Source: an uncultured bacterium | GTDB taxonomy: Bacteria; Verrucomicrobiota; Kiritimatiellia; RFP12; UBA1067 | Direction of reading: 5' to 3' | Length of the DNA: 64,000 nt | NCBI GenBank assembly: GCA_902770045.1 | Contig: CACXRO010000017.1 | Coordinates: forward strand, 9,369-73,368 | Shown here: positions 1 to 64,000 of the stretch, one piece after another | Layout: every line of letters starts with the position of its first letter | Numbering within the stretch: position 1 is the stretch's first letter | Notes under the pieces: generated by a model | What the model saw: the letters and a program-made list of their open reading frames with translations, nothing else | Told to the model about the DNA's origin: nothing | Database searches by the model: none | Translations under genes and position numbers: made by a program

Positions 1-1083
1 GCAGCCTATACGGTTGCCAGGACGGGCGATGTCGACGTTGAGTACACTGCGAGGTTCGTGACCGCCGAGGAGGACAGGGCGGCGATAGCGCTGTCGGTCG
101 ACGGCGCGGCGCTTGCGGCGGACGCACCACGCCGGACGAATGTCTGGGCCGGCGTATACCTCGAATGGCCGGTTGCCGCGACGGCGCTTTCGGCGACGAC
201 GGTTAGGGTGACCGGGCTCCCTGCCGGGCTCAAGTTCGCGGCGAAGGACATAATGAAGAAGGGCTCGAAGACCGAGGTCGACATACCTGCAAACACGATC
301 TACGGGGCGCCGACCGCCGCGTCGAGGACGGACAAAGGAGGCAACGTTCTGCCCTCGAAGGCGGTGTTCACCGTCACGACCGCGGGCAGGTCGACGCGGA
401 CGTTCGCGATCGACCTCTTCGTTGACGCACTGCCCGTCTGGGCAGTCGGCTCGTTCGACGGTCTTGCCTGGGGCGGCGGGGGCGTGACCGGCGACGTGGG
501 GCTGGGTACGGTGTCGTTGGCGGTCGCGGCGAACGGCAAGGTCAGCGGCAAGCTGCTGGAAGGGGGCAGGACCTGGACGCTTGCGGCGACCTCGTTCGGA
601 AACGAGCTGGACGGAATCTTCTCGGCGGAGATCACGGCCAAGGTGGGCAAGGAGGCGGTCGCCGGCGAGGTAGTGGTCTCGGCGGACGGCGTCTCCGGGC
701 GGATGGCGTCCGAGCCGCCCGTTGCGTGGGGTGCCTGGCAGAACCTATGGAAGAGGGCGGACGCCAAGGCGGGGATGCCGGTCTTCAAGAAGAGTCTCGA
801 GCGGATGCTTCCGCTCGGCGAGGCAGGCGACGCCGACAACACGTTGAAGCTCACCTTCAAGAGGGACGGCGTTGTCGCCTTTGCCGGCAAGATTGGCGGC
901 GTGGGCGTTAGCGGCACGTCGCAGTTGGTGTTGGCTGGACGTGACGATCACCTGGCGCCGATGTATCAGGCGACTCTCTACGCACCGCCGAAGGCGAAGT
1001 TCGCGGGCTGGTGCGGCACGGTTGCGGTTCGGCTCGTCCTTGACGACCTGCTGGTCGTCGAGGATGTGGAACTGGACCCTTAG
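1..1083 (+). CDS. C-terminal part of a large surface/secreted protein with Ig-like repeats (5'-partial)
   Basis: Frame is open from base 1 (AAYTVARTGDVDVEY...) to TAG at 1083. Gly/Ala/Val/Thr-rich beta-type sequence (VTGLPAGLKF, VGSFDG). Confidence 0.6.
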   Translation, partial: AAYTVARTGDVDVEYTARFVTAEEDRAAIALSVDGAALAADAPRRTNVWAGVYLEWPVAATALSATTVRVTGLPAGLKFAAKDIMKKGSKTEVDIPANTIYGAPTAASRTDKGGNVLPSKAVFTVTTAGRSTRTFAIDLFVDALPVWAVGSFDGLAWGGGGVTGDVGLGTVSLAVAANGKVSGKLLEGGRTWTLAATSFGNELDGIFSAEITAKVGKEAVAGEVVVSADGVSGRMASEPPVAWGAWQNLWKRADAKAGMPVFKKSLERMLPLGEAGDADNTLKLTFKRDGVVAFAGKIGGVGVSGTSQLVLAGRDDHLAPMYQATLYAPPKAKFAGWCGTVAVRLVLDDLLVVEDVELDP

Positions 1084-1168
1084 CGCAGCAAGATCCGTAC
1101 CGCGCGTCTGAACCGCGAACCACGTGCCGCGATTTGTGGTATAATACGCGTCCAAAAGGTGCACAGGC

Positions 1169-2122
1169 ATGATGACGATCTACAGATGGGACAATGGAGC
1201 TCTCCGTGAGGCCACGGAGTTCTCGCCCTCGTGCTGGATAAACCTCGTCGAGCCGTCCACCACCGAGCTCGAGTCGGTGCTTTCCTTCAGCTCGGTGCCA
1301 CGCGACTTCCTCACCGACCCGCTCGACGCCGGCGAGAGACCGCGCTTCGACTGGGAGGACGACGCGATCATCCTCATCGTCCACGTGCCGATGGTCGAGC
1401 CCGAGGCCGAGGACGACGGCTGGACGATCCCCTACCGCACCGTCCCGCTCGGCATCATCCTCTGCCCGGGGACGGTGATCACCGTCTGCAGCGCGCGCAC
1501 CCCGGTCACCGCGGCGTTCCTCGACCAGATCCGCCGCGTCTGCCCGCCGTCCGACCGCTACCGCTTCGCCTTCCGCCTCCTCTGGCACGCCGGCGTCCTC
1601 TTCCTCCGCTACATCAACGACATCCACCAGCGCACCGCGGCGATCGAGGACGAGCTGCACGAGTCGATCTCCAACGAGTCGATCCTCAAGCTCTTCCAGA
1701 TCGAGAAGGCGCTCGTCTACTTCACCACCTCGCTCAAGGCCGACACCATCGCCCTCGCCCGCGCCAACACCGCGCGGCAGCTGACGCTCTCCGAGGACGA
1801 CCGCGACTCGCTCGAGGACGCGATGGTCGAGTACCAGCAGGCGCTGGAGACGGCGACAATCCACGCGAACATCCTCAACGGCACACTCGACACCTTCGCC
1901 TCGCTCATCAACAACAACCTCAACAACGTGATGAAGTACCTGACGGCGGCGACGATTTTGCTTGCGGTGCCGACGCTGGTGGCGTCCATCTACGGCATGA
2001 ACATCAACCTGCCGTTCCAGGGCCACGTGAACGCCTTCGCCATCGTGATGGGTCTTTCCGGGGTGCTGGCGGCGGTGATCGGCGCAATCTTCTACCTGCT
2101 CTCCCGCGCGCGCAAGTTCTGA
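1169..2122 (+). CDS. corA: CorA-family Mg2+/Co2+ transporter
   Basis: WINLVEP N-terminus, two C-terminal TM helices and the YGMN signature. TGGTATAAT promoter at about 1137-1145. Confidence 0.92.
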   Translation: MMTIYRWDNGALREATEFSPSCWINLVEPSTTELESVLSFSSVPRDFLTDPLDAGERPRFDWEDDAIILIVHVPMVEPEAEDDGWTIPYRTVPLGIILCPGTVITVCSARTPVTAAFLDQIRRVCPPSDRYRFAFRLLWHAGVLFLRYINDIHQRTAAIEDELHESISNESILKLFQIEKALVYFTTSLKADTIALARANTARQLTLSEDDRDSLEDAMVEYQQALETATIHANILNGTLDTFASLINNNLNNVMKYLTAATILLAVPTLVASIYGMNINLPFQGHVNAFAIVMGLSGVLAAVIGAIFYLLSRARKF

Positions 2123-3051
2123 TGGGCTCCGGCGCGCGAGGTTTGTCGCTCATGAGCGGCGGGCTCGACAGCCAGCTCGCGGTGCGCGTCCTCGAGCGCG
2201 CCGGCGCCGAGGTGGAGTGCGTCGCGTTCGAAAGCCCGTTCTTCTCCGCCGACGCGGCCCGCCGCGCCGCCGCGGCGCTCGGCGCGAAGCTGCGCGTCGT
2301 GGACTTCACCGCCGACATCATTTCGCTCGTCAAGTCTCCGCCCCACGGCTTCGGCGGCGCGATGAACCCGTGCATCGACTGCCACGCGGCGATGATCCGC
2401 CGCGCCGGCGAGATGATGGCCGCGGAGGGGCTCGACTTCGTCGCCACCGGCGAGGTGCGCGGACAGCGGCCGATGAGCCAGAACGCGCAGTCGCTCCTGA
2501 CGGTCGAGAAGGCGTCGGGGCTGAAGGGGCGGCTGGTGCGCCCGCTGAGCGCGAAGCTGCTGGAGCCGACCATCCCCGAGCTGGAGGGCAAGCTCGACCG
2601 CGAGCGGCTGCTCGACATCTCGGGCCGCTCCCGCGAGCGGCAGATCGCGCTCGCCGCGGAGTTCGGCATCGTCGACTACCCGAGCCCCGCCGGCGGGTGC
2701 AAGCTCACCGAGGAGGCGTTCTCGCGGCGGCTCGACGACCTGATGCGCCACGAGGGGCTCGACGACCTCGGCCTCGTGGGGATGCTCAAGTACGGACGCC
2801 GGTTCCGCCTGGAGGGCGGCAGCCTGGTGGTGCTCGGACGCGACCGCGGCGAAAACGAGTTCCTCGAGAGTTTCCGGTTTAATGGCTCGCGCCTGTTCCG
2901 TCCTTCCGGCGACAGGATCGGCGCGACGGCGTTCGTCCCCCGCCTCGCTTCGCCGGAGGACGCGGCGACGGCGCAGGCGATCGTCGACGCCTACGCGAAG
3001 GGGACTGTCCCCGCCGACCGCGAGACGTTCCGGCGCTGGCAGATCATTTAG
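2122..3051 (+). CDS. PP-loop tRNA sulfurtransferase (ThiI/MnmA-like, DUF814-type C-terminus)
   Basis: SGGLDS PP-loop, NPCIDCH, ATGEVRGQRPMSQ and PSPAGGC motifs. ATG overlaps the corA stop. True start lies inside ORF 1231..3051. Confidence 0.8.
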   Translation: MGSGARGLSLMSGGLDSQLAVRVLERAGAEVECVAFESPFFSADAARRAAAALGAKLRVVDFTADIISLVKSPPHGFGGAMNPCIDCHAAMIRRAGEMMAAEGLDFVATGEVRGQRPMSQNAQSLLTVEKASGLKGRLVRPLSAKLLEPTIPELEGKLDRERLLDISGRSRERQIALAAEFGIVDYPSPAGGCKLTEEAFSRRLDDLMRHEGLDDLGLVGMLKYGRRFRLEGGSLVVLGRDRGENEFLESFRFNGSRLFRPSGDRIGATAFVPRLASPEDAATAQAIVDAYAKGTVPADRETFRRWQII

Positions 3052-3054
3052 GCG

Positions 3055-3753
3055 ATGAAGACGGCGCGCGGACACAAGGTCGGGTTTTTCGACAGCGGGG
3101 TCGGGGGACTGAGCGTCCTCCGCGCGTTTCAGGCGCTGTGTCCGGAAGTGGAGACGGAGTATCTCGCCGATTCGGCGCATGCGCCCTACGGAAACCGTCC
3201 GGCGGAGGAGATTGCGCGCCTCTCGGAGGCGAACGCCGAGGAGCTGATCGCGCGCGGCTGCGACGTGGTGGTGGTGGCCTGCAACACCGCGACGGCGGCG
3301 GCGATCGACCTGCTGCGGCGGAAGCACCCGGAGATTCCTTTTGTCGGCATGGAGCCGGCGGTCAAGCCTGCCGCGCTGCGCTCGAAGTCAGGCGTCGTGG
3401 CGGTGCTGGCGACGGCCGGCACCTTCAGGGGCCGGCTCTACAACGAGACGAAGGGACGCTACGCCGGCGGGGTGAAGGTAATCGCGGCGGTGGCGGACGA
3501 GTTCGTCGCTGAGGCGGAGCGCATCAGAGGCGCACCTTACGCCGAATGGACCGAGGCCGACCGCGCGCGCATCATCGGGATCGTCCGTGCGCGGGTGGAG
3601 CCGCTTCTTGACGCGGGTGCGGACGTGATCGTGCTCGGCTGCACCCATTTCCCGCTGCTCATCGGCGCGATCGAGGAGGTCTGCGCCGGCCGCGCCGAGG
3701 TAATCGACCCCTCGCCGGCCGTCGCGCGCCAGATCCGCCGCGTCCTCGCTTAG
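3055..3753 (+). CDS. murI: Glutamate racemase
   Basis: FDSGVGGLSV, ACNTA and LGCTHFP catalytic motifs. Confidence 0.95.
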   Translation: MKTARGHKVGFFDSGVGGLSVLRAFQALCPEVETEYLADSAHAPYGNRPAEEIARLSEANAEELIARGCDVVVVACNTATAAAIDLLRRKHPEIPFVGMEPAVKPAALRSKSGVVAVLATAGTFRGRLYNETKGRYAGGVKVIAAVADEFVAEAERIRGAPYAEWTEADRARIIGIVRARVEPLLDAGADVIVLGCTHFPLLIGAIEEVCAGRAEVIDPSPAVARQIRRVLA

Positions 3754-3861
3754 CTTAGTTTCGGCTTGCGTTGTGGTTTGGGGGTGTAACCTTTCCCGGT
3801 CTCGGGTGTAGACAGGGTAGAAAGCGAGCGCCTAAAGGGCGCCAGACGATTTACCCCCCGC

Positions 3862-3892
3862 GCCCCCCGGTTCAACCGGGGGGCCATTTTTT
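3862..3892 (+). terminator. Rho-independent terminator-like hairpin
   Basis: GCCCCCCGG-TTCAA-CCGGGGGGC followed by CATTTTTT, downstream of the corA-murI run. Confidence 0.65.
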
Positions 3893-3950
3893 CGCCGTCG
3901 CGCGCCAGCTCCCCCGCGAGCCGCACCTCCGCGGCGGCTGACGCCTTGTT

Positions 3951-5057
3951 TCATCGACGCAGGAGCCATTCACCGAAAAACGGGCTGACAAAGCGATATT
4001 CGCCGTCGTAGTTGTATATGATGTCTTCGCGTTCAAGTTTCTCGACGGCCTTTTTCACCGATGCCGCATTAAAGATCTGCGCCTCGGCGAGGAATGCGCT
4101 GGAGAATATCTCCTTGCCGCCGCGCTCGGCGATGGTGCGGAGAACGCGCGTCTGCAGTGCCGTAAGCTGCTTGATCGCGAAAGTGAAGTGATCGTGTTCC
4201 CTGGCGAATATGATTGCAAGTGCCTTTTTGATGTCGGATTCCTCGAGTGTCGTTCCGTTGTCGCTCATCTGCCAGAGCGCATCGCAGAGTTCTTGGACAA
4301 AGCCAGGAGTTTCGTGCGCAGTGTGGGCGATGGCGTCGAACACTAGGCGCGGGAGTATTCGTCCGCCGGTGGCAAAGCGCCGCTTTATGAATTCGAAGAA
4401 GTCGTCCGCATCGATGTTTCCGACCTTGAAGGAGGCGGCGGAATGGTAGAACGGGCTGGAATACTTGAAGAATATCTCAGCCATCTTGTTACGAACGCTG
4501 CCGAGGAAAATATACGGAGTGTTTGCGTCGAGTTGGATCCTGGAGCGCAGTACGGCGAGCGTCCTTTCCCCGTCGTCTATGTCGAGTATGTCCTGAAATT
4601 CGTCGAGCAGGACGCATATCTTACGCCGCTTTGTTTGCTCCAGGAGCACGTCAAGCACGGAGTCGAGCGTCGTTGGTTCGGCGGCAACCCGTGCGTCAAC
4701 TGTTACCGTCGGAGAGCCGGATGACGGGTCGATGGAAACAGTCGGCCTGAGGTGCGCAAGCATGCGTAAGGTCTTTGTCGCCCAGCTTTCGGAATCCTCA
4801 AGACGCGCGATGGCGGCGACAAGTCTGCGGCAGACGTCTGCCTGGTCACGCACGCAGAGGAAATCGGCGTGGAAGAGGGCGATGTTTTTCATGTGGCGCA
4901 CGGTTTCGATCACTAGGGAGGTTTTCCCAGTTCTGCGGTCGCCCTGCATGACGACATTCTGTCCGGATTCTATGCGCGAGGCAAGTTCGCGTTCAAGTAC
5001 AGGGCGTGGGCAGAAGAAGTCTCCATTGACTGTGCAGCCGTATCTGAATGGATTCAT
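3951..5057 (-). CDS. AAA+/P-loop ATP-binding protein (archaeal ATPase-like) with C-terminal winged helix
   Basis: Walker A GDRRTGKT, Walker B LLDEFQ, IFLGS motif. Confidence 0.85.
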   Translation of the reverse strand: MNPFRYGCTVNGDFFCPRPVLERELASRIESGQNVVMQGDRRTGKTSLVIETVRHMKNIALFHADFLCVRDQADVCRRLVAAIARLEDSESWATKTLRMLAHLRPTVSIDPSSGSPTVTVDARVAAEPTTLDSVLDVLLEQTKRRKICVLLDEFQDILDIDDGERTLAVLRSRIQLDANTPYIFLGSVRNKMAEIFFKYSSPFYHSAASFKVGNIDADDFFEFIKRRFATGGRILPRLVFDAIAHTAHETPGFVQELCDALWQMSDNGTTLEESDIKKALAIIFAREHDHFTFAIKQLTALQTRVLRTIAERGGKEIFSSAFLAEAQIFNAASVKKAVEKLEREDIIYNYDGEYRFVSPFFGEWLLRR

Positions 5058-5223
5058 AATGGTTTCCTTTTTTTATTCATGTTCGTTATGTCAATTGGTA
5101 TTATACCATTTGGTATTATGCTATTTGGCATAACGTCTGTAGTATAGCATATTTTGATGTACTAGCGCAACTGGGCCATTTTTGAACCGATTCTGATGAC
5201 GCTACCGCGGCAGTTTGCGCGGC

Positions 5224-5317
5224 GCGAAAATCCCTGCCCAACCGGGTGGGGATTTTTGGTATAATTCACTCATCCCGCGAGGCGGAAGACGCGACGCGGG
5301 GTGATAGTCCGGGAAAC
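5224..5317 (+). repeat. Cassette-head repeat R, copy 1 (short): hairpin + TGGTATAAT promoter + leader stem-loop
   Basis: Near-identical to the first ~94 bp of 5918.. and 7741... Confidence 0.9.
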
Positions 5318-5336
5318 CAAGTTGGAGTTGTAGTAA

Positions 5337-5891
5337 ATGGACCAAAGCATAGTTGTCTACGAAAATGGCGATAACCTTCGTCTTCAGGTAAAGACCGATG
5401 GCGAAACAGTATGGCTTACCCAGGAGCAGATGTGTCAACTGTTTGGGCGGAATCAGTCGGTCATTGCTCGGCACATAGCCAACATCTTTAAGGAGGGGGA
5501 GTTGGAGAAAGAAGTGGTATATGCAAAATTTGCATATACCACTCGTCATGGTGCGATTGCTGGCAAAACGCAGATAAAAGAGGTAGGTCTATACAACCTT
5601 GATGTCGTCATCTCCGTGGGCTACCGCGTGAAATCCATACAGGGAACGAGGTTCCGTCAATGGGCCACGCGGATGCTTCGCGAGATGCTGTTGAAGCGAG
5701 TGGACGAGGTTCGGGAGATCGCCAAGTTGCGGCGGCGCATGGATGCCGCGGAAGGCGACATCAAGCAGATCAAGGGCGGCATGAGCTATCTTGTGAAGCA
5801 GCTGTCGGCACCTGAAACCCCGCGCCGCAAGATTGGGTTCGGCGCCAAGCCCGGCGAGACATCGGCAACCCCATACGGCCGCGCCAAGTAG
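5337..5891 (+). CDS. Virulence RhuM-family DNA-binding protein (short form)
   Basis: ETVWLTQEQMCQLF, HIANIFKEGEL, YNLDVVISVGYRVKS, FRQWAT motifs; RRKIGF tail. Confidence 0.85.
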   Translation: MDQSIVVYENGDNLRLQVKTDGETVWLTQEQMCQLFGRNQSVIARHIANIFKEGELEKEVVYAKFAYTTRHGAIAGKTQIKEVGLYNLDVVISVGYRVKSIQGTRFRQWATRMLREMLLKRVDEVREIAKLRRRMDAAEGDIKQIKGGMSYLVKQLSAPETPRRKIGFGAKPGETSATPYGRAK

Positions 5892-5917
5892 CCTCAGAAT
5901 TCGCCAATTTGTACGCT

Positions 5918-6250
5918 GCGAAAATCCCTGCCCAACCGGGCGGGGATTTTTGGTATAATTCACTCATCCCGCGAGGCGGAAGACGCGACGCGGGGTGATA
6001 GTCCGGAAAACGGGCAAGTAGTCAGGCCTCCCCGCGCCATGCGCGGCCGCCGCGAACGCCCCGCCAGACGTTCATCAATGTAGCATCAACGCTACACGTC
6101 GTTCGCACGAAATACGACCAACATTTCAAATCAGAACGGCACCAAGCGCAAATACGCCTGCTTTGGGCGCACTTTGTCTCTGTGTATTCTGATTGAGCCT
6201 TTGGTCGGGCTTCGTGCGAGTGCATGGGATAAGGTGCGCTCTTATTTTAT
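5918..6250 (+). repeat. Cassette-head repeat R, copy 2 (long)
   Basis: Aligns with 7741..8070: first ~200 bp nearly identical, the rest with conserved blocks. Confidence 0.9.
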
Positions 6251-6989
6251 GTATCGAAGGTGGTTTTTCGGCGGCAAAATATTGCGCAAGCAACAAAGGA
6301 AAAATCAAATGAGAAAAGACCCAGATCGCGAATACATGTATTCGCACTACCACCTCGACTGGGGGGAGGACTGGATTCGCACGCCGCGATACGGTTTTCC
6401 CTTGATAAAGCCAACAACACTCGTACCTGAACGTATGGTACCATTCGACAAGATTCGAAAATGGCGGCTTGAAGGAGCATGCGTCGAGTTCCATCTCGCA
6501 GATAGGCGCATAGATTGTGCCTGGTTGCATCCAGAGCGCTACATTGATCATTTGCGGAAGGCAGCATGTGTTGCCACGCCAGACTTTTCGGTTTTGCCTC
6601 GCATGGAGCGGGCGGACGTCATTCACAACGTTTCACGTTCGCTTCGTCTTGGGCGTCATTTCCAGAGCTTCGGGATAGAAGTGCTAATTACGGCTATATG
6701 GGCGCTTCCCGACACATACGACATTTGCTTCGAGGCGTTACCGCGAAACGCAATCCTCCTTGTGTCCACTGTTGGGAGCATGAATGATGTTGCTTCGCGA
6801 GGGATCTTGCGCGACGGATTGAAGGCCTTGTGCGAGCGCAAATCACCCAAAGGACTTGTTATCTATGGGAAGATGCCGAACTTAGATTTCGACATTCCGG
6901 TTGTCAGGCACTTTGAGCGATGTAATCCTACCGTTGATGGCGGATATCAGCCGGAACTTCAATTCAATTCAAAGGAAGGATGGTGCTGA
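6249..6989 (+). CDS. DUF4417-family protein
   Basis: RYGFPLIKP, VEFHLADRRIDCAW, ATPDFSVLP, ITAIWA...TYDICFEALP motifs. Start codon uncertain (6174, 6249 or 6309). Confidence 0.75.
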   Translation: MYRRWFFGGKILRKQQRKNQMRKDPDREYMYSHYHLDWGEDWIRTPRYGFPLIKPTTLVPERMVPFDKIRKWRLEGACVEFHLADRRIDCAWLHPERYIDHLRKAACVATPDFSVLPRMERADVIHNVSRSLRLGRHFQSFGIEVLITAIWALPDTYDICFEALPRNAILLVSTVGSMNDVASRGILRDGLKALCERKSPKGLVIYGKMPNLDFDIPVVRHFERCNPTVDGGYQPELQFNSKEGWC

Positions 6990-6990
6990 C

Positions 6991-7395
6991 ATGGGCTCAC
7001 GAAGAGAATGGGAATCGTCAAGGCATTTTTCGCTATATTTCGAGAGTCACTACCACAATGTTGCAATGGTCGATGGCGTGAAGGTGCTTCAGTATAACGA
7101 CAGGCCGAACTCCGCGTTGCCAGAGTACGCCAAGACGTCCGAGGCGTATCTGTCAATCAACCGGGAAGGTGAGATTCTACATCTTCGGATATACAAAGAC
7201 CACTTTCCCGTTATGGAGATTGACATTGGCCATTGGCAACATTACGGTAAAAGCAGGGGGTATGTCCATGTCCACGATTATGCCAAAGGCAGTGACGGAT
7301 ATCCGCAACGGCTTTCGCCAGGTAGGGATATCACTCCCGCAGAAGAAGCGAAATATGGTAAAATACTCATGCACATGAAAGGAACGCTCAAATGA
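6991..7395 (+). CDS. Small toxin-like protein with HxH motif (polymorphic-toxin-like)
   Basis: MGSR start, EIDIGH...HVHD motif, RBS AAGGAAGGA, 4-bp overlap with the next gene. Confidence 0.45.
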   Translation: MGSRREWESSRHFSLYFESHYHNVAMVDGVKVLQYNDRPNSALPEYAKTSEAYLSINREGEILHLRIYKDHFPVMEIDIGHWQHYGKSRGYVHVHDYAKGSDGYPQRLSPGRDITPAEEAKYGKILMHMKGTLK

Positions 7396-7721
7396 GAACT
7401 GCATTGGAAAAATTGGAATCAGCCATACAGGCAGAGAATGAAGGGCGTGAACATATGCTTTTTATTCTGTTCAAGTATGGAGGCTTTGAATTTGAATACC
7501 AGGGCCGTTATTATGCATATGTGCGTCCGATCGGAGACTGCCGAGGATGCGTTGAGGACGAGTATGGGTGGAGCGGCTTCGACGAAATGCTCGATGCCAC
7601 CATCACGCAGACGGGCAAGACCGTTCGCGAGATGCTTGCTGAAATTCCAGAACATGCCCTAGAAATCACCTTTGATTCGCCGACCCTGCCGCCTAATGCG
7701 GTTGTTGTCGATGAGGTGTGA
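7392..7721 (+). CDS. Small acidic hypothetical protein (candidate immunity protein)
   Basis: ATGA-coupled to the upstream gene. FEFEYQGRYY and FDEMLDATI...GKTVREML motifs. Confidence 0.45.
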   Translation: MRTALEKLESAIQAENEGREHMLFILFKYGGFEFEYQGRYYAYVRPIGDCRGCVEDEYGWSGFDEMLDATITQTGKTVREMLAEIPEHALEITFDSPTLPPNAVVVDEV

Positions 7722-7740
7722 GGACACAGCGGATAATTCC

Positions 7741-8070
7741 GCGAAAATCCCCGCCCAACCGGGCGGGGATTTTTGGTATAATTCACGCATCCCGCGAGGC
7801 GGAAGACGCGGCGCGGGGTGATAGTCCGGAAAACGGGCAAGTAGTCAGGCCTCCCCGCGCCCCGCGCGGCCGCCGCGAACGCCCCGCCAGACGTCCATCA
7901 ATGTAGCATCAACGCTACACGTCGTTCAGCCAAAATACGACCAATATTTTATTCCAGAACGACCTGTATGTGGAGATGCGCCCAGCTGGGCGCATTTTCC
8001 CTTCATGTATTCTGGAAAGGCCTTTGGTCGGGCTTGGCTGAGTGCATGAGAGGAAATGCGCTCTTTTTAT
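7741..8070 (+). repeat. Cassette-head repeat R, copy 3 (long)
   Basis: Perfect hairpin AAAATCCCCGCCC-AACC-GGGCGGGGATTTT, then TGGTATAAT, then the shared leader. Confidence 0.9.
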
Positions 8071-8210
8071 GCACAAGAATCCCCTTGCGGCGATAAGCGC
8101 TATTGGCAATGGGGACAAAGTTCCACAGCAGGCAAGGAAACGTAGCAGTTATGGCCGTTGCGATAATCGCGACGTCCTTGCTTCCGTTGTCTCCATCTAT
8201 TGGAGGGCAA

Positions 8211-9377
8211 ATGGGTGGTGATAACGTGGATGTAAATGTGTCAAGACATCTAGGAGTTGTTGGACGAGTCAATCTTGGCAGCTTCTATACACCAGCAAAA
8301 TACGTTCGAATAGCTTCGGAGTGGTTGCTTGCGCATGGCATTGGAGATGGTTGGACGATAGCCGATCTTTCATGTGGATACGGAGCGTTCTTTGAGTTGT
8401 CTGAAGTGGAAGGACTGCATGGCTGCCGATATGTTGGCAATGACATAGATCATGATGCGGTTAAAAAGGCAAAAGCGGCGTTTCCGAATGTCAGGTTTTG
8501 CGAATGTAATGCGCTTGTCGATGTTTCGCGGGAGAAATTTGGGATTGGTGCTTGTGACAAGCTTGTAATTGTCGGCAATCCTCCATATAACGATGTCACT
8601 TCGCAGATTAACCAGACCATAAAGAACAATTCGATTCCAATTGATTCGGATTTGAGGACCAGAGATATTGGCATGTCATCCTTGCTGGCGTATGATAAAC
8701 TTAAAGCAGAGTATGTTTTAGTGCTTCACCCTTTATCGTACATGATTAAAAAAGCAAACTTCTCCGTAACTCAGAAGTTCTTCAGAAATTATGAACTTGT
8801 TGAGCATGTGGTTTTTTCAAGTCAGGAGTTTGCGGGGACTTCAAGGCTTGCCGGATTTCCGGTTATTGTTGCTATGTACAGGAGAAATGAAGGCAACGGA
8901 CTTAGTTATGCAGATGTTTTCAGAATTTGGTTCCATACCGTCGATGGCAAATCATTTTCTCTTTCCGGATTTGACTATGTCACAGATGAGATAGACAAAT
9001 ACCCTGGCAAACAAAGATACACACCTGAAATCTTGTTCTATACTATGCGCGACATCAACGCTTTGCGGCGCAGTCGGACATTCTTGCAGGAGCGAATAGC
9101 AAATGCGATTGATGTCAATCCGGAAAAACTTGCTTACTACTGTTATGTTGATTGTTTCAAGCGATATGCAGAAGTGCCATATTATCTTGGCAATTTCAAT
9201 GTCCCTTTTGTTCGGGCAGAGTTCGCGTCAATATCAAATGATGTGACGAGGGTCTCAATGCACGGACATCCTGAAATTTTCGGTAGCAAGCAGGAGCCAG
9301 ATGCTTGCACTGTGGCAAGGGTTAAACAGTACATCGCAAAGGCATTACAAGGAAAGGAAACAAACAATGCAAACTGA
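8211..9377 (+). CDS. N6-adenine DNA methyltransferase, M.PabI-like
   Basis: RVNLGSFYTP, motif I DLSCGYGAF, motif IV GNPPY. RBS GGAGGG before ATG 8211. Confidence 0.85.
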   Translation: MGGDNVDVNVSRHLGVVGRVNLGSFYTPAKYVRIASEWLLAHGIGDGWTIADLSCGYGAFFELSEVEGLHGCRYVGNDIDHDAVKKAKAAFPNVRFCECNALVDVSREKFGIGACDKLVIVGNPPYNDVTSQINQTIKNNSIPIDSDLRTRDIGMSSLLAYDKLKAEYVLVLHPLSYMIKKANFSVTQKFFRNYELVEHVVFSSQEFAGTSRLAGFPVIVAMYRRNEGNGLSYADVFRIWFHTVDGKSFSLSGFDYVTDEIDKYPGKQRYTPEILFYTMRDINALRRSRTFLQERIANAIDVNPEKLAYYCYVDCFKRYAEVPYYLGNFNVPFVRAEFASISNDVTRVSMHGHPEIFGSKQEPDACTVARVKQYIAKALQGKETNNAN

Positions 9378-10137
9378 TGAAGCAAAGGTAGTGAATGCGA
9401 AAGGCGGACTGTTCGTCAATCTTCCTCTCACGAAGCCGACGGGTAAGATTCGTGTCAAGAGACGGAGCTTCTTTTCGGAGTACGGAGAACCGATTGCACC
9501 GAGAAGGGTTAAACTGACGCAATCGTGCTATGTGGAATGGCAGATCGGGTACGACCTCCTCGTCAGCCATGAGAACGCAGAAAAGACCAGTTTAAAGGGC
9601 CTAACCTTCATCAACTACAAGGGGGAGAAAAAATATGCATATGAATTGAGCGAAATTGTCTTCTACGCACATCGTCATGGGCTTATCAAAGATGCAGATA
9701 TTGCGCGCTGCATTGCGGATATCCGCGCCGTACCGGACAAGAATACATTTGAAGAGACATCGTCCATAAGCCGAACTAATCCCAAAGAGGTGACAATTAA
9801 TGGCTTGGCGTTTTATGAAATGAACGTTTCATATCCGCTGTTTGTTCACAGGTTCGGGCGGTACGAGATTTTTGCGGAGATCATGATTCGAGAGAAGCAG
9901 CGCGCAGTTGGAACTCAGGCAATGCTGTATGTGTGCTTGCCTATAACGGCAATGAATTTCAGCAGACAGGCGATAGGACGGACAATGGATGCGAAGGAGT
10001 GTGCCGAGTGGCGGATAGGCCGAGAGGAGGCCGCTCTGGCCTTGGAGCTGTTTCGAGTGTTTGGAATGCTTTCCCCAAAACACAGGCATGATGTCATGTC
10101 TATACTTGAAATGCTGTTTCCTGAGACCACGCGGTAG
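9367..10137 (+). CDS. R.PabI-family restriction DNA glycosylase (HALFPIPE fold)
   Basis: LPLTKPTGKIRVKRR..F.EYG.P and YVEWQIGYD match the R.PabI family as recalled. Coupled to the MTase. Confidence 0.8.
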   Translation: MQTDEAKVVNAKGGLFVNLPLTKPTGKIRVKRRSFFSEYGEPIAPRRVKLTQSCYVEWQIGYDLLVSHENAEKTSLKGLTFINYKGEKKYAYELSEIVFYAHRHGLIKDADIARCIADIRAVPDKNTFEETSSISRTNPKEVTINGLAFYEMNVSYPLFVHRFGRYEIFAEIMIREKQRAVGTQAMLYVCLPITAMNFSRQAIGRTMDAKECAEWRIGREEAALALELFRVFGMLSPKHRHDVMSILEMLFPETTR

Positions 10138-10185
10138 TAACTGTGGAGATGCTCTCATTTCAACAAATGAGGAATGATTGACGTC

Positions 10186-10335
10186 CTAGTCCACGCATGA
10201 AATGGCATCTTGAATTTCACCAATAAGAGAACGAAACTCATCTGAGTAACGGATGTCGGGGTCAATGGAAATACTCTTGGTCTTATAAAGTTCAAGTAGC
10301 TTTTCTGCGAGTGTAAGAAAAAGGTAGTCGTTCAT
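10186..10335 (-). CDS. 49-aa small ORF or truncated gene (MNDYLFLTLAEKLLELYKTK...)
   Basis: Own TATAAT at about 10360-10365 and an AAGGAAAA RBS on the minus strand. Below the ORF-track length cutoff. Confidence 0.35.
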   Translation of the reverse strand: MNDYLFLTLAEKLLELYKTKSISIDPDIRYSDEFRSLIGEIQDAISCVD

Positions 10336-10593
10336 TGTTGGTTTTCCTTGGTGTGCGAATATTATAACATAAAGATCGTTGGCTGTGCATAGGTCGCGCC
10401 GGGCTATAGATCCATTTCACGGTGAATGGAAAATCGCGGCGATGACCGCGGCAGATTGCGCGGCGGTTTTGGTATAATACGCATCGTTGTCTGGAGCAAG
10501 TGCAATGAACGGAACAACCATTTCAGGGGTGGCAGATGCCGGCTCGATGCGGACGCGAATCCTCGCGATCCGCGCGGTTTGCGCTCTCTGCGG

Positions 10594-11547
10594 ATGACGA
10601 CGGCGGCGATGGCAGGCGGATGGACAGCGGTTGGCGTGGTGATCCTTGTCTGGGGAATGACGTTCGCGTCGACGCGGGCGCTGCTCGCTGACTTCTCCGC
10701 GCTTGAAATCCTCCTGCTCAGGTTTTCGCTCGCATACGCCGCGCTCAGGATTGCGTTCGGGCGGTTCTGCGGACACAGGGAGCCCGAACGCCGCGGCGAC
10801 GGATGGCTGTTCGCGGCGATGGGACTCACTGGGATTGTCGCCTACCAGTTCCTCGAAAACTGCGCCATCTACTACACGAACGCGAGCAATGTCGCCATCC
10901 TCGTCTCCTTCGGTCCGGTCGTCACCGCGGTGATGGCGCGGATGCTGTCCGACGACCGCTCGCTTTCGCCGCGGCTCGTCGCCGGCTCGCTGGTCGCCGT
11001 CGCCGGCGTGGCGCTTGTGAGCCTCAACGACGTGGCGGTGTTCGAGCTGAGGCCGCTCGGGGACCTGATGGCGCTTGCCGCGATGGCATGCTGGGGGCTG
11101 TACTCGGTGCTGCTCGACGCGGCGAACCGGCGCGGAGTTCCGCCGGTCGTCGCCGTTCGCCGCGCCTTCGGGTGGTCGCTGGCGATGATGGCGCCGTTCG
11201 CTCTGTGGGGAATGACGGAGTCCGGTACCTGCGCGCTCGACGGCTCGTTCGCGATCATCCTCGACGCCCAGACCAACCTGGACCGGTTCCTCGACCCCGT
11301 CAACTGGATGAACTTAGTCTTTCTCGGCGTTCTCGCCTCCGCGGCGAGCTTCGTCCTCTGGAGCGCGGTGTGTGGTAGGCTTGGGGTGGTCAAGACCACG
11401 ATATCGCTTTATCTCACTCCGCTGGTCGGAGTTGCGTTCGCGACGGTGTTTCTCGGCGAGCAGGTGACGTGGCTCGAGGCAGCCGGAGGGTGCGTCATCC
11501 TTGTCGGCGTGGCGTTCGCGACGAAGGCGAAGGGAGGCGGGAAGTGA
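10594..11547 (+). CDS. DMT/EamA-family transporter
   Basis: About 10 hydrophobic helices; two EamA repeats (ILVWGMTF; YLTPLVGVAFATVFLGE). Confidence 0.9.
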   Translation: MTTAAMAGGWTAVGVVILVWGMTFASTRALLADFSALEILLLRFSLAYAALRIAFGRFCGHREPERRGDGWLFAAMGLTGIVAYQFLENCAIYYTNASNVAILVSFGPVVTAVMARMLSDDRSLSPRLVAGSLVAVAGVALVSLNDVAVFELRPLGDLMALAAMACWGLYSVLLDAANRRGVPPVVAVRRAFGWSLAMMAPFALWGMTESGTCALDGSFAIILDAQTNLDRFLDPVNWMNLVFLGVLASAASFVLWSAVCGRLGVVKTTISLYLTPLVGVAFATVFLGEQVTWLEAAGGCVILVGVAFATKAKGGGK

Positions 11548-11822
11548 AGAAGGCCATTGTCATTGCATCATTGCTGCTTGCCGCGGCGGTTTGCCATGCG
11601 GCAGGGCAAAAGTCTGCCGCGGCGACGAACGCGGTGCCGGAGAGCGCTTTTGCGGCGACGAACGCAGTGCCGACGAAGAAGAAGGCGTCCGCGCAGCAGC
11701 GCCCGCAGTGCGCGGCAACCACGCTGTCCGGCGGACGCTGCCGCCGCCGCGCAGCCGTCGGATCCATATACTGCCGCCAGCACGAGGCCATAATGCGCCG
11801 CCGCCAGGAGCAGGGGCAGTAG
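11544..11822 (+). CDS. Small secreted protein with C3H zinc-finger-like motif
   Basis: GTG start overlaps the upstream stop. Signal peptide KKAIVIASLLLAAAVCHA; QCAATTLSGGRC...YCRQH. Confidence 0.6.
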   Translation: MKKAIVIASLLLAAAVCHAAGQKSAAATNAVPESAFAATNAVPTKKKASAQQRPQCAATTLSGGRCRRRAAVGSIYCRQHEAIMRRRQEQGQ

Positions 11823-12014
11823 TATCACTGTGTAGCAAAACCGCGCCTCCGCGGCACTTTTCGCAGCGGATTGGATTTCGTCCGCACCGTAATCTCCGCG
11901 GCAGTTTGCGCGGCGAATTTTTGTGTAGTTTTGAGGGGGTTGAATCGCAGAAAACCCTTTATTTTCAAGGGCGGAAATGGTATAATACACATATCAAAAC
12001 GAAAGGATAATGAC

Positions 12015-12977
12015 ATGAAAGAAACCGCCCCAAAACGCTGTACGCTGAAGCTGAAGTTCTGGAAGGAAGGCGCCGAGGAAGACGCTCTGGAAGGCATCAT
12101 GACGACGGACTCGCTCCGCGCCGCACGGACAGAGTTTCGTCGCAAGATGCGCGCCCTGCTCCCTTACGACGCGCTGTCGCGCAATCTGCAGCGGGATATC
12201 GTCCAGTGCGGATATGTCGTTGCGGCTGGTCACTTCGTGAACGACACCGACCGCTTTGCGATGCTGCTGATCGACCAGAAGCATTTGGTCGAGAATCCGA
12301 CCATGGTTGCGTTCACCCTCTACGACAACGGCCACCGCATTCAGCTCTTCGAGCATGCGGACGGTGCACTGAAGTCAGAGGAGGATGATGGCGACAAGAA
12401 CGAGATGCCAGTCATCACCGAGGAGAATCCGGACAAGCCGAGCGCGAGCTACGACTGCGAGGCAATCGCCTGTGAGGAGGCAGAGGAATGCCTTGCGCGC
12501 GCAGACAGTCTGATATCAGATTTTCTGTCCGGCGAAGAGAATCTGGATGGCGAGGTGATCGACGAGGAACGCCTCGTCAGCGAGCTCGACTGCATACACT
12601 CCGAGCTGGGAGAATATGACGAAGAGGGGTGGCTCGGCTACCGCGATGCGATGGACGAAATTTCCAACCGGCTGTGGCAGAACGGCGTGGCATGGCCGCA
12701 GCAGCTCCCCTACTGGTCATGGGCGGATGTGGTCAGACCAGAGGACCTCAAGCGTGAGATCAGCCAGACTTGTCTGTTCAGAGACGACCTGCTGGAGATT
12801 CGCAGATACGCGGACGAGCTGAAATGCACCTTCAAGGAGGGGGTTCACAAGCTGATCGAGCATGCGCAGGCCACGCTGGCCGAATTCCCCAAGCCAGAGC
12901 CGCCGGAGCCAGAGGAAGATTCGAATGGCTCCCGCAAGAAAAAGTCCACGAAAAGAACAACTGCGAAACGCCGCTGA
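12015..12977 (+). CDS. Acidic hypothetical protein
   Basis: TGGTATAAT at about 11979, RBS AAAGGA, 320-codon ORF with basic tail. No family recognised. Confidence 0.7.
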   Translation: MKETAPKRCTLKLKFWKEGAEEDALEGIMTTDSLRAARTEFRRKMRALLPYDALSRNLQRDIVQCGYVVAAGHFVNDTDRFAMLLIDQKHLVENPTMVAFTLYDNGHRIQLFEHADGALKSEEDDGDKNEMPVITEENPDKPSASYDCEAIACEEAEECLARADSLISDFLSGEENLDGEVIDEERLVSELDCIHSELGEYDEEGWLGYRDAMDEISNRLWQNGVAWPQQLPYWSWADVVRPEDLKREISQTCLFRDDLLEIRRYADELKCTFKEGVHKLIEHAQATLAEFPKPEPPEPEEDSNGSRKKKSTKRTTAKRR

Positions 12978-13049
12978 CGCGGCACCTTGCGCGGCACTTT
13001 GCGATCTTTGTGTTCTTTGTGGCTAAAACAAAACAGATTCCCGTGGAGA

Positions 13050-14417
13050 CTATCGGCCGAGGACGCGGTCGGCGAAGTCGAGCATCCACTTCCAGTCGTG
13101 ACCGGAGATGCCGTGGGCGCCGCCGCGGCGGACGTAGCCGAGGCGCTCGCCGATCAGCGCGGTCGAGTAGTTCGGCGGGAAGTCGCCCTCCGGCAGACCC
13201 TTGCCGCAGAGCATTTTCCACGCCGGCGACGCGGCGCGGCAGGCGAGGTACTCACCCCTGGTGTCGAACCATTCGCTGTTGAAGCCCTCCACGAGCAGCG
13301 CGCGCGGCGCGATCGACGCGAGGAGCAGGTGCTGGTCGAAGGGCATAGCCTGCTCGTTGTCGATGTACTTCGCGTAGGCCGCGCAGTACCAGTGAGGGAA
13401 CATCTGCATCTCGGTGGAGACGTTCTCGCCGAAGTCGCGCTTGGCGAGCGGACAGCCGCCGCCGCCGGTCTGGTTGGGGACGCACACGGCGAAGCGCTCG
13501 TCGCGCGAGGCGGCGAGCAGGGCGGACTTCGCGAGGCGAGAGGATCCGGTCACGACGCACCGCTTCGCGTCGATCTCGGCGATGCGCTCGGCGAGGTCGA
13601 GTCCGCGCGAGAGCGTCCACGCCCACGCCCCGAGGGCCGTGGTGTTGTCGCTCCGCTTCGGGTCGCGCTTCGGCCAGAGCTCGAAGATCCGGGTGTAGGC
13701 GAAGTCCGGCGGGAGTTTGAAGCACGCCTCGGCGTCCGGCGAGACCTGGGCGTAGCAGGCGGTCAGGAGCGCGTAGCCGCGGGCGACGACGAAGTCGGCG
13801 GGGACGGTGGTGCGCGAGCGCGAGTCGCGGCCGAAGCCGCGGTTCTCCTCGCGCGGGCCGTTGTCGCGGCCCATGTCCTTCGGCTCGTCGCGGAACCAGC
13901 CGCCGTCTGGCATCGGCACCTCGGGGTCGTTCAGCACCGCGTGGTTGCCGCGGTAGTTGAGCATCAGCACCACCGGCGCCTTGTCCTGGTTCTCGCAGAC
14001 GACGTGTTCGTCGGCGACCTTCGGCTCGTTGCCGGCGATGCGGTTGGGGAGGACGAGCAGCCAGTCGACGAAGGGGCCGGAGCGGTCGCGCCGGAACCAC
14101 ATCCGGTACTGGCGGCGGATGGCGAGGCCGGCGAGGGTCGGGCCCTCCTCCTTCAGCTCGGTCACCACCGCCTCCGGCGCCGGCGGCGGCTGGCCGTACA
14201 TCTCGCGCGAGAAGATGTCGACGATCTCCTGTCGGCGCGCGGGCCAGTCCGCGGCGCCTGCGACCTTGCGTCCGTCGGCGAACGTGAGCGGGTCCTCGAG
14301 GGTGTAGGGGGCGACCTTCCCCTCGTCGTAGTTGGGCTCCCGCGCCGCCGCGGCGAGCGACGAAACGACGGTAACCGCGGAAAAGGCGATCTTTATGGCG
14401 GAGAATTTCGTTTTCAT
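13050..14417 (-). CDS. Secreted CE15-family (glucuronoyl esterase-like) carbohydrate esterase
   Basis: Signal peptide; NYDEGKVAPYTLEDPL, AWAWTLSRGLD, TGSSRLAK nucleophile motif, NQTGGGG, FPHWYC, PFDQH. Confidence 0.8.
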   Translation of the reverse strand: MKTKFSAIKIAFSAVTVVSSLAAAAREPNYDEGKVAPYTLEDPLTFADGRKVAGAADWPARRQEIVDIFSREMYGQPPPAPEAVVTELKEEGPTLAGLAIRRQYRMWFRRDRSGPFVDWLLVLPNRIAGNEPKVADEHVVCENQDKAPVVLMLNYRGNHAVLNDPEVPMPDGGWFRDEPKDMGRDNGPREENRGFGRDSRSRTTVPADFVVARGYALLTACYAQVSPDAEACFKLPPDFAYTRIFELWPKRDPKRSDNTTALGAWAWTLSRGLDLAERIAEIDAKRCVVTGSSRLAKSALLAASRDERFAVCVPNQTGGGGCPLAKRDFGENVSTEMQMFPHWYCAAYAKYIDNEQAMPFDQHLLLASIAPRALLVEGFNSEWFDTRGEYLACRAASPAWKMLCGKGLPEGDFPPNYSTALIGERLGYVRRGGAHGISGHDWKWMLDFADRVLGR

Positions 14418-14420
14418 GAA

Positions 14421-14461
14421 GTGCATTATACCACAAAGGCGGGATTTATGGTATAATGCAC
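14421..14461. promoter_or_regulatory. Back-to-back TGGTATAAT promoters forming a 13-bp perfect inverted repeat
   Basis: GTGCATTATACCA (14421-14433) and TGGTATAATGCAC (14449-14461) between divergent genes. Confidence 0.75.
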
Positions 14462-14520
14462 TCAAATGTATGTGGTGCCTGGTGCATATCCAGGCCATGC
14501 ATTCAACAAGAGGAGGCGAA

Positions 14521-15834
14521 ATGCACAAGAAGAAGGTGTCGCTGGTCGTCAAGATCATGATCGGGTTTCTGCTGGGCACGGTGGCGGGTCTGCTGATAAG
14601 CAGGTTCGGAGGGCCCGAGGCCGTCAAGAAGGTGGTGCCTTTCGTCGCCCCGTTCGGCAACGTGCTGGTGGCGATGCTCAAGATGGTGGTCTACCCGATA
14701 ATCCTCTTCTCGCTGATCCTCGGCGCGGCGTCGCTGCCGCTGAAGCGGTCGGGGCGGGTGGGCGCGAGCGTGCTCGCGTGGTACTTCGTCACCTCGATCC
14801 TGGCCACGGTGTTCGGAGTTGCGCTCGCCTACGCGCTCGATCCGTCGATGGCGTCGGCGAAGTCGGTCGCGAGCGGCTACATGGGCGGCGTCGAGGGGAT
14901 GGCCGCGAAGTCCACCGGCGGCACGTTCGGCGCGTTCTTCGTGGGGCTCTTCCAGAATCCGTTCGCGGCGCTCGCGAGCGGGCAGTTCCTGCCGATCATC
15001 GTCTTCTCGATCGGCTTCGGGCTCTGCGCCCGCTGGCTGCTGGACTCCGCCGGACTCGACGCGCGCACCCGGAACTCGGTGGAGACTCTGGTCGCCTGCT
15101 GCGACGGCGCCCAGAAGGTGGCGTTCAAGCTCATCGACTGCGTGATCCACTACTTCCCGATCGGCGTGTTCGCGCTTTCGCTCGTCAACTTCGCCGAGAA
15201 CGGGGTGCTGCTCTTCGGCCCCTACGCGAAGATCACGCTCTGCGTGGTGGTGGGGGTGGTGGCGATGATCGTAGTCGTCTATCCGCTCGCGATCGCGATC
15301 TTCTGCCGCGAGAACCCGTACAAGGTGCTCCTGCGCCTGCGCGAGCCGATGCTCACCGCCTTCGTGACCCGCTCCTCGGCGGCCACGCTGCCGGTGTCGT
15401 TCAAGGCGGCGGACGCGCTCGGCGTCGACCGCACGCTCTCGTCCTTCTCGCTGCCGATGGGGGCGACGATCAACATGGACGGCGTCTGCGTGCACCTTCC
15501 GGTCTTCGTGATCCTGGCGGCGAACATGTTCGGCCACGACCTCGGCGTGGTGGAGATCGCCACCCTCTGCGTGTCGATCGTCTTCGCCTCGGTCGGCGCG
15601 GGCGGCATCCCCGGCGGTTCGGTGTTCCTGCTCTTCATGGTGCTCGAGAACATGGGCCTGCCGTCCGACCAGGTGGCGATGGTGGTGGCGCTCTGCCTCG
15701 GGATCAACCCGGTCCTCGACATGTTCGAGACCTGCTGCAACGTGACGGGCGACAACGTCTGCACCTACATCGTGGCGAAGCGGGGCGGCCTCATGAGGCA
15801 AGGCGGCGGTTCAGCTCCGCGATCTTCGCCTTGA
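14521..15834 (+). CDS. Dicarboxylate/amino acid:cation symporter (DAACS)
   Basis: MLKMVVYPII, AFVTRSSAATLP, PMGATINMDG, DMFETCCNVTGD motifs. Confidence 0.93.
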   Translation: MHKKKVSLVVKIMIGFLLGTVAGLLISRFGGPEAVKKVVPFVAPFGNVLVAMLKMVVYPIILFSLILGAASLPLKRSGRVGASVLAWYFVTSILATVFGVALAYALDPSMASAKSVASGYMGGVEGMAAKSTGGTFGAFFVGLFQNPFAALASGQFLPIIVFSIGFGLCARWLLDSAGLDARTRNSVETLVACCDGAQKVAFKLIDCVIHYFPIGVFALSLVNFAENGVLLFGPYAKITLCVVVGVVAMIVVVYPLAIAIFCRENPYKVLLRLREPMLTAFVTRSSAATLPVSFKAADALGVDRTLSSFSLPMGATINMDGVCVHLPVFVILAANMFGHDLGVVEIATLCVSIVFASVGAGGIPGGSVFLLFMVLENMGLPSDQVAMVVALCLGINPVLDMFETCCNVTGDNVCTYIVAKRGGLMRQGGGSAPRSSP

Positions 15835-18800
15835 AGGTGCCGCCCTTGAGGAACTCCACGAAGGCGATCTCGCGCGAGCCGGCGCGGTAGAAGACCGCGC
15901 GCCCGTCCCGCACGTCCAGGTTCGAGATGCCGGCGCGCGCGCAGCGCACCCGCAGAGCCGCGACGTCCGCGAACTCCTCCGCCTCGCGCGGCAGCGGCCC
16001 GAACCGGTCCTTCATCTCCAGCTTCAGCGCCGCGATCGTCTTCAGGTCCTGCGCCTCGGCGAAGCGGCGGAGGAGCGCGAGCCGCTGCGCGTCCTCCTCG
16101 ATGTAGTCGTAGGGGATGCGCGGCTGGACGAAGTCGAGGTTTAGCTTCACGTCCACCGTCTCCTTCGCCTTCTCGCCCTTCATCAGCGCGATGGTGCGCT
16201 GCAGGAGCTGGCAGTAGAGCCCGAAGCCGACCGCGGCGATGTGCCCGGACTGCTGCGAGCCGAGGAGGTTGCCGGCGCCGCGCAGCTCCAGGTCGCGCAC
16301 CGCCAGGTTGAAGCCGGCCCCGAGCCCGCCGTGGCGGCGGAGCGCGGCGAGGCGCTCGCGCGCGTCGGAGTCGATGTCGCCGGAGGCGGGGATCATCAGG
16401 TAGGCGTAGCCCTGGCGCGACGAGCGCCCGACGCGTCCGCGCAGCTGGTAGAGGTCGGCGAGGCCGAAGGCGTCGGCGCGCTCGACGATGATCGTGTTCG
16501 CGCGGGGGATGTCGAGGCCGGACTCGACGATCGTCGTCGAGAGGAGAACGTCGAACTTGCCGCGCTCGAAGTCGCGCATCTTCGCGGCGAGCTCGCGCGC
16601 GTCCATGCGGCCGTGGGCGACGACGACGCGCGCCTTCGGCACCGCCGCGCGGATCCGCCGCTCGGCGAGGTGGATGGTGGAGACGCGGTTGTGGAGGTAG
16701 TAGACCTGCCCGCCGCGCGCGAGCTCGGCGGAGATGGCGGCGGACACCGCGGCGTCGGAGTCGCGCTCCACCTTCGTCTCCACCGCCACCCGCTCGCGCG
16801 GCGGCGAACGGAGGAGCGAGAGGTCGCGCGCGCCGGTCATCGAGAGGTAGAGCGTGCGGGGGATCGGGGTCGCCGAGAGCGTCAGCACGTCCGCCGTCGC
16901 GCGGAGGCGCTTGAGGAACTCCTTGTGCCTGACGCCGAAGCGCTGCTCCTCGTCGATCACGATGAGCCCCAGGTCGCGGAAGACCGTCCGGTCGGAGAGC
17001 AGCGCGTGGGTGCCGATCACGATGTCGCAGGTGCCGGCGGCGAGCCGCTGGAAGGTGCCGCGGCGGGTCTCGGGGCCCTGGAAGCGCGAGAGCGACTCGA
17101 TGCGCACCGGCGTTCCGTCGAAGCGCGAGGTGAAGGTCTCGAAGTGCTGCTCCGCGAGCACGGTGGTGGGCGCGAGCACGGCCACCTGCTTGCCGTTCAT
17201 CGCCGCGATGTAGGCCGCGCGCATCGCCACCTCGGTCTTGCCGTAGCCGGCGTCGCCGCAGACGAGGCGGTCCATCGGCTTGGTCGAGGCGAGGTCGCGC
17301 TTGACCGCCGCGATCGCCTCGGCCTGGTCCGGCGTCTCTTCGTAGGGGAAGGCCGCCTCGAACGCGTCGAGCCCGTCGCACTCGACGTCGTAGGCGAAGC
17401 CCGGCGTCAGGTCGCGCTTCGCCTGGGTCTCGAGCAGGGCGGCGGCGAGGTCGGTCACCGCCCGCTGCGCCTCGCGCTTGTCCTTCTCCCAGCGCCTGCC
17501 GTCCAGCCGGTGGAGCCTCACCTCCTCGCCGCGCACGCCGACGTAGCGCGAGAGGAGGTGCGCGTGCGCCGCCGGCACGTGCAGCTTGCCGCCGTCGGCG
17601 TACTCGATGGTGAACACCTCGCTGCGCCTGCCGTTGACGGTGATCTCCGACGACCCCACGAAGCGCCCGACGCCGTAGTCGACGTGCACCACGTACTCGC
17701 CCAGCTCGAGGTCCTCGAAGTCGGTCAGCCTCGCGCCGGCGTTGCCGGCGGCGCGGCGCGGCGGCGGCGCGGAGCGGCGCGCGAACACGCGGTCGGCCTT
17801 GGAGACCGCGAGGACGGCCTTGCCGCCTTCCGCGGCCGGCAGCTCGAAGCCGCCGGAGAGCCCGTCGGCCCGCGCCACCAGCGCGCCGCGATCCTCCGCC
17901 GCGGCGAGGTGCCGCTCCAGCCGGGCGCGCGACTGCTCGAAGAGCTCCGGATGCCGCGCGGCGTCCGCGCCGAGCTCCGCGAAGCCGGGCAGCGGCACGG
18001 TCTGGAAGGGGAAGGTGGGCGTGCCGCGCGGCGCGGGGTCGCCGGTGAAGACGATGGCGTGGTGGCTGTCTTTGCCGGCGAGCCGCGGCAGGAGGGCCGG
18101 GTATTCGTTGTGCTCGAACGCAATCACCGCCGCGCCGTCCGGGAGCCGGTCCGCGACCAGCGAGCCGCGGTCCGCAGGCTGCGCGCCGCCGCTTTCCGCC
18201 ACCGGCATGAACTCGGCTTCGGCGACCGCTTCGACCGACACCTGGGTGGCGGGGGAGAACGCCCGCAGCCCCTCGAGCTCGTCGCCGAAGAACTCGGCCC
18301 GGACCGGCAGCTCCTCGCCGGGCGACCAGGCGTCGATGATGCCGCCGCGCACGGAGTAGTCGCCTTCCTGCGCGACCTGCGGCACCCTTGAATAGCCGAG
18401 CGCGGCGAGGCGCGCGGCGAAGTCGCCGAACGAAGCCGCGGCTCCGGCCGCGAGCCTCAGCGGCTCCGGCGCGCGCGCGGGCAGCGGCGCGGCGACCGCG
18501 GCGGCCGGGGCGACAACGACGCATGGATACGGCATCGTCGCCCAGGCGCCGAGCGCCGCGGCGGTCTTGAGCCGCAGCGCGAACGCGGCGCGGTCGTCCG
18601 CGCCCGGCACCGGGAACTCGAGGACCCGCGCCTTGCGCCATTTGCCGCGCGACGCCGGCAGCGAATTGCAGATTACGCCGAGGTCGGCGAGGAGCCGGTC
18701 GGCGTCGGGGAGGCCGGGGACGACCGCCAGCACGACGCGCGGCTCCGCGGCGAGCGCGAGGGAGAGGAAGGCGTCGGCGGAGCCGGTGAGCGAGGGTATG

Positions 18801-18871
18801 GCGACGGAGCCTCCCGGTTTCAGCCCGGGGGGTGCGAAGCGTTTCCTAAATGTCTCCAGCGCCTTTTCCAT
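15791..18871 (-). CDS. mfd: Transcription-repair coupling factor
   Basis: YSVRGGIIDAW, VVHVDYGVG (CarD/TRCF), CGDAGYGKTE, DEEQRFG, QLRGRVGRS, DLELRGAGNLLG. Confidence 0.96.
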   Translation of the reverse strand: MEKALETFRKRFAPPGLKPGGSVAIPSLTGSADAFLSLALAAEPRVVLAVVPGLPDADRLLADLGVICNSLPASRGKWRKARVLEFPVPGADDRAAFALRLKTAAALGAWATMPYPCVVVAPAAAVAAPLPARAPEPLRLAAGAAASFGDFAARLAALGYSRVPQVAQEGDYSVRGGIIDAWSPGEELPVRAEFFGDELEGLRAFSPATQVSVEAVAEAEFMPVAESGGAQPADRGSLVADRLPDGAAVIAFEHNEYPALLPRLAGKDSHHAIVFTGDPAPRGTPTFPFQTVPLPGFAELGADAARHPELFEQSRARLERHLAAAEDRGALVARADGLSGGFELPAAEGGKAVLAVSKADRVFARRSAPPPRRAAGNAGARLTDFEDLELGEYVVHVDYGVGRFVGSSEITVNGRRSEVFTIEYADGGKLHVPAAHAHLLSRYVGVRGEEVRLHRLDGRRWEKDKREAQRAVTDLAAALLETQAKRDLTPGFAYDVECDGLDAFEAAFPYEETPDQAEAIAAVKRDLASTKPMDRLVCGDAGYGKTEVAMRAAYIAAMNGKQVAVLAPTTVLAEQHFETFTSRFDGTPVRIESLSRFQGPETRRGTFQRLAAGTCDIVIGTHALLSDRTVFRDLGLIVIDEEQRFGVRHKEFLKRLRATADVLTLSATPIPRTLYLSMTGARDLSLLRSPPRERVAVETKVERDSDAAVSAAISAELARGGQVYYLHNRVSTIHLAERRIRAAVPKARVVVAHGRMDARELAAKMRDFERGKFDVLLSTTIVESGLDIPRANTIIVERADAFGLADLYQLRGRVGRSSRQGYAYLMIPASGDIDSDARERLAALRRHGGLGAGFNLAVRDLELRGAGNLLGSQQSGHIAAVGFGLYCQLLQRTIALMKGEKAKETVDVKLNLDFVQPRIPYDYIEEDAQRLALLRRFAEAQDLKTIAALKLEMKDRFGPLPREAEEFADVAALRVRCARAGISNLDVRDGRAVFYRAGSREIAFVEFLKGGTFKAKIAELNRRLAS

Positions 18872-18984
18872 CGCTTGGGTGCGCGTATTATACCATATTC
18901 GCGGCAGAAGGAACCACAGGCCACGAATCACGAATCATGAATATGGTATAATACACAATCAATACGGCAAATGGGAGATTACTT

Positions 18985-19557
18985 TTGAAGATAATCGCAG
19001 GTCTAGGCAATCCAGGCGCGGAGTACGCCTCCACGCCGCACTCTGTCGGCTTCGAGGCGGTGGACGCGATTGCCGCGGAACTCGGCGGCGCGTGGGAGGA
19101 GAAGCGCCAGTACCGGTGCCTCTGGGCGCCGGTGCGGATCGGCGCCGAGCCGTGCATCCTCGTCAAGCCGCAGACCTACATGAACCTCTCCGGCGATGCG
19201 GTGGCGACGGTGGTGAAGTACCGCAACGCCGCGCCGGCGGACCTGATTGTGGTCCACGACGACATCGACCTCGCGCTCGGGCGCCTGCGCATCCGCCGCG
19301 GTGGCAGCTGCGGCGGCCACAACGGCGTGCGCAACGTCATCGAGCGGCTGGGGACGCAGGACTTCGTGCGCGTCAAGATCGGGGTCGGCAAGGACCGCGC
19401 CAACGTCGTCGCGCACGTGCTCGGCAAGTTCGACCCGGCCTCGCGGCAGATCGCCGACGCGGCAGTCGCCGCCGCCGCGAAGGCGGTGGTGGCGGTGGTG
19501 GGCCAGGGCGTGGAGCAGGCGATGAACCTCTTCAACTCATTCGACGCCAGTCCATGA
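18985..19557 (+). CDS. pth: Peptidyl-tRNA hydrolase
   Basis: IAGLGNPG, KPQTYMNLSG, VVHDDIDL, GGHNG. Confidence 0.96.
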   Translation: MKIIAGLGNPGAEYASTPHSVGFEAVDAIAAELGGAWEEKRQYRCLWAPVRIGAEPCILVKPQTYMNLSGDAVATVVKYRNAAPADLIVVHDDIDLALGRLRIRRGGSCGGHNGVRNVIERLGTQDFVRVKIGVGKDRANVVAHVLGKFDPASRQIADAAVAAAAKAVVAVVGQGVEQAMNLFNSFDASP

Positions 19558-20621
19558 CCGACGCTATCGCCATAGTTCCGGTGTTCAATCCCGAGCCCGG
19601 CCTCGTCGCGCTCTGCGAGGGGCTGCTCGGAGAGTTCGCCGGCGTGGTGGTGGTCGACGACGGCAGCGTGGAGGACCGGGAGCGCTTCGGCCTCCTGCCG
19701 CCTTCCGTCGTGCTGCTTGCGCACGAGGTCAACCGCGGCAAGGGCAGGGCGATGAAGACGGCGATCGAGTGGGTGCTCGCGAACCGCCCCTCCGCCGGCG
19801 CGGTGGTGTTCGTCGACGGCGACGGACAGCACTCGCCCGAGGACGCGCGGCGGGTCGCGGAGGCCGCGATCGCGAACGACGGCTGCGCGTTCGGAGTGAG
19901 GGACTTCAAGTCGGCCGGGGTGCCGCTCAGGAGCCGCTTCGGCAACGTGCTCACCGCCTTCCTCGTGCGGCTCATCTACGGCTTCGGGATCGAGGACACC
20001 CAGACCGGCCTCAGGGCCTTCCCGCTCCGGATGTGCCCCGCGCTCCTCGAGATCCCTGGCGAGCGCTACGAGTACGAGATGCGGCTCTTCGGCCGGCTGT
20101 CCGGCGACGGCGAGGCGCTCCACCAGGTGCCGATCAGGACGATCTACATCGCGAGCAACCGGTCGTCGCACTTCCGCCCGATTGTCGACTCGTACCGCGT
20201 GTACAAGGGGCTGTTCGGCGACTCGGTGGCGCGGCTGCTGCGCTTCTCGGCGTCGAGCGTCGCCGGGTTCCTCGCCGACAACCTCGTCTTCGCCGTCGCG
20301 ATGTTCGCCCTGCAGCGGACGGGGATGCTTCGCCGCTGGGAGATCCTCATCTCGCTCGCGGTGGCGCGCGCCGTCTCGGCCACGCTCAACTACGTCTGCA
20401 ACCGCTCCTTCGTCTTCCGCAGCCGCACTTCGTTCGCAGGCTCGTTCGTCAGGTACTGGGCGCTGGTGCTGCTCATCGCGGCGCTTTCGTACGTGCTCAC
20501 GGCGACGCTCTCGGCGTTGCTCGACGTGCGCGGCGCCTCGGTCACGGTGGTGAAGGTAGTGGTGGAGTCCGCGCTCTTCATCCTCTCCTACCGCCTGCAG
20601 AAAAAGTGGGTCTTCGGCTGA
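19554..20621 (+). CDS. GT2 glycosyltransferase fused to a GtrA-like domain
   Basis: VVVDDGS, NRGKGRAMK, VDGDGQH, DTQTGLRAFP, YEYEM; C-terminal four-TM GtrA (NYVCNRSFVF). Confidence 0.9.
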   Translation: MTDAIAIVPVFNPEPGLVALCEGLLGEFAGVVVVDDGSVEDRERFGLLPPSVVLLAHEVNRGKGRAMKTAIEWVLANRPSAGAVVFVDGDGQHSPEDARRVAEAAIANDGCAFGVRDFKSAGVPLRSRFGNVLTAFLVRLIYGFGIEDTQTGLRAFPLRMCPALLEIPGERYEYEMRLFGRLSGDGEALHQVPIRTIYIASNRSSHFRPIVDSYRVYKGLFGDSVARLLRFSASSVAGFLADNLVFAVAMFALQRTGMLRRWEILISLAVARAVSATLNYVCNRSFVFRSRTSFAGSFVRYWALVLLIAALSYVLTATLSALLDVRGASVTVVKVVVESALFILSYRLQKKWVFG

Positions 20622-20676
20622 GAAAGCGGCGCAGGATTTCGTCCGCACTCCTCTGGAAGAAGAAAGCAGGGAACTT

Positions 20677-22026
20677 ATGAACAAGGAAACAAATGCGCCG
20701 CGTCCGAGCGGCCTTGCGCTGGTGCCTTTCGCGGTGTTTGCCGCGTTTTACGTGGGGCTGTCGCTTTTCGCGTCCCACCTCGGCTATGAAATGCCCTGGT
20801 ACAAGGTCTCGATGCCCATCGCGTTTCTCGTGGCCTCGGCGGTGTCCATACTCATCGGGCGCCGCAAGCTCGACGAGAAGGTCGAAATTTACGCGAGGGG
20901 AATGGGCGAGCCCAACATAATGATCATGTGCCTCATCTTCATACTGGCTGGGGCGTTCGCGACGATAGCGAAGGGGGCGGGCGCCGTCGACGCCGCCGTC
21001 ACGATTGCGCAGGCGTTTGTGCCGACCCGCCTCATGGTGGCGGGGGTGTTCCTCGTCTCGTGCCTCATCTCGCTGGCCATCGGCACTTCCTGCGGCACCA
21101 TAGCGGCGGTGACGCCGATCGCGCTGGGATTTGTCGATCCGCTTGGTCTCGACCCCGCGCTTCTCATGGGCGCCGTGATCGGCGGCGCCATGTTCGGCGA
21201 CAACATGTCCATGATCTCCGACACGACGATCGCCGCTACGCGGACTCAGGGAGTGAGGATGAAGGACAAGTTCCTCGCCAACGGCCTGATCGCGGCGCCC
21301 GCGGCGCTGGTCGCGCTCTTCCTCTATGCGGCCTCCGGCTCTGCCGCGGGAGCGGTCGAGACGCCGGCCATAGCATGGCGGCACGTCGTCCTGGTCCTGC
21401 CCTATGTCTTCGTGCTCGCGCTTGCGCTGGCGGGATTCAACGTGATGGCGCTGCTCTTCTCGGGGACCTTGCTGTCGGCGGTCATCGGAGGCGTGCTCGG
21501 GCGCTTTGCGTTCTTCGACATCATGGATCTCCTTGGCAAGGGGACATTGGGAATGGGCGAGACGCTGATCGTCGCGCTCCTCGCGGGAGGGCTTTTCAAG
21601 TCGGTGCAGGCCAACGGCGGAATCGTGTGGCTCACCGACAGGATATCCAAGGTGATCCTAGGTCCGCGTTCCTGCGAGTTCGGCGTCTTTCTCCTGGTGG
21701 CGGCCATCAACTGCTTCACCGCCAACAACACGGTCGCAATCGTGATCGCCGGTCCCATCGCGAAGGAATGCGCCGACAAGTTCGGCGCGGCGCCAGTTCG
21801 CGTCGCATCGGTCCTCGACACCGCCTCCTGCGTAGTGCAGGGAATCATACCCTACGGCGCGCAGATTCTCATCGCCATGGGCGTCGCGAAGGGGCTCGAC
21901 ATGTCCGTCGACACCGTATCGCTGCTCTCGAGCCTATATTATCAGCCGCTCCTGGCCATTGCGGTCTTTTGCTCGATGCTGCTCTATGGCCGGCGCAAGC
22001 GCTCGCCGATCCCCACCGTCAACTGA
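20677..22026 (+). CDS. Na+/H+ antiporter NhaC-family protein (MetT-like)
   Basis: AIGTSCGT, GGAMFGDNMSMISDTTIAA, ANNTVAI, PYGAQIL. Confidence 0.88.
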   Translation: MNKETNAPRPSGLALVPFAVFAAFYVGLSLFASHLGYEMPWYKVSMPIAFLVASAVSILIGRRKLDEKVEIYARGMGEPNIMIMCLIFILAGAFATIAKGAGAVDAAVTIAQAFVPTRLMVAGVFLVSCLISLAIGTSCGTIAAVTPIALGFVDPLGLDPALLMGAVIGGAMFGDNMSMISDTTIAATRTQGVRMKDKFLANGLIAAPAALVALFLYAASGSAAGAVETPAIAWRHVVLVLPYVFVLALALAGFNVMALLFSGTLLSAVIGGVLGRFAFFDIMDLLGKGTLGMGETLIVALLAGGLFKSVQANGGIVWLTDRISKVILGPRSCEFGVFLLVAAINCFTANNTVAIVIAGPIAKECADKFGAAPVRVASVLDTASCVVQGIIPYGAQILIAMGVAKGLDMSVDTVSLLSSLYYQPLLAIAVFCSMLLYGRRKRSPIPTVN

Positions 22027-22072
22027 ACGGGGGGTAGGCGGCGGCGGTCCGATTTTGGTATAATTCGCATTT

Positions 22073-22636
22073 ATGAAAGCACTTTTCCTCTCTCTGCCGA
22101 TACTGGCGCTCGCCGGCTGCTTCACCGCCCACCTCCCGAACGTGACCGAGTGGACGGTCGAGAGCGCGGCGAAGGCGTCCGAGTCCGCCAAGCCGAAGTA
22201 CGGCACCGTCCGCATCTCCTACGTCGCGGTGCGCTCGCCCTACGACGGGCGCCGCTTAGTGGTGGCCCGGCCCGACGGTTCGCTCGCCTTCGACTCGTTC
22301 AACGCCTTCGCCGCGTCGCCGCCGCAGCTCCTGAAGGGCCCGGTGCTCGACGCGCTTGCCGCTTCCGGCCGCTTCAAGGCGGTGGTGGAGCCGAGCTCGT
22401 CCACGGTGGTGGACGGCATCGTCGAGGTCGCGGTGAACCGCCTCCGGCTCGACTGCCGCGAGAAGGACCGCCGCTTCGCCGAGGTGTCGGTATCGCTCAC
22501 GCTGCTCGACGCCTCGCGGGAGATCGTCGGGCGTGCGACCGGCGTCGGCGTCGCCGACGCGGCGGACGGCAGATACACGGCGGCGTTCTCGTCCGCCTTC
22601 GACGCGGCGATGGCGGAGGCGCTTGCGGCGCTGTAG
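22073..22636 (+). CDS. PqiC-like ABC transport auxiliary lipoprotein
   Basis: Lipobox LAGC; precedes mlaEFD. Confidence 0.75.
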   Translation: MKALFLSLPILALAGCFTAHLPNVTEWTVESAAKASESAKPKYGTVRISYVAVRSPYDGRRLVVARPDGSLAFDSFNAFAASPPQLLKGPVLDALAASGRFKAVVEPSSSTVVDGIVEVAVNRLRLDCREKDRRFAEVSVSLTLLDASREIVGRATGVGVADAADGRYTAAFSSAFDAAMAEALAAL

Positions 22637-22639
22637 GCG

Positions 22640-23377
22640 ATGGGCACGCTGGACTTCATCGGCGAGACGTGCGCGTGCGCGGCGGGGATGGTGTTCCATC
22701 CGCGGCGCTTCCGCCTGGGCGACTCGCTGCTGGCGTTCCAGCGCGCGGCCTACGACGGGCTCGCGGTAGTCTCCGGCGTCGGCTTCCTGCTCGGGGTGAT
22801 CCTCGCCTTCCAGTGCGCCGCGGCGCTGAAGATGTTCGGGGTGGAGATCTACGTCTCCGACATGCTGGCGATCGCGCTCTTCCGGGAGCTCGGCCCGGTC
22901 GTGACCGCGATCATCCTCGCCGGCCGCACCGGCAGCGCCTTCGCCGCGGAGATCGGCACGATGAAGGCGAACGAGGAGCTGAACGCGCTGACCACGATGG
23001 GCCTGCCGCCGGTGCGCTTCCTGGTGATGCCGCGCATCGTCGCCGCGGCGCTGGCGATGCCGCCGCTCACCATCTTCCACGAGCTCGCCGGACTCGTCGG
23101 CGGCGCGCTGGTGCTTTCGACGATGGGCATCCCGACGCAGGTCTTCTGGCAGCACGTCACCGCCACCTCCACCGCCTTCATGATCGTCTTCGGCCTCGCC
23201 AAGGGCGTCCTCTTCGGCCTGGTGGTCGGCCTCATCGGCTGCTGCGCGGGCATGCGCGCGCCGACCACTTCGGACGGCGTGGGCGCGGCGGCGACCGCGG
23301 CGGTGGTGTGGTCGATCGTGGCGATCGCGGTCGGCGACGGTCTCATCGCGGTGCTGGCGTGGATATGGGGGGTGTGA
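22640..23377 (+). CDS. mlaE: MlaE-family ABC permease
   Basis: RELGPVVTAIILAGRTGSAFAAEIGTMK..EELNAL motif. Confidence 0.92.
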   Translation: MGTLDFIGETCACAAGMVFHPRRFRLGDSLLAFQRAAYDGLAVVSGVGFLLGVILAFQCAAALKMFGVEIYVSDMLAIALFRELGPVVTAIILAGRTGSAFAAEIGTMKANEELNALTTMGLPPVRFLVMPRIVAAALAMPPLTIFHELAGLVGGALVLSTMGIPTQVFWQHVTATSTAFMIVFGLAKGVLFGLVVGLIGCCAGMRAPTTSDGVGAAATAAVVWSIVAIAVGDGLIAVLAWIWGV

Positions 23378-24132
23378 CGGTGGCGGAAGGTCCGATAGTC
23401 TCGCTCTCGCACGTCGACGCCGGCTACCCGGGCGCGACGATCCTCGCCGACGTGAGCTTCGACATTGCGCCGGGCGAGATCTTCATCCTGCTCGGCGGCT
23501 CGGGCTGCGGCAAGTCCACCATCCTCAAGCACATTATCGGCCTCAACCCGGTGCTCGCCGGCACCTTGACCGTGGCGGGGCTCGAGTGGACTGCCGCGAC
23601 GCGCGAGGGGCTCTGCCGGCGGATCGGCGTCATGTACCAGTCGGGCGCGCTCTTCGGCTCCATGACCTGCCTCGAGAACGTCATGCTGCCGCTCGAGGAG
23701 TTCACGCGCCTCTCCCGCGCCGAGCGGCGCGAGCGCGCGATGGGGCTGCTGCGCGACGTCGAGCTCGCGGACGCCGCCAACCTCATGCCCTCGGAGATCT
23801 CCGGCGGCATGTGCAAGCGCGTCGCGATCGCGCGGGCGATGGCGCTCGACCCCGAGGTGGTGTTCCTCGACGAGCCGAGCGCCGGCCTCGACCCGATCAC
23901 CTCGTCGTCGCTCGACGACCTCATACTCAGGCTGCGCGCGGAGAAGGGCATGACCTTCGTGGTGGTGTCCCACGAGCTCGCATCGATCTTCAAGATCGCC
24001 GACCGTGCGGCGATGTTCGACAAGTCCCGGCGGGCGATGGTCGCCCTCGGCGTCCCGGCGGAGCTGCGCGATTCGTCGGACGATCCATTCGTCCGCAGGT
24101 TCTTCAACAGGGGAGAGTCAGATGGCAAGTGA
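23374..24132 (+). CDS. mlaF: MlaF-family ABC ATPase
   Basis: GGSGCGKST, ISGGMCKRVAIARA, FLDEPSAGLDP. GTG start inside ORF 22150..24132. Confidence 0.92.
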   Translation: MTVAEGPIVSLSHVDAGYPGATILADVSFDIAPGEIFILLGGSGCGKSTILKHIIGLNPVLAGTLTVAGLEWTAATREGLCRRIGVMYQSGALFGSMTCLENVMLPLEEFTRLSRAERRERAMGLLRDVELADAANLMPSEISGGMCKRVAIARAMALDPEVVFLDEPSAGLDPITSSSLDDLILRLRAEKGMTFVVVSHELASIFKIADRAAMFDKSRRAMVALGVPAELRDSSDDPFVRRFFNRGESDGK

Positions 24133-24901
24133 AGGCAAGACCTCGTATACCAAGATCGGCTTCATCGTAGTCGCCGGCATCGTCGCCGTCGCCGGGTCGC
24201 TGTTCTACTTCGGCGGCGTCCGCGGCAACGGCGACCTCGTCTACGCCGAGACGTGCTTCGACCGCTCGGTGAGCGGGCTGTCGATCGGCAGCGCGGTCAA
24301 CTTCCGCGGCGTCAAGATCGGCGAGGTCAAGGAGATCTCGTTCGTCGGCAACAAGTACCACGTCCGCGGCGACGACAACCTGCGCGTCTACATCAAGATG
24401 GGCTTCCCGCGCTCCAGGCTGACCGCCTACGAGGACGAGGGCGTCAGCGCGGACGAGGCGCTCGGCTACATGGTCGAGTCCGTCGGCATCCGCGCCACCG
24501 TCTCCGCGAGCGGCGTCACCGGGCTCTCGCGCATCGAGCTGGACGCCGCGCCGGACTTCCCCGCGATCCAGCCGAGCTGGACCCCGGAGTACGCCTACAT
24601 CCCGCCGAAGCCGTCGTTCATCGACAACTTTTCAGACTCCGCCACCAGGGTGATGGACCAGATCAACCGCATGGACATCGCCGGCGTCTGGAGCAACGTG
24701 AGCGCGTCGGTCGAGTCGCTCGCGCGCCTCTCTGACGGCGTGAAGGCCACGCTCGAGGCGAGCCGCTCCGACGCCGAGCGGATCATCGGCAACCTCTCCG
24801 GCACCGCCGCCGCGGTGCGCGACCTCGTGGAGCGCCTGCGCGAGAACCCCTCGCTCCTGATCCGCGAGCACGAGGAGCAGCGCCTCCCCGAGACCAGGTA
24901 G
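24122..24901 (+). CDS. mlaD: MlaD/MCE-family protein
   Basis: N-terminal TM helix; SVSGLSIGSAVNFRGVKIGEV; NPSLLI tail. Confidence 0.9.
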   Translation: MASEGKTSYTKIGFIVVAGIVAVAGSLFYFGGVRGNGDLVYAETCFDRSVSGLSIGSAVNFRGVKIGEVKEISFVGNKYHVRGDDNLRVYIKMGFPRSRLTAYEDEGVSADEALGYMVESVGIRATVSASGVTGLSRIELDAAPDFPAIQPSWTPEYAYIPPKPSFIDNFSDSATRVMDQINRMDIAGVWSNVSASVESLARLSDGVKATLEASRSDAERIIGNLSGTAAAVRDLVERLRENPSLLIREHEEQRLPETR

Positions 24902-24912
24902 CGCCGCCCCCA

Positions 24913-24942
24913 TTGACAAGCGAGGGGCAAAAAGCGTATAAT
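24913..24942 (+). promoter_or_regulatory. Consensus sigma70 promoter of gap
   Basis: TTGACA (24913-24918), 18 bp spacer, TATAAT (24937-24942). Confidence 0.8.
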
Positions 24943-25005
24943 ACACACCCAATATCGCCGTCGGGAGGGGTTCCTGCGCGGACAAAAAAAAGAAAGAAAA
25001 GGTAA

Positions 25006-26011
<1,006 letters not shown>

Positions 26012-26027
26012 AAACGGCGAGCTCGTG

Positions 26028-26067
26028 AAAAAACGTCCGCGGGGGTATTGCCCCGCGGCGTTTTTTT
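26028..26067. terminator. Bidirectional intrinsic terminator
   Basis: AAAAAACG-TCCGCGGGG...CCCCGCGG-CGTTTTTTT after gap. Confidence 0.75.
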
Positions 26068-26133
26068 ATGGTATAATACGCCCCATAGTCAACCCCAACA
26101 GATTTCAAAGGAAAAAAACAGGAGAAAAACAAA

Positions 26134-26691
26134 ATGAAGTTCTCGACGATGACGGTGGTTCTGGCCGCAGCTCTCTGCATGGCCGGCTGCAAGTACGACA
26201 AGGCCGCCAAGGGCGGCGTTCCCGGCGATGGCAAGGCGAATGCCAGCGACATCTCTACTTCTGCCGACATCAATGCCGACGAGGGCTCGCTGGACTCCCT
26301 CTCCGAGGCGAAGTTCGACGACCTCTACGCGAAGTGCACCGACGTCGACTTCGCGGCCGTCTACTTCGGCTTCGACTCCACGGTGATCCCCCAGGGCGAG
26401 CTCGGCAAGGTGGACCTCGTCGCGGAGCACCTCAAGGCCAAGCCCGAGCGCGTTGTCCTCGTCGAGGGCAACTGCGACGAGCGCGGCTCCAACGAGTACA
26501 ACATGACCCTCGGCGAGAACCGCGCGATCATCGTGCGCAACTACCTGGTGCAGAACGGCATCGCCGAGAGCCGCATCCAGACCCGCAGCTACGGCGAGGA
26601 GCGCCCGGCCGCCGAAGGCCACGACGAGAGCGCCTGGGCGCTGAACCGCCGCGCCGAGTTCGGGATCTACGACACGACCCAGAAGAAGTAG
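26134..26691 (+). CDS. pal: Peptidoglycan-associated lipoprotein (OmpA family)
   Basis: Lipobox MAGC; VYFGFDS, EGNCDERGSNEYN..LGENRA, NRRAEF. Confidence 0.92.
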   Translation: MKFSTMTVVLAAALCMAGCKYDKAAKGGVPGDGKANASDISTSADINADEGSLDSLSEAKFDDLYAKCTDVDFAAVYFGFDSTVIPQGELGKVDLVAEHLKAKPERVVLVEGNCDERGSNEYNMTLGENRAIIVRNYLVQNGIAESRIQTRSYGEERPAAEGHDESAWALNRRAEFGIYDTTQKK

Positions 26692-26703
26692 GCTGGGCCC
26701 TGA

Positions 26704-27069
26704 ATGGCGCTGGCCATCATCTTTGACGGCGTCGGCTTCGGCGAGTGGTTTGTGCTGCTCGCCGTCGTTCTTGTCGTCGTGGGCCCGAAGCGCCTGCCGT
26801 CCGCCGCGCGGAAGTTCGGCCAGTACTACGCCAAGTTCCGCCGCGCCGCCGACAGCTTCAAGCGCCAGATCCTCGACATGGACACCGAGCTCGCCAACTC
26901 CGTGCGCGACGCCGCGCGCGAGGTCGAGAACGCCGCCAACGAAGTGACGAACGCCGCCGAGGACATGTTCCGCATCCCGGATCCCATTCCTCCAAGTCCC
27001 CCCAGCCCCGACAATCCTGTCAATCCTGTAAATCCCGTCGACAACACCGCGTCACCCGATGGCAATTGA
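26704..27069 (+). CDS. tatB: Twin-arginine translocase TatA/TatB subunit
   Basis: GFGEWFVLLAVVLVVVGPKRLP; lies upstream of tatC. Confidence 0.85.
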   Translation: MALAIIFDGVGFGEWFVLLAVVLVVVGPKRLPSAARKFGQYYAKFRRAADSFKRQILDMDTELANSVRDAAREVENAANEVTNAAEDMFRIPDPIPPSPPSPDNPVNPVNPVDNTASPDGN

Positions 27070-27817
27070 CCTCATCGCCAAGCCCGACGAGCGCAACGAC
27101 CCTCCGCGCCCGCTGCTCGAGCACCTCCTGGCGCTCCGGGACATGCTTGTCTTCGCCGCGGTCTCCTGGGCGTGCGGCGTCGTCGTGGCCGGCGTCTTCG
27201 CGCCGCAGATCCTCGAGCTCCTGAAGGCGCCCGCCGCCGAGTTCAAGGACCTTCTCCAGGTCGTGGGCATGACCGCGCCGTTCGATGTCTGGATGTCCAT
27301 CGCCGCCTGGGGCGGCACCGTCCTCAGCTTCCCGCTCGTCTCCTTCGCCGTCCTCCGGTTCGTCTTCCCCGCGCTCACCAACCGCGAGAAGCTCGTCATC
27401 CTCTGCGGCATCAGCTTCGGCACCGCTCTCTTCCTCGCCGGCGCCGTGCTCGCCTACGGCAAGACCCTCCCGCTCGTCGTCGTCGCCTTCCGCCAGATCG
27501 GCCGCTGGATGGGCATCGAGCAGCAGATCATCACCATCGACACCTACATCCCGATCGTCCTCAAGCTCATCGTCGCGTTTGGCCTCGTCTTCCAGATGCC
27601 GCTCATCATCTTCGTCCTGGGCTGCTTCGGCATGGTCACCTCGCAGGCGCTCCGCGAGAAGCGCCGCATCGCCATCGTCGTCGCCTTCGTGCTGTCGATG
27701 TTCCTGACGCCGCCGGACCCGATGAGCCAGGTGGTGATGGCGGTCCCGCTCTGCCTCCTCTACGAGATCTCGATCTGGGCGGTGTGGCTGCGCGAGAAGG
27801 GGAGGTTTAGGCGGTGA
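27059..27817 (+). CDS. tatC: Twin-arginine translocase TatC
   Basis: LLEHLLALR, FGLVFQMP, FLTPPDPMSQ..MAVPL.LLYEIS. Confidence 0.93.
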   Translation: MAIDLIAKPDERNDPPRPLLEHLLALRDMLVFAAVSWACGVVVAGVFAPQILELLKAPAAEFKDLLQVVGMTAPFDVWMSIAAWGGTVLSFPLVSFAVLRFVFPALTNREKLVILCGISFGTALFLAGAVLAYGKTLPLVVVAFRQIGRWMGIEQQIITIDTYIPIVLKLIVAFGLVFQMPLIIFVLGCFGMVTSQALREKRRIAIVVAFVLSMFLTPPDPMSQVVMAVPLCLLYEISIWAVWLREKGRFRR

Positions 27818-29127
27818 AGGGACGCGTCTCGGTAGCGCTCGGCTTCCTCGCGCTGATCTTCGTCGGCGCGGTCGTGCTGGCCGCCCCGTTCTCCCGCGCC
27901 GACGGCGCCTGGGGAGACCCGGTGGTCTCGCTCTTCACTGCCTGCTCGGCGGTCTGCGTGACTGGCCTTACCGTGGTGGACATCGCCGCGGAGTTCTCCC
28001 GCACCGGCCAGATCGTGCTGCTCGTCCTCGTCGAGGTCGGCTGCCTCGGCCTCATGACCTGCGGCACATTCCTCCTCATCGCGATTGGACGCCGCCTATC
28101 GCTCGCCCGCGAGTTCTCGCTCATGAACGCCTACGGCGTCGCCCAGATCCAGGGCCTCAAGGGGCTGATCTGCTGGACCGTCGGCTCGATGCTCGCCGTC
28201 GAGGGAATCGGCGCGGTGCTCCTCTACCTGCGCATCGGCGACGTCTACCGCAGCATCTTCTACTCCGCGATGAGCTTCTGCAACGCCGGCTTCAGCGTCG
28301 ACCCCGGCTCGATCGCCGTCTTCGCCGGCGACCCCTGGGTCGTCTTCATCCTCGCGGCGGAGACGATCCTCGGCGGCATCGGGTTCCTCGTGCTCTACAA
28401 CTTCTGCACCTGCTTCCTCGGCCGCCGGCGCGGCGCCCCGCGCGGCAAGCTTTCGCTCCACGCCCGCGTCGTCCTGCGCCTCACCGCCTACCTGCTCGTG
28501 CTCGCCTTCGCCTTCTTCCTCGTCGCGGAGTGGAACGGCGCGCTCGCCCCCTACCACGGCGCCCAGCGCTGGTGGGTGGCGTTCTACCAGGCCGTCACCC
28601 CGCGCACCTGCGGCTTCTGCATCATCCCCACCGAGTCGCTCCGGCCCATCACCCGCCTCGTCTACGAGGCGCTGATGTTCGTCGGCGGCGCGCCCGGCTC
28701 CGCCGCCGCCGGCATGAAGGTGACCACCTTCGCCGTGCTCGTCTACACCCTGCTCGCGATGTGCCGCGGCGAGCAGGAGACCACGCTCGACCACCGCATC
28801 GTCCCGGCCGAGATAGTGCGCGAGTCGATCGTCATCTTCATGGCCCTCGTCGGCTTCATCGTGCTCGTCACCGGCGCGCTCTTCATCACCGAGGACATGT
28901 CCGCCGACACCCCGGAGCGCCTCTTCTTCGAGGCCGTCTCCGCCGTCACCACCACCGGACTCTCCGTCGCCGACACCACCCCGAGCCTCTCATTCGCCGG
29001 ACGCTGCGTCATCATGGTCGCCATGTTCATAGGCCGTCTCGGCGCACTCTCGGTGGTGATGCTGATCGGCGACCGCGAGTCGAAGCGACACGTCCGCTTC
29101 CCCACCGGCGAACTGGTTGTGGGCTAA
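27814..29127 (+). CDS. trkH: TrkH/KtrB potassium uptake membrane protein
   Basis: SAVCVTGL, SFCNAGFS, PRTCGF, SAVTTTGLS pore loops. Confidence 0.9.
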   Translation: MKGRVSVALGFLALIFVGAVVLAAPFSRADGAWGDPVVSLFTACSAVCVTGLTVVDIAAEFSRTGQIVLLVLVEVGCLGLMTCGTFLLIAIGRRLSLAREFSLMNAYGVAQIQGLKGLICWTVGSMLAVEGIGAVLLYLRIGDVYRSIFYSAMSFCNAGFSVDPGSIAVFAGDPWVVFILAAETILGGIGFLVLYNFCTCFLGRRRGAPRGKLSLHARVVLRLTAYLLVLAFAFFLVAEWNGALAPYHGAQRWWVAFYQAVTPRTCGFCIIPTESLRPITRLVYEALMFVGGAPGSAAAGMKVTTFAVLVYTLLAMCRGEQETTLDHRIVPAEIVRESIVIFMALVGFIVLVTGALFITEDMSADTPERLFFEAVSAVTTTGLSVADTTPSLSFAGRCVIMVAMFIGRLGALSVVMLIGDRESKRHVRFPTGELVVG

Positions 29128-29906
29128 TTTGCCCCGATTACCGCAATCAGCGCAACTGCCGCGGTGTCGGTGCGGAGGATCCGCGGACCAAGGGAGAAGC
29201 GCCTGAAGCCGTGTGCTTCCAGGAGCTCGACCTCGTTGTCGGTCCAGCCGCCCTCGGGGCCGATGGCCAGGAGCGGACGTGGTTTGGTGCCGGGGTTCAC
29301 ACAGAGGCACAGAGGCACAGAGGTGTTGGGGGCTGAAGAGGGGTGGCTAGCGGGACGTGGTTTGTTAGGTGTGGCGCAGGGATGCGCCACGATTCGGTCG
29401 CTGTTGGGGAAGAGCGCGTCAAGCTCTTCGTCGAGGAAGCGGCGGAAGTTGCGGCGGACCAGCGGCTCGGGCAGGACGGTGGCGCCGCACTGCATCAACC
29501 CCTCGACGAGCAGCGGACGGTAGATCTCCTCCTTGAGCAGGGTGGCGCCCCAGAAGTCCTTCTCCACCTTGCGCGCGCCGACGAGCACGATGCGTCCGAC
29601 GCCGAGCGCGGCGAGCTGCGGCAGAAGCCGCTTCATCACCCGCGGGCGCGGCGGCGCGAGCACGAGGTCGATCCACGGCGCCGGCGCGGGCGTATCGTGG
29701 CAGACGCGCACGGAGACGCGCGGCGCCTCGCCGGGCGCGGAGACGGCGACGATTTCGGAGGTGCCGACGAGTCCGCCGACGACGCCGGTCTTGAGCGGCT
29801 GGCCGATTTCGCCGTGGAGGACTCCGAGGATGTGTTCGGCGCGCACGCCGCCGACGGTGGCGACGCCGTCGACAATCTCGTCAGGCTCGAAGAGGATCCG
29901 GTTCAT
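29124..29906 (-). CDS. rsmE: 16S rRNA m3U1498 methyltransferase
   Basis: IGPEGGW and LGPRILRTDTA SPOUT motifs. Contains a repeat-derived insert at about 29283-29390. Confidence 0.9.
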   Translation of the reverse strand: MNRILFEPDEIVDGVATVGGVRAEHILGVLHGEIGQPLKTGVVGGLVGTSEIVAVSAPGEAPRVSVRVCHDTPAPAPWIDLVLAPPRPRVMKRLLPQLAALGVGRIVLVGARKVEKDFWGATLLKEEIYRPLLVEGLMQCGATVLPEPLVRRNFRRFLDEELDALFPNSDRIVAHPCATPNKPRPASHPSSAPNTSVPLCLCVNPGTKPRPLLAIGPEGGWTDNEVELLEAHGFRRFSLGPRILRTDTAAVALIAVIGAN

Positions 29907-30691
29907 GCAAACGCCCTTTCTGCATTGGCGAAGGTCAACGCCGCGAAGTCGTCCGCCGCCATGCCGCGCCGCGCCGCGAGGAATTCGCAGGTGTGGCGCA
30001 CGAAGGCCGGCTCGTTCACCTTGCCGCGCAGCGGCACCGGCGCGAGAAACGGCGAGTCGGTCTCGATCAGGATGCGGTCGTCGGGCACGACCGCCGCGGC
30101 GGCGCGCACGTTGTCCGCCAGCCTGAAGGTGACGATGCCCGAGAAGGAAATGTAGAAGCCGAGGTCGAGGAACTCCTTCGCCGCCTCGGGCGTGCCGGTG
30201 TAGCAGTGGATCACGCCGCGGGACGGAACCTCGCGCAGCAGCGCGAGCGTGTCGTCGTCCGCCTCGCGGGTATGGATGATCACCGGCAGACTGCGCTTTG
30301 CCGCCTCCTCGAGCTGCGCGGCGAAGAGCCTGCGCTGCGCTTCGCGCGTCTCGGGCGAGTAGTGGTAGTCGAGTCCGATCTCGCCTATTGCTCGTGGGGG
30401 GTGTTCGGGATTCACACAGAGGCACAGAGAAACAGAGGAGTGTTTTTGAGATTGTGGATGGCCGGGGGAGTTGACCTGATCTCGATCAAAGCCAGTGGCG
30501 AAGCAGACCTTCGGCATGCCTTCGCCGGACGCGGCGACCTCCGCCGCCAGCTCCGCCGCGGCGTTGAGCGCCGGGCTCCCGCCGACCGCCATCACCGCCT
30601 CGACGCCCGCCGCGCGTGCGCGCGACAGGATGGCGGCGATCTCCACCGGGGACGCCGTCTCGAAATGGCAGTGGGTGTCGTAGAGCCTCAT
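29903..30691 (-). CDS. tatD: TatD-family hydrolase
   Basis: DTHCH, IGEIGLDYHY, IIHTREA, IHCYTG, IETDSPFLAP. Repeat-derived insert at about 30385-30475. Confidence 0.93.
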   Translation of the reverse strand: MRLYDTHCHFETASPVEIAAILSRARAAGVEAVMAVGGSPALNAAAELAAEVAASGEGMPKVCFATGFDRDQVNSPGHPQSQKHSSVSLCLCVNPEHPPRAIGEIGLDYHYSPETREAQRRLFAAQLEEAAKRSLPVIIHTREADDDTLALLREVPSRGVIHCYTGTPEAAKEFLDLGFYISFSGIVTFRLADNVRAAAAVVPDDRILIETDSPFLAPVPLRGKVNEPAFVRHTCEFLAARRGMAADDFAALTFANAERAFA

Positions 30692-32274
30692 CGCTCGAGG
30701 AATCTCCCGGCGTTGCGGCGCCCGGCTGCGCCCAGCGTGGCGACCGCGCCGTTGACGAGGACATGCCGCATCCCCTCGGCGAAGCGGTGCGGCTCGGTGT
30801 AGGTGGCGGGGGAGCGGAACTCCGACTCGCTCCAGACCGCGATGTCCGCGAAAGCGCCGCGCTCGATTGTCCCGCGCCCCCGGATCCCGAACCGCCGCGC
30901 CGGCACCGATGTCATGCGCGCTACCGCCGCCTCGCGCGTCACCCCGAGCGCCCGCAGCCGGCGGTAGAACTCCGGCATGGTGCCGTAGGCTCGCGGGTGC
31001 GGATGGTCGGCGCCGAGCGGACCCCACGGCGCGCGCAGCGACGCGTCCGAGCCGGGGACGATCCAGTCTCGCGAGAGGATCTTGTCGAGGTTCTCCTCGC
31101 TCATCCCGAAGAAGAACGCGCCGGTGCGGCACCGGTCAAGCTCGAGGATGCGGCAGATTAGTTCACCGGGGGAAATTGCCGAGGATTTGTTTTTTTGCCA
31201 CAAAGGACACAAAGGGTCGCAAAGTTCCGCAACCGTTTTGCCGCAGAGCGTCTTGGTCTCGGGATGCCAGGCGCCGCCGATCATCACCTGCGACCAGTCG
31301 CGCGGCGAGGCGTTCAGTTCCGCCACGATGCGCGCACGCGCCTCCGGGTCCGCGAGCCGCGCCATCTCCGCCGGAGCCGCGCCTTCCTGCGCCCAGTCCG
31401 GGAGCACGATGTCGAGGTCAGTCCCCGCGGCGCAGAACGGGTAGCGGTCGGAGCCGAGGAGGAGTCCGTCCGCGACGGCGCGGTCGATGCGCCCGAGGAC
31501 CGCGTCGATCTTGTGCCAGTTGCGCTCGCCGCTCGTCTTGAGATGCGAGATCTCCGCGCGGATGCCGGTCGCCCTGACGAGGTCGAGGACTTCGTCGATC
31601 GCCTCGAGAATCGCGTCGCCCTCGGAGCGCATGTGCGTCGCGTAGAAGCCTCCCTTCGCCGCCGCCGCCTTCGCGAGCGCGACGACCTCCTCGTTCGTCG
31701 AGTAGCGCCCGGGCTGGTAGATAAGCCCGGTGGTGAGCCCCCACGCGCCCGCGTCCAGCGATTCCTCCAGAAGCCGCTGCATCCGCTTGAGCTCGTCCGG
31801 CTCCGCAGGCCGCGCGGCATATCCCATCGCCGACGAGCGCAGCGTGTTGTGTCCCACGAACACGGCGGTGTTGATGGCGGGCTTGGCGGACTCCACCGCC
31901 GCGCGGTACTCGGCAAAGGACCGCCAGGTGAGCCGTTCGCCGAGGAGCGACGCCCAGTCGGAGGAGAGCCTCGCCTCGCCGTAGCGCGGCGCGGCGCTGC
32001 CGCCGCACTGTCCGTTGATCTCGGTGGTGACGCCCTGCGCAAGCTTAGAGGGCGCGTCGGGCTCGAGGACCAGGTACGCGTCCGAATGTGCGTGCGAGTC
32101 GATGAACCCTGGAGTGACCAGACACCCGCTCGCATCGACCACCTCGGCGCCGCCCTTGTTCCCCACGCCGCCGCGCACGACGTCGGCGATACGGTCGCCT
32201 TCAACTACCACATCGCCCGGGAAGGACTCCATCCCGGTGCCGTCGACTATCGTTCCGTTGGCTATGATGATCAT
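30688..32274 (-). CDS. N-acyl-D-amino-acid deacylase (D-aminoacylase, amidohydrolase 3)
   Basis: PGFIDSHAHSD, QGVTTEINGQCG, THMRSEG, SHLK, HPRAYGTMP. Confidence 0.9.
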   Translation of the reverse strand: MIIIANGTIVDGTGMESFPGDVVVEGDRIADVVRGGVGNKGGAEVVDASGCLVTPGFIDSHAHSDAYLVLEPDAPSKLAQGVTTEINGQCGGSAAPRYGEARLSSDWASLLGERLTWRSFAEYRAAVESAKPAINTAVFVGHNTLRSSAMGYAARPAEPDELKRMQRLLEESLDAGAWGLTTGLIYQPGRYSTNEEVVALAKAAAAKGGFYATHMRSEGDAILEAIDEVLDLVRATGIRAEISHLKTSGERNWHKIDAVLGRIDRAVADGLLLGSDRYPFCAAGTDLDIVLPDWAQEGAAPAEMARLADPEARARIVAELNASPRDWSQVMIGGAWHPETKTLCGKTVAELCDPLCPLWQKNKSSAISPGELICRILELDRCRTGAFFFGMSEENLDKILSRDWIVPGSDASLRAPWGPLGADHPHPRAYGTMPEFYRRLRALGVTREAAVARMTSVPARRFGIRGRGTIERGAFADIAVWSESEFRSPATYTEPHRFAEGMRHVLVNGAVATLGAAGRRNAGRFLER

Positions 32275-32520
32275 TTTCGTGGTTCGTGGTTTGAGATTTG
32301 GACAGGATTTACAGGATTAACAGGATTGGAGGCTGGGGTGTTGGCTCGGGCGGCGTCGATTTTCGCTATGAGCTCATTCGCCCACGCGACTGCGTCGTCA
32401 ACCGACGAGAGCACCAACGACGACATTCGCCATTGCCCGCGACAACCGCACGGGATCGCCGCTCCGGTCGATCTGGTTTATGGCCTTGATGAGGTTGACA
32501 CAGGTGTTCGGACGCTTCAT
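32271..32520 (-). pseudogene. Internally deleted AbiEii-like toxin remnant
   Basis: ATG 2 nt after the AbiEi stop gives MKRPNTCVNLIKAI...RAMANVVVG and stops after 40 codons. An adjacent frame gives VDDAVAWANELIAKIDAA, a C-terminus-like segment. Confidence 0.6.
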
Positions 32521-32522
32521 CT

Positions 32523-33047
32523 TCAGAACTCTTTATTGAGCATTTCCACCTCGCTGCTGCGGAGCAGACCCTTGCGTGTCGCGTCGCCTATCGCGGCGCG
32601 CAGACGTTCCGTCATCAGCTTTTCTCGACATTCAAGGATGACCTTGGCGAGGTTCTGACATCTTATCCCCTCGAAAACGTCCACTTCGCCCCCACTTGGC
32701 ATCTTCACCAGTTCAATCCATTTCGGCAACGCCCTGCGGACTCTGCGTTCTGCTGCGACCCGAACGCGCAGCGGGTTAACCATCGCCAGATTGTGCATGG
32801 CAAGAACGCTTTCCCCCCAAAGCGCAGCGTCTTTCCCCACTATCGCAACCGCTTCGGCATATCGATTGTACTCAGTGGGCAGATAATGCTCAATTCGATA
32901 GACCCCGCGCCCAAGTCTGGTCAAGCGGCCGAGCTTCACCCATTCAGCAAGGTCCTTCCGCCGAATTCCCAATGCCTCCGCCTCGGCGGTCGTGACAAGG
33001 CCGTAGTTTCCTATCGCCAGTTCACAAAGTTTATCGTATAGTCGCAT
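32523..33047 (-). CDS. Type IV TA system AbiEi-family antitoxin
   Basis: YGLVTTAEA...G...RLGRGVYR N-terminal winged-helix signature. Confidence 0.85.
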   Translation of the reverse strand: MRLYDKLCELAIGNYGLVTTAEAEALGIRRKDLAEWVKLGRLTRLGRGVYRIEHYLPTEYNRYAEAVAIVGKDAALWGESVLAMHNLAMVNPLRVRVAAERRVRRALPKWIELVKMPSGGEVDVFEGIRCQNLAKVILECREKLMTERLRAAIGDATRKGLLRSSEVEMLNKEF

Positions 33048-33124
33048 GTCATTTTGTCCCCTTTGAAGGGTACATTTTGTCCTGATGCCGCGTAGTATAC
33101 CATATTTTGGCAGGAATTATCAAC

Positions 33125-33172
33125 TGCAATTGTCAAAAGGTTCCCTACAAAGGGAACCTTTTGACAATTGCA
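33125..33172. promoter_or_regulatory. 22-bp perfect inverted repeat just upstream of the abiE promoter
   Basis: TGCAATTGTCAAAAGGTTCCCT-ACAA-AGGGAACCTTTTGACAATTGCA. The minus-strand TTGATA-18-TATACT promoter lies at 33094-33123. Confidence 0.7.
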
Positions 33173-33508
33173 AATTGCCGCGTTATTTGCCGCGCAATCT
33201 GCCGCGGAGGTCAGGCGGCATTGTCAGCGGCTTACACATTCAGCCTGTAACGCCAATAGCCAGGTTCGTGTTTGTTGTAGTAGTCTATTGCCGCAAGAAA
33301 CCCCTCGCGGGTCTCTGGATGCATCGAGCTCTTCATGTAGTCGCCCGCGCGTATGCCTCGGACAGCACTTCGGATGACGGGACGGGATGGGCTTCACCAT
33401 AGGGACATTATACAAATGGGGAATTATCGCCGCAATCGCCGCAATGAGATCACGGTGCTGACGAAATCCAGTCTGCACTTGCCAACGTCTAAAGACAAGC
33501 ATATGCAG

Positions 33509-34579
33509 TTATGGTTCTGGCCAACGCACTCCAATCGGTTCGTAATCCATGCGTAGTGGCTTTGTGCAAAGGTTGTTCTTCATGTCCCATTCAAGATTGC
33601 GGTCAAGTGATGTTGGGTTCAGATAATACAGGAAACTCGCGCCATTGAAACCGCTTTTGTCCGTCCCCCTGAATCTGAAATCGCCGTATATCTTGCCATA
33701 ATACGCTTCAATAAGGTTACCCCTGTCGTCGTATCTTGACCTAACACGAAAGCAGTAGCAGCAATCATCGTTGCTTTCCGTATAGTACTCAGGATATATT
33801 ACAGGCCCTGATGTATTCTTCTTTCGTCGTCCAAATTGCATGACCTTTTCGGAAACATAGCCCGACTCTGGCGCAGTCCTGACTCTTATGCCACAGTTGG
33901 AACCTCTGACAGACTTTTCGACAAGGCCATTCCCCTTGCCAGGAAACTCAATCGCTGAAATGAAATCGTAGAATGTTGTCTTGTGACTTCTCCATATGTT
34001 CAATGCTTCGCCGACTTCCAGTTTCGTTGTGATCGTCATATCCGAATATTTACCTACTCCGTGTGGAGGCAGCCAATCACCTTCCAGAAAATCAAACTTC
34101 AACACGGCGTTGGTTCCGTCGAATCCTCCAACACTTTCGCGTCGGCCGTCCAATATGACACGATTGACATATAACGGAATGGGATGCGCCACGCGTTGAA
34201 GGGCTACCGTGACGACAACATCCTCTGGTTGCCAGATTCTCAACAACGATCTTCTTGTATATTTCGTTCTTCCGCCATGTGCCGCTTCGTAATAACCTTT
34301 GGGTGCCTTATCAACCCAAATACTACTTCTGCCACAGTTTGTCTTTCCTGAAAGCCGACAAAAACCTTGCTTGTCCGTGAATCCCTCTGCTATGTCTGGA
34401 TTAGCTGATTCAGACCAAGCACGCCATCCAATGTCATCTTCAAAGTTTGCAACTATCTTTGCATCCGGCAAAGGAACATGGTTAACTGCATCCTCGACAT
34501 AGATACTCAGATATGCTCTGTCGGCTCTTGCAAGGTAACATGCTAACACTACGTTGAACACTAGCATTGTCTTTTTCAC
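33509..34579 (-). CDS. Secreted protein with carboxypeptidase-regulatory-like N-terminal fold (paralog 1)
   Basis: GTG start with RBS and signal peptide. FDFLEGDWLPPHGVGKYSD and YYGKIYGDF motifs shared with 34958..35941. Confidence 0.65.
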   Translation of the reverse strand: MKKTMLVFNVVLACYLARADRAYLSIYVEDAVNHVPLPDAKIVANFEDDIGWRAWSESANPDIAEGFTDKQGFCRLSGKTNCGRSSIWVDKAPKGYYEAAHGGRTKYTRRSLLRIWQPEDVVVTVALQRVAHPIPLYVNRVILDGRRESVGGFDGTNAVLKFDFLEGDWLPPHGVGKYSDMTITTKLEVGEALNIWRSHKTTFYDFISAIEFPGKGNGLVEKSVRGSNCGIRVRTAPESGYVSEKVMQFGRRKKNTSGPVIYPEYYTESNDDCCYCFRVRSRYDDRGNLIEAYYGKIYGDFRFRGTDKSGFNGASFLYYLNPTSLDRNLEWDMKNNLCTKPLRMDYEPIGVRWPEP

Positions 34580-34821
34580 TGGCTTTCTCCCGCTACGATT
34601 TTGTGGAATATGAAATTGACATAAAAGAAGGCTACATTGCAAATGTCAGAATGATGCCATTGACGACGTCGCTGGACAATTCGCTCTGAAGGCCAGTATG
34701 ACAATCCGTCGGGGGAAAGCTCTATGTTTCCATCAAGTACATTCACAATCGGATTTCTCCCCGCCGCGAAACTTGCCGCGGAGATTGCGTTGCGTAACTT
34801 CGCCTTGAGCGTGGCGCGGCA

Positions 34822-34875
34822 TCAAAGGTATTTGGCGGTGAAGGACTCTTTGCAGGCGCGGACCTGGTCGATCGG
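34822..34875 (-). repeat. Exact 54-bp copy of the uvrA 3' end including the stop codon
   Basis: Identical to 43283..43336. Confidence 0.95.
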
Positions 34876-34951
34876 AACTGCGAGGGAACGCCTCGGCGAG
34901 CATTTCAAATGCCAAAGACGCCAACAATAACAGACAACCAAGAGTTTTCAT
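34876..34951 (-). pseudogene. Signal-peptide stub of a truncated secreted-protein gene
   Basis: MKTLGCLLLLASLAFEMLAEAFPRS breaks off directly into the uvrA 3' copy. Confidence 0.55.
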
Positions 34952-34957
34952 GCAAAG

Positions 34958-35941
34958 TTACTGCTTTTTGTTTAGATTGCGAAGAACAGCACGTAGAGAA
35001 GTGCCGTCTTCAATATTGATATTGTTTTCAATCGGATTAAAACACCCATCGCTCAAGATCATGAACTCGGTATCGGACATCCATCGTCCAAGTATTTTCC
35101 CATAATGTGCTCCTGTTAAATGGCCTTGTTCGTCCACACGTGTACGCGTGCGAAACACTAAATACGAGTCGCTGTCAAGAAAATCCCAGTGTCTCGGCTG
35201 ACCAGGACTTTGTTCGCTCACAAAGGAAAATGATGTTCGATATGTTGCATTTGAATTGGCTTCATATTCCGTTGTCAATCTCGAGGACTTGTCCTCTTTC
35301 ATCAGATATGCACCGGCATAAGGATTATTCGTAAAAGATACATCCATAACATATCTGTAATCATGCATGCCTCTTTCTTCCGAAGAAAACCTTAGCAGCA
35401 CATCACAATTGCGTCCTTTCCCATATGGATAAGCCCAGTCGGCATATTCAAAGTCAAACCCAATCCATTTGTTAAATTCCGGGATGCGGCAACTGCGTAG
35501 CGAATCAGGGAATGCGCTAAGTTCTCCTGGATTTCGTATTTCTTTAAGTACTACAGTTCGTTTTTCTCCATAAGGCAACCATTTCCCATCGGCTATCTGT
35601 GGCATAGCTTCTTTGATAGGATACGATATGGAGAACTCAGACGGATAGTATCCGCGTTTCCTAATGCCGCATCTAAGTCTGTGCGTACACTTCCCAATAA
35701 CAACGTAGTCACCGTTCGTGTTGGTCGCGCCTTCTATCGAAGAAAAGTCGTTTAAACTATCGCCCGTTTGCATTCCGCCACGCAACCTGGCCTGCGGAAC
35801 AGGATTCCCATTGGAATCCACAACATGCAAACAGATATTCACCTTTGCCCCATTACGGGTCGCGTTGTAAAGTGTCAAATCCGGCTGTGCCGAAATCGCC
35901 ATCAACGGAATGACGGCAAAGATGCGAAACGCTGTTTTCAT
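34958..35941 (-). CDS. Secreted protein with carboxypeptidase-regulatory-like N-terminal fold (paralog 2)
   Basis: RBS AGGAGA, signal peptide; GFDFEYADWAYPYGKGRNCD, FRTRTRVDEQG, HYGKILG. Confidence 0.65.
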   Translation of the reverse strand: MKTAFRIFAVIPLMAISAQPDLTLYNATRNGAKVNICLHVVDSNGNPVPQARLRGGMQTGDSLNDFSSIEGATNTNGDYVVIGKCTHRLRCGIRKRGYYPSEFSISYPIKEAMPQIADGKWLPYGEKRTVVLKEIRNPGELSAFPDSLRSCRIPEFNKWIGFDFEYADWAYPYGKGRNCDVLLRFSSEERGMHDYRYVMDVSFTNNPYAGAYLMKEDKSSRLTTEYEANSNATYRTSFSFVSEQSPGQPRHWDFLDSDSYLVFRTRTRVDEQGHLTGAHYGKILGRWMSDTEFMILSDGCFNPIENNINIEDGTSLRAVLRNLNKKQ

Positions 35942-36028
35942 TGCATGTCTCCTCTTGTTACGAGTTGTTCGTAAAGTTTGTACACATAGAAATACGCCAT
36001 GTCTTTCATGTCGGAATGAAGCCACGAC

Positions 36029-36754
36029 TCAATGACCATCGCCTCCACGATTCCCTTTTGACGCCCTCTTCCTGCCTTCCTCTACCGAAGTGCCTTTTGC
36101 GTTCACACGCAGCGCAGCATCCTCCATGCCTGAACCGGGCGGAAGGCTGCTAGCCTCCCGAAGAAGCGTGTCAAACGCAACTGCGACACCGTATAAACCC
36201 AGCTCTCTGCATCCTGCAGCATTTTCGGGGGATCCAAACAGCGACAACGCCTTTCCGTTTCTGGCGAAGAGAATTAAATCACTACCAATCATATCCGCCT
36301 CGATCAGCTCCGTCCTGCCGCCGCCAACCCGGGCTATGCAAAATTCACCGACAAGGTTTGTTGATACGCCAAGTCTGCCAAGCATGAAATCCTGCGGCAT
36401 TGAAGTGGTGAAGTGTTGCCGTAACATGGCATTCGCCGACTCACCAGGCAAAGACGACTCCCACAGGATTCCACTAACAATACGCTTCCCGCTTCTTGTG
36501 CATACGGTAAACTCGGTGACGCTGGAGTACTTATTCTCTTCAGTGCGCAACTCAGACACATCATAGTCAAACAGCAGAAATCTCTGCTGTTTATGAGTGA
36601 ACATGGGGCTTCCCTTGCGAAATGCTTCATTGTTGCGCAAAGCAAAATGGTCGACCGTCTTTTCGCGACAAACATCAAACGGATCTATAGTTTTGTCATT
36701 GGCAAAGAGAACCGCGCTGACGGCCAGAATCGTGAACATTGGCGTGAATCTCAT
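36029..36754 (-). CDS. Secreted hypothetical protein (partner or immunity candidate of the upstream effector)
   Basis: Signal peptide MRFTPMFTILAVSAVLFA; RBS AGGAGGG; follows the 36770 ORF by 15 bp. Confidence 0.6.
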   Translation of the reverse strand: MRFTPMFTILAVSAVLFANDKTIDPFDVCREKTVDHFALRNNEAFRKGSPMFTHKQQRFLLFDYDVSELRTEENKYSSVTEFTVCTRSGKRIVSGILWESSLPGESANAMLRQHFTTSMPQDFMLGRLGVSTNLVGEFCIARVGGGRTELIEADMIGSDLILFARNGKALSLFGSPENAAGCRELGLYGVAVAFDTLLREASSLPPGSGMEDAALRVNAKGTSVEEGRKRASKGNRGGDGH

Positions 36755-36769
36755 TAATTTCCCTCCTGT

Positions 36770-38281
36770 TTATTTGACAACCTGGACAGAAGTTGTGTAA
36801 ATATTGCTTATTGTCCCGGCAGCATTTGCTTCGCTTGTCGTCGAGACATCAATGGCAACAGACACATATCCCACCTCGTCTAGAGAGCCAAGCTGCGGTC
36901 CAGCACAGGCATCAAACACCTTTCCGCTCAACGAGACAAACATATGATTCAGAAATCTAGAGCGTTCCGGCTCCACAAGGTCAACACCTGTAAGTTTCTC
37001 GTTGTTGTATAAAGGGTAAAAGGGATTATTGCACATTCCCTCTCCAACGAGATTCAAAGGATTAATGTAACCAAATGGCATCATAAATCGACAATGCGCA
37101 TTCACCCCAAACAAACGGGCGAGCGTAGCTACTCCGCCCGCCTGATCATAGCAGTTGACAACATTTCCACTTGTGTTGTGCTTCAAAGATGACTTGTTCA
37201 TGTACTCCGTCAACCTGAACTCAATTACGCCCGCAGTGCTCGACATATATTTCGGGCGCCCGGCCCCTGCAATTGCATTCGTCGCAACACCGATGTCGTA
37301 CGTCAGCCCGTGCCCGCTGTGCAGATATGTCGTAATCGCCGCGAGCGCAGCCTTGTCCGTGTTTTTCCCCTGAGCGCCCGCCTTGACGATCGCGAACTCC
37401 AGCGCGTTCGTCCATGCGTTCTTCTGATTGCCGTAGTCGTTGGCCCAAGGCGGCTTGGGCTCGCCGAGTATCGTGTAGACGAGATGCGGGCCCGAGTCGT
37501 TCATCTTGCAGCCAGACTGGCCATTGACACTGTCCGCCGACCAATTCAAAACTCCCCCGCCGCTTCGGTCTATGCAGCCGAGCGTCCTGCTCGACATCGC
37601 GAACTCAACATATTCCGGCGACGAAACTCCCCCCGAAAACGCGATGTTTGTCGGCAGAAGGCTGGAAAGCGAACCGCCTGCCCCGGCACATGTCGCCCGT
37701 ATCACTGCAGAAGTTATGAAGCCAGACGCCTCGAACCTCGCCTTCACGGTCGCCGCGCGGTTTGTCGTGTAGCAGAACGGTTCGTTCGTCACAACACCGC
37801 CGTCCTCAAACCACTCACCGTTCGAGACGTCAATCTTACCGGCTGAATCCTCGAAACAGCGCCTTATGTTGATGGCATCGTGGTTGGAAGACGAAGTGTC
37901 GTGGTTGAACTTGATGTTCGTCACGCGGAGCTTAACGCTGGTAAACTTTGCGACATCGACCGCTCCGCTTGATTCGTGCTCGGCCTTGATTTCCCGGTCG
38001 CGAAGCCCGCCGGACTGGCCGTTGATTTCGGTGGTGATGCCCTGCGAAAGTTTCGAAGGCGCATCCGGCTCGAGCACGAGGTAGGCATCGGAGTGGGCGT
38101 GGGCGTCGACAAAGCCGGGGGTGACGAGACAACCCGAAGCGTCGACTACTTGAGCATCGCCCTTCGCGGCAATGCCGCCGGGAACGATGTCGGCGATGCG
38201 GTCGCCCTCGACGGCGACGTCGCCCGGGAAGGCCGGTCTTCCCGTGCCGTCAATGATGGTTCCGTTGGCGATTATGGTCAT
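36770..38281 (-). pseudogene. Chimeric ORF: 92-aa D-aminoacylase N-terminal relic fused in frame to a ~410-aa transglutaminase-like C-terminal module
   Basis: Codons 1-92 (38006..38281) are 74/92 identical to the 30688..32274 protein. The remainder has NCYDQA, FLNHMFV and FDAC (Cys-His-Asp). Confidence 0.75.
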
Positions 38282-38304
38282 TGTTTTCCCAGAACCCCCA
38301 AGTC

Positions 38305-39582
38305 CTATGGCCTTAATGCGCCTATTGGGCAAACGATTATCCCGTCCTTGCGGCGATAGGCGAAATCGCCAACGGCAGTCAGCACCATCTGAAAAGACGG
38401 CTTCTTCATCTTGCCGTCGTCGATCTTTGCAGAAAGCCTGTTCAATGTTGCAACGCCTTTTTCTATGAGTTCCTTGCCGCCGATTTTTACTTCCACCAGC
38501 GCATAGCGCCCATTGCGCAGATGCAACACTGCGTCGCATTCAAGACCTGATGCATCGAGATAGTGGGCTACCGAACCGGAAAGCGCGTCCATGTAGACGC
38601 GAAGGTCTCTCACGGCCATTGTCTCGAAAAGAAGTCCGTAGGTCTTCAGGTCGTTCATCAGGTCTTCCGGCCCAAGCCCCAATGACGCAACGGCAACGGA
38701 AGGATCCACAAAATAGCGCGTGTCACCGGTTCTTATCGGCGTCTTGCAGCGAAGGTTCGGACACCACGCCGGCATGTCCTCGATAACAAACAGCTTTTTA
38801 AGCGCAGACACATACGACACGACGGTGTCAACCGAGCACGGTCTCGCCTCATTCGCCTCGATATCGGCCTTTATGACGGAATAGGCGGACTGCGTCGCCT
38901 GGAGCCGCGCATACGAGCGCATGATTCGCCTCGCTCGGCCTTCATCCCTGTTTACCTTGTCAACCCGCGATATGTCGCGCTTCACGGTCGCGTCAACATA
39001 GGAAAACGCCCTTTTGAGAGCTACCCTGCCAGAGAGATTGCAAGCGTATGGCCAACCGCCGCGACAAAGAAGGAATGCCAACTCCTCCAAATCCGGGCAT
39101 GCCGATTTCGCGCCGGTGACGTCTTCTCCTGCAAACAAAGCAGATAGACTCGCCTCGCCCGACGACTCGCACGACTCCCACAACGTCATCGGCCTCATCT
39201 TGAGCCAAGAGAAACGCCCTGCTCCGGAATGCCTGATTTCTTCGTCATCCGCAGGAACGGCAGAACCTGTGAGAATGTATCGACCCGGAGCATCCATGTG
39301 ATCGACATTGTAGCGCACGGAATCCCATATTGCCGGAGCCAACTGCCACTCGTCGATAAGCCGCGGATATTCGCCATCAAGTATTCTCTCTGGCTTTGTC
39401 CTGGCAAGGATGATGTTCTCTTCCATCTTGCCAGTCTCGTCGATGTATATCGCACTTTTGGCAGCTTGCTCTGCCGTTGTCGTCTTACCACACCATTTTG
39501 CACCTTCAATAAGAACGGCACCAGCTCCTGACAGTTCCTCTTGGAGAAGTCGGTCACAAATTCTACTTTTATATGATTTCAT
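38305..39582 (-). CDS. AAA_14 ATPase with DUF4143 (PD-(D/E)XK-like) domain
   Basis: IEGAKWCGKTT, LIDEWQLAP, YILTGS, YFVDPS, ECDAVLH, LVEVKIG. Confidence 0.9.
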   Translation of the reverse strand: MKSYKSRICDRLLQEELSGAGAVLIEGAKWCGKTTTAEQAAKSAIYIDETGKMEENIILARTKPERILDGEYPRLIDEWQLAPAIWDSVRYNVDHMDAPGRYILTGSAVPADDEEIRHSGAGRFSWLKMRPMTLWESCESSGEASLSALFAGEDVTGAKSACPDLEELAFLLCRGGWPYACNLSGRVALKRAFSYVDATVKRDISRVDKVNRDEGRARRIMRSYARLQATQSAYSVIKADIEANEARPCSVDTVVSYVSALKKLFVIEDMPAWCPNLRCKTPIRTGDTRYFVDPSVAVASLGLGPEDLMNDLKTYGLLFETMAVRDLRVYMDALSGSVAHYLDASGLECDAVLHLRNGRYALVEVKIGGKELIEKGVATLNRLSAKIDDGKMKKPSFQMVLTAVGDFAYRRKDGIIVCPIGALRP

Positions 39583-39770
39583 GCGTGGATTATAGCATAT
39601 TAATGAGTAAGCCGTCAATGACCAATCCTCAAATTATTGCATTCTCGTTCCTCAATTTGTTGGCTTAATATTCCTTGATTTGTTGGCATTTCGTTCGGCG
39701 CTTTGGCGCGTTTTCGTTCGGCGCTTTGGCGCAATTGGGCTCCACTTCAGGGACTGTCCCCCACATTCTG

Positions 39771-40167
39771 CGGCGACGGTCATCGCGAGGACGTCGGCGA
39801 TGTTCTTGCCGGCGTAGGCGACTTCAAGCGTTTCGGCGTTGAAGCGGCGGCCGCCGCACTGCTCGCAGGTGACGTAGACGTCCGGGAGAAAGCTCATTTC
39901 AAGCTTGCGCACGCCGTCCCCGCCGCAGACCTCGCAACGTCCGCCCTTCACGTTGAAGGAGAAGCGCCCGGCGGTGTAGCCACGCGCGCGCGCGGCCTCG
40001 GTCTTGGCGAAGAGCTCGCGGATCTCGGAGAAGAAGCCGACGTAGGTCGCGGGATTGGAACGCGGGGTGCGGCCGATCGGCGACTGGTCGATCTCGACGA
40101 TCTTGTCGAAGTTCTCGGCGCCGGCGAGCTTGGCGAAACGACCCGGGACGTCCTTGGCGCGGTAGAA
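39771..40167 (-). pseudogene. Stranded ~397-bp internal fragment of a divergent uvrA allele
   Basis: Ungapped alignment to 43711..44107 with about 37 mismatches by manual count (~91%), mostly synonymous. Confidence 0.9.
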
Positions 40168-40188
40168 AGAGCTGCGGGGTCTGTCCCC

Positions 40189-40610
40189 GATGAATGACCA
40201 CTTGGGAAACAAAGGAAATACGGCAGTCCCGTCTGAGAATGTATCCACACGATTGCACGAAGGGCATGATTGCCATCTTTCGTCAACACTGTAATGCGAA
40301 CTTCCCAGATCTTGTCTCCGATCTTTGCGTAATCCTTTACAGAAAAACCAAGCTCAACTAGAATCGTTTTTGAAGGACCTTCCATTGCCGAGAGACCTGA
40401 TGACTTATGAAAATATGCATCCATCGCAAGGCGTGACGCACATTCTGCGTCTGAAACCAGTGCGCCAGGAAGTTTGACCGTCGAGGCCTCATGAAATACT
40501 GGAAGCAACAAATTTCCTCCTGACAGCAATGGCCCGCACGCCAGCAAAACCACGAGAAATGTTAAGATCGAACGCCACCGCATCCACTCTTTCAGATTGC
40601 TATCTGTCAT
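40189..40610 (-). CDS. Secreted partner protein (3' end cut at a REP-like motif)
   Basis: Overlaps the upstream effector stop. Signal-like [17 protein letters not shown]. Native sequence ends at about FPSGHS, where GGGGTCTGTCCCC and the uvrA relic begin. Confidence 0.55.
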
Positions 40611-43248
40611 ATCGCACCTCCCGAATTTCCAATCCTGGTTGATTACTCTTTATGAGTAAAACATTGACAATAACTTTCAAATCAATTTTGTCGCCATCAT
40701 CATTCAAGTCGCAATTTACCATAGGTTCATCAATAGGCAACTGAAATGGGCCAATATAGAAACCATCTATTGACTGCGCTTCGAGTTCTTCAAGACTAGA
40801 GTACTGTACTCCATACGAAGGATCGTAATATTTGCCTTCGATAACCACTTGGTGATTATTGAACAACGATGCCGGATTGTGATTCCCCTGTCCTGGAATG
40901 CCAACGGCATCGTTTACTTCTGCATATTTCCACCGATACTCCGTCAAACCAATAAACCCGGAATCCAATATATTCAAGTACGGATACTGGGGGTAGCCAC
41001 TCAAACCCACCCCAGAAAAAGTCCAGTTCTTTACCAAGAAGCCAACATAGTTCTGCGGAATTCCAGGCGGAGCAATTGGGTAGAACACAACATATTCATT
41101 TTTGTCGTCAATACCTTGAACCTTACGCAAATCTATAAACAAGGAAGCCCACGCCCCACACTGGCCATCTCCATGCAACAGAAGAGTTGCTGTGTCCACA
41201 TTAGCGCAATTATATGATGCGTAATATGTAAGTTGTACTCCATCAACCCTTCGGACATCCCGATCAGTAAACTCGTCCCAAATTTTTGCCGTGCAATTTT
41301 GCGCCGACACCTCGCCTTGTGCGTTTCTACAGCCGATATGTGCAAGCGTGTGATATACAGTTGTTAGCGGATCGCCGAGTGTGATGTAAGTTTGGTTGCT
41401 GCATGTCCCGCCATCTAGCCATGTCTTCAATCCGTTCATGCTTATTGAAATGCTCCAGTCAATCAGCATCGGGTCAAAGAAATCTACCTTATTGGCGAAC
41501 GGAATGTCGCATTCCAAGTCTACAATCGTCAATTGATTCCCATTTTTCATTACTGCCGTCTCAGGAAAATCAAGTCCATTGGGACCATCACCCTTTACGG
41601 TAATCGCCCAAGGCAGCTCCGAAGGCTCGACTATCCACTTTGCGGATACTTTCATTTTCGAATTCCGAGTAAAACATACTGGATAAGCCCTGTCTCCCGC
41701 GTCGGAAGCGTCACCATCCAGCGGAAATGAATTATCCTGCCAATGCGGTGCCGTATAATTCATGCTCCCGTCATCTTTTGTGACAAGGTGATACTTTGCC
41801 CCGCCAAAGGTCACCTCCTTGAGATTTAGTTTTATGCATGTATACTTCGCCATATCCTTCGCCCCGCTATCTGGATGTTCTATCTGGATTATTTCATCTC
41901 TACATGTACCCGACACAGTATGTCCATGAAGGGCGAACTCCTGACCCGCCAGGATACGAGCCGGAAAGTCGAATTCCACTGGCATCTCGTAGTACTTACC
42001 GCTGCGCTTTACATACAATGATTTCTCCGGAGTAGTTATCGTCACAACCTCTCCATCCGGCAGGTCGCGCGGCTCGCAGGTGATAGACACTGCGACAAGG
42101 GCATTCGTCCCCTCCTCGGTCCACCGCCCGTCCGCCGCGTCCGCGACATAAGGAATGAACGCGCCCTCGGTCTCCTCCTTGTCCTCTCCGACGCCGCCGA
42201 TCGTGACGTCGACCTTCACGACCGTGAAGTTGGTGGTGCACGTCGCCGAGTCCGAGTGGCCGGAGCCGTCGGAAACCGTCGCCGACACTGTCAGCGGCTC
42301 CGCAAGAAACGCGGCGCTGGCGGTGTCGTTGCTGGGCGCGAAGTAGCTCGCCTCCGCCGTGTCCGTGCGCCCGGTGAACGAGCAGATGCCGCAGTCCGAC
42401 CAGGAATAGGACGTGCCGTCCGCCGCCGGGTCGACCAGCGCGGCCGCGACGTTGACGACCGGGCTGGCCCTCCCGGCGTCCGTCCGGTCGAGTCCAAGGT
42501 AGTCGGGCCGCGAGACCGACAGCTCGTGGACGTCGACAACGGAATTGGTTGCCGCGCTGCAGACGCATCTGGAGCAGTCGTTGGACCCGACCACGCGGAA
42601 GGATATCCTCTGCCCCACGCCCTTGGCCATCGGCCCGGCCCAGACCGAAGCCGGAACGACGACGCCGGCGCCGGCCGCCCTCCAGCCATAGGACGTCGGA
42701 TACGTGTCGATGTATTCCTTCACCACCTGTGGGTTGTGCGTGGCTCCGCATATCGGGCACGGGTGCCATGTCGTCACGATCACATGCACCCCGTTGGTCA
42801 CCACCTCCACTGCCGAAGAAACCGAGACCTCCGTGTTGGTCTCCGGGAGCGCGTACAGCCTGACGATCTTCTCCTCGGAGACCGTCGCGCGGATCTTCGG
42901 GGCCGAGACGTGGTTGGTGACTACGGTACACGAAAACACGCAGTCCTCGTAGGGGATGTGCTCCTCGTCCTCGCCGAGGACGCTCGTGGCGCGGAATGCG
43001 CCGCGCTCCCCGGGGCGGTGGACGAAGGAGACCGACCTCCGCCCGTCCACGCGCCAGCCCACGCGGGCGTCGACCCTGACCGGCACCGGCGAAGTCGCGT
43101 TCGAGAAGTGGATGCGCCCGTCTCCAGCGGCCCGGACGCCAGGCGCGTCGACGACGACAAACGAATTGGCCGCGCGGTCCGCGACGAAGGACCGCGACCG
43201 CCGCCCGCCATGCGGCGGAGGGCCTGCCGGAGAGCTTCTGCCTGACAA
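40600..43248 (-). CDS. Large modular secreted-type protein with C-terminal transglutaminase-like (Cys-His-Asp) domain; 5' end disrupted
   Basis: DGQCGAWA, FNNHQVV and YYDPSYG motifs. High-GC 5' half and low-GC 3' half. The promoter-proximal ATG (43258) is in a different frame. Confidence 0.65.
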   Translation of the reverse strand: MSGRSSPAGPPPHGGRRSRSFVADRAANSFVVVDAPGVRAAGDGRIHFSNATSPVPVRVDARVGWRVDGRRSVSFVHRPGERGAFRATSVLGEDEEHIPYEDCVFSCTVVTNHVSAPKIRATVSEEKIVRLYALPETNTEVSVSSAVEVVTNGVHVIVTTWHPCPICGATHNPQVVKEYIDTYPTSYGWRAAGAGVVVPASVWAGPMAKGVGQRISFRVVGSNDCSRCVCSAATNSVVDVHELSVSRPDYLGLDRTDAGRASPVVNVAAALVDPAADGTSYSWSDCGICSFTGRTDTAEASYFAPSNDTASAAFLAEPLTVSATVSDGSGHSDSATCTTNFTVVKVDVTIGGVGEDKEETEGAFIPYVADAADGRWTEEGTNALVAVSITCEPRDLPDGEVVTITTPEKSLYVKRSGKYYEMPVEFDFPARILAGQEFALHGHTVSGTCRDEIIQIEHPDSGAKDMAKYTCIKLNLKEVTFGGAKYHLVTKDDGSMNYTAPHWQDNSFPLDGDASDAGDRAYPVCFTRNSKMKVSAKWIVEPSELPWAITVKGDGPNGLDFPETAVMKNGNQLTIVDLECDIPFANKVDFFDPMLIDWSISISMNGLKTWLDGGTCSNQTYITLGDPLTTVYHTLAHIGCRNAQGEVSAQNCTAKIWDEFTDRDVRRVDGVQLTYYASYNCANVDTATLLLHGDGQCGAWASLFIDLRKVQGIDDKNEYVVFYPIAPPGIPQNYVGFLVKNWTFSGVGLSGYPQYPYLNILDSGFIGLTEYRWKYAEVNDAVGIPGQGNHNPASLFNNHQVVIEGKYYDPSYGVQYSSLEELEAQSIDGFYIGPFQLPIDEPMVNCDLNDDGDKIDLKVIVNVLLIKSNQPGLEIREVRYDR

Positions 43249-43282
43249 GGAACTTCATGTGTGAATTATACCATAATTGCGG

Positions 43283-46183
43283 TCAAAGGTATTTGGCGGT
43301 GAAGGACTCTTTGCAGGCGCGGACCTGGTCGATCGGGCCTTCGCAGACGACGCGGCCGCCGGCGTCGCCGCCGCCGGGGCCGAGGTCGACGATCCAGTCG
43401 GCGCACTTCATGACGTCGGTGTTGTGCTCGATCACGATCACCGTGTTGCCCTGGTCCCGGAGGCGCAGGAGAAGCTTCATCAGCTTGGCGACGTCGTCGA
43501 AGTGGAGCCCGGTGGTGGGCTCGTCGAGGAGGTAGAGCGTGCGTCCGGTCGAGCGCCGCGAAAGCTCCGTCGCGAGCTTGATGCGCTGGGCCTCGCCGCC
43601 GGAGAGGGTGGTGGCGCTCTGCCCGAGCTGGATGTAGCCGAGGCCGACGTCGTCGAGGGTGGCGAGCTTCCGCGCAAGCGAGGGAATCTTCGCAAAAAAG
43701 TCCTTCGCCTCGGCGACGGTCATCGCCAGGACGTCGGCGATGTTCTTGCCGGCGTAGGCGACTTCCAGCGTCTCGGCGTTGAAGCGACGGCCTCCGCACT
43801 GCTCGCAGGTGACGTAGACGTCGGGCAGGAAGCTCATCTCCAGCTTGCGCACGCCGTCGCCGCCGCAGACCTCGCAGCGCCCGCCCTTGACGTTGAAGGA
43901 GAAGCGCCCCGCGGTGTAGCCGCGCGCGCGCGCCGCCTCGGTCTTGGCGAAGAGCTCGCGGATCTCGGAGAAGAACCCGACATAGGTGGCGGGATTGGAG
44001 CGCGGGGTGCGGCCGATCGGCGACTGGTCGATCTCGACGACCTTGTCGAAGTGCTCCGCGCCGGTAAGCTTCGCGAACTTCCCCGGAACCTCCCGCGAGC
44101 GGTAGAAGCGGCGCATGAGCGCGCGCTTGAGCGTCTCGTCGACGAGCGTCGACTTGCCGGAGCCGGAGACGCCGGTTACCACCGTGAACGCGCCGACGGG
44201 GAAGTGCGCGGTGATGTTCTTGAGATTGTGCTCGCGACAGCCGGAGATGGTGAGGTGGTTTAGTGGTTTGGCAGTTTGGTGGGATAACACACGGATTTGT
44301 TCGCGACTAACGTCGCTCACATTTTCAGAATCGCGAGGTTGAATCTTCTTCCTGCCTGTCAAATAGTCGGCAGTGAGCGACTTCGCCTTGAGAAGTCCCT
44401 TGAACGGGCCCTGGTACATCACCTTGCCGCCTTCGCGGCCGGCGCCGGGACCGAGGTCGACAATCCAGTCCGCCGCGCGCATCATCTCTTCGTCGTGCTC
44501 GACGACGACGACGGTGTTGCCGCGGTCGCGGAGCCCCTTGAGGGCGGAGATGAGCCGATCGTTGTCCCGCGGGTGGAGCCCGATCGTCGGCTCATCGAGG
44601 ACGTAGAGGACCCCGGTCAGACCCGAGCCGATCTGCGTTGCCAGGCGGATGCGCTGCATTTCGCCGCCGGAAAGCGACGAGGCCGCGCGGTCGAGGGTGA
44701 GGTAGTCGAGCCCGACGTCAAGCAGGAACTGGAGGCGACGGCAGATCTCCGCCACGATTTCGCCCAGCCCCGAAAGGTTTGTTGCTTGGGGTGCGGTTTT
44801 TTTAGCCGCATAGGACGCAAAGGTCGCAAAGGGTGCGTTCTCTGCGTTCTTTGCGTTCTTTGCGGCTAAACACAACCCATTGAAGAAGGCTAGGGCTTCG
44901 CCGACCGGCATCGCCATTACCTCGACGATGGTCCTGCCGGCGACGGTGGCGGCACGGGAGAACTCGTTGAGGCGGGCGCCGTGGCAGGTCGGGCAGGTGC
45001 GGTAGCTCTGGTACGTCTCCCACTTCGCGCGCGTCTCCTCGTCCTCCGCCTCCTCGAGCCGCTTCTGCAGCGTGGCGAGGACGCCCTCGAAGGGACGGTC
45101 GACGGAGCGCCAGGGCAGAATCAGGTCGTCCTTGAACCCGTGCATCAGGTCGTGGCGGAACTTGGCGGGCAGCTTTTCGTAGGGAGTGGAGAGCTTCACC
45201 TTGTACTGGCGCGCAATCTGCTCCAGGAGCGCGTTGTAGTACATGATCGCGTTGTGTCCGGCGCGGCGCCAGGGGTGGATGCACTCGCGCAGCGGGAGCG
45301 TGCGGTCTGGCACCACCAGCTCCTCGTCGAAGTAGTAGAGGTGGCCGAGGCCGGAGCAGGTCGGGCACGCGCCGTAGGGCGAGTTGAAGGAGAACGACCG
45401 CGGCTTCAATTCGTCGAAGGAAAGTCCGCACTCGACGCAGGCGTTGAGCTCGGAGAACACGGTCGGACGGTCGGGCTTGTCCGCCAGCTCCACCGACATC
45501 ACGCCCTTGCCGGTCTTGAGGGCCAGCTCTACCGAGTCGGTGAGGCGGGTGCGGTCGCAGGGAAGGACAATCCGGTCGACGACGACGTCGATCGTGTGGG
45601 CCTTCTTCTTGTCGAGCGCCGGGACCTCGTCGATCGGATACACCGTGCCGTCGACGCGCACGCGGGCGAACCCGTTGCGCGCGAGCGCGGCAATCGTCTC
45701 CTCGTGGCGTCCCTTCTTGCCCTTGACGACCGGCGCGTAGAGGATTATCCGGCCCGGCTCTCCGGCGGCGAGGGTGTCCACTATCTGTTCGGCGGACTGG
45801 CGGGTCACCGGCCGGCCGCACTTCGGGCAGTGGGGCGTCGCGGCGGATCCGTAGAGGATGCGCAGGTAGTCGTGGATCTCGGTGACGGTGGCGACGATCG
45901 AGCGCGGGTTGCCGCTGGTGGTGCGCTGCTCGATCGAGATCGCGGGCGAGAGGCCCTCGATGCGCTCGACGTCCGGCTTCTGCATCCGGTCGAGGAACTG
46001 CCGCGCGTAGGCCGAGAGCGACTCCACGTAGCGGCGCTGGCCTTCGGCGTAGAGGGTGTCGAAGGCGAGGGACGACTTGCCCGAGCCGGAGAGCCCGGTG
46101 ACCACGGTGAGCGAGTCGCGGGGGATGACGACGTCCACGCCCTTGAGGTTGTGGACCTTCGCGTTCCTGATGGTGATGTCCAT
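43283..46183 (-). CDS. uvrA: Excinuclease ABC subunit A
   Basis: Two ABC cassettes (GLSGSGKSS; GVSGSGKST), LSGGEMQRI and [10 protein letters not shown], zinc fingers. Two repeat-derived in-frame inserts. Confidence 0.98.
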
Positions 46184-46204
46184 GGCGCCGCGTCCCTCCC
46201 GCGC

Positions 46205-47734
46205 CTACTGCAGGTTCTTCAAGTCGAGCGCGAGCAGGAACTGCGGGTTCGACTGGGTCTTCTTGAGCGAGTTCAGCACCGAGCGCATGGCGCTTTCGGT
46301 GCCGGCGGCGGCGAGGTAGCGGCGGAGCGCCCAGGTCTTCTCGAGCTCGAGCGGGTCGAGGAGGAGGTCCTCCTTGCGGGTGCCGGACTTCTCGATGTCG
46401 ATCGCCGGGAAGATGCGCTTGTCGGCGAGGCCGCGGTCGAGCACGATCTCCATGTTGCCGGTGCCCTTGAACTCCTCGAAGATCACCTCGTCCATGCGCG
46501 AGCCGGTGTCGACGAGGCCGGTCGCGATGATGGTGAGCGAGCCGCCGCCCTCGATGTTGCGGGCCGCGCCGAAGAAGCGCTTGGGGCGGTGCATCGCGAG
46601 CGCGTCGACGCCGCCGGTGAGGATCTTGCCGGAGTGCGGCTGCACCGTGTTGTAGGCGCGGGCCATGCGCGTGAGCGAGTCCATGAGGATGATCACGTCG
46701 CGGCCGTTCTCGACCTGGCGCTTGGACATCTCGAGCACCATCTCGGTGACGTTGACATGGTGCTGCGGCTCCTCGTCGAAGGTGGAGGAGAGCACCATCG
46801 CCTTCGTGTTGCGCTGCATGTCGGTGACCTCCTCCGGGCGCTCGTCGATCAGCAGGATGATGAGCATCGCCTCGGGATGGTTCTTCGAGATGGCGTTGGC
46901 CATCTTCTGCAAAAGCACCGTCTTGCCCACGCGCGGCGGCGCGATGATGAGGCCGCGCTGGCCGAAGCCGATGGGCGTGAAGAGGTCGACGACGCGGGTG
47001 GAGAGCTCCTTCGGGTCGGTCTCGAGGATTATCCGGCGCGTCGGGAAGGTGGCGGTGAGGTTCTCGAAGTGGATCACGCGCGCGGCGGCGGACGGCTCCT
47101 TGCCGTTCACCGAGACCACGGCGCCGAGGCAGAAGAAGCGGTCGCGGTCGCGCGGGTCGCGCACCGGTCCCTCGACGATGTCGCCGGTGCGGAGCGCGTG
47201 GCGGCGGATCTGCTGCTGGGTGACGAACACGTCCTCTGGGCAGGCGAGGAAGTTGTTCTTCGCGGAGCGCAGGAAGCCGTGGCCCTCGCGCACGATCTCC
47301 AGGCAGCCGGAGGCGAGCACCGCGCCGCCGCGGGCGAGGTAGGAGCGGATTGCCGCGAAGATGAGCTCGTGCTTGCGGTAGCTGCCGAGCTCCTCGGGGT
47401 CGGCGCCGGGCATCATCCGCTCGACGATCGCGGGCGCTGGCCAGGTCTGGATGTCGGCGAGGCGGTACTCGGGCAAATCCGGGTTGCGGTTGGGGTTGAC
47501 GGCCGGCGCGGCCTCCGCGGCGACTGGCTCGGCCGGGAGCGGCGCGTTGAGGAGCGGATTCACCGACTCCTCGCCGTTTGCCCCGCGGATCGGGGAGTTG
47601 TTGGCCTTCGCCGGGCCGGGCGCGCGGTTGAACTTCTTGAACGTGCGGTACTGTTTGGGCTTTGCCGGCCCGTTCTGGCGAGCGCCGCCCTTGGGAGGCA
47701 CCGCGCCCGCGAAAACATCGAGTTCTTCGGACAT
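46205..47734 (-). CDS. rho: Transcription termination factor Rho
   Basis: [49 protein letters not shown]. Confidence 0.97.
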
Positions 47735-47899
47735 GATTGGATTTGTGGTTTGGGGTTGGGGGTTGCCATGCCGCCTGTCGCGATTAGGCTGCTTGCGGCC
47801 AGGCGGCAACAAAGTCATTGGTGCGTATTATACCATATTTCCGGATCGTGATTTTTAGTTTCGTCGAAGTTATAAGTGGTGAAACGGTTTGGGATATTT

Positions 47900-48128
47900 G
47901 GAACTCCGATGGTTGTGGCTCCCGCTACCGCTCCGCGGCTTCGCATCACACAACCACAATCCAGTAGATTGCGTTATTTGGTTTTATATCTGGGGGCAAG
48001 CCCCCAGACCCCTGCGGCGGAGCCGCAGATGTATAACATGGCCATAGTGGCCGTGTAAGACGAATGTCAAATGCTAAGCGCACACCATTCTGCGGAGCGG
48101 TAGCGAGAGCCCCACAGATCGGAGTTTC
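47900..48128. mobile_element. MITE/REP-like non-coding element with ~38-bp imperfect terminal inverted repeats
   Basis: 47900-47937 GGAACTCCGATGGTTGTGGCTCCCGCTACCGCTCCGC versus the reverse complement of 48091-48128. Internal hairpins TCTGGGGGCAAGCCCCCAGA and CTGCGGCGGAGCCGCAG. Confidence 0.55.
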
Positions 48129-48177
48129 AAACACTACGCCGTCGGCACTTCCACAAAATTCTTTGAAGAACTGATTT

Positions 48178-48852
48178 TTACTGGACGAAGTAGTAGAGGC
48201 GCTGGATGTCGAGGGGGAAGAGGTCCGGGATCTTGCCCTCGAGCGCGGCGGCAATGCGGCGGTCGCAGCAGGTGAAGCGCACCTGGGCGCCGAGCGCGTC
48301 CGCGACGGCCTGCGCGTAGGGGACGGACGCAGCGACGTCCTCCGGCCGCGTCTGCTGGCCGAGGTTGGTGTTGTTGACGACGCCGGTGAAGGGGATTCCC
48401 GCGGCGGCCTCGATCTCGCGCAGCGTCGCGACGGCGTCGGCTGGCGTGCGGGTGAGCGGGCGCGACGCGTTCACGACCGCGAGCATGTCGTAGTCGCCCT
48501 CGGCGAGGATGTCGCCGGTCCAGCGGCCGAGAGCGAGCGCGCCGCGGTCGTCGCCGCCGACGTCCATCACCACGTGCGTCGAGCGGTCGGCGACGAGCGC
48601 GTAGATCTCCTTCGGAAGCGCGGGGAAGTCGACGTTCGAGTTGGCGAAGGGCGAGACGACGAGCCCGATGCCCTCCGCGGCGAGCGCCGCGGCACTGTCC
48701 TTGGTGCGGAAATACGGGTTGACGATGTCGAGGTCGGCGATGCACGTCCGCAGACCGGCGCGGGCGAGCGCCCGCGCGTAGTTGAGCGCGATGTTGGTCT
48801 TGCCGCTGCCGTAGTGGCCGGCGAAGATGGTTACTCTGCGGGACGGGTCCAT
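48178..48852 (-). CDS. P-loop ATP-binding protein (MinD/CobQ-like family)
   Basis: AGHYGSGKTN, DLDIVNPYFRT, DVGGDDRGA. Confidence 0.8.
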   Translation of the reverse strand: MDPSRRVTIFAGHYGSGKTNIALNYARALARAGLRTCIADLDIVNPYFRTKDSAAALAAEGIGLVVSPFANSNVDFPALPKEIYALVADRSTHVVMDVGGDDRGALALGRWTGDILAEGDYDMLAVVNASRPLTRTPADAVATLREIEAAAGIPFTGVVNNTNLGQQTRPEDVAASVPYAQAVADALGAQVRFTCCDRRIAAALEGKIPDLFPLDIQRLYYFVQ

Positions 48853-48926
48853 TTGCGCGTAGTATACCATTTTTTGGTATAATACGCGTCAACGGCTTAA
48901 ACCACATAAGGAAAGGTCAAAAGGAC

Positions 48927-49934
48927 ATGAACCAGGCAGAGAAGGAGCGCCTCGCCCGAGTCGGCAGGACGTTCAACGCAAAGAAGTACATTGCCGAGGA
49001 GATCGAGGCCATCAGGAAGCAGGTCGGCAACCGGAAGGTGCTGCTCGCGATGTCGGGCGGCGTCGACTCGTCCGTCTGCGCGGTGCTGCTGCAGAAGGCG
49101 ATCGGCAAGCAGCTCGTCTGCGTGTTCGTCGACCACGGCTGCATGCGCCTCAACGAGGCGAAGGAGGTTAAGAAGGTCTTCAAGGGCAAGTTCGGCATCA
49201 ACCTCATCCAGATCGACGCCGAGGCCCGCTTCCTCAAGAAGGCGAAGGGCATCACCGACCCCGAGCTCAAGCGCAAGTGCATCGGCGGCGAGTTCATCAA
49301 GGTCTTCGCCGACGTCGCGCGCGACCTCAAGAAGAAGTTCGGCGACATCGACTTCCTCGGCCAGGGCACGATCTACCCCGACATCATCGAGTCGGGCGTC
49401 GGCGGCAACAAGGCGGTGAAGGCCCACCACAACGTGGGCGGGCTCCCGAAGGACATCATCTTCAAGGGCCTCGTCGAGCCGGTGAAGTACCTCTACAAGG
49501 ACGAGGTGCGCAAGGTCGGCAAGCTCCTCGGCATCCCCGAGGAGATGGTCATGCGCCAGCCGTTCCCGGGCCCGGGCCTCGCGGTCCGCTGCATCGGCGA
49601 GCTCACCAAGGAGAAGCTCGACATCCTCCGCCAGGCGGACTTCATCTTCCGCGACGAGATGAAGAAGGCGAAGCTCGACAGGAAGGCGCAGCAGTTCTTC
49701 GCGATCAACTCGAACGTGAAGGCGGTCGGCGTCAAGAACGGCGCGCGCACCTACGGCTACGTGATCGCGATCCGCGCGATCTCCACGCAGCAGTTCGTCA
49801 AGGCCGGCGTCGTGGAGCTGCCGTTCAAGTTCGTGACGGCCGTCGCCGAGAAGATCGCGACGAAGGTGAAGGGCGTCAACCGCGTGGTGTGGGACGTGAC
49901 GCCCAAGCCGCCCGCCACGATCGAGTGGGAGTGA
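48927..49934 (+). CDS. guaA: GMP synthase ATP-pyrophosphatase (B) subunit, no glutaminase domain
   Basis: SGGVDSSV, QGTIYPDIIES, HHNVGGLP, RQPFPGPGL, DVTPKPPATIEWE. Only 335 aa. Confidence 0.85.
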   Translation: MNQAEKERLARVGRTFNAKKYIAEEIEAIRKQVGNRKVLLAMSGGVDSSVCAVLLQKAIGKQLVCVFVDHGCMRLNEAKEVKKVFKGKFGINLIQIDAEARFLKKAKGITDPELKRKCIGGEFIKVFADVARDLKKKFGDIDFLGQGTIYPDIIESGVGGNKAVKAHHNVGGLPKDIIFKGLVEPVKYLYKDEVRKVGKLLGIPEEMVMRQPFPGPGLAVRCIGELTKEKLDILRQADFIFRDEMKKAKLDRKAQQFFAINSNVKAVGVKNGARTYGYVIAIRAISTQQFVKAGVVELPFKFVTAVAEKIATKVKGVNRVVWDVTPKPPATIEWE

Positions 49935-49944
49935 TCTCGCCGAG

Positions 49945-51333
49945 GTGAAGCGCTCGGCCAGGGCATGGACGCTGTTCGCGGCGACCCGAGTCGTCGGGCT
50001 CGCCGCGGACGTCTGCGCCGTCGGCGCGGCGTACTACGGGGCGATCCTCCTCAGGTTCGACCTGCGCGCGCCGCGCTGGGGCTGGACGGCGGTGCTGACC
50101 AGCTTCTCGGTCGTCGCGCTCGTCCACGTCCTCGCCCTCGCCGCCGCCGGCTGCTACCGCCTCGCCTGGCGGCGCACGCGCCTGAAGGACCTCTCGCGCT
50201 ACCTCGTCGCGACCGCGGCGGCCTGCGCGGTGCTCACCGGCCTCAGGTTCGTGCTGCCGGTGGAGAGCTACGCCCACGTGCGCCCGCCCTACTCGGTGAC
50301 GCTCATCTGCTTCGTGCTCGCGTCGGTCGCGCTGGTCATCTGGCGCATCGCCTGGAGCTGGCTGTGGCAGTCTCGCGCGAGCGACGAGCGCCTCATCGAG
50401 CGGAGCGTGGCGAGGATGGACGCCGCGCCCGCCACCGGGTTCATCTGCGGGCGCACGGTGATGGTGACCGGCGCCGGCGGGTCGATCGGCTCGGAGCTCG
50501 TGCGCCAGGCGCTCGCGGCGAAGCCGAAGCGGCTTTTGATGGTGGAGCGCGGCGAGAACGCGCTCTACCAGATCGAGCGCGAGGTGCGCTCGCGCTTTCC
50601 GGAGGCGGACGTCCGCGCACTGATGAAGGACGTGAACGACGTCGCCGCGATGCGCGAGATCTTCGCCGAGCACCGTCCGGAGATCGTTGTCCACGCCGCC
50701 GCCTACAAGCATGTGCCGATGGTGGAGGCGAACCCGGAGGAGGGCTGGCGCAACAACACCGAGGCGACGCGCGCGCTCGCGGAACTCGCCCGCGAATTCG
50801 GCGTCCGCCGCTTCGTCCTCATCTCCACCGACAAGGCGGTGAACCCGGTTTCGGTGATGGGCAAGACCAAGCTTGCCGCGGAGCAGGCGGTGATGGAGCT
50901 CAACTGCGACTGCTCCGCCGAGTCGCTCGCGCCGCAGACGAGCTTCTGCGCGGTCAGGTTCGGCAACGTGTTCGGTTCCTCGGGATCGGTGGTGCAGCTC
51001 TTCCGCGAGCAGATCCTCGGCCGGCGTCCGGTGACGGTGACCGATCCGGCGATGGAACGCTACTTCATGACCGTCTCCGAGGCGGTGGGGCTGGTGCTGC
51101 AGGCGGCGAGCAGGTCCGAGAAGGCGATCTACACCCTGGACATGGGCGAGCCGGTGAGGATCCTCGATCTCGCCGAGGGGATGATCCGCCAGGCCGGGCT
51201 GAGGCCGTATGTGGACATACCGATCGTCTTCACCGGCATCCGCCCCGGCGAGAAGCTGCGCGAGGAGCTGGACGTCTCGGACAAGTCGGCCTACAAGACC
51301 GACATGGCCAAGATCTACATCACGAAGGCCTAA
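49945..51333 (+). CDS. CapD/PglF-like nucleoside-diphosphate sugar dehydratase
   Basis: Four N-terminal TM helices; TGAGGSIGSE, HAAAYKHVP, ISTDKAVNP, VRFGNV.GSSGSV, GIRPGEKL. Confidence 0.9.
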   Translation: MKRSARAWTLFAATRVVGLAADVCAVGAAYYGAILLRFDLRAPRWGWTAVLTSFSVVALVHVLALAAAGCYRLAWRRTRLKDLSRYLVATAAACAVLTGLRFVLPVESYAHVRPPYSVTLICFVLASVALVIWRIAWSWLWQSRASDERLIERSVARMDAAPATGFICGRTVMVTGAGGSIGSELVRQALAAKPKRLLMVERGENALYQIEREVRSRFPEADVRALMKDVNDVAAMREIFAEHRPEIVVHAAAYKHVPMVEANPEEGWRNNTEATRALAELAREFGVRRFVLISTDKAVNPVSVMGKTKLAAEQAVMELNCDCSAESLAPQTSFCAVRFGNVFGSSGSVVQLFREQILGRRPVTVTDPAMERYFMTVSEAVGLVLQAASRSEKAIYTLDMGEPVRILDLAEGMIRQAGLRPYVDIPIVFTGIRPGEKLREELDVSDKSAYKTDMAKIYITKA

Positions 51334-51336
51334 ACC

Positions 51337-54300
51337 TCAGATCTCGTTGAGCCCGGGCTTGAGTTCGAGCGACTGTCCGCCGTAGACGAACCTGCCGGCG
51401 ACGGGCGTCCGCACGGTGCCGGCGGCCTTGCCGTCCGCGAACCTGAGCTCGACCTCGATCCAGCCCTTCGGGTGCGGGTGCGACGCCTTGAGCTCGCCGA
51501 GCGGACCGGGGCACGGCGCGACGAGCACCTTCTCGAAGAACGGCGCGTCGGACCTGATGCCGGCGAGCCCGGTCTGCATGAACCAGATCGGGTGCGCGCC
51601 CCAGGCGTGGCAGTCGCTTCTCGACTCCTGCTGCCCGTTCTTGCCCTTGTCCGGTGCCTCCTGCGTCGTGGCGAGGCCCTTCTTCACGTAGTCTCGCCAG
51701 AGGTCGAGCCGCTTGAGGAAGAGGTCGCCGCGCCCGTACTTGAAATACGCCTCGAAGAGATAGTACGAGAAATACACGGTGCAGCGCTTGAGGTTCCTGT
51801 CTTCGACGAGGTGGCGGAACGCGGCGGCGGCCTTGTCCTCGGGCAGGACTTCGCCGACGAGCGCGAGCGCCTGCGCGTGCTCCGAGAAGTCCTTCTTCGC
51901 CGGCGTGTCGGCGAGGAGGGAGCGCCTCGGGTCCCAGAACTTCTCGACGATCTTCGCCTTCAGCGCCGCGGACTTCTCCTCCCAGTACTTCGCCTGCAGC
52001 TCGTGGCCGAGCGCGCGCTCGACCGCCGCGGCGGAGCGCATGGCGAGGTTCCAGTAGAGGTTGAGCTCGGCGTTGACGCCGTCGCCGAAGCGGCAGCCGC
52101 GCGCGGTGCCGTCGCCTTCCCAGCCGTCCGTCCAGTCCATGAAGTTCCAGCCCGGCAGGTTCTCGAGCAGTCCGTCCTTGTTCTCGTAGTACTCCATTCC
52201 CGCCATCGACTTCCTGAGGCCGGGCAGCCGCGCGCGCAGCCACGCGCGGTCGGCGTGGTTCATCGCGTAGTCGCCGTACATCAGCAGGTAGCAGAGTGTG
52301 TAGCTCGCGCCCTCCTGCGTGTAGCGCGTCGGATAGTTGAACGGGCACTGCCCGTCGTCGCGCGTGTTGAGGTCGTAGATTTCGATCGCGCGCCTGATGA
52401 TGCGGTCGTCGCGCGACATCGCGGAGAGGACGTTCAGCTGCACGCGCGTGTCGCCGGGATACATCTGCTGCTCGTAGAACGGGCAGTCGAAGAGCATCTC
52501 GTGGCAGCACATCTGCATCGCGCGCGCGGAGATGCGGCGGATGTCGGCGAGGGACGCGTCGTCGGCCGACGAGAACGCGCTCTCCAGCTCCACCGGATAG
52601 CGCGACTCGATGAGCGCGACGGAGTCGACCGTGAGCGGCTCGTCGCCGGTCTCGACGTCGATCCTCACCCACTTGCCGCAGCGGAACCACGGCGCGGAGA
52701 ACCGCGCCTTCGTCCGCCCGTCGGAGACGAACGTGTCGCCGAAGGCGTTCAGGTAGCGGCCGACGATCGCGTCGCGCGAGCCCGGTTCGCTCGTCTTGAG
52801 CTTGCTGTCGCCGCGCAGCGTCGCCTCGGCGAAGTTGAGCGAGAACTTCGCGCCCTTGCCGCCTGAGAGGACGACGTCCGGGTAGGCGCAGTAGTAGTTG
52901 CCGAGGTCCCACGCAAGCTGCATCTTCGTGCGCGCGGGGACGGTGAACGGCTTGGAGAGGTCGACCGTCTCCTTCGCCTCGTCCTCGGTGTAGACGTGGG
53001 GGCGGCGGAATTCCGTTCCCCTGGCGACCGCCTTGACCCTGCCGGGCGTGCAGCGGATCTCGGTCTGGTCGGGGAGCTGCGAGGGGAAGAGCATCCACCC
53101 GGTCGTGCGGATGCCGTAGATGAACGGACCTGGCACGCCCGCAGGCCCGCGCACGACCTCCGGCTTCGTCCACTCGGCCGGCTCGCCGGAATACGGACCG
53201 CACCCGGTGATCTCGAACTGGTCGCCGCCGCCCCAGGCGCCGCCGTCCTTGCCGGCGGGGCGGATTCCGGAAATTCTCCCCACCGTCCAGGCGCCCTTGC
53301 CGGTGGTGAGCTTCGCGTCGAACTGCCCGTTCGCCTTGAAGATAAAACCGCCGCGGTAGGAAAGCTGCGCGAGCGGGGCCGAGTCGCCGATGACCTGCAC
53401 GTACGCCTCGAAGACGTGGCGCCCCGGCTTCAGGTCGGCGACGTAGGTCTGATACTGCCAGTTCTCCACCGTGCCGCGGTTGGGCCCGCGCGCGACGAAC
53501 TCGCCGTCGAGCAGGAGCACGAAGCGCTCGTCGGCCGAGACGTCGAATACGAGCGGGGCCGCGCCCTCCGCGACCTCGAACTCGTTGCGGAACTTGACGA
53601 AGCAGAACCTGTCGTTCGCCGCGCCGGGCAGCCACAGCCACGACGCGTCGTCGACCGGCTGCACCTTGAGGATGTTGGTGTTGCCGCGGGTGACGCGAGC
53701 GTCGCGGAAGGCGCGGCGGACCCTGGCGCCTTCGACGGCGTCCATCGCGGCGCCGCGGAGGACTTTCGCGCGGCCGTCGTCGAGCCAGTCCGGCCGGTAT
53801 TCGCACTTGCGCACGTCGGCGCCGAAGAGCTTGGCCGTCCATACCAGCCCCTGCAGGTACTGCCCCTGCCGGTTGAAGTGGAAGTCCGGGCTGGTGAAGA
53901 GCTGGTTGCGGTCGTCGACGAACTCCGCCGCGGTGCCGACGGGGATGACCTCCAGGGCGTGCCGCTTCGCGAATGCGGCGTAGGCCGCCCTCAGCCGAGC
54001 GTACATCTCGACCTGGTCGAAGCCGTATTTCCCGAGGCGCCGGTCCCACGGCGGATAGCTCCACGTCTCCTGCACGACGATCTTCGCCTGCGGCGCGAGT
54101 TCGCGGATCTTCGCGACGAGCCTGTCGCCCTCGGGCTGGAACGTCGACGGGTTCCAGCTGTCGTGGCTCGCCTGCTGGACCGTCACCACGTCCCACTTCT
54201 CCATCGCCAGCGCGTCGGGGATGTTGGCGCGTCCGTCCGAGACCTCGGCCTTGCCGTCGGCAGTGCGGTCGAAGCGGTACGGCTTGAACGCGGCGTTGGT

Positions 54301-54543
54301 GGAGGCGACCACGTTGTTCCAGTGGCGCTTGAGCGAGCAGCCGGGGATGTAGAGCGAGCCGAGGTCGAGCTTGAGGCCCATCGACTTCGCGATCGGCGGC
54401 ATCTCCTTCAGGTTGCAGATCGAGAAGCTGTTTCCGATCATCAGCACCTTGAGGGGTTTCTCTTTGGCAGCCGCGGCGGACTCGGCGGCGGGGGCGAACG
54501 ACGCCACGGCGCACGCCGCGGCCAGGATGATGATTTTCTTCAT
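51337..54543 (-). CDS. Secreted DUF4886 (SGNH-like) + GH78 alpha-L-rhamnosidase fusion
   Basis: Signal peptide; IGNSFS, WDVVTVQQAS, QETWSY; then DCPFYEQQMYPGD and SDCHAWGAHP (GH78). Confidence 0.85.
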   Translation of the reverse strand: MKKIIILAAACAVASFAPAAESAAAAKEKPLKVLMIGNSFSICNLKEMPPIAKSMGLKLDLGSLYIPGCSLKRHWNNVVASTNAAFKPYRFDRTADGKAEVSDGRANIPDALAMEKWDVVTVQQASHDSWNPSTFQPEGDRLVAKIRELAPQAKIVVQETWSYPPWDRRLGKYGFDQVEMYARLRAAYAAFAKRHALEVIPVGTAAEFVDDRNQLFTSPDFHFNRQGQYLQGLVWTAKLFGADVRKCEYRPDWLDDGRAKVLRGAAMDAVEGARVRRAFRDARVTRGNTNILKVQPVDDASWLWLPGAANDRFCFVKFRNEFEVAEGAAPLVFDVSADERFVLLLDGEFVARGPNRGTVENWQYQTYVADLKPGRHVFEAYVQVIGDSAPLAQLSYRGGFIFKANGQFDAKLTTGKGAWTVGRISGIRPAGKDGGAWGGGDQFEITGCGPYSGEPAEWTKPEVVRGPAGVPGPFIYGIRTTGWMLFPSQLPDQTEIRCTPGRVKAVARGTEFRRPHVYTEDEAKETVDLSKPFTVPARTKMQLAWDLGNYYCAYPDVVLSGGKGAKFSLNFAEATLRGDSKLKTSEPGSRDAIVGRYLNAFGDTFVSDGRTKARFSAPWFRCGKWVRIDVETGDEPLTVDSVALIESRYPVELESAFSSADDASLADIRRISARAMQMCCHEMLFDCPFYEQQMYPGDTRVQLNVLSAMSRDDRIIRRAIEIYDLNTRDDGQCPFNYPTRYTQEGASYTLCYLLMYGDYAMNHADRAWLRARLPGLRKSMAGMEYYENKDGLLENLPGWNFMDWTDGWEGDGTARGCRFGDGVNAELNLYWNLAMRSAAAVERALGHELQAKYWEEKSAALKAKIVEKFWDPRRSLLADTPAKKDFSEHAQALALVGEVLPEDKAAAAFRHLVEDRNLKRCTVYFSYYLFEAYFKYGRGDLFLKRLDLWRDYVKKGLATTQEAPDKGKNGQQESRSDCHAWGAHPIWFMQTGLAGIRSDAPFFEKVLVAPCPGPLGELKASHPHPKGWIEVELRFADGKAAGTVRTPVAGRFVYGGQSLELKPGLNEI

Positions 54544-54597
54544 GTGCGCATTATACCATAATTTCCGGTCCAGTGGTTGAAGCCCGGTGCCTATTAA

Positions 54598-54870
54598 AGT
54601 TGAAAGGTTGAAAAGTTGAAAGGTTGAAAGGCCGCGGCAGATTGCGCGGCGGTTTTGGTTTAACACGCGGATTTGTTCGCGTCTAACGACGCTCACCTTT
54701 CGCGGCGGCGGAAATCTGCCGCGAAAGCCAACACGGCCCGCGGCAAAAATGGTATAATTCACGCGATGAACAACCGTGACAAGTCCGCGCTTGCGCTCGC
54801 CCTCGCCATCGTGGGCGGAATTGCGGCTGGCTTGCGCTACACCCCGCGCCCCGCGGCATATACAGTAAAA
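54598..54870 (+). repeat. Direct repeat S copy 1: TTGAAAGG tandems + 12-mer + palindrome + promoter + signal-peptide stub
   Basis: Aligns with 56071..56359. Contains the stub ORF 54766..54882 (MNNRDKSALALALAIVGGIAAG...). Confidence 0.9.
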
Positions 54871-54907
54871 ACATGTAGGTGAAGACGGGGGAGAAGGAGG
54901 TTCGCTG

Positions 54908-56008
54908 ATGCCATACGACGATCCGGCACTTAAGGAGTTTGACGGCTATTATCAGGCCAGGAGCGCGAGTCAGAGGGAGCGCGCCGAAAACTGGGCTGTC
55001 GCCATCGGTTTGCAGAAAGTGGATGGGCTTGTTCCGTCGGAACACTTGATTTCCGTTGCGAAGCGTCATATTGAAGGGCAGATTACCGGTGCGGAGGCGA
55101 CAAGTCTTGTCGATCGTTATTACGAGACCAAGGCCGGACATGATCTGCCGGAAGATGTGAAGGAAGCCGATCGCGTCGCTGCCAGGATCAATGAGGTCAT
55201 TGAGGACGAAGGCTTCAGTTTCTCCCCGACATATCTTGTCGCTTTGCATGGATTGATATTCGAGGGCGTGTTCCCCCACGCTGGATCAATCCGCGATGTA
55301 AACCTCCGCAAGCGCGAGTGGGTGCTAAGGGGCGACAGCGTGACATACGGCCACGCTCCGGCGATCGAAAAGACACTGGACTACGATTTCGACCGTGAAC
55401 GGGAATATTCATATTCCGGCAAGGGCAAACGCGAAATCATTGCCCACTTCTCGCGCTTCATTGCCGGGATATGGCAGATACATCCCTTTCGGGAGGGCAA
55501 TACGCGCACGACTGCGGTTTTTGCGATAAAATATTTGAAGTCGATGCGCATCAAGGCAACGAACGATCTTTTTGCGGAGAACTCGTGGTTCTTTCGGAAT
55601 GCCCTTGTGAGAGCCAACTATGAAAATCCGCTTTCCGGAATTTCGCGCGACATGGAGCCTCTCGAACGCTTCTTCCGCAATCTTATCCTTGGCGAGGAAA
55701 ACGAACTTAAGAACCGGTATTTGCTTGTCGGGATCAAACCGTCCGAAAAGGCGCAGCTTGATGCCAACCGGCAAGGCAGTCAGAAAAAAGCGGTCAGAAA
55801 AAAGCGGTCAGAAAAAAGCGGTCAGAAAACGGCTGACCGGCTGGTGTCGCTGCTCAAGGCAAATCCGCATCTCACGCAGGAGGGAATGGTTGCGGCTCTA
55901 ATGATAACGCGGAGCACTGTCCAGAAGCATATTTCAAACTTGAAAAAGTCGGGCCTCCTTCGCCGTGTCGGACCAGACAAGGGAGGACATTGGGAGGTTG
56001 CGAAATAA
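54908..56008 (+). CDS. Fic-family protein with N-terminal VbhA-like antitoxin segment and C-terminal HTH
   Basis: HPFREGNTRT Fic motif; AIGLQKVDGL.PS N-terminus; RRVGPDKGGHWEV winged-helix tail. Confidence 0.9.
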   Translation: MPYDDPALKEFDGYYQARSASQRERAENWAVAIGLQKVDGLVPSEHLISVAKRHIEGQITGAEATSLVDRYYETKAGHDLPEDVKEADRVAARINEVIEDEGFSFSPTYLVALHGLIFEGVFPHAGSIRDVNLRKREWVLRGDSVTYGHAPAIEKTLDYDFDREREYSYSGKGKREIIAHFSRFIAGIWQIHPFREGNTRTTAVFAIKYLKSMRIKATNDLFAENSWFFRNALVRANYENPLSGISRDMEPLERFFRNLILGEENELKNRYLLVGIKPSEKAQLDANRQGSQKKAVRKKRSEKSGQKTADRLVSLLKANPHLTQEGMVAALMITRSTVQKHISNLKKSGLLRRVGPDKGGHWEVAK

Positions 56009-56070
56009 TGACAAAAGGGTTGGACCCTTCTGTATAACGCCGGTTGAAAGGTTGGGCGGAGCCGGTTGAG

Positions 56071-56359
56071 AAGTTGAAAAGTTGAAAGGTTGAAAGGCCG
56101 CGGCAGTTTTGATTAACACGCGGATTTGTTCGCGTCTAACGACGCTCACCTTTCGCGGCGGCGGGAATCTGCCGCGAAGGTTAACACGGAGCGCGGCAAA
56201 AATGGTATAATTCACGCGATGAAACCCCATGCCAAGACCGCGCTTTCCCTCGCCCTCGCCATCGTGGGCGGAATTGCGGCTGGCATGCGCTGTGACGCGT
56301 CCGTGACGGTGGAAACCCCGACGCAGATCAACCCGCGCCCTGCGGCATATACAGTAAAA
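56071..56359 (+). repeat. Direct repeat S copy 2
   Basis: Same order of elements as 54598..54870; stub MKPHAKTALSLALAIVGGIAAG. Confidence 0.9.
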
Positions 56360-56653
56360 GCATATACAGAAGGGTCTGCCCCTTTTGTCCCACTCACTGG
56401 TCAGGCATGGGCCGAATCACCCGACGAAAAGACGGCTGATGCGTTCGCGGCAGACATGCTGTTGCCGGCGTCTTGCAACAGGGAGGTAGCGGCACTCAAT
56501 TCTCTTGCAGAAGTCAGGCGCTTCGCAGATGACCACGACCTTTCGCCGGGCATAGTCGTGGGACGGTATCGCCATATCACGCAACGATTCAACGCATTCG
56601 GCAATTCCATAGCCCGCTTCACATGGTCAGAGGGGATGTGGAGGGTTGCATAG
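56219..56653 (+). pseudogene. Chimeric ORF: signal-peptide stub fused to an ImmA/IrrE-like C-terminal fragment
   Basis: After the S-repeat stub: EKTADAFAADMLLP...SPGIVVGRYRH. The HExxH core is absent. Confidence 0.55.
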
Positions 56654-56704
56654 AGCGCAGCCATCGCGCCAGTCCAATAGAGGCTGACATTGGGAGGTGG
56701 AGAA

Positions 56705-57439
56705 ATGACAAAACTCATTGAAAATGCGCGGCGGGAAGAGTGGATTGCGCTTGCTAAAAGAGTAGGCTACATTCATGCTGCCGATGTTATTGCCTCAGGC
56801 GACATGTCGCAAGAGTGGATGTTTGCCGAACTGATAATTGCATTTGCGGCGGGGCGAGAAAGGGGGCAGGAGGGTTGCTTCTACGATGTCGTACCAGTTG
56901 GCAGCACCGAAACAAGTCCGATTGATGCCTATGATGACAATTGGCTGCTAGAAGGCAAACCAGAAGGAACTGTCGTGCCGCCGGCGAGCGGGCGCGAGAC
57001 AATTAGGACGCCAAACCTGAAATGTGCAAACCCGTCATTCGCGGCAAGATTGATTATGTATGTAAGGGACAAGTTTGGCGGAGATGCACCGACCATATAC
57101 CGGGCAGCGCATATTAGCCGTAAAACGTATTCGGCAATCATCAGCAATGAACTGCGACCGGTCTCAAAGCATGTTGCCATTGCATTTGCCTTTGCGCTAA
57201 GGTTGTCTCTAGCCGAGGCGAAGGAGTTGTTGCGCTCTGCCGGTCACGCACTTTCGGACTTCATCCTTGAGGACATAATCTATCAAGCCTGCATTATCGC
57301 TGGGATTTACGATATAGCACGGGTAAATCAAATATTAACCGCTCATAATGCAAAGCCTTTGCCTTGTCAAGATGAGGCATCAAAATGTCTCCAACGCGGA
57401 GACAACTTAAAAAAAGAACAAACCTACATTCCATTGTGA
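56705..57439 (+). CDS. XRE-type HTH protein (the family often fused to macro domains)
   Basis: IYRAAHISRKTYSAI, SKHVAIAFAFAL.LSL.EAKELLRSAGHALS, YDIARVNQIL. Confidence 0.7.
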   Translation: MTKLIENARREEWIALAKRVGYIHAADVIASGDMSQEWMFAELIIAFAAGRERGQEGCFYDVVPVGSTETSPIDAYDDNWLLEGKPEGTVVPPASGRETIRTPNLKCANPSFAARLIMYVRDKFGGDAPTIYRAAHISRKTYSAIISNELRPVSKHVAIAFAFALRLSLAEAKELLRSAGHALSDFILEDIIYQACIIAGIYDIARVNQILTAHNAKPLPCQDEASKCLQRGDNLKKEQTYIPL

Positions 57440-57484
57440 CAAAAGATATGTTATCATGTTGCACATTGAGAAAGGAACGATAAC

Positions 57485-58615
57485 ATGCTAGATGAATCTA
57501 CAGTAGATAGTCAGTATGAGTTAAAGCAGTGGATTAATCTCATGGATAGAAACGAATGGGCTGTGAAATATCTCGGACGGCGAGTCAAGAAAGAGTTTTG
57601 GGATGAATTTTCATATCATGATCGTTATGCACGTAACAATGGTTTTTCGCGGCATAGAAAGTTTGAATGGGACGGAGGAATCCCCATAGTTGAAGACAGA
57701 AATTTAGAAACTACGAGTTTTGTGCACCTTCTTGAGGTTTCTTTTTATGAATCTGGAGATGAGGAGGGTCGGATAAAGAGTATAGATGCTCAACATATGG
57801 AGTATTGGGAAAACTATTCTAACTGGCAAGATCATGCGGAGCATAGAGTCAGTAACATTCGTCCGCCGACATGGAATGAAATTAGACAGTATTCTGAAAT
57901 CCTTGACAAATATACAATAAAAGAACCAAATGTTGTTATTGAACATTTGCTTTCCTATTTGGAACATATAAGTCAGCGAAAGAGTGGTGATCTTATCCTT
58001 GAGCGGGAGTATGGAGCCACGAATTGTCTTAGAGGATTTCGCCTCAGGTTCAAAACGAGCAAAAACCATTTTGATATTGGGGCCGAAGAACTAGAGAGCG
58101 TGCTTTGTAGGCTCCATTTTGATTTGGGTGCGTTTATATTTGCAAAGGGTGGAGTGAAATATGTATTGAATTTGCTTGATTTCGAGAGAGAGTTCGGGAT
58201 TAGAGAAAGAATTGATAAACTAAAAGATGCGTTCTTATTGCGGCTGTATAAAAGTTCTGAGCAGTACATAACATTTACTGGTGAAAGCAAGAGAATGTGG
58301 TGGCGAAAAGCCAGATGGCGTTTAGCTGAATTGCTTTCGCAAGAATATCGAGAGTTTGAGAATGGTTTGATTTTACACGGATGTGCTGCCGACGTGCCAC
58401 GTAATTATCTGGATCATGATTGGTTCTTCTTTGATCCGTGCTGGGAAATCGTGAATTCTGTTAATGGGTTTTGTGATTTGAAAGAGCCGCCAGTCATATC
58501 AGTACAAATTCCTCCTGTGGCGACGCAAGCGTCGGGCGAGGAATTATTAGATGATGAAGAAAATAGCGCGATAGAAGAGGTAGATGATATTGGGCATCGC
58601 GGGGGATATTATTAA
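57485..58615 (+). CDS. Hypothetical low-GC protein
   Basis: 376-codon ORF with RBS AAAGGA. No family recognised. Confidence 0.6.
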   Translation: MLDESTVDSQYELKQWINLMDRNEWAVKYLGRRVKKEFWDEFSYHDRYARNNGFSRHRKFEWDGGIPIVEDRNLETTSFVHLLEVSFYESGDEEGRIKSIDAQHMEYWENYSNWQDHAEHRVSNIRPPTWNEIRQYSEILDKYTIKEPNVVIEHLLSYLEHISQRKSGDLILEREYGATNCLRGFRLRFKTSKNHFDIGAEELESVLCRLHFDLGAFIFAKGGVKYVLNLLDFEREFGIRERIDKLKDAFLLRLYKSSEQYITFTGESKRMWWRKARWRLAELLSQEYREFENGLILHGCAADVPRNYLDHDWFFFDPCWEIVNSVNGFCDLKEPPVISVQIPPVATQASGEELLDDEENSAIEEVDDIGHRGGYY

Positions 58616-58665
58616 TGTGAGTCGCAATATGTAGTAATGTTCACTCATAAAGAAAGGAAATGTAA

Positions 58666-64000: not shown

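Follow-up and report, generated by a model that had tools for sequence, protein, structure and literature searches.

Putative mobile promoters are highly similar promoter regions, RNA motifs included, that stand before non-homologous genes both within and between genomes (Nijveen, Matus-Garcia, van Passel, PMC3575422). The repeat analyzed here, which we call R, likewise places nearly alike promoter regions ahead of non-homologous genes, but its reused unit is ~330 nt long, consists mainly of covarying RNA, and is tied to restriction-modification and defense cargo across an order. With integrons and integrase-less attC clusters (CALINs), R shares a tandem arrangement of unrelated accessory cassettes and a repeated structured element that keeps its structure despite a variable sequence. 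Riboswitches, T-boxes, and the LoaP-dependent dfn leader, which combines an RNA hairpin with an intrinsic terminator (PMC12691694), resemble R in that the 5' leader is structured and conserved and that expression of the operon requires reading through an intrinsic terminator behind it. Defense islands and hotspots, like the present locus, combine conserved core flanks with strain-specific defense content, whereas here one and the same regulatory head stands in every unit and may double as a source of homology for exchange. Restriction-modification systems are toxic if mis-expressed, and their known controls, i.e., C (controller) proteins, methylase autoregulation, and antisense RNAs, are system-specific and encoded within each system. 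These controls probably serve the same need as the R leader, namely safe and ordered expression with the methylase first, yet a single leader family is common to type I, II, IIG, and III systems and to other defense genes.

We examined R in a 64,000-nucleotide stretch of DNA from an uncultured Kiritimatiellia bacterium (the window), where it heads three tandem cassettes. Our analysis indicates that R is probably a portable expression module, made of a promoter and a structured leader attenuator, and not a recombination site, with exchange at this hotspot probably proceeding via homology.

Architecture of R and its cargo

A repeat search of the window recovered the three direct copies that an earlier note on this DNA had placed at 5224, 5918, and 7741, each with its hairpin. 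The common unit spans 110 nt (5208-5317; 5902-6011, 93%; 7725-7834, 83%), and copies 2 and 3, extended to ~330 nt, are ~85% alike (5918-6250 versus 7741-8070). R is modular: a hairpin built of an A-tract, a GC stem, and a T-tract, AAAATCCC(T/C)GCCC-AACC-GGG(T/C)GGGGATTTT (5227-5256, 5921-5950, and 7744-7773; folding energy -23.7 to -28.5 kcal/mol, z about -5 to -6), is followed directly 3' by an extended -10 box, TGGTATAAT (5257-5265, 5951-5959, and 7774-7782), and then by a leader of ~70 nt that contains a GC stem, CATCCCGCG..CGCGGGGTG. Copies 2 and 3 carry an extra domain of ~170 nt, in which a long irregular hairpin precedes a terminator-like stem and a U-tract. The features of the locus, and the copies of R elsewhere in the genome (as contig:position), are as follows.

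3940..12977, no strand: variable island between conserved flanks (racemase gene left, ORF 12987 right), wholly replaced in a near-identical strain
5227..5256, plus strand: R copy 1 hairpin (A-tract/GC stem/T-tract), a bidirectional terminator-like insulator with a 15-bp stem (-23.7 kcal/mol, z -5.1)
5257..5265, plus strand: R copy 1 extended -10 box TGGTATAAT, read from the sequence
5272..5336, plus strand: R copy 1 short leader, with P1 stem CATCCCGCG/CGCGGGGTG and GATAGTCCGG motif, leading straight into GGAG and ATG
5337..5891, plus strand: cargo 1, RhuM-like protein (Pfam PF13310 Virulence_RhuM, E 2.7e-15; PADLOC candidate defense family PDC-S05, E 3e-46)
5921..5959, plus strand: R copy 2 hairpin and TGGTATAAT (-26.3 kcal/mol)
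5966..6247, plus strand: R copy 2 long structured leader RNA (covariance model R1, 137.7 bits; terminator scan; alignment), with 3' domain 6080-6247, terminator-like stem P8 at 6218-6241, then U-tract; apex partly degenerate
6309..7721, plus strand: cargo 2, DUF4417 protein (6309-6989; Pfam PF14386, E 4.8e-33) and two small ORFs (6991-7395 and 7392-7721) with no Pfam or PADLOC match
7744..7782, plus strand: R copy 3 hairpin and TGGTATAAT (-28.5 kcal/mol)
7789..8069, plus strand: R copy 3 long structured leader RNA (covariance model R1, 178.8 bits; terminator scan), with 3' domain 7903-8069 (GTAGC hairpin, helices P3-P7), P8 at 8040-8063, then U5
8069..8102, plus strand: conserved box behind the terminator, lying between P8 and the ORF (ATGCAY, small hairpin, CGGCG..GCGC), from an alignment of 60 downstream regions
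8103..10137, plus strand: cargo 3, type II DNA methyltransferase (maximal ORF 8103-9377; PADLOC MTase_II, 3.4e-64) and R.PabI-family nuclease (9367-10137; Pfam RE_R_Pab1, 8e-35)
Outside the window: long R copies at C60:365, C3:51086 (minus strand), and C7:2609
Outside the window: short R copies at C3:292 (minus strand) and C31:19552
Outside the window: R copy without head at C1:27544 (minus strand)

Family matches bore out the RhuM-like, DUF4417, and PabI restriction-modification labels that the cargo had received earlier, while 'toxin/immunity', the label given to the two small ORFs of cargo 2, is unsupported because neither matched any family. The distance of 20-27 bp between R copies 2 and 3 and the preceding stop codon was also close to our count, in which the hairpins begin 29 nt after 5891 and 22 nt after 7721; the earlier figure was counted from a different start of R.

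Beyond the window, at least five further copies of R occur in the 2.27-Mb genome. Upon searching this genome and its relatives and tabulating the cargo, we found R not to be confined to the window site and its cargo to be varied: elsewhere in the genome it comprises a C5 methyltransferase with a MutH-like protein, an EcoRI-type methyltransferase with GmrSD-HNH (at two copies), and DUF6079. The TGGTATAAT box is present in every copy, and the heads at W1, W2, W3, C60, C3a, and C3b are 90-95% identical ahead of unrelated cargo, i.e., near-identical promoter regions precede non-homologous genes. These data support the notion that R is a self-contained expression head ahead of unrelated conflict genes. 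From its sequence, the A-tract/T-tract-flanked hairpin probably stops transcription arriving from either side, and an extended -10 promoter, for which no clear -35 is evident, would drive the leader. For copy 1, which has the short form, the leader runs directly into the ribosome-binding site, while the predicted transcript of copies 2 and 3, which have the long form, would continue through the ~170-nt domain toward putative termination at P8.

A structured leader RNA ahead of the cargo

The ~170-nt domain is a structured RNA on the sense strand. It is laid out as a small hairpin, a long irregular hairpin of five helices, and a GC stem with a U-tract resembling an intrinsic terminator; in the long hairpin, the internal loops are conserved in sequence and the apical stem GAUGCGCCC/GGGCGCAUU is near-invariant. 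In an alignment of 28 sequences, 96.2% of cells were paired and 24 pairs showed double changes (180 such cells), compared to 34-50% paired in a control where the pairing partner was slid by 1-3 columns. An independent set of 69 distinct sequences yielded 95.8% paired cells (27 pairs, 442 cells), with one apical pair occurring as CG in 52 sequences, as UG in 16, and otherwise in 1. The strong covariation, together with the finding in both alignments that G.U was frequent and C.A nearly absent, identifies the domain as sense-strand RNA. For R copy 3, the minimum free energy fold coincided with the covariation structure (-70.1 kcal/mol, z -6.2). Searching Rfam 15 gave no gathering-score match in the whole window and none at E <= 1 in 5100-8300.

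The covariation-supported structure lies in the 5' leader in a fixed orientation to the ORF: at every locus with enough sequence, a same-strand ORF followed, its start roughly -120 to +220 nt from the 3' end of the element. P8, which the terminator scan called terminator-like in copies 2 and 3, is retained in distant homologues as a GC stem and U-tract with compensatory changes. Of 63 homologues, 37 had TGnTAnAAT in the 220 nt preceding the 3' domain, whereas the 130-nt stretch from P8 to the ORF contained an extended -10 box in none of 61 homologues, which places a predicted intrinsic terminator between structure and ORF with no internal promoter. Because no promoter was found between terminator and cargo, cargo transcription probably depends on read-through of P8. 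As the cargo lacks a promoter of its own and the terminator must be read through, the long leader most likely acts as a transcription attenuator, through which a ligand or factor would set or switch the expression of the operon behind it.

Two alternative pairings are candidates for such a switch. The 5' arm of P8 (GUGCAUGA) could pair with the conserved box after the U-tract, where the variation consists only of transitions that are compatible, through wobble, with this pairing; as it sits downstream of the terminator, this pairing fits poorly with a classical attenuator design. The best upstream antiterminator candidate, CAUGUAUUC with GAGUGCAUG, offers no covariation signal, one of its sides being invariant, and in 'UCC' variants one of its pairs is lost. 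Hence, compared to riboswitches, T-boxes, and the dfn leader, the R leader differs in matching no Rfam family, in its lack of co-occurrence with a NusG paralogue (see below), and in having a candidate alternative pairing after the U-tract and not before it.

Other roles for the long element are conceivable. Instead of an on/off attenuator, it might be an element for processive antitermination, comparable to those of the put, EAR, or LoaP type, that modifies RNA polymerase to read through terminators and Rho sites in low-GC foreign operons. Its layout is like that of the dfn leader with its hairpin and intrinsic terminator (PMC12691694), its cargo is accessory (restriction-modification operons of low GC content or, in distant members, very long surface-protein genes with about 1000-1200 codons), and its own genome encodes a specialized NusG paralogue. 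Across the 301 genomes of the order, however, a NusG paralogue of the LoaP/RfaH/UpxY type, found in 146, did not track the RNA, found in 192: family f11, G009, and G185 have many RNA copies and no paralogue, several lineages have the paralogue and no RNA, and no factor gene is linked to the leaders, which makes this role unlikely. We consider it quite unlikely that the element is a free-standing gene for a trans-acting small RNA (promoter, ~280-nt RNA, terminator) that owes its position to co-transfer. Such a gene would account for its own promoter, its terminator-like 3' end, and the multiple copies per genome with differing stem sequences, but not for the fixed orientation and distance to the next ORF, for the absence of a promoter between P8 and the ORF at 61 of 61 loci, or for a conserved box that extends beyond the U-tract. 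Single-strand promoters occur in plasmid leading regions, and a long, imperfectly palindromic stretch directly ahead of methyltransferase genes could similarly act as single-stranded DNA, i.e., as a promoter or recombination hairpin that gives early methylase expression upon entry by conjugation or transformation. That reading is extremely unlikely, given that the stem contains no -35/-10 pair, that a promoter before it and a U-tract terminator at its end mark the element as a transcribed unit, and that it was not found in the viral contigs scanned but sits in chromosomal loci between core genes; the wobble statistics also fit RNA, although G.T pairs are tolerable in DNA too.

Cassette exchange at a variable island

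The locus has conserved core flanks and a strain-specific defense content of restriction-modification genes, a ParE/Phd pair, and RhuM. In a near-identical strain (G019:C42), the flanks match the window at 97.4% (2133-3939) and 98.5% (12978-17795), while the 9 kb between them share only R with it. This different island supports the earlier claim that cassette content turns over at this locus. Here, too, R stands at the head, but the two sides of the leader stems do not match. In the one recombinant observed, the break lies inside the leader and the stem pairing has been lost. In its 5' part, the leader shows greater similarity among the copies of one genome than across genomes. Between two paralogous cassettes on C3 and C7, nucleotide homology begins ~33 nt upstream of the -10 box, runs through the leader and shortly into the first gene, and then fades, leaving no defined 3' cassette end. 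The 90-95% likeness of the heads, the within-genome likeness of the 5' part, and the swapped island with its mismatched leader favor ordinary homologous recombination, and cassette turnover looks like homologous recombination at a hotspot and not like integron-like site-specific exchange. The array in the window would be a defense hotspot with gain, loss, and swapping of cassettes, for which homologous recombination between the near-identical R heads and leaders is the probable route. It is also a tangible example of a regulatory module that may itself provide the homologous sequence needed to exchange cassettes.

The earlier note had instead drawn an analogy to integrons, and on such a model cassettes would be excised, stacked, and swapped at R by site-specific recombination, with the recombinase encoded elsewhere. 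Three R-headed cassettes in tandem, tandem leader pairs 2-4 kb apart in other genomes (e.g., G147:C86, G078:C12, and G205:C19), and the unlike island content of near-identical strains would all suit such a mechanism. No recombinase is visible among the window ORFs scanned, from 1231 to 14456, in line with the note, and a PF00589 search of the genome gave four tyrosine recombinase genes, on C53, C7, C22, and C18, none of them on the window contig, C17, or linked to R; the nearest lies about 25 kb from an R copy, on C7. Unlike in integrons and CALINs, the array has no intI, attI, or common promoter beside it, and most R copies are single and scattered. Nor does R look like an attC site, i.e., a single-stranded DNA hairpin 3' of mostly promoterless cassettes, judging from the strand constraint (the conserved structure is constrained as sense-strand RNA, with G.U tolerated and C.A not) and from TGGTATAAT in every unit, which gives each cassette its own promoter alongside a terminator. 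The fading of the C3/C7 homology, with no defined 3' cassette end, also speaks against such a site, and the break inside the leader with its lost stem pairing is expected of homologous and not of site-specific exchange. Overall, we deem an integron-like site very unlikely, and the analogy is not supported.

Distribution of the leader and its possible wider role

The leader model matched 192 of the 301 genomes of the order (MAGs of gut and rumen Kiritimatiellia), with multiple copies per genome, as well as 71 of 401 sampled genomes of the phylum. The former count corresponds to about two thirds of the genomes sampled from a gut and rumen order that is known almost entirely from MAGs. In these gut and rumen bacteria, the leader family stands ahead of dozens of unrelated restriction-modification and defense operons. 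Distant members in the phylum lie ahead of very long surface-protein genes (about 1000-1200 codons), and the role of the leader is therefore not specific to restriction-modification. Surface-protein and restriction-modification genes are classic contingency loci. With a shared leader, operons that were acquired horizontally and are potentially toxic would come under a single RNA control throughout the lineage. We tentatively suggest, as a possibility only, that this phylum-wide leader, absent from Rfam, is a common RNA switch for unrelated restriction-modification and defense operons and, in distant members, for giant surface-protein genes, which also provides homology for exchange and defines a lineage-wide regulon of conflict genes. 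If it is a switch, it would provide the host with a means of taming and co-regulating acquired defense genes, and would represent an orphan RNA class with a ligand or partner to seek.

The leader also provides a practical marker for defense cassettes in Kiritimatiellia. In the gut and rumen members, the genes next to it are mostly DNA methyltransferases of every class, followed by restriction nucleases. The first ORFs after the leader (n = 55) included EcoRI-type methyltransferases (15), D12 (7), C5 (5), N6_N4 (5), N6_Mtase (4), Eco57I (3), and ResIII (3), along with SacI, Mrr, and TdeIII nucleases, and the second ORFs (n = 42) included GmrSD_N (12), HNH (9), ResIII (5), DpnII (4), and HsdS (3), along with NgoPII, AlwI, HaeIII, and PabI.

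Repeat R and its long leader form

The long form of repeat R is a structured leader RNA that is widespread, has no Rfam match, and stands before restriction-modification and defence operons, and the window carries three R-headed units stacked in a strain-variable hotspot. This confirms and extends the observation of the earlier note. A repeat search recovered the tandem repeat as that note had described it, with a 110-nt unit present three times:

5208-5317, copy 1 (short)
5902-6011, copy 2 (long)
7725-7834, copy 3 (long)

Each unit contains a 30-nt hairpin, AAAATCCC(T/C)GCCC-AACC-GGG(T/C)GGGGATTTT, with a folding energy of -23.7 to -28.5 kcal/mol (z about -5 to -6), directly followed by TGGTATAAT and, as a third part, a GC stem CATCCCGCG..CGCGGGGTG. 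While the description of these units holds, copies 2 and 3 proved far longer than had been described, and are ~85% alike over ~330 nt, up to 6250 and 8070. R is also not restricted to this locus: the 2.27-Mb assembly contains three additional long copies (contigs C60, C3, and C7), two additional short copies (C3 and C31), and, on contig C1, one copy of the 3' domain of the long leader with a different 5' part. At two contig ends, C3:1-292 (minus strand) and C31:19552-19879, the short R head precedes the same small hydrophobic ORF (MVIGANSLVVCAFACAALAFAFLL...), and the assembly breaks at this repeated gene.

By eye, the main differences between the long copies lie in three stems, with compensatory changes. 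Run on an uncorrected MAFFT alignment of five copies, RNAalifold returned an incorrect fold owing to misalignment of the variable stems, and we instead defined the structure of the ~170-nt 3' domain by hand and checked it by pair counts. It comprises the following elements:

GTAGC hairpin
P3-P7, five stacked helices forming one long irregular hairpin, with sequence-conserved internal loops
Apex, near-invariant, GAUGCGCCC-NNNN-GGGCGCAUU
P8, stem GAGUGCAU/AUGCGCUC, then U5

A set of 28 sequences, taken from this genome and from relatives, had 96.2% of cells paired, with double changes in 24 pairs (180 cells), and sliding the partner by 1-3 columns lowered the pairing to 34-50%. A second, independent set, made up of 69 distinct public-MAG sequences, was paired to 95.8%, with double changes in 27 pairs (442 cells), and the thermodynamic fold of copy 3 (z -6.2) coincided with the covariation structure. 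G.U pairs were common and C.A pairs nearly absent, with one apical-stem pair occurring as CG in 52 sequences, UG in 16, and otherwise in 1. As a bottom-strand hairpin or a palindromic DNA operator would give the mirror change equally often, this asymmetry indicates that the structural constraint acts on the sense-strand transcript. Rfam 15 had no family that reached its gathering score anywhere in the window, and none at E <= 1 within 5100-8300. A crude test of whether GUCCGG forms a long-range helix with CCGGGC/CCAGAC in the 5' domain counted 7 perfect matches, where shuffling gave a mean of 3 and a maximum of 7.

In copy 2, the apex of the leader is partly degenerate (window 6130-6215; 137.7 bits vs 178.8 for copy 3), with GCGCAAAUACGCC in place of the GGAGAUGCGCCC arm, and this leader may for that reason be impaired. 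Both long copies carry two conserved 'start-stop' motifs in the leader, AUGUAG at the GTAGC hairpin and AUGUAA in P6 (window 7900-7906 and 7963-7968 in copy 3), with no Shine-Dalgarno sequence evident.

Distribution and cargo of the leader

With R1, a covariance model built on the 3' domain, we found matches in 192/301 sampled genomes of the order (26/53 genera), many of them with several copies, and in 71/401 sampled genomes of the phylum (36/184 genera). An exact-pattern scan of named genomes chiefly retrieved 'Kiritimatiellia/Kiritimatiellae bacterium' MAGs from rumen, horse, yak, sheep, and human gut. The apical-stem pattern was not found in the viral contigs scanned, and we rejected a phage origin of the leader on this ground.

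A same-strand ORF followed the RNA in all 66 public loci with enough sequence, and the families encoded there were largely those of restriction-modification systems.

Families encoded behind the leader (55 first ORFs and 42 second ORFs scanned)
First ORFs: EcoRI-type MTase, 15; D12, 7; C5, 5; N6_N4, 5; N6_Mtase, 4; Eco57I, 3; ResIII, 3; the remainder includes SacI, Mrr, and TdeIII nucleases and a few glycosyltransferase, LRR, and Sel1 genes
Second ORFs: GmrSD_N, 12; HNH, 9; ResIII, 5; DpnII, 4; HsdS, 3; NgoPII, AlwI, HaeIII, and PabI, 1 each

Elsewhere in this genome, long copies precede a C5 MTase with a MutH-like nuclease, two EcoRI-type MTase and GmrSD-HNH pairs, and a DUF6079 ATPase. The variable stems do not follow the type of cargo: two EcoRI-type MTase cassettes carry different P4 alleles, and the 3' domain of copy 3 is 97% identical to that of a DpnII cassette in the congener G003. 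In distant members from other orders and classes, the fold and the terminator stem are preserved through compensatory changes, and most of these members precede genes for surface or secreted proteins of very large size (TSP3 repeats, RCC1, BACON, cadherin-like, RHS). Hence, the element is a leader for accessory genes; in gut Kiritimatiellia, these belong overwhelmingly to restriction-modification systems. To our knowledge, the restriction-modification controls described so far are private to each system, and the literature searched held no restriction-modification-associated RNA motif, no description of a leader common to many restriction-modification types, and nothing relevant on restriction-modification in Kiritimatiellae.

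Within the window, domain and family searches bore out the cargo calls of RhuM, DUF4417, a type II methyltransferase, and R.PabI. At 6309-7721, two overlapping small ORFs (134 and 109 aa) come after DUF4417; they match nothing in Pfam or PADLOC, and their earlier label of 'toxin/immunity' was a guess. Given their location under a restriction-modification-type leader, these three genes may form an undescribed defence or modification system.

Promoters, terminator stem, and a proposed mechanism

A terminator scan scored P8 and its U-tract as terminator-like in both long window copies. Promoters of this lineage are conspicuous, with a T-tract followed by TGnTAnAAT, and 37/63 loci had this box no more than 220 nt before the 3' domain, and 0/61 had it in the 130-nt interval that separates P8 from the ORF. 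This placement argues that the cargo is transcribed through P8, and such predicted read-through suggests that the leader is probably a cis-acting attenuator or antitermination element. The A-/T-tract hairpin before the promoter would insulate each unit from adjacent ones. Downstream of the U-tract lies a conserved box, (U)CAUGCAU, then a small covarying hairpin and CGGCG..GCGCAG, which varies only by transitions that preserve pairing with the invariant GUGCAUGA in the 5' arm of P8. Such pairing may allow read-through transcripts to refold. The R leader shares its layout with terminator-based leaders such as riboswitches and the LoaP-dependent dfn leader (PMC12691694), but matches no known family.

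A specialised NusG paralogue is encoded in this genome and in 146/301 genomes of the order. We rejected it as an obligate partner of the leader, as its presence does not track that of the RNA (192/301), with whole families carrying the RNA without the paralogue and others the paralogue without the RNA. The gene (C77:5895-6389, locus L183; NGN + KOW) lies directly upstream of a large secreted-protein gene, and the paralogue is 100% identical in the related genomes G019 and G031.

A second promoter module, with a hairpin CCGCGGCAG(A/T)TTGCGCGG followed by (T)TTTGGTATAAT, precedes several unrelated genes in the window:

5200-5223
10441-10464
11844-11867
11891-11914
12972-12995

As this stretch has dozens of matches in three related genomes, the module looks like the standard terminator-plus-promoter layout of the lineage. 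A small ORF between the PabI gene and EamA (10141-10340, minus strand) has its own TG-TATAAT promoter-like site (10389-10361).

Strain variation and exchange between leaders

Comparative strain data mark the window locus as a hotspot. In the near-identical strain G019, contig C42 matches window 2133-3939 at 97.4% and 12978-17795 at 98.5%, while the 9 kb between these flanks is entirely different. The whole stretch 3940-12977 is absent there, including, besides the R-headed units:

3951-5057, minus strand, AAA ATPase gene
10426-11547, EamA transporter gene
11871-12977, ORF

In its place, G019 carries another defence set: a ParE/Phd pair (minus strand), the upstream hairpin and R head as in the window (96% identical), a long leader, and genes for a UvrD-PD-(D/E)XK helicase-nuclease, an N6_N4 methyltransferase, and a 1073-aa TnsA-like/S24 protein. 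At this locus, G031 has the left part as in G019, with the leader intact. In both genomes, the ParE/Phd toxin-antitoxin pair occupies the position of the window AAA ATPase, on the minus strand just left of the first R head (L196 1796-2412 and L158 8400-9000). In the more distant congener G003, a single DpnII-type system headed by R directly precedes an EamA homologue. The 3' domain of the G003 leader shares 97% identity with that of copy 3, with different cargo and EamA genes only ~70% identical.

The earlier note had read R as an integron-like recombination head. A tyrosine recombinase search of the whole genome found none linked to R, and the integron-like reading is not supported, given the lack of an integrase, the constraint on the RNA strand, and a promoter in every unit. 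Comparisons between leaders instead fit homologous recombination or gene conversion rather than site-specific exchange. The low score of the G019 leader (127 bits) reflects mismatch between the 5' and 3' strands of P3, P4, and P5, a pattern seen in 2/66 leaders. Its 5' half shares 90% identity with the leader that G031 carries at this locus, and nothing closer than 79% was found for its 3' half. This suggests that the G019 leader is likely chimeric, as would be expected if two different leaders had crossed over close to the conserved apex. R heads share 90-95% identity within this genome. Across MAGs, the median similarity of the 5' part was 0.68 within genomes vs 0.54 between them; the 3' domain was not more alike within genomes (0.81 vs 0.79). 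Between the paralogous cassettes on C3 and C7, nucleotide homology begins ~33 nt upstream of the -10 box, spans the leader, and ends shortly inside the first gene, with no defined 3' end. R behaves like mobile promoters (PMC3575422), from which it differs by its tie to one cargo class and its dominant structured RNA.

Follow-up and report, generated by a model that had tools for sequence, protein, structure and literature searches.

The window analysed here is a 64,000-nt stretch of DNA from an uncultured bacterium. It contains a low-GC island at 4000-10500, with 41-58% GC against 65-71% in the flanks, which is bordered on one side by a gene that by eye resembles glutamate racemase and on the other by an EamA transporter gene. 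One repeated unit opens each of three consecutive cassettes. The first copy is a short form, in which GUCCGGGAAACC runs directly into the Shine-Dalgarno sequence and ATG (5337) of a gene assigned to the Pfam family RhuM and to the PADLOC candidate family PDC-S05. The genes behind copies 2 and 3 are listed in the table together with the features of each copy. PADLOC gave no match in the copy 2 cargo (6309..7721), and a tRNA/tmRNA scan of the window found none.

Copies 2 and 3 (5921-6254 and 7744-8074) are 85% identical over about 335 nt and differ by indels of 1-2 nt. Their 5' 145 nt or so are near-identical, while the distal portion retains about 70% identity. Each unit opens with a terminator-like hairpin, AAAATCCCYGCCC-AACC-GGGCGGGGATTTTT, which leads into a perfect extended -10 box and then into about 290 nt of non-coding sequence that ends in a G+C-rich hairpin with a T-run; TTTTATG follows the terminal hairpin in both copies. 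The upstream hairpin is found in all copies with G-U or compensatory variants, and its resemblance to Rfam entries is weak and limited to the terminator part of the rnk leader. The -10 box lies 6-7 nt upstream of the first helix, P1, in all copies, and TATAAT-like boxes occur at equal distance in relatives. Copy 3 has in addition a TGCGATAAT box downstream of its U-tract and ahead of the ATG, at about 8158-8167.

Features of the three repeat copies in the window, their cargo genes, and further full copies in the same genome
Feature	Position	Strand	Basis or remark
Copy 1, short form: hairpin, promoter, P1, then GUCCGGGAAACC; without the 3' core	5227..5336	+	
Copy 2, upstream terminator-like hairpin AAAATCCCTGCCC-AACC-GGGCGGGGATTTTT	5921..5951	+	read from sequence; overlaps the -35 position
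Copy 2, extended -10 promoter TGGTATAAT	5951..5959	+	consensus match; invariant in all own-genome copies
Copy 2, predicted transcription start	~5962-5966		
Copy 2, P1 hairpin of the 5' domain (CAUCCCGCG...CGCGGGGUG)	5965..5997	+	compensatory changes in relatives
Copy 2, AUAG junction and P2 (GUCCGG...CCAGAC) around a variable insert	5998..6069	+	covariation by eye
Copy 2, region R0 = CAAU + H1 + linker ACGUCGUUC	6075..6104	+	alternative partner of the rod 5' strand
Copy 2, H1 (GUAGC-AUCAAC-GCUAC)	6080-6095	+	
Copy 2, linker ACGUCGUUC	6096-6104	+	
Copy 2, rod of four stacked helices	6103..6219	+	RNAalifold and pair counts
Copy 2, P2'	6103-6109/6213-6219	+	
Copy 2, P3'	6115-6121/6201-6207	+	
Copy 2, P4 = W : X	6132-6151 : 6172-6192	+	
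Copy 2, P5 hairpin	6152-6171	+	
Copy 2, intrinsic-terminator-like hairpin and U-tract	6218..6248	+	terminator scan (hairpin 6218-6241)
Copy 2, Y (terminator 5' arm + loop)	6220-6233	+	
Copy 2, T3 (terminator 3' arm)	6234-6241	+	
Copy 2, U-tract	6242-6248	+	
Copy 2, post-terminator module, then Shine-Dalgarno region	6249..6308	+	pattern kept in genus; AUGUAU, variable hairpin with GG(U) loop (6255-6275), GCGGC, UGCGCA (6283-6290)
Copy 2 cargo, DUF4417 gene	6309-6989	+	Pfam PF14386, E 4.8e-33
Copy 2 cargo, two small ORFs without family	6991-7395, 7392-7721	+	
Copy 3, upstream hairpin and extended -10 TGGTATAAT	7744..7782	+	hairpin 7744-7774; -10 box 7774-7782
Copy 3, 5' domain	7788..7892	+	P1 7788-7820; AUAG; P2 7824-7892
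Copy 3, 3' core	7898..8070	+	H1 7903-7918; linker 7919-7927; rod 7926-8041; P5 7975-7995; X 7995-8015; terminator 8040-8063 (scan); U-tract 8064-8070
Copy 3 cargo, DNA methyltransferase-like gene	8211-9377	+	weak domains, E ~1e-3, below cut-off
Copy 3 cargo, R.PabI-family restriction endonuclease	9367-10137	+	Pfam RE_R_Pab1, E 8e-35
Further full copies, own genome	C60:347-698; C3:50783-51086; C7:2626-2954; C1:27364-27544		

The initial annotation had proposed a conserved, folded non-coding leader in copies 2 and 3, built as a series of seven local hairpins and lacking a shared ORF. Both copies are far more stable than shuffled sequences (z -5.0 and -4.6), and the ATG at about 6041 in copy 2 reads CCG in copy 3, in agreement with the first and last of these points. 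One alternative is that the region is the remnant of a decayed protein-coding gene, as mechanical ORFs of 67 amino acids on the minus strand of both copies might suggest. These ORFs differ in position between the copies, the indels are of 1-2 nt, and the substitutions are pairwise compensatory and not of the third-codon-position type. With no sign of a decayed coding sequence, we regard such an origin as extremely improbable.

The element extends well beyond the two copies to which it was at first thought to be confined. The genome from which the window derives (2.27 Mb, 87 contigs, 64.7% GC) carries six strong copies and three divergent ones, the latter preceding small lipoprotein or zinc-ribbon genes. 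Of 36 genomes sampled from the genus, 29 contain the element by BLAST, at up to nine places per genome. Its best-conserved part is the 3' core of about 172 nt (window 6075-6250), which consists, in this order, of a small hairpin, a long four-helix rod and a hairpin with U-tract. A covariance model built on this core (R1; 174 positions, 46 pairs), with which the copy 3 core scores 184.5 bits, gave only full-length matches in a phylum sample in which at most six candidates were scored per genome; these came from 77 of the 401 genomes sampled and from 42 of the 184 genera, often in multiple copies. Close relatives bearing the element are Kiritimatiellae/Kiritimatiellaeota MAGs from rumen and human gut, and a weaker family member was found in a Victivallaceae MAG.

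Known RNA families do not account for the element. Rfam 15 gave no match over the whole window, and at a permissive threshold region 5880-6320 produced chance-level matches only (E >= 0.1). Likewise, no Rfam 15 family covered the element in 20 diverse homologous loci, as expected for the novel non-coding RNA that had been suggested. Since a blastn search with the core as query returned no match in phage or plasmid collections, there is no evidence for the leader on known phages or plasmids. Our literature search found no account of a riboswitch, attenuator or structured RNA of restriction-modification (R-M) systems, nor of a Kiritimatiellae non-coding RNA of such kind.

The structure of the core was defined on an alignment of 44 close homologues, and 29 distant, phylum-wide members were examined as well. 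In the 44 sequences it forms the hairpin H1, an invariant linker (ACGUCGUUC), a rod composed of helices P2', P3', P4 and P5, and the terminal hairpin with U-tract; we refer to this architecture as fold A. Internal loops GAAAUAC/GGGCUUC and AUUUC/GGCCU separate helices of the rod. Of all cells 96.3% are paired, compared with 32-51% in controls slid by 1-3 columns, and double changes number 267 against 14-47 in the slid controls; neither value was reached in any of 500 shuffles. H1 is paired in 98% of cells and helices 2-6 in 92-99%, with changes on both sides in 22-23 of the 46 pairs of the entire fold. At columns 32-162, for example, all four Watson-Crick types are present (UA 15, AU 10, CG 10, GC 9). 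The same rod is the minimum free energy (MFE) fold of copies 2 and 3, and the terminator hairpin is kept in all 44+29 = 73 homologues. This significant compensatory covariation, in close and distant homologues alike, bears out the suggestion that selection acts on RNA structure.

Fold A also revises the local multi-hairpin picture, because the core is a long-range rod, and one able to refold completely, as described below. Five of the seven proposed hairpins correspond to conserved helices: the first, CATCCCGCG/CGCGGGGTG, is P1; CCGG-AAAA-CGGG is the start of P2; GTAGC/GCTAC is H1; the central CGCC/GGCG is P5; and GTGCAT/TGCGC is the terminal hairpin. GTCGT..ACGAC is not conserved as a local hairpin. 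Instead, ACGACCAA forms with TTGGTCG the long-range helix P3', which covaries (CTACCAC/GTGGTAG, CTGCAAC/GTTGCAG and others). AGCCT..GGGCT lies outside the rod fold and reappears as a covarying hairpin (helix 9) of the second fold. Loops and linkers do diverge between the copies as was noted, although some of them turn out to be each other's partners in that second fold.

Alternation of G-U and A-U pairs is frequent (columns 79-125, for instance, have UA in 20 sequences and UG in 20). Since a G-U pair corresponds to a C-A mismatch on the other strand, the functional molecule is the + strand RNA, as the orientation of promoter, terminator and downstream genes would also indicate. This bears on the possibility that the repeat is a DNA element, that is, a cassette boundary or recombination site assembling the array, similar to integron attC/attI sites folding as single-stranded DNA hairpins. 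The position of the repeat at the head of three consecutive cassettes, the foreign nature of the cargo and a 29-nt segment, CAATGTAGCATCAACGCTACACGTCGTTC, that is near-invariant in the genus are compatible with such a site. Beyond the wobble pairs, which are confined to one strand, its orientation is constant relative to promoter, terminator and genes, no integrase or recombinase was present among the island genes examined (window 3951-11547), and the invariance is explained by dual pairing of the RNA. We consider a DNA element, including the recombination substrate suggested at first, very unlikely. An antitoxin RNA, suggested along with it, also fits poorly with G-U pairs on one strand only, and the downstream genes are not one kind of toxin.

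On its 3' side, P4 contains segment X, a pyrimidine run plus CAUGUA that is complementary to Y, which comprises the 5' arm and loop of the terminator. Across the 29 phylum-wide members, the X:Y duplex has a mean energy of -14.2 kcal/mol compared with -9.7 +/- 0.53 kcal/mol for permuted partners (0 of 5000 permutations). This signal equals that of accepted helices in strength, while three control segment pairs were flat. R0 with W (-22.8 against -15.9 +/- 0.67 kcal/mol) and the P5 3' strand with T3 (-14.1 against -12.1 +/- 0.36 kcal/mol) behaved in the same way, each with 0 of 5000 permutations, and five unrelated segment pairs gave no signal in these duplex-energy tests.

When X:Y was forced and the remainder refolded, a complete second architecture resulted (fold B). 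In it, R0, which comprises the H1 loop, the H1 3' strand and the linker, pairs with W and the start of P5; the P5 3' strand and X pair with Y, its loop and T3; and internal-loop sequences of fold A form two small hairpins, GAAAU/AUUUC and GGCCU/GGGCU. Counted per column on the alignment fitted to fold A, 80.1% of fold B cells are paired (36-56% in slid controls) and 179 cells show double changes (49-63 in slid controls), with 0 of 500 shuffles reaching the observed values. Changes on both sides affect 42 pairs. X:Y, P5-3':T3, the GGCCU/GGGCU hairpin and linker:W contribute 5-9 such pairs each; X:Y (fold B helix 8) is 88.8% paired and changes on both sides in 9 of its 11 pairs, and R0:W corresponds to helices 2 and 5 of this fold. 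Compensatory differences in X:Y exist even between copies 2 and 3 themselves. Predicted energies of folds A and B are -70.6 and -66.7 kcal/mol in copy 3 and -67.2 and -63.1 kcal/mol in copy 2, a gap of about 4 kcal/mol. The core thus has two evolutionarily conserved, mutually exclusive folds around a built-in terminator-like hairpin, both established by covariation.

Dual pairing can account for which segments are conserved. Near-invariance is found in R0, W, X and Y, as may be expected of segments that each have two partners, whereas P2', P3' and the distal part of P4, which have one partner each, are hypervariable. Nearly all conserved nucleotides of the core that appear unpaired in fold A are accounted for by fold B, and for this reason the core has no obvious ligand pocket.

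Upstream of the core, most members in the genus have a 5' domain of P1, an invariant NAUAG and P2. In relatives, P1 shows compensatory variants (AUCUUGCG/CGCGAGAU, UUCUGCC/GGCAGAG) as well as loop insertions. P2 occurs as GUCCGG/CCGGGC, GUUCGG/CCGAAC, GGUCGG/CCGACC or GUCUGG/CCAGAC around an insert of 10 to about 100 nt. Distant members have other 5' subtypes, among them a single-hairpin form, and NAUAG is kept across subtypes. A further pattern is kept in the genus between the terminator and the ribosome-binding site, CAUGCAU-hairpin-GCGAC-N4-8-UGCGCAG. Covariation in the 5' domain and in the stems of this post-terminator module was judged by eye. From its position between covarying P1 and P2, the NAUAG junction could be a ligand pocket. 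Between own-genome copies, the 5' domains share about 97% of their sequence and the rods diverge by about 30%, a contrast that might be due to gene conversion or to a common trans factor.

Assignable first genes lie on the same strand as the leader, about 30-200 nt past the U-tract. Downstream genes were tallied by Pfam; comparison of the longest ORFs on the two strands was tied in high-GC DNA. In the own genome, four methyltransferase-nuclease operons, one BREX operon and one DUF4417 operon stand behind leaders. The copy on contig C60 precedes a C5-methylase and a MutH/Sau3AI-like nuclease, those on C3 and C7 precede EcoRI-type methylases with GmrSD-N/HNH proteins, and that on C1 precedes the BREX operon (BrxC, 1159 bits). 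At least one large R-M-like gene of the genome, on the same contig (C1:94095-97136), has no leader within 4.5 kb.

Among the first genes of 39 loci in relatives, at least 24 encode components of R-M systems, and these systems belong to unrelated types. Methylases comprise 13 of EcoRI type, 4 of Dam type, 3 N6_Mtase, 2 Eco57I, 1 C5 and 1 N6_N4, and other first genes include ResIII, type ISP, SacI and Mrr nucleases. In second position, these 39 loci carry among others GmrSD/HNH (8), DpnII, HaeIII, PabI, AlwI and HsdR/S, and one relative (L054) has the same methyltransferase-like and PabI pair that follows copy 3. About half of 27 first genes in the phylum sample are R-M-like; the remaining ones encode glycosyltransferase/GtrA, acyltransferase-3, BspA-LRR, LamG and Flg_new proteins. 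Defence and cell-surface-variation cassettes are thus over-represented downstream of leaders of this family, which is not exclusive to R-M systems.

Several features correspond to those of transcription attenuators: an upstream promoter matching the consensus, a same-strand gene as the next gene with none between, a G+C-rich hairpin followed by a U-tract, and a conserved pairing that sequesters the 5' arm of the terminator. The cis-regulatory reading offered in the initial annotation fits these features and the close, same-strand genes. We consider it probable, from comparative sequence analysis, that the leader is a cis-acting bistable terminator/antiterminator switch of the operon behind it. 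Starting at the extended -10 promoter, the approximately 290-nt 5' leader would consist of the 5' domain followed by a 172-nt bistable 3' core. In fold A, H1 and the rod would form and leave the terminator Y:T3 free, so that transcription would stop before the genes. In fold B, R0 would capture W, and X, thereby released, would pair with Y.

Complete fold B still has T3 paired, with GGGCGCAU, directly before the U-tract, and because of this pairing it could terminate transcription as well. Readthrough would most likely occur via a kinetic intermediate in which X:Y has formed and P5 is still closed, leaving T3 without a partner while the polymerase crosses the U-tract. In MFE predictions for growing copy 3 transcripts, the linker:W helix appears as soon as W has been made, and the rod prevails only after the 3' strand of P3', about 35 nt before the 3' arm of the terminator. 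Past P3', no structure is more stable at equilibrium than rod and terminator together, whatever the transcript length, and by thermodynamics alone the default state would consequently be OFF. This modelled folding order suggests a kinetic decision. If rod exchange is complete in time, the terminator would form; if W is still held by R0, X would capture Y and the polymerase would pass. As candidate triggers one may consider either a ligand or protein with the 5' domain as its target or the kinetics of folding. Termination, readthrough, the identity of the ON fold and the cause that shifts the balance are all inferred from sequence.

Two other mechanisms were considered. A leader peptide was rejected, as distant members do not conserve the AUG-UAA inside W and the copies have no ORF in common. 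Own-genome copies show a relay, with P2 and a GACGU:ACGUC helix competing for the linker; the helix has only 4 bp in other genus members, and we make no claim for this relay.

The pairing of T3 before the U-tract in both folds, with the consequence that most transcripts may stop there, could also point to a stand-alone small RNA gene. Its terminated product of about 290 nt would act in trans or bind a protein while toggling between two folds, and the defence operons would merely be neighbours, expressed by leak-through or from their own promoters. The multi-copy, promoter-to-terminator organization and the TGCGATAAT box of copy 3 between U-tract and ATG are in line with this idea. It does not explain why every assignable downstream gene is on the same strand and begins tens to about 150 nt behind the U-tract, why a conserved post-terminator module extends toward the ribosome-binding site, or why copy number follows cassette number; and the conserved sequestration in X:Y is needed by an expression platform and not by a plain small RNA. 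On balance a stand-alone RNA appears unlikely.

Another possibility is a constitutive insulator or dampener that senses nothing: the upstream hairpin would block incoming transcription, a strong promoter and a leaky terminator would fix the expression of potentially toxic nucleases at a low level, and the structure would stabilise the mRNA. The order of terminator, promoter and leader, the ability of R-M systems to work at low expression and a core without an evident ligand pocket would all suit such a device. It would have no need, however, for a second complete fold kept by compensatory changes phylum-wide or for a conserved 5' domain with an invariant junction, and we judge it to be improbable.

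An equally improbable alternative, in our estimation, is a leader for processive antitermination, in which the RNA would serve to load a specialised NusG paralogue, or a comparable factor, onto the polymerase, enabling the latter to read through the leader terminator and the low-GC foreign genes. The GC content of the cargo (41-58% against 65-71% in the flanks) is consistent with such a need, multi-copy leaders fronting accessory, surface and defence loci recall Bacteroides capsule loci, and an NGN-domain protein other than NusG is encoded in the genome (on C77, 49 bits). This NusG paralogue is, however, unlinked to any leader copy, and the Rfam scans listed neither EAR nor a related family. 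The put, EAR and LoaP elements are moreover much smaller and are not known to need a conserved two-fold strand exchange. UpxY and LoaP leaders, put and EAR act by factor loading or polymerase modification. They share with the present leader their occurrence in horizontally acquired or surface-polysaccharide loci, as long, multi-copy leaders that contain terminators, and they are not known to have a bistable fold that is conserved.

The proposed terminator/antiterminator switch resembles known attenuators and riboswitch platforms (trp-type, PyrR, T-box, pbuE adenine) in that the 5' arm of the terminator pairs with an upstream segment, and its relay of X:Y, W:X and R0:W recalls attenuator regions 1-4. 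It differs from them in lacking a leader peptide, T-box or specifier features and an Rfam match, in the complete strand exchange of a 115-nt rod, in the second partner of T3, and in its cargo, which consists of R-M, BREX and surface-variation operons instead of biosynthetic genes. No T-box family was listed by Rfam when the threshold was relaxed to E <= 10, and none of the genes downstream is an aminoacyl-tRNA or amino-acid gene.

Known means of R-M control are C proteins, autorepression by the methyltransferase, and antisense RNAs or reverse promoters (Mruk and Kobayashi 2014, PMC3874152). That review contains no description of leader attenuation of R-M systems: the word "riboswitch" is absent, "attenuat" occurs once and the single "leader" concerns symE. 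Like C proteins and antisense RNAs, the leader would limit or time the expression of a methylase/nuclease pair. Unlike them, it comes without a C gene or an antisense promoter, and a single leader serves unrelated R-M types. The copy 3 operon holds only the methyltransferase gene and the overlapping PabI-type nuclease gene, with no gene for a C protein.

Leaders of Bacteroidales from rumen and gut precede orthologous operons of EcoRI-type methyltransferase and DUF262/HNH genes, and they share with the present family a rod, a GGGCYUU-type loop and a U-tract. They are distinguished by a motif, GCATTAGCTATTATTTCGCGTTC, found in 38 of 80 loci. Two Bacteroidales loci (L180 and L168) gave weak, correctly placed R1 matches of 17.6-19.9 bits, far below true members; the Victivallaceae locus match was also weak and correctly placed. 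The c-di-GMP-I riboswitch (RF01051) offers a further parallel, with many copies per genome, diverse accessory genes and covarying helices with conserved segments between them. The present leader has no sequence or structure match to it in Rfam, and no ligand pocket was found.

We conclude that the leader is a new RNA family that represents a known regulatory principle in a new biological setting. A switchable leader shared by many unrelated R-M types, BREX and surface-variation genes would add a different layer of control, in which RNA folding tunes much of the anti-phage arsenal jointly. Model R1 can serve as a sequence marker for finding accessory or defence cassettes in uncultured Verrucomicrobiota from gut and rumen. 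With about 290 nt, abundant covariation and two conserved folds, the leader is also an attractive object for structure probing, for ligand or factor hunting and for riboregulator engineering. A more far-reaching reading, which we consider somewhat unlikely, is that it is a true sensor RNA, either a new riboswitch class or the target of one dedicated factor, controlling a defence regulon by a common signal. The 5' domain (P1-AUAG-P2) would then be the sensor and the bistable 3' core its expression platform. If so, R-M systems of types I, II, IIG, III and ISP, BREX and surface genes would be placed under one signal, such as phage infection or stress, in Kiritimatiellia and related Verrucomicrobiota.

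The 5' domain of the leader is about 97% identical across five copies in this genome, two in the window and those on contigs C60, C3 and C7, while compensatory changes account for a difference of about 30% among the 3' rods of the same copies. Such near identity of the 5' domains despite the divergence of the rods could reflect gene conversion or a common trans-acting partner, both of which are possible. Divergent members of the leader family, scoring 35-43 bits against the covariance model of the leader core, were also detected on contigs C56, C4 and C28; these precede genes for a small lipoprotein or a zinc-ribbon protein, and in the C4 copy the 5' domain is much longer. The genome also encodes, 3' of a DEAD-box helicase gene, a second NGN-domain (NusG-like) protein of about 170 residues, possibly a specialised antitermination factor.

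Three loci in relatives (L054, L052 and L055) carry short tandem-repeat blocks, GAGTTCGAGTTGGAGTTCGAG and GGGTGAGTTGAGAGTGGATGAGTGGG plus its complement, inserted in the leader, in the loop of P1 or P2, with the adjoining helices undisturbed. A 178-bit leader was found on JAGBLA010000032.1 (locus L111), a 1.8-kb contig labelled Ruminiclostridium sp., whose methyltransferase is 86% identical to its Kiritimatiellia counterpart; the contig probably either belongs to a Kiritimatiellia genome and was mis-binned, or reflects a recent transfer. In rumen and gut Bacteroidales, 38 of 80 loci with EcoRI-type methyltransferase genes (L112-L186) have a conserved leader, located about 220-310 nt upstream of the gene. 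It starts at GCRTTN1-2GCTRTTATT(TCGCGTTC), after which come a long rod and a U-tract. It occupies the same position as the Kiritimatiellia leader but is distinct in sequence.

Two further repeated elements were observed near promoters in the window (see table). Units of the 12-nt repeat CGCGGCAGTTTG occur singly or in tandem, and several promoters, including that of leader copy 1 (the short form), are preceded by one or two of them; the repeats could be a transcription-factor site array or an upstream promoter element. A promoter-leader module unlike the leader is present in two to three copies, in which GTTGAAAGG repeats are followed by CCGCGGCAGATTGCGCGGCGGTTTTGGTTTAACACGCGGATTTGTTCGCGTCTAACGACGCTCACCTTT (repeat families D8, D10 and D12), and may represent a second leader family.

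Coordinates of features in the window and elsewhere in the genome (G000)
Feature	Location	Remark
Leader 5' domain, copy 2	window 5965-6075	
Leader 5' domain, copy 3	window 7788-7898	
Divergent leader	C56:15664-15830(-)	
Divergent leader	C4:31261-31439(+)	
Divergent leader	C28:6951-7122(+)	
DUF4417 gene and two small ORFs	window 6309-7721	under leader copy 2
NGN-domain gene	C77:6153-6380(-)	locus L192
Tandem 12-nt repeats	window 62885-62999	immediately 5' of TATAAT-type promoter
Tandem 12-nt repeats	window 63576-63690	immediately 5' of TATAAT-type promoter
Single 12-nt units	window about 5196-5215, 10446-10465, 11884-11915	
Promoter-leader module	window 54591-54838	
Promoter-leader module	window 56065-56291	
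Promoter-leader module	window 44280-44324	possible third copy

Searches of Pfam and PADLOC returned no family for either of the two small ORFs beside the DUF4417 gene. Since the leader type that fronts these three genes elsewhere fronts restriction-modification and BREX operons, the trio is a candidate for an uncharacterised defence system.

Follow-up and report, generated by a model that had tools for sequence, protein, structure and literature searches.

The window, a stretch of 64,000 nucleotides (nts), belongs to a metagenome-assembled genome (MAG) of an uncultured Kiritimatiellia bacterium from the cattle gut (2.3 Mb, 87 contigs, 85% complete). Three host genes lie side by side on its minus strand. 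The first, rsmE (29124-29906), encodes a 260-aa protein of the 16S rRNA m3U1498 methyltransferase family (PF04452, 3.6e-30), and its start codon overlaps the stop codon of the second (ATGA), which encodes a TatD-family metal-dependent hydrolase of 262 aa (29903-30691; PF01026, 2.4e-65). The third encodes a D-aminoacylase-like amidohydrolase of 528 aa (30688-32274; PF07969, 6.7e-33). The original prediction held that one repeat is inserted in frame in rsmE and tatD, and the sequence was indeed found at the predicted positions in the coding (minus) strand of these Pfam-supported genes: TTCACACAGAGGCACAGAG..ACAGAGG occurs at 29296-29323 in rsmE and at 30411-30438 in tatD, and the 15-mer CACAGAGGCACAGAG with up to two mismatches gave four matches (29300, 29308, 30415 and 30423) against 0.06 expected. 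The GC content of the two patches (0.52-0.62) is lower than that of their surroundings (0.65-0.8), and SV(P/S)LCLCVNP is read in both proteins, again in agreement with the prediction.

Extra segments in three variable loops

The extra segment of RsmE (...CATPNKPRPASHPSSAPNTSVPLCLCVNPGTKPRP...; 29275-29377, minus strand) is 103 nts long and corresponds to residues ~177-211 (minus-strand translation ...TSVPLCLCVNPG...). It lies within the loop from AHP to GPEGG, which measures 42 aa here; for the majority of 79 orthologs its length is 20-25 aa. GPEGG and the other invariant RsmE residues are intact. The extra segment of TatD (...NSPGHPQSQKHSSVSLCLCVNPEHPP...; 30396-30473, minus strand), 78 nts long, is translated from the minus strand as ...SVSLCLCVNPE... 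and lies between DRDQ and AIGEIGLD; the invariant residues of catalytic type (H7, H9, E104, H140, H162 and D212) are all present. In the AF2 models, both inserts are low-confidence coil between well-modelled elements: pLDDT was 43-57 for the RsmE insert, which is flanked by strands 171-174 and 212-215, and 30-47 for the TatD insert, between helix 70-73 and strand 101-108.

The prediction was right in naming RsmE and TatD and wrong in the count, because the amidohydrolase carries a third in-frame insert of ~52 nts (...ELCDPLCPLWQKNKSSAI...; 31163-31214, minus strand) with units CTTTGCG/CTTTGTG, which belong to a sister family of the RsmE/TatD repeat; in most relatives the loop at this place has 4-12 aa. 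All three inserts sit in loops whose length differs from one ortholog to another. The segments are missing from the usual RsmE and TatD, most orthologs of which have short native loops; in other lineages the corresponding loops are occupied by unrelated repeats, and homologous loops that persist across the phylum with no repeat at the DNA level were not what the orthologs showed.

The homology between the two patches, which in the original prediction are lower-GC stretches of ~90-110 bp, is confined to 36 nts (29291-29326 and 30406-30441, minus strand), 33 of which are identical; the remainder of each patch is unique, with similarity scores no higher than those of shuffled controls, and no further copy of it was found anywhere in the genome. 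This module is composed of three 8-nt units CTCTGTGN and a terminal TGAAYCCCG, a non-periodic tail common to both copies. On the coding strand, the RsmE copy reads (CTCTGTGC)x3 + TGAACCCCG, and the TatD copy reads CTCTGTTT CTCTGTGC CTCTGTG + TGAATCCCG. A larger common unit of ~65 nts, made of a left part and the array, was rejected, with left parts scoring 10-12 versus a shuffle mean of 15. Folding of the three inserts was no better than that of shuffled sequences (z = +0.32, -0.55 and +0.47), the RsmE and TatD copies are not palindromic, and no Rfam match at E <= 1 was found within 28900-32400.

In addition, a 12-nt direct repeat (CAAACCACGTCC on the coding strand), read from the sequence, flanks the CTCTGTG module of RsmE on both sides (29275-29286 and 29353-29364, minus strand). 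A target duplication is one possible origin of the pair; alternatively, it may represent what is left of both halves of an older array of CCACCYAA type. The loop of L066, the single relative without the insert, is unrelated and gives no clean comparison for a target duplication.

Allelic turnover among close relatives

In RsmE of the close relative L066, the insert is absent and an unrelated loop of 35 nts takes its place, a difference of 63 nts, or 21 codons. The amidohydrolase insert is identical in G019 and L066, and L068 has 22 nts with CCACGAA units instead. The alleles at the TatD site form a longer series: native (L146), heptamer hairpin (G019), hybrid (L147), short (L066) and long (here), the native type of loop being found in L146/P0022 and L003-L020. 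A 36-nt (12-codon) stretch of the long allele (30434-30469, minus strand), shared with L068/P0003, is missing from the short alleles (L066 and P0004-P0019, 250 aa), and neither microhomology nor a direct repeat was found at this indel. The repeat-bearing TatD loops are about as long as the native loop, which they replace, and are not simple additions to it, and in L146 the TatD loop lies in an imported recombination tract. Every allelic length difference seen is a multiple of three. Silent divergence to the close relatives in which the sites are empty or hold shorter, hybrid or unrelated repeats is about 5-15%, and such differences among close relatives indicate that turnover of the inserts is recent. 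The description of the family as active needs qualification: the sign of activity is polymorphism, and direct movement was not seen.

Since the host genome is a MAG of 87 contigs, repeat-induced chimeric joins might be suspected as the source of the inserts. The same inserts, however, are present in assemblies and samples obtained independently, namely RUG10963 and W3P31.013 as well as contigs from ENA and Logan, where the sequence clusters have up to 42 members. The reading frames are also intact, which together makes an assembly artefact extremely improbable.

The inserts might also be functional additions kept by selection, for example a Cys-containing LCLC loop for metal or redox sensing. 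SV(P/S)LCLCVNP is in the same frame in both proteins, and three genomes have the RsmE insert in identical form (0/103 differences versus G019 and versus L146), both of which would fit this explanation. The identity of the RsmE insert, however, falls in a tract of low local divergence, where the surrounding sequence is nearly identical as well, and for this reason we dropped the idea of DNA-level constraint on it. The TatD insert differs from that of L068 at 17 of 78 positions (22%) compared with 15% at third codon positions, that is, at or above the silent rate. Moreover, close relatives have loops that are absent, truncated or of unrelated peptide, and model confidence for the inserts is low; a selected function of the loops appears to us very improbable. 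Given 22% versus 15%, hypermutation of the TatD insert was also rejected as a general claim. Its 5′ 32 nts look much more diverged from L068 by manual count from the alignment.

Array families in the genome and their link to GxxExxY genes

The core of the module is dispersed at about 20-29 unlinked loci of the genome, which bears out the predicted family as one of dispersed repeats; it is one of many families of 7-9-nt arrays. Genome-wide, 224 arrays were counted, with 98, 78 and 48 of period 7, 8 and 9, respectively, whereas a shuffled genome gave 2-4 per period; the longest has 14 units. An origin by replication slippage in place, that is, local microsatellite growth in tolerant loops with likeness by convergence, draws some support from that length and from array length polymorphism, the (APSTPHQ)n array having 2 units in P0024 versus 3 in P0023. 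Slippage would hardly place the same unit with the same non-periodic tail in two genes (33/36) and the core at 20 or more unlinked loci, nor unrelated unit families at one site in genomes that are ~97% identical over the locus. We therefore give it very little credence.

About 20 clear cases of arrays in frame in open coding frames were found, including those in PrmA, a HisH-type GATase, LeuS and GH92. Nineteen candidates for gene-breaking arrays have coding-like sequence on both sides. The five of them classed as having a stop inside were inspected individually, and in each the array turned out to occupy a short spacer that separates tandem genes; no array interrupting a gene was found among these.

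Whether such copies are read was deduced from the CCACCYAA arrays inside ORFs, where Y is C at all seven YAA positions in the host frame and T at 15 of the 16 other positions (Fisher P = 3e-5). Bases that would create a stop are thus avoided in just the frame of the host gene, indicating that the in-gene copies of this sister family are translated. By extension from that family, the RsmE and TatD inserts are apparently translated as well.

This pattern also bears on the idea that the segments are excised before the mature protein is made, in the manner of an intron, an intein or an RNase III-processed sequence, so that the enzymes are canonical. There is a precedent in the four-helix-bundle genes within 23S rRNA intervening sequences cut by RNase III (PMC4990558), and such a gene with array arms is present at C61. 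The copies, however, are unfolded and match no Rfam family; at 36-103 nts they are far below intein size, and a cut by RNase III would sever the mRNA. The inserts encode 17-35 aa, and no features of inteins or self-splicing introns (splicing domains, catalytic RNA fold) were seen in them. Considering also the avoidance of host-frame stops in the sister family and the allelic length differences in multiples of three, excision has in our judgement only a slight chance of being correct.

The unit families of the inserts are physically linked to GxxExxY nuclease genes. At C4:69364-69756, a gene for a PD-(D/E)XK nuclease of this family (TIGR04256, 2e-35; PF13366, 6e-35) lies between (CGCAGAGR)3 and (CTCTGCGY)3 in a bracketed unit at C4:69329-69795, followed by a gene-less CACAGAG/CTCTGCG mini-hairpin (whole span, C4:69329-69879). 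The arms, CTCTGYG/CRCAGAG, are of the unit family of the RsmE/TatD insert. A second copy at C42:10725-11060 has inverted CGCAAAG/CTTTGCG arms, the family of the amidohydrolase insert. In relatives, inverted 3-unit arrays were present at 16 of 24 testable GxxExxY loci. The site 5′ of a macro-domain gene is occupied by a full GxxExxY element in G000 and G006 and is without it in G013; in G014 and G032 it holds an internally deleted form with different arms, in which only the first ~18 codons of the GxxExxY gene are left.

For the abundant families CCACGAA, CCACCYAA and GTTGAAAR, no cognate nuclease gene was found in this 85%-complete assembly. G019, where ORF picking was poor, gave one clear GxxExxY copy (L178), which is without the CCACGAA-type arms expected from the TatD hairpin of G019. 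For PF01797 (Y1_Tnp), there are three weak, partial matches in the genome (24-31 bits), flanked by ATATTGAAAAT-type hairpins, by period-11 arrays or by nothing, and never by CACAGAG arrays. At C61, a TIGR02436 four-helix-bundle gene lies between inverted (AATTGTGG) arrays. Our literature search found no published work that connects these repeats with GxxExxY or PDDEXK_3, and no published function for the PF13366/TIGR04256 nuclease family.

The arrays may alternatively be the sites recognised by a repeat-specific nuclease that has a role at the level of the host, as in the Ssn model; they would then spread by recombination or transformation instead of self-mobilisation and leave neutral by-products in genes. 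Small nuclease genes flanked by a dispersed repeat that they bind and cut are on record (PMC11893778); the arms here are likewise lineage-specific and paired with their own gene, and the imported tract at the TatD loop of L146 is what such spreading would leave. The nuclease family differs, however (PD-(D/E)XK versus GIY-YIG), and the model gives no reason for copies in coding loops at about 20 sites. In addition, an internally deleted arm-plus-remnant and the presence or absence of the gene-bearing unit resemble the decay of a mobile element. We regard this explanation as possible but unlikely.

Proposed origin of the inserts and comparison with known systems

The inserts are probably solo, partly decayed repeat arms that are tolerated in permissive loops and whose complete forms bracket GxxExxY nuclease genes. 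According to this proposal, copies of the tandem arrays would lodge in frame where RsmE and TatD have permissive surface loops of variable length, and those of the sister CTTTGYG family in the amidohydrolase, and would be translated as unconstrained coil. They would persist because they contain no stops, have lengths divisible by three and lie well away from catalytic residues. The complete form would comprise two inverted arrays, either as a hairpin or around a small GxxExxY gene (PD-(D/E)XK, PF13366); internally deleted and gene-less forms occur as well. A copy-in process requiring the cognate nuclease and host repair may give rise to new copies, and loops, once they hold a copy, may change further through nested insertion, replacement of arms, deletion and homologous exchange with other lineages.

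The dispersal of the module, its in-frame location in loops, the allelic turnover and the physical link between the GxxExxY genes and the unit families are directly observed; that the GxxExxY nuclease mobilises the arrays is what we infer. To our knowledge, a PD-(D/E)XK nuclease alone is not known as a transposase. No target duplication was found in a clean pair of empty and filled sites, the 12-nt direct repeat of RsmE being a single case. The alleles could also be largely homologous imports from diverged lineages, of which L146 shows an instance. GxxExxY nucleases and their lineage-specific 7-9-nt arms may even represent very small mobile elements of a class not described before, with full, internally deleted, gene-less hairpin and 36-nt solo-arm forms. 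The modules of this class would settle in coding loops of core enzymes and later displace each other there; we put this forward tentatively and ourselves rate it as doubtful. If it were true, the TatD allele series would be a rare natural record of module-by-module turnover. The TatD and RsmE loop series can in any case be used to determine how fast and in what ways such inserts are gained, swapped and lost, and the tie of the unit families to the very common PF13366/TIGR04256 nucleases gives a lead on the function of these enzymes, perhaps binding or cleavage of their own arm arrays. For annotators and structure predictors, it is relevant that the inserts lengthen loops and that unusual low-complexity peptides (SVPLCLCV, PNHLTTQP and PRTTNHE, for instance) are derived from repeats.

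The arrangement resembles that of REP/REPIN-RAYT systems (PMC3116915) in that inverted copies of a dispersed short repeat stand on either side of a single-copy enzyme gene and hairpin doublets serve as non-autonomous forms. The flanked enzyme here, however, is a GxxExxY PD-(D/E)XK nuclease and not a Y1/HUH transposase, and REPINs are almost wholly extragenic, whereas about 20 copies are read in frame here. Ssn nucleases, which modulate natural transformation and bind and cut the repeat flanking their own gene, share with the present system a small nuclease gene framed by a dispersed, lineage-specific repeat (NTS/SRM; PMC11893778). Ssn is of the GIY-YIG family, in contrast to the PF13366/TIGR04256 gene flanked here, its repeats are hairpins and not tandem arrays, and no copies in frame within coding sequence are reported for Ssn/SRM.

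The 23S rRNA intervening sequences with S23p ORFs (PMC4990558) likewise have a small ORF between inverted repeats in an essential gene, for which the TIGR02436 gene may be compared; they are located within helices of rRNA and cut out by RNase III, unlike the present copies, which are gene-less, unfolded and in protein-coding loops. As with MITEs (PMC10969869), there are short non-autonomous derivatives of a gene-bearing element, and an internally deleted intermediate was found (G014 and G032). Different from MITEs are the lack of a DDE transposase, the tandem-array arms, and the 36-nt solo arm, which is below typical MITE size; a consistent target-site duplication was not seen either. Only one arm is present in the solo copies here; hairpin alleles with two arms exist in relatives.

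Rickettsia is the best-known case of housekeeping genes colonised in frame by selfish repeats. The Rickettsia palindromic elements are about 100-150 bp long, palindromic, and encode a conserved peptide (Ogata et al. 2000, summarised in PMC10969869). The predicted analogy with them is apt for the outcome, since in both cases small dispersed copies that encode no transposase lie in frame at permissive positions (here, loops) of unrelated housekeeping genes and are, or here appear to be, read through. It does not extend to membership: compared by description, the copies here are 36 nts of 8-nt tandem units, non-palindromic, with many coexisting unit families, and their complete forms bracket a PD-(D/E)XK nuclease gene in a host of the phylum Kiritimatiellia. 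The same outcome is seen in a free-living gut phylum by way of much smaller, non-palindromic tandem modules, in at least about 20 genes of a 2.3-Mb genome.

A dispersed 36-nt module and a sister repeat in three adjacent enzymes

An array module of 36 nt, three CTCTGTG-type units of 8 nt and a tail, is dispersed in the host genome and lies in frame in variable loops of two adjacent enzymes; the next enzyme has an in-frame insert of a sister unit family, also in a variable loop. In the host assembly (2.27 Mb in 87 contigs, 64.7% GC), of which the window covers C17:9369-73368, the genes for RsmE (29124-29906; PF04452, 3.6e-30), TatD (29903-30691; PF01026, 2.4e-65) and an amidohydrolase (30688-32274; PF07969, 6.7e-33) all lie on the minus strand, and neighbours abut or overlap. 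The original prediction, that the same repeat is inserted in frame in the first two, was borne out: TTCACACAGAGGCACAGAGGCACAGAGG is read at 29296-29323 in rsmE and TTCACACAGAGGCACAGAGAAACAGAGG at 30411-30438 in tatD, a 15-mer of the repeat core has four matches in the window versus 0.06 expected, GC drops at both sites, and the coding-strand repeat, (CTCTGTGN)3, reads as SVPLCLCVNP in RsmE and SVSLCLCVNP in TatD. The low-GC patches of 90-110 bp described around these copies are real, but the part that they share is only 36 nt. Local alignment of the full extra segments gave a single match, ACNCCTCTGTNNCTCTGTGCCTCTGTGTGAAYCCCG (29291-29326 in rsmE and 30406-30441 in tatD; 33 of 36 bases identical), whereas similarity in the rest of each patch was no better than shuffled, with no further copy in the genome. 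Therefore, each patch is the module surrounded by sequence that is unique or decayed.

A direct repeat pair of CAAACCACGTCC (29275-29286 and 29353-29364) encloses the rsmE module together with some 30 nt of unique sequence, and its flanks look like decayed CCACCYAA-type units; judged from the sequence, the pair may be a target duplication or, alternatively, a split older array. The third in-frame insert, ELCDPLCPLWQKNKSSAI, is made of CTTTGCG/CTTTGTG units and is located at 31163-31214 in the amidohydrolase gene. None of the three inserts folded better than shuffled sequence in the host genome (z = +0.32, -0.55 and +0.47), and an Rfam search of 28900-32400 matched no family.

The inserts sit in permissive loops. 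The AHP-to-GPEGG stretch of RsmE has 42 residues in the host versus 20-25 in most of 79 orthologs, and in the AlphaFold2 model (46-sequence alignment; overall pLDDT 87.8, pTM 0.84) the extra residues (approximately 177-211) form a coil of pLDDT 43-57 that connects strands 171-174 and 212-215. For the TatD insert (residues approximately 74-100, between DRDQ and AIGEIGLD), the model likewise shows coil (pLDDT 30-47), flanked by helix 70-73 and strand 101-108, in agreement with the peptide loops that had been predicted for both proteins; the TatD invariants H7, H9, E104, H140, H162 and D212 are all retained. In the amidohydrolase, the GKTVAE-to-PGE loop has 17 residues versus 4-12 in most orthologs.

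Array families and the host reading frame

Many parallel in-frame cases occur in the host genome. Period-8 tandem arrays gave 94 raw calls, compared with 2 in the shuffled genome, and when overlapping calls were merged there were 98 arrays of period 7, 78 of period 8 and 48 of period 9. The unit families include GTTGAAAR, which is the commonest octamer family, CCACCYAA, CRCAGAGR, CCACGAA, AATCCTGTN, CACAAAGGA, TTTCTAGG and AATTCCAC; the pattern (CCACGAA)2 matched 92 times in the host and 273 times in G019, a close relative (control, 0-2). Open, coding-like frames hold 38 arrays, of which about 20 are clear repeat elements after subtraction of ordinary GC-rich coding repeats, and the resulting peptides are family-specific (PRTTNHE, PNHLTTQP, SVPLCLCV, NPVNPV, TKDTKD and FQPFNLST). 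PrmA, a HisH-type amidotransferase, LeuS and a GH92 enzyme were confirmed as hosts by Pfam, and further hosts on contig C4 are, by eye, presumably CarB, PurF and GltB. The in-ORF arrays are strongly clustered, with about a dozen in a few adjacent biosynthetic genes at C4:39.8-55.1 kb and three in three adjacent genes of the window that lie within 2 kb of one another (29.2-31.3 kb).

Further members of the array superfamily lie in short spacers of the window: (CCACGAA)2 at 32276-32289, just upstream of the amidohydrolase start, and (AATCCTGTN)3 at 27012-27038, just upstream of an ORF starting at 27059. Elsewhere in the window, two direct (GTTGAAAR)4 arrays (54596-54632 and 56064-56098), each starting a copy of one repeated sequence of about 90 nt, flank a long ORF of 379 aa.

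No array was found to interrupt a gene, and the five arrays with a stop inside and coding-like sequence on both sides all fall in the short gaps that separate tandem genes. Eight CCACCYAA arrays lie within ORFs; in these, Y is C wherever YAA forms a host codon (7 of 7 positions) and T at 15 of the 16 other positions (Fisher P = 3e-5); outside ORFs, Y is C at 22 positions and T at 13. Such avoidance of stops in the host frame is predicted by selection on read-through and argues against removal of the inserts at the RNA level, suggesting that they are translated. The TatD insert differs from that of the related locus L068 at 17 of 78 positions, compared with 15% at third codon positions, and the peptide itself thus bears no sign of constraint. 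In LeuS (C23:20927-21024), a full GTTGAAAR/CTTTCAAC hairpin is in frame and encodes VEKLKSCKVEKL...NSSTFQPFNLST; by our reading, only one unit, GTTGCAAA, deviates, and a regular unit in its place would put TGA in frame.

Allele turnover among relatives

Related loci were found under record titles such as Kiritimatiellae or Kiritimatiellia bacterium, in MAGs from cattle, sheep, goat and yak gut. The closest are G019 (RUG10963; about 97% nucleotide identity across the locus), L068 (W3P31.013), L066 (RUG14537) and the metagenome contigs L146 and L147, with a divergence from the host at third codon positions of 5-18%. Across these genomes the loop alleles turn over rapidly, and they differ in length only by multiples of three. 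The RsmE insert is common to the host, G019, L068 and L146, and L066 has an unrelated 35-nt loop instead, a difference of 63 nt. At the TatD loop, L146 (protein P0022) has a native-type loop, ALGEGELPPVPETPALAAW; G019 (P0020) has type B, a heptamer hairpin (TCGTGRY)4-loop-(ACGAAYC)4 of -23.1 kcal/mol (z = -4.15); L147 (P0021) has type AB, in which the left arm is swapped, 28 nt for 28 nt, with CTCTGTG units; L066 and the 250-aa proteins P0004-P0019 have type A-short; and the host, L068 and P0003 have type A-long, with 36 nt more. Because L146 contains a divergent tract just upstream of this loop, homologous exchange between lineages appears to move alleles. The amidohydrolase CTTTGYG insert is common to the host, G019, L066 and L147, and is replaced in L068 by 22 nt with CCACGAA units.

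Remoter members of the TatD clade carry complete CACAGAG/CTCTGTG hairpins encoding KHRDTEAQR-loop-LCLCASVLK (P0027, P0030-33, P0041 and P0050) or heptamer arrays encoding (APSTPHQ)n, with two super-units in P0024 and three in P0023. Two metagenome relatives, P0001 (383 aa) and P0002 (388 aa), have the C-terminal two-thirds of TatD doubled in tandem (EQLEEA..RRDLPVVIHTREA.. repeated), either a true partial duplication or an assembly artefact of contigs of 1.3-2.2 kb.

The RsmE loop gained unrelated repeats independently in other lineages, namely an 80-nt perfect hairpin (L078), tandem mini-hairpins (L082 and L089) and heptamer or octamer arrays (L138, L084 and L096). For this reason, the insertion reading stands against its opposite, a homologous loop inherited across the phylum with no repeat at the DNA level.

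Nuclease genes between inverted arrays and known systems

The unit families are physically associated with genes of the GxxExxY family, PD-(D/E)XK nucleases. One gene (C4:69364-69756; TIGR04256, 2.2e-35; PF13366, 6.3e-35) lies between (CGCAGAGR)3 at C4:69329-69353 and inverted (CTCTGCGY)3 at C4:69771-69795, and is followed by a gene-less mini-hairpin, which pairs (CACAGAGR)3 with (CTCTGCGY)3; CACAGAG and CGCAGAG units are one transition apart and both occur within single arrays. The arms of a second copy (C42:10725-11060), (CGCAAAGR)3/(CTTTGCGA)3, and the amidohydrolase insert (31163-31214) share one unit family. GxxExxY genes are present in 36 of 41 relatives, and 16 of the 24 testable loci are enclosed by three-unit arrays in inverted orientation (period 8-10), whose units are specific to the lineage.

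Directly 5′ of a macro-domain gene, the host and G006 (84% identical) have the full CGCAGAG-armed element, G013 (93%) has none, and G014 (90%) and G032 (79%) have ACAGGATT-type arms with only the first 18 or so codons of GxxExxY, indicating that the gene-bearing unit is not fixed at this site. In the internally deleted form (L196/L203 of G014 and L200 of G032), (ACAGGATTR)3 arms surround only MSIDELCYKVIGAAMSVH...; the two genomes belong to different families, and in G032 the element lies between Fic-type and macro-domain genes, as does the full one in the host. This remnant stands midway between the full form and the gene-less one. Together with the TatD allele series, the site adds evidence for turnover at roughly species-level divergence, rather than for movement itself.

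At C61:8478-8953, a four-helix-bundle gene (TIGR02436, 1e-26) is enclosed by inverted (AATTGTGG)3/(CCACAATT)4 arrays in a layout matching that of the GxxExxY genes; the gene belongs to a family that is known from intervening sequences of 23S rRNA (PMC4990558). Three weak, partial Y1_Tnp (RAYT/IS200-like) matches in the host genome have either different repeats or no repeats on their flanks, and in no case CACAGAG arrays. The gene at C25 (about 25.0-26.2 kb) has ATATTGAAAAT-N-AGGTCWGACC hairpins on both flanks, and in front of that at C37 (about 21.9-22.7 kb) lie GGGGACTGTCCCC palindromes and a hairpin built from period-11 (GAACCTTAATG) arrays, an arrangement that looks like a separate REP/RAYT-like system.

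New copies would arise by nuclease-dependent copy-in. The main rival, by analogy, is the Ssn/NTS model, in which copies of a dispersed repeat flank a small gene for the nuclease that cuts them, and the system modulates transformation (PMC11893778); a repeat-specific nuclease of this kind could act here without self-mobilisation. Ssn-SRM is alike in architecture, although the nuclease family here differs, and our literature search found no paper tying GxxExxY/PF13366 to such repeats. The analogy with Rickettsia palindromic elements drawn in the original prediction holds for the outcome of insertion (PMC10969869) but not for family membership, since the inserts are neither palindromic nor of that size. 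REPIN-RAYT (PMC3116915) is alike in architecture, whereas the host arrays bracket a different enzyme family.

Follow-up and report, generated by a model that had tools for sequence, protein, structure and literature searches.

An 11-kb island between uvrA and an amidohydrolase gene of an uncultured cattle-gut bacterium of the Kiritimatiellia holds three stranded pieces of its own flanking genes and clearly preserves, as a natural record, the repeated exchange of DNA at a single site by a known kind of recombination. We consider it likely, with a probability of about two in three, that the site is a recombination hotspot in a rumen and gut clade of the Kiritimatiellia, where the locus of relatives was integrated several times, homologously at uvrA and illegitimately at the other end. 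The window, the whole stretch of 64,000 nucleotides that was analysed, belongs to a metagenome-assembled genome of 2.27 Mb (85% complete, 87 contigs; G000), which was compared with the genomes of relatives (G numbers) and with public contigs (L numbers). The island (32275-43282) has a GC content of 43-58% versus approximately 67% in the flanks. Upstream of it lies the resident uvrA (43283-46183, minus strand, 966 aa), which passed the UvrA equivalog cut-off (NCBIfam NF001503, 1328 bits, cut-off 1147) and is presumed to be the homologous anchor. The downstream flank (30688-32274, minus strand, 528 aa) was identified by domain match as an Amidohydro_3 amidohydrolase gene, but the name D-aminoacylase, used for it in the earlier note, was not confirmed. 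That note had also found the island free of integrase, transposase and tRNA genes, and indeed no tRNA lies within the window and no integrase, recombinase or transposase domain was detected among the scanned island ORFs of G000 (Pfam, PADLOC). Other islands in the window contain repeated leader-like sequences and no flank relics.

Each of the three relics was located by comparison with the resident genes, at the positions and in the native orientation first described for them; all lie on the minus strand. The internal uvrA relic (39771-40167, 397 bp, codons 693-825, with an open frame) matches 43711-44107 at 90.7% identity, the amidohydrolase relic (38007-38282, first 276 bp, codons 1-92) matches 32000-32275 at 75% nucleotide and 80% amino acid identity, and the terminal uvrA relic (34822-34875, last 17 codons and stop) equals 43283-43336 at 54 of 54 positions. 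An intact paralogue that could have served as their source is absent, as the whole 2.27-Mb, 85%-complete genome holds no further copy of any relic. Differences from the resident genes fall mostly at third codon positions, namely 29 of 37 for the uvrA relic and 46 of 68 for the amidohydrolase relic, which argues that the relics diverged as working genes and not as local duplicates; between the uvrA relic and contig L041 the count is 23 of 27. In addition, the protein encoded by the amidohydrolase relic is 99% identical to full-length 531-aa genes (P0069, P0070), and the uvrA relic is nearest to the donor-type alleles of L041 and L042 (93.2-93.5%), ahead of the resident gene. By these comparisons, the relics derive from the versions of this locus that relatives carry.

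A donor-type locus was recovered from three public samples, where contigs carry the order uvrA, DUF4143 ATPase, amidohydrolase and uvrA directly adjoins the cargo. One island segment (38007-39717, minus strand), composed of spacer, ATPase gene and the first 276 bp of the donor amidohydrolase, is 99.2% identical to this donor-type locus, with 4 mismatches over the 1536 bp that ATPase and relic occupy and 10 within the initial 175 bp. Its AAA_14/DUF4143 ATPase gene (38305-39582, minus strand) was assigned to PADLOC PDC-S01. A 53-bp filler (39718-39770), absent from the donor-type locus, separates the segment from the internal uvrA relic. The divergence from L041 differs sharply between the two, 6.8% in the uvrA relic and 0.3% in the adjoining ATPase segment (Fisher p = 3e-11), so that a single donor of both, as it had been stated, was rejected; either their donor was mosaic or they arrived in two events. 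The uvrA gene is itself mosaic between lineages, with patches of 99-100% identity common to different lineages and an identity per 150-bp window of 81-100% (sliding window against G019, G047, G078, L041 and L042; the range disregards two windows with in-frame inserts). No single crossover point could be tied to a given event.

The 54-bp terminal stub is an old feature, common to all arrangement variants and to the species G019, and its junction with the gene of the secreted protein B1 is also present in G019 and in L055-L059. Hence, of the proposal that the array records several donors, the foreign origin of the pieces stands, but a separate donor for each relic does not follow. Among the 117 species of the genus, only G000 and G019 have their uvrA end in duplicate, so stub formation is rare, which weighs against the hotspot reading. 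Other extra uvrA hits in the genus were rejected as stub-bearing islands; they represent the internal ABC-domain repeat of uvrA.

The earlier note expected the interval to be hypervariable, and the comparison of relatives bears this out: the same flanking core genes enclose different cargo or none. The site is empty, a gap of 8-11 bp, in G008, G016 and G078, and holds 2.9 kb in G047, one ATPase gene in L041 and 11 kb in G000. In G019, the uvrA of which is only 94% identical, the same blocks recur at 97.7-99.7% identity in another order, spanning at least two contigs. Moreover, several arrangement variants co-occur in rumen samples. A spacer 3' of the uvrA stop (43256-43282, minus strand) includes a TATAAT box together with the ATG at which a conserved MKFL sequence starts. 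Alignment showed it to be kept at the uvrA end of G000, at the uvrA end of G019 and in the relic copy of G019, and it constitutes the expression platform of the downstream D-family gene.

Behind this spacer lies D, an ORF of 882 aa (40600-43248, minus strand) in a frame that differs from that of the MKFL ATG; its full-length relatives P0057 and P0058 begin with MKF and a signal peptide. The N-terminal domain of D (41908-43248) is native-like in composition (66.6% GC) and is followed by a linker (aa 449-481) and a C-terminal tip of low GC (44.6%). A small ORF after D (40189-40610, minus strand), possibly encoding a partner protein, has lost its 3' end and was called as 220 aa as its reading enters the uvrA relic out of frame. 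No homologues of it were found outside the present arrangement, and all contigs that extend beyond the exact D protein share one downstream sequence. Further on, an in-frame fusion ORF of 503 aa (36770-38281, minus strand) joins the amidohydrolase stub to a linker homologous to aa 449-481 of D and to an orphan tip, B2; here a D-family gene was cut at its linker and its N-terminal half is missing. The exact fusion protein was found on 11 contigs. The structural model of tip B2 (pLDDT 87.8) has transglutaminases as its best PDB matches (E = 4e-6, TM 0.3-0.37), C285, H354 and D365 are invariant, and the tip is predicted to be transglutaminase-like. Tips resembling B2 occur on full-length relatives (P0002, P0057, P0058, G081). 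The gene of a secreted 241-aa protein (36029-36754, minus strand) follows tip B2, and in G019 this pair stands directly behind uvrA, at the expression site. The gene of B1, a secreted protein of 327 aa (34958-35941, minus strand), is conserved and closes the D operon in every arrangement variant; L055-L059 have the D N-terminus and B1 in common and differ in the content between them. The locus thus combines a conserved N-terminal part and linker, a variable C-terminal tip and a tip without an N-terminus, as expected of orphan tips in polymorphic toxin loci, and part of the variability comes from cassette exchange within a polymorphic effector operon and not from the flanks.

A signal-peptide stub of 25 codons (34876-34951, minus strand) is what is left of a gene formerly behind B1 that was truncated where uvrA codon 950 is attached. 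Beyond the terminal uvrA relic and a 31-bp stretch (34791-34821) without a match in G019 comes a block 99.3% identical to G019 (33447-34790, minus strand), with gene A (33509-34579) and the 3' part of a gene for 206 aa; G019 has this gene intact, whereas the island copy has lost its 5' part. The final segment (32275-33446, minus strand) is an AbiE remnant with a promoter carrying a perfect palindrome, AbiEi and the ends of AbiEii. AbiEi is intact (32523-33047; Pfam 2.3e-11, PADLOC 7e-48) and is not followed in the island by an intact AbiEii, of which 36 N-terminal codons and the C-terminal end persist around a 632-bp internal deletion between 9-nt repeats; AbiEii is intact in L055 and G043. 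The claim that cargo genes are cut at the junctions therefore holds for the 220-aa ORF, the D-family gene, the signal-peptide stub and the 206-aa gene, with AbiEii carrying an internal deletion. Pfam and PADLOC assigned no family to D, the 241-aa protein, B1, A, the 220-aa ORF or the G019 cargo.

Each of the three junctions for which parent sequences are known shows microhomology: approximately 10 nt, imperfect, between the amidohydrolase stub and the linker (AGT(G/C)CGG(C/G)GG), 6-7 nt between the 241-aa gene and B1 ((T)GAGTCG, 36025-36031) and 9 nt at the AbiEii deletion (CGTCGTTGG), all within the 3-10 bp reported for homology-facilitated illegitimate recombination (HFIR). The B1 boundary recurs in G019, L055, L056 and L059 behind different upstream genes. 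For the junction before the uvrA relic, with its small ORF, no parent sequence was found.

It is scarcely credible that these junctions are chimeras assembled from co-occurring strains, or that the relics are decayed local duplicates of the resident genes. The origin in a metagenome-assembled genome of 87 contigs and the coexistence of arrangement variants in rumen samples would favour an artefact, as would the breaking of independent contigs at shared points, two k87 contigs ending at 35944, 86 bp beyond a junction. Nevertheless, contigs of at least nine further metagenome samples, assembled independently at k87, at k141, as scaffolds or by Logan (k87 and k141 name six of these contigs), reproduce the same junctions at 99.8-100% identity. 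The longest exact words common to relic and resident copy measure 41, 13 and 54 nt and the overlaps at most 10 nt, below k87 and k141, and a de Bruijn graph thus cannot have invented the junctions. Chimeric assembly, named beforehand as the finding that would overturn the interpretation, is largely refuted by this recurrence of every junction across samples and assemblers, and local duplication conflicts with the mostly synonymous divergence of the relics and with the 99% identity of one of them to full-length genes elsewhere. Two contigs, L051 and L058, have differing sequence upstream of 38420 and 38119, respectively; whether additional variants or chimeric scaffolds, they were left out of the evidence.

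According to the favoured reading, each incoming fragment would pair by homology in uvrA, and its other end would be joined by illegitimate recombination at the level of microhomology, either inside the 3' part of the resident uvrA or inside resident cargo. Each event would push an old uvrA-end stub downstream, or leave a donor amidohydrolase-start stub there, together with older cargo, so that the island would grow as a layered record. The order of events that we infer starts from uvrA-'206-A-AbiE-amidohydrolase. A D-family effector operon (promoter, D ... B1) would then have been joined at uvrA codon 950, creating the 54-bp stub, and afterwards a uvrA-ATPase-amidohydrolase fragment would have been connected, through nt 276 of its amidohydrolase, with the D linker, making the fusion ORF and orphaning tip B2. 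The internal relic would go back to a join at uvrA codon 693 with a fragment that comprised D(882), the small ORF and the 3' end of uvrA, and later microhomology deletions may have shortened that relic and AbiEii. We further infer that anchoring was one-sided and that the DNA entered by transformation. The search for competence genes elsewhere in the genome, which the earlier note had advised, yielded comEC (C9) and dprA (C14). Both genes also occur in bacteria not transformable in the laboratory, and hence they say little on transformation here.

The origin of the relics in recombination that is homologous at the flank and illegitimate elsewhere is supported by the donor-type locus, the third-position bias, the microhomologies and the independent assemblies. 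That every event was HFIR, as first supposed, does not follow, as single crossover of a recircularised fragment duplicates the anchor gene too. In such a Campbell-type event, a relative's fragment with a 3' piece of uvrA, recircularised or looped out between the 54-bp repeats, would enter by one homologous crossover, so that a copy of the uvrA piece ends up on either side of the insert and no one-sided illegitimate join in the chromosome is required. Indeed, in E. coli, duplication of the anchor gene resulted from single crossover of recircularised fragments and not from HFIR (PMC3240628). The geometry is also suggestive: in G019, direct copies of approximately 105-117 bp (88% identical), each consisting of the uvrA end with the promoter spacer and the MKFL start, flank the stretch that runs from tip B2 to B1, and in G000 the 54-bp copies bracket D...B1. 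This route is nevertheless rather improbable, although it is the strongest of the competing ones. The internal uvrA relic has no gene end and would need extra deletions, the amidohydrolase stub fused to a cargo gene is left unexplained, 54 bp is a short target for a crossover, and the illegitimate join between the B1 stub and uvrA codon 950 would still be needed once, in the circle. The same direct 54-bp repeat, ending at the uvrA stop, might be taken for the attachment site of a mobile island, site-specific or transposon-borne, with the 3' end of uvrA as its target, and the G019 version does contain a weak remnant of a DDE transposase fused to D' (22.1 bits, cut-off 23). We regard this as very unlikely: the scanned island ORFs of G000 gave no integrase, recombinase or transposase domain, the window has no tRNA, and the repeat is internal instead of marking the far edge. 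Moreover, the copy in G019 runs beyond the stop into natural downstream sequence, like a displaced flank and unlike an attachment core, and the internal uvrA and amidohydrolase stubs would stay unexplained.

The serial integrations of the favoured reading predict two intermediates, uvrA-ATPase-amidohydrolase'::tipB2-241-B1 lacking D(882) and uvrA-D(N)-linker-tipB2-241-...-B1-54 bp, and no predicted intermediate was found among the 11 contigs with the fusion gene. Nor do they predict the dispersed palindromic motif, GGGG(A/T)CNG(A/T)CCCC, of which a copy sits close to either end of the uvrA relic. One copy, GGGGTCTGTCCCC (40176-40188), lies 8 bp from the 5' end of the relic and another, GGGGGACAGTCCC on the gene strand (39749-39761, within the 53-bp filler), 9 bp past its 3' end. 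Given the 92 sites of the 2.27-Mb genome, copies within 8-9 bp of both relic ends would arise by chance with a probability of roughly 1e-6. No copy stands at the uvrA-amidohydrolase locus of any relative or of the donor type, and genome-wide 19% of motif clusters versus 5% of random positions coincide with boundaries of GC content (difference of at least 0.10). The motif, or a nuclease or recombinase acting on it, might accordingly have broken or joined DNA and captured the uvrA fragment, and would then set the relic ends in place of random illegitimate recombination. It is, however, doubtful that the motif marks sites of cutting and rejoining by a repeat-specific enzyme and that the island junctions and the uvrA fragment reflect repeat-guided capture of cassettes. 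The remaining junctions are without the motif and no enzyme was linked to it; furthermore, the family is mostly intergenic, so its enrichment near islands may mirror where intergenic DNA lies, and the motifs could have inserted once the junctions already existed.

Among known systems, the "minimal mobile elements" of Neisseria are exchange hotspots flanked by core genes, which normally turn over by clean two-sided homologous recombination and leave no flank relics. The present locus resembles them in the same two core genes, cargo that differs by strain, an empty site, the lack of an integrase and recombination in the flanks, and differs in its three flank stubs and its truncated cargo, which testify to events that were one-sided or illegitimate. 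Orphan toxin-tip arrays are known from polymorphic toxin loci such as Rhs and CdiA-CT/CdiI. As in these, D has a conserved N-terminal region and linker, a variable low-GC tip and a small downstream gene, and tip B2, without its N-terminus, is displaced downstream of the main gene. In contrast, the D family has no Pfam match, its tip is transglutaminase-like by predicted fold with a toxin role that is only putative, and B2 is fused to the stub of a housekeeping gene and not to a toxin-gene fragment. A third parallel is HFIR, for which an anchor of roughly 150 bp or more of homology and a crossover at one end only were taken as the definition. It has been described in laboratory transformation experiments with Acinetobacter, Streptococcus pneumoniae and Pseudomonas stutzeri (de Vries & Wackernagel 2002; Prudhomme et al. 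2002; PMC3240628), and junction microhomologies of 3-10 bp are among the features reported for it (PMC3240628). Shared with HFIR are the linkage of foreign DNA to a homologous anchor, junction microhomology of that length and the lack of mobility genes. As in HFIR, insertion may have been coupled to loss of resident sequence, here the N-terminal half of a D-family gene and the 5' part of the 206-aa gene; no recipient in the state before the event was found. Unlike laboratory transformation, the events in these uncultured Kiritimatiellia are read from scars; several of them are stacked, and the stubs of the anchor gene were kept, which is unusual for single laboratory events.

Taken at sequence level, the island is direct evidence that an uncultured rumen lineage without known genetics swaps chromosomal DNA between species at a fixed site and without genes of mobile elements. 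One donor type and several further arrangements are recoverable from public metagenomes. For annotation, fusion ORFs such as the 503-aa "amidohydrolase" carry a warning, as they are scars of recombination. The cargo illustrates the turnover of defence genes (AbiE, the PDC-S01 ATPase) and of a polymorphic, putatively transglutaminase-like protein, and in Kiritimatiellia the locus is a defined site at which transformation and one-sided recombination could be studied.

The genome was assembled from a metagenome and comprises 87 contigs (2.27 Mb, ~85% complete); the window is C17:9369-73368, and the names of database homologues indicate Kiritimatiellae. The island (32275-43282) lies between resident copies of uvrA (43283-46183, minus strand) and an Amidohydro_3 amidohydrolase gene (30688-32274, minus strand), the minus-strand order being rho, uvrA, island, amidohydrolase, tatD and rsmE. 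Its GC content is 43-58%, versus 65-70% in the flanks. The window contains no Ns and no tRNA, and the island ORFs scanned revealed neither an integrase nor a transposase domain. In the other low-GC islands of the window (5208-6212, 7725-8035, 54591-54838, 56065-56291 and 62885-63690), leader-like segments recur at 83-93% identity alongside 12-nt tandem arrays (CGCGGCAGTTTG); none of these islands contains a relic of its flanking genes.

Comparison with the resident copies confirmed the positions and identities of three relics of the flanking genes described in the earlier note. The internal uvrA relic (39771-40167, codons 693-825) is 90.7% identical to 43711-44107 over 397 bp, the amidohydrolase relic (38007-38282, codons 1-92) matches 32000-32275 at 75% nucleotide and 80% amino acid identity, and the terminal uvrA relic (34822-34875), which ends with the stop codon, equals 43283-43336 at 54/54 positions. 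No extra copies of the relics occur elsewhere in the 2.27-Mb, ~85% complete genome. Of the 37 differences that separate the internal uvrA relic from the resident gene, 29 fall at third codon positions; the amidohydrolase relic has 46 of its 68 differences there, and both relics have open reading frames. Furthermore, the amidohydrolase relic protein is 99% identical to the full-length 531-aa proteins P0069 and P0070 from public metagenomes. On the third-position bias, the open frames and this match, the relics are pieces of foreign orthologues and not duplicates that have decayed.

A locus of the donor type is present in public contigs. P0069-bearing contigs from three samples (L041-L043) encode uvrA (990 aa), a DUF4143 ATPase and the amidohydrolase in that order, and window 38007-39717, comprising spacer, ATPase and amidohydrolase stub, matches this type at 99.2% over 1711 bp (4 differences in the 1536 bp of ATPase and stub, 10 in the first 175 bp). 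The internal uvrA relic is likewise closest to donor-type alleles (93.2-93.5% versus 89.4-90.9% for the resident clade), and its first 50 nt bear the donor-type allele signature. Nevertheless, it is far more diverged from the donor type than the ATPase segment is (27/397 versus 14/1711, p = 3e-11; 23 of the 27 differences at third positions), implying that the donor was itself mosaic or that two events took place. L041 and L042 are 4% apart in the uvrA stretch of the relic yet encode the same amidohydrolase protein, and the whole of uvrA is a patchwork between lineages. The resident uvrA carries two in-frame inserts (44792-44879 and 44280-44324), one an imperfect 40+40-nt hairpin of CGCAAAG units and the other a copy of a repeat that recurs at 54656 and 56109. 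Nowhere does uvrA vary more between lineages than in the regions of these inserts.

To exclude that the joins arose in assembly, the window was compared with independent public assemblies. The exact 503-aa fusion protein was found on 11 contigs, and a 78-kb contig of ERZ27280189 is 100% identical across 30000-46999. The k87 contigs of ERZ1029110 and ERZ1029114 span 35944-43186; 34270-40145 is covered, wholly or in part, by scaffolds of two STEW19 samples, by a Logan contig from ERR3220201 and by contigs from ERZ27280185 and ERZ914847; and ERZ27280221 joins rho, uvrA and D, the 882-aa ORF following uvrA. Overlaps at the junctions do not exceed ~10 nt, and relic and resident copies have exact words in common of at most 41, 13 and 54 nt, below the k87/k141 word lengths naming six of the supporting contigs, so that a de Bruijn graph could not have created these joins. 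The recurrence of the same joins in independent assemblies, together with overlaps shorter than the word lengths, largely rules out an assembly artefact. Independent contigs share end points at 35944 and 34268-34270, and both k87 contigs end 86 bp beyond the junction of the 241-aa gene (36029-36754) with B1 (a 327-aa secreted protein); the shared ends suggest a mixture of several arrangement variants within those samples. In L058 (ERZ914844, 1-1141) the fusion gene has another upstream region, with the N-terminus of a foreign amidohydrolase, together with an EamA gene, joined at window 38119, and in L051 (ERZ914847, 1-123) 123 unrelated bases lie upstream of window 38420; these are either further arrangement variants or scaffold chimeras.

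In three related genomes (G008, G016, G078) the site is empty, with 8-11 bp separating uvrA from the amidohydrolase gene; in G047 it holds an insert of 2.9 kb, and more distant congeners do not have the two genes linked. The closest species, G019 (uvrA 94% identical at the nucleotide level), shares the cargo blocks (97.7-99.7% identity) but arranges them differently: uvrA, the conserved MKFL gene start fused to tip B2, the 241-aa gene, the 206-aa gene, A (33509-34579 in the window), a 307-aa gene, B1, the 54-bp stub with spacer, and D', which is fused to a weak transposase remnant. The G019 stub does not end at the stop codon but goes on into the promoter and gene start that naturally lie downstream, as expected of a displaced flank. 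Among 117 species, a second uvrA end was found only in G019 and the genome studied here. In the public contigs L055-L059, which are further variants, the stretch from B1 over the 54-bp stub, the 3' remnant of the 206-aa gene, A and AbiEi in the direction of the amidohydrolase gene is shared at 99.2-99.8%, with other tips upstream of B1; only L055 reaches beyond AbiEi, and there AbiEii is intact. All that G047 retains of a HipA-like gene is its final codons (…ASRLEQLSF), directly behind the uvrA stop (L033, G047:C33, 6385-6447); the full gene stands upstream of the amidohydrolase in G019 (L014, G019:C30, 642-1871). The G047 remnant adds a further scar of truncated cargo to this hotspot.

Regarding the cargo, the ATPase has a PADLOC match (1.5e-57) to PDC-S01, a candidate defence family, and the AbiE module retains an intact AbiEi, its toxin partner AbiEii having been deleted. 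A perfect palindrome (33125-33172) overlaps a TTGACA/TATACT promoter before AbiEi and is probably the autoregulatory operator of this antitoxin. B2, the C-terminal tip of the 503-aa fusion ORF, is an orphan tip, since the fusion ORF and D have a common linker and, in full-length relatives, a D-like N-terminus precedes tips resembling B2. Its AlphaFold model (pLDDT 87.8) is closest to transglutaminases (Foldseek E = 4e-6, TM-scores 0.3-0.37), and Cys285, His354 and Asp365 are invariant across 29 homologues. Exchange of tips between the conserved D N-terminus or linker and the conserved B1 gene accounts for part of the variability of the site and resembles polymorphic toxin loci. Within 43204-43258, the D ORF begins at a TTG in a different frame from the conserved MKFL ATG. 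Unlike full-length relatives (P0057), it lacks a signal peptide, so the 5' end of the resident D gene may have been damaged.

Within 8-9 bp of each uvrA relic end lies a palindromic motif, GGGG(A/T)CNG(A/T)CCCC, of which the genome holds 92 sites. At this locus the motif is absent from every relative examined and from the donor type, and the model of serial integration given below does not predict it at both uvrA relic ends. Clusters of the motif lie at GC boundaries more often than random positions (19% versus 5%, an imperfect control because the motif is mostly intergenic). With the shorter form GGG[AT]CNG[AT]CCC, 52% of 72 clusters in the whole genome adjoin low-GC DNA versus 16% of random positions, and 10% versus 1% lie at GC jumps of at least 0.15.

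The joins for which both parent sequences are known have microhomology: AGT(G/C)CGG(C/G)GG where amidohydrolase codon 92 meets the D-family linker, (T)GAGTCG where the 241-aa gene meets B1, and CGTCGTTGG at the 632-bp AbiEii deletion. These joins fit the 3-10 bp junctions of homology-facilitated illegitimate recombination (PMC3240628). Versions of the locus from relatives would have been integrated serially, anchored in a flank at one end and joined illegitimately at the other. This proposal of the earlier note holds in substance, given the foreign relics, the donor-type locus and the junction microhomology, though not in every detail: we infer the entry route, the order of events and the assignment of one relic to one donor. 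For the 54-bp stub, a single crossover of a recircularised fragment is a live alternative, as such an event has been shown to duplicate the anchor gene (PMC3240628). Serial, flank-anchored integration belongs to a known kind of mechanism, and the island is valuable as a natural, well-documented case from an uncultured lineage, with the motif as an added puzzle.
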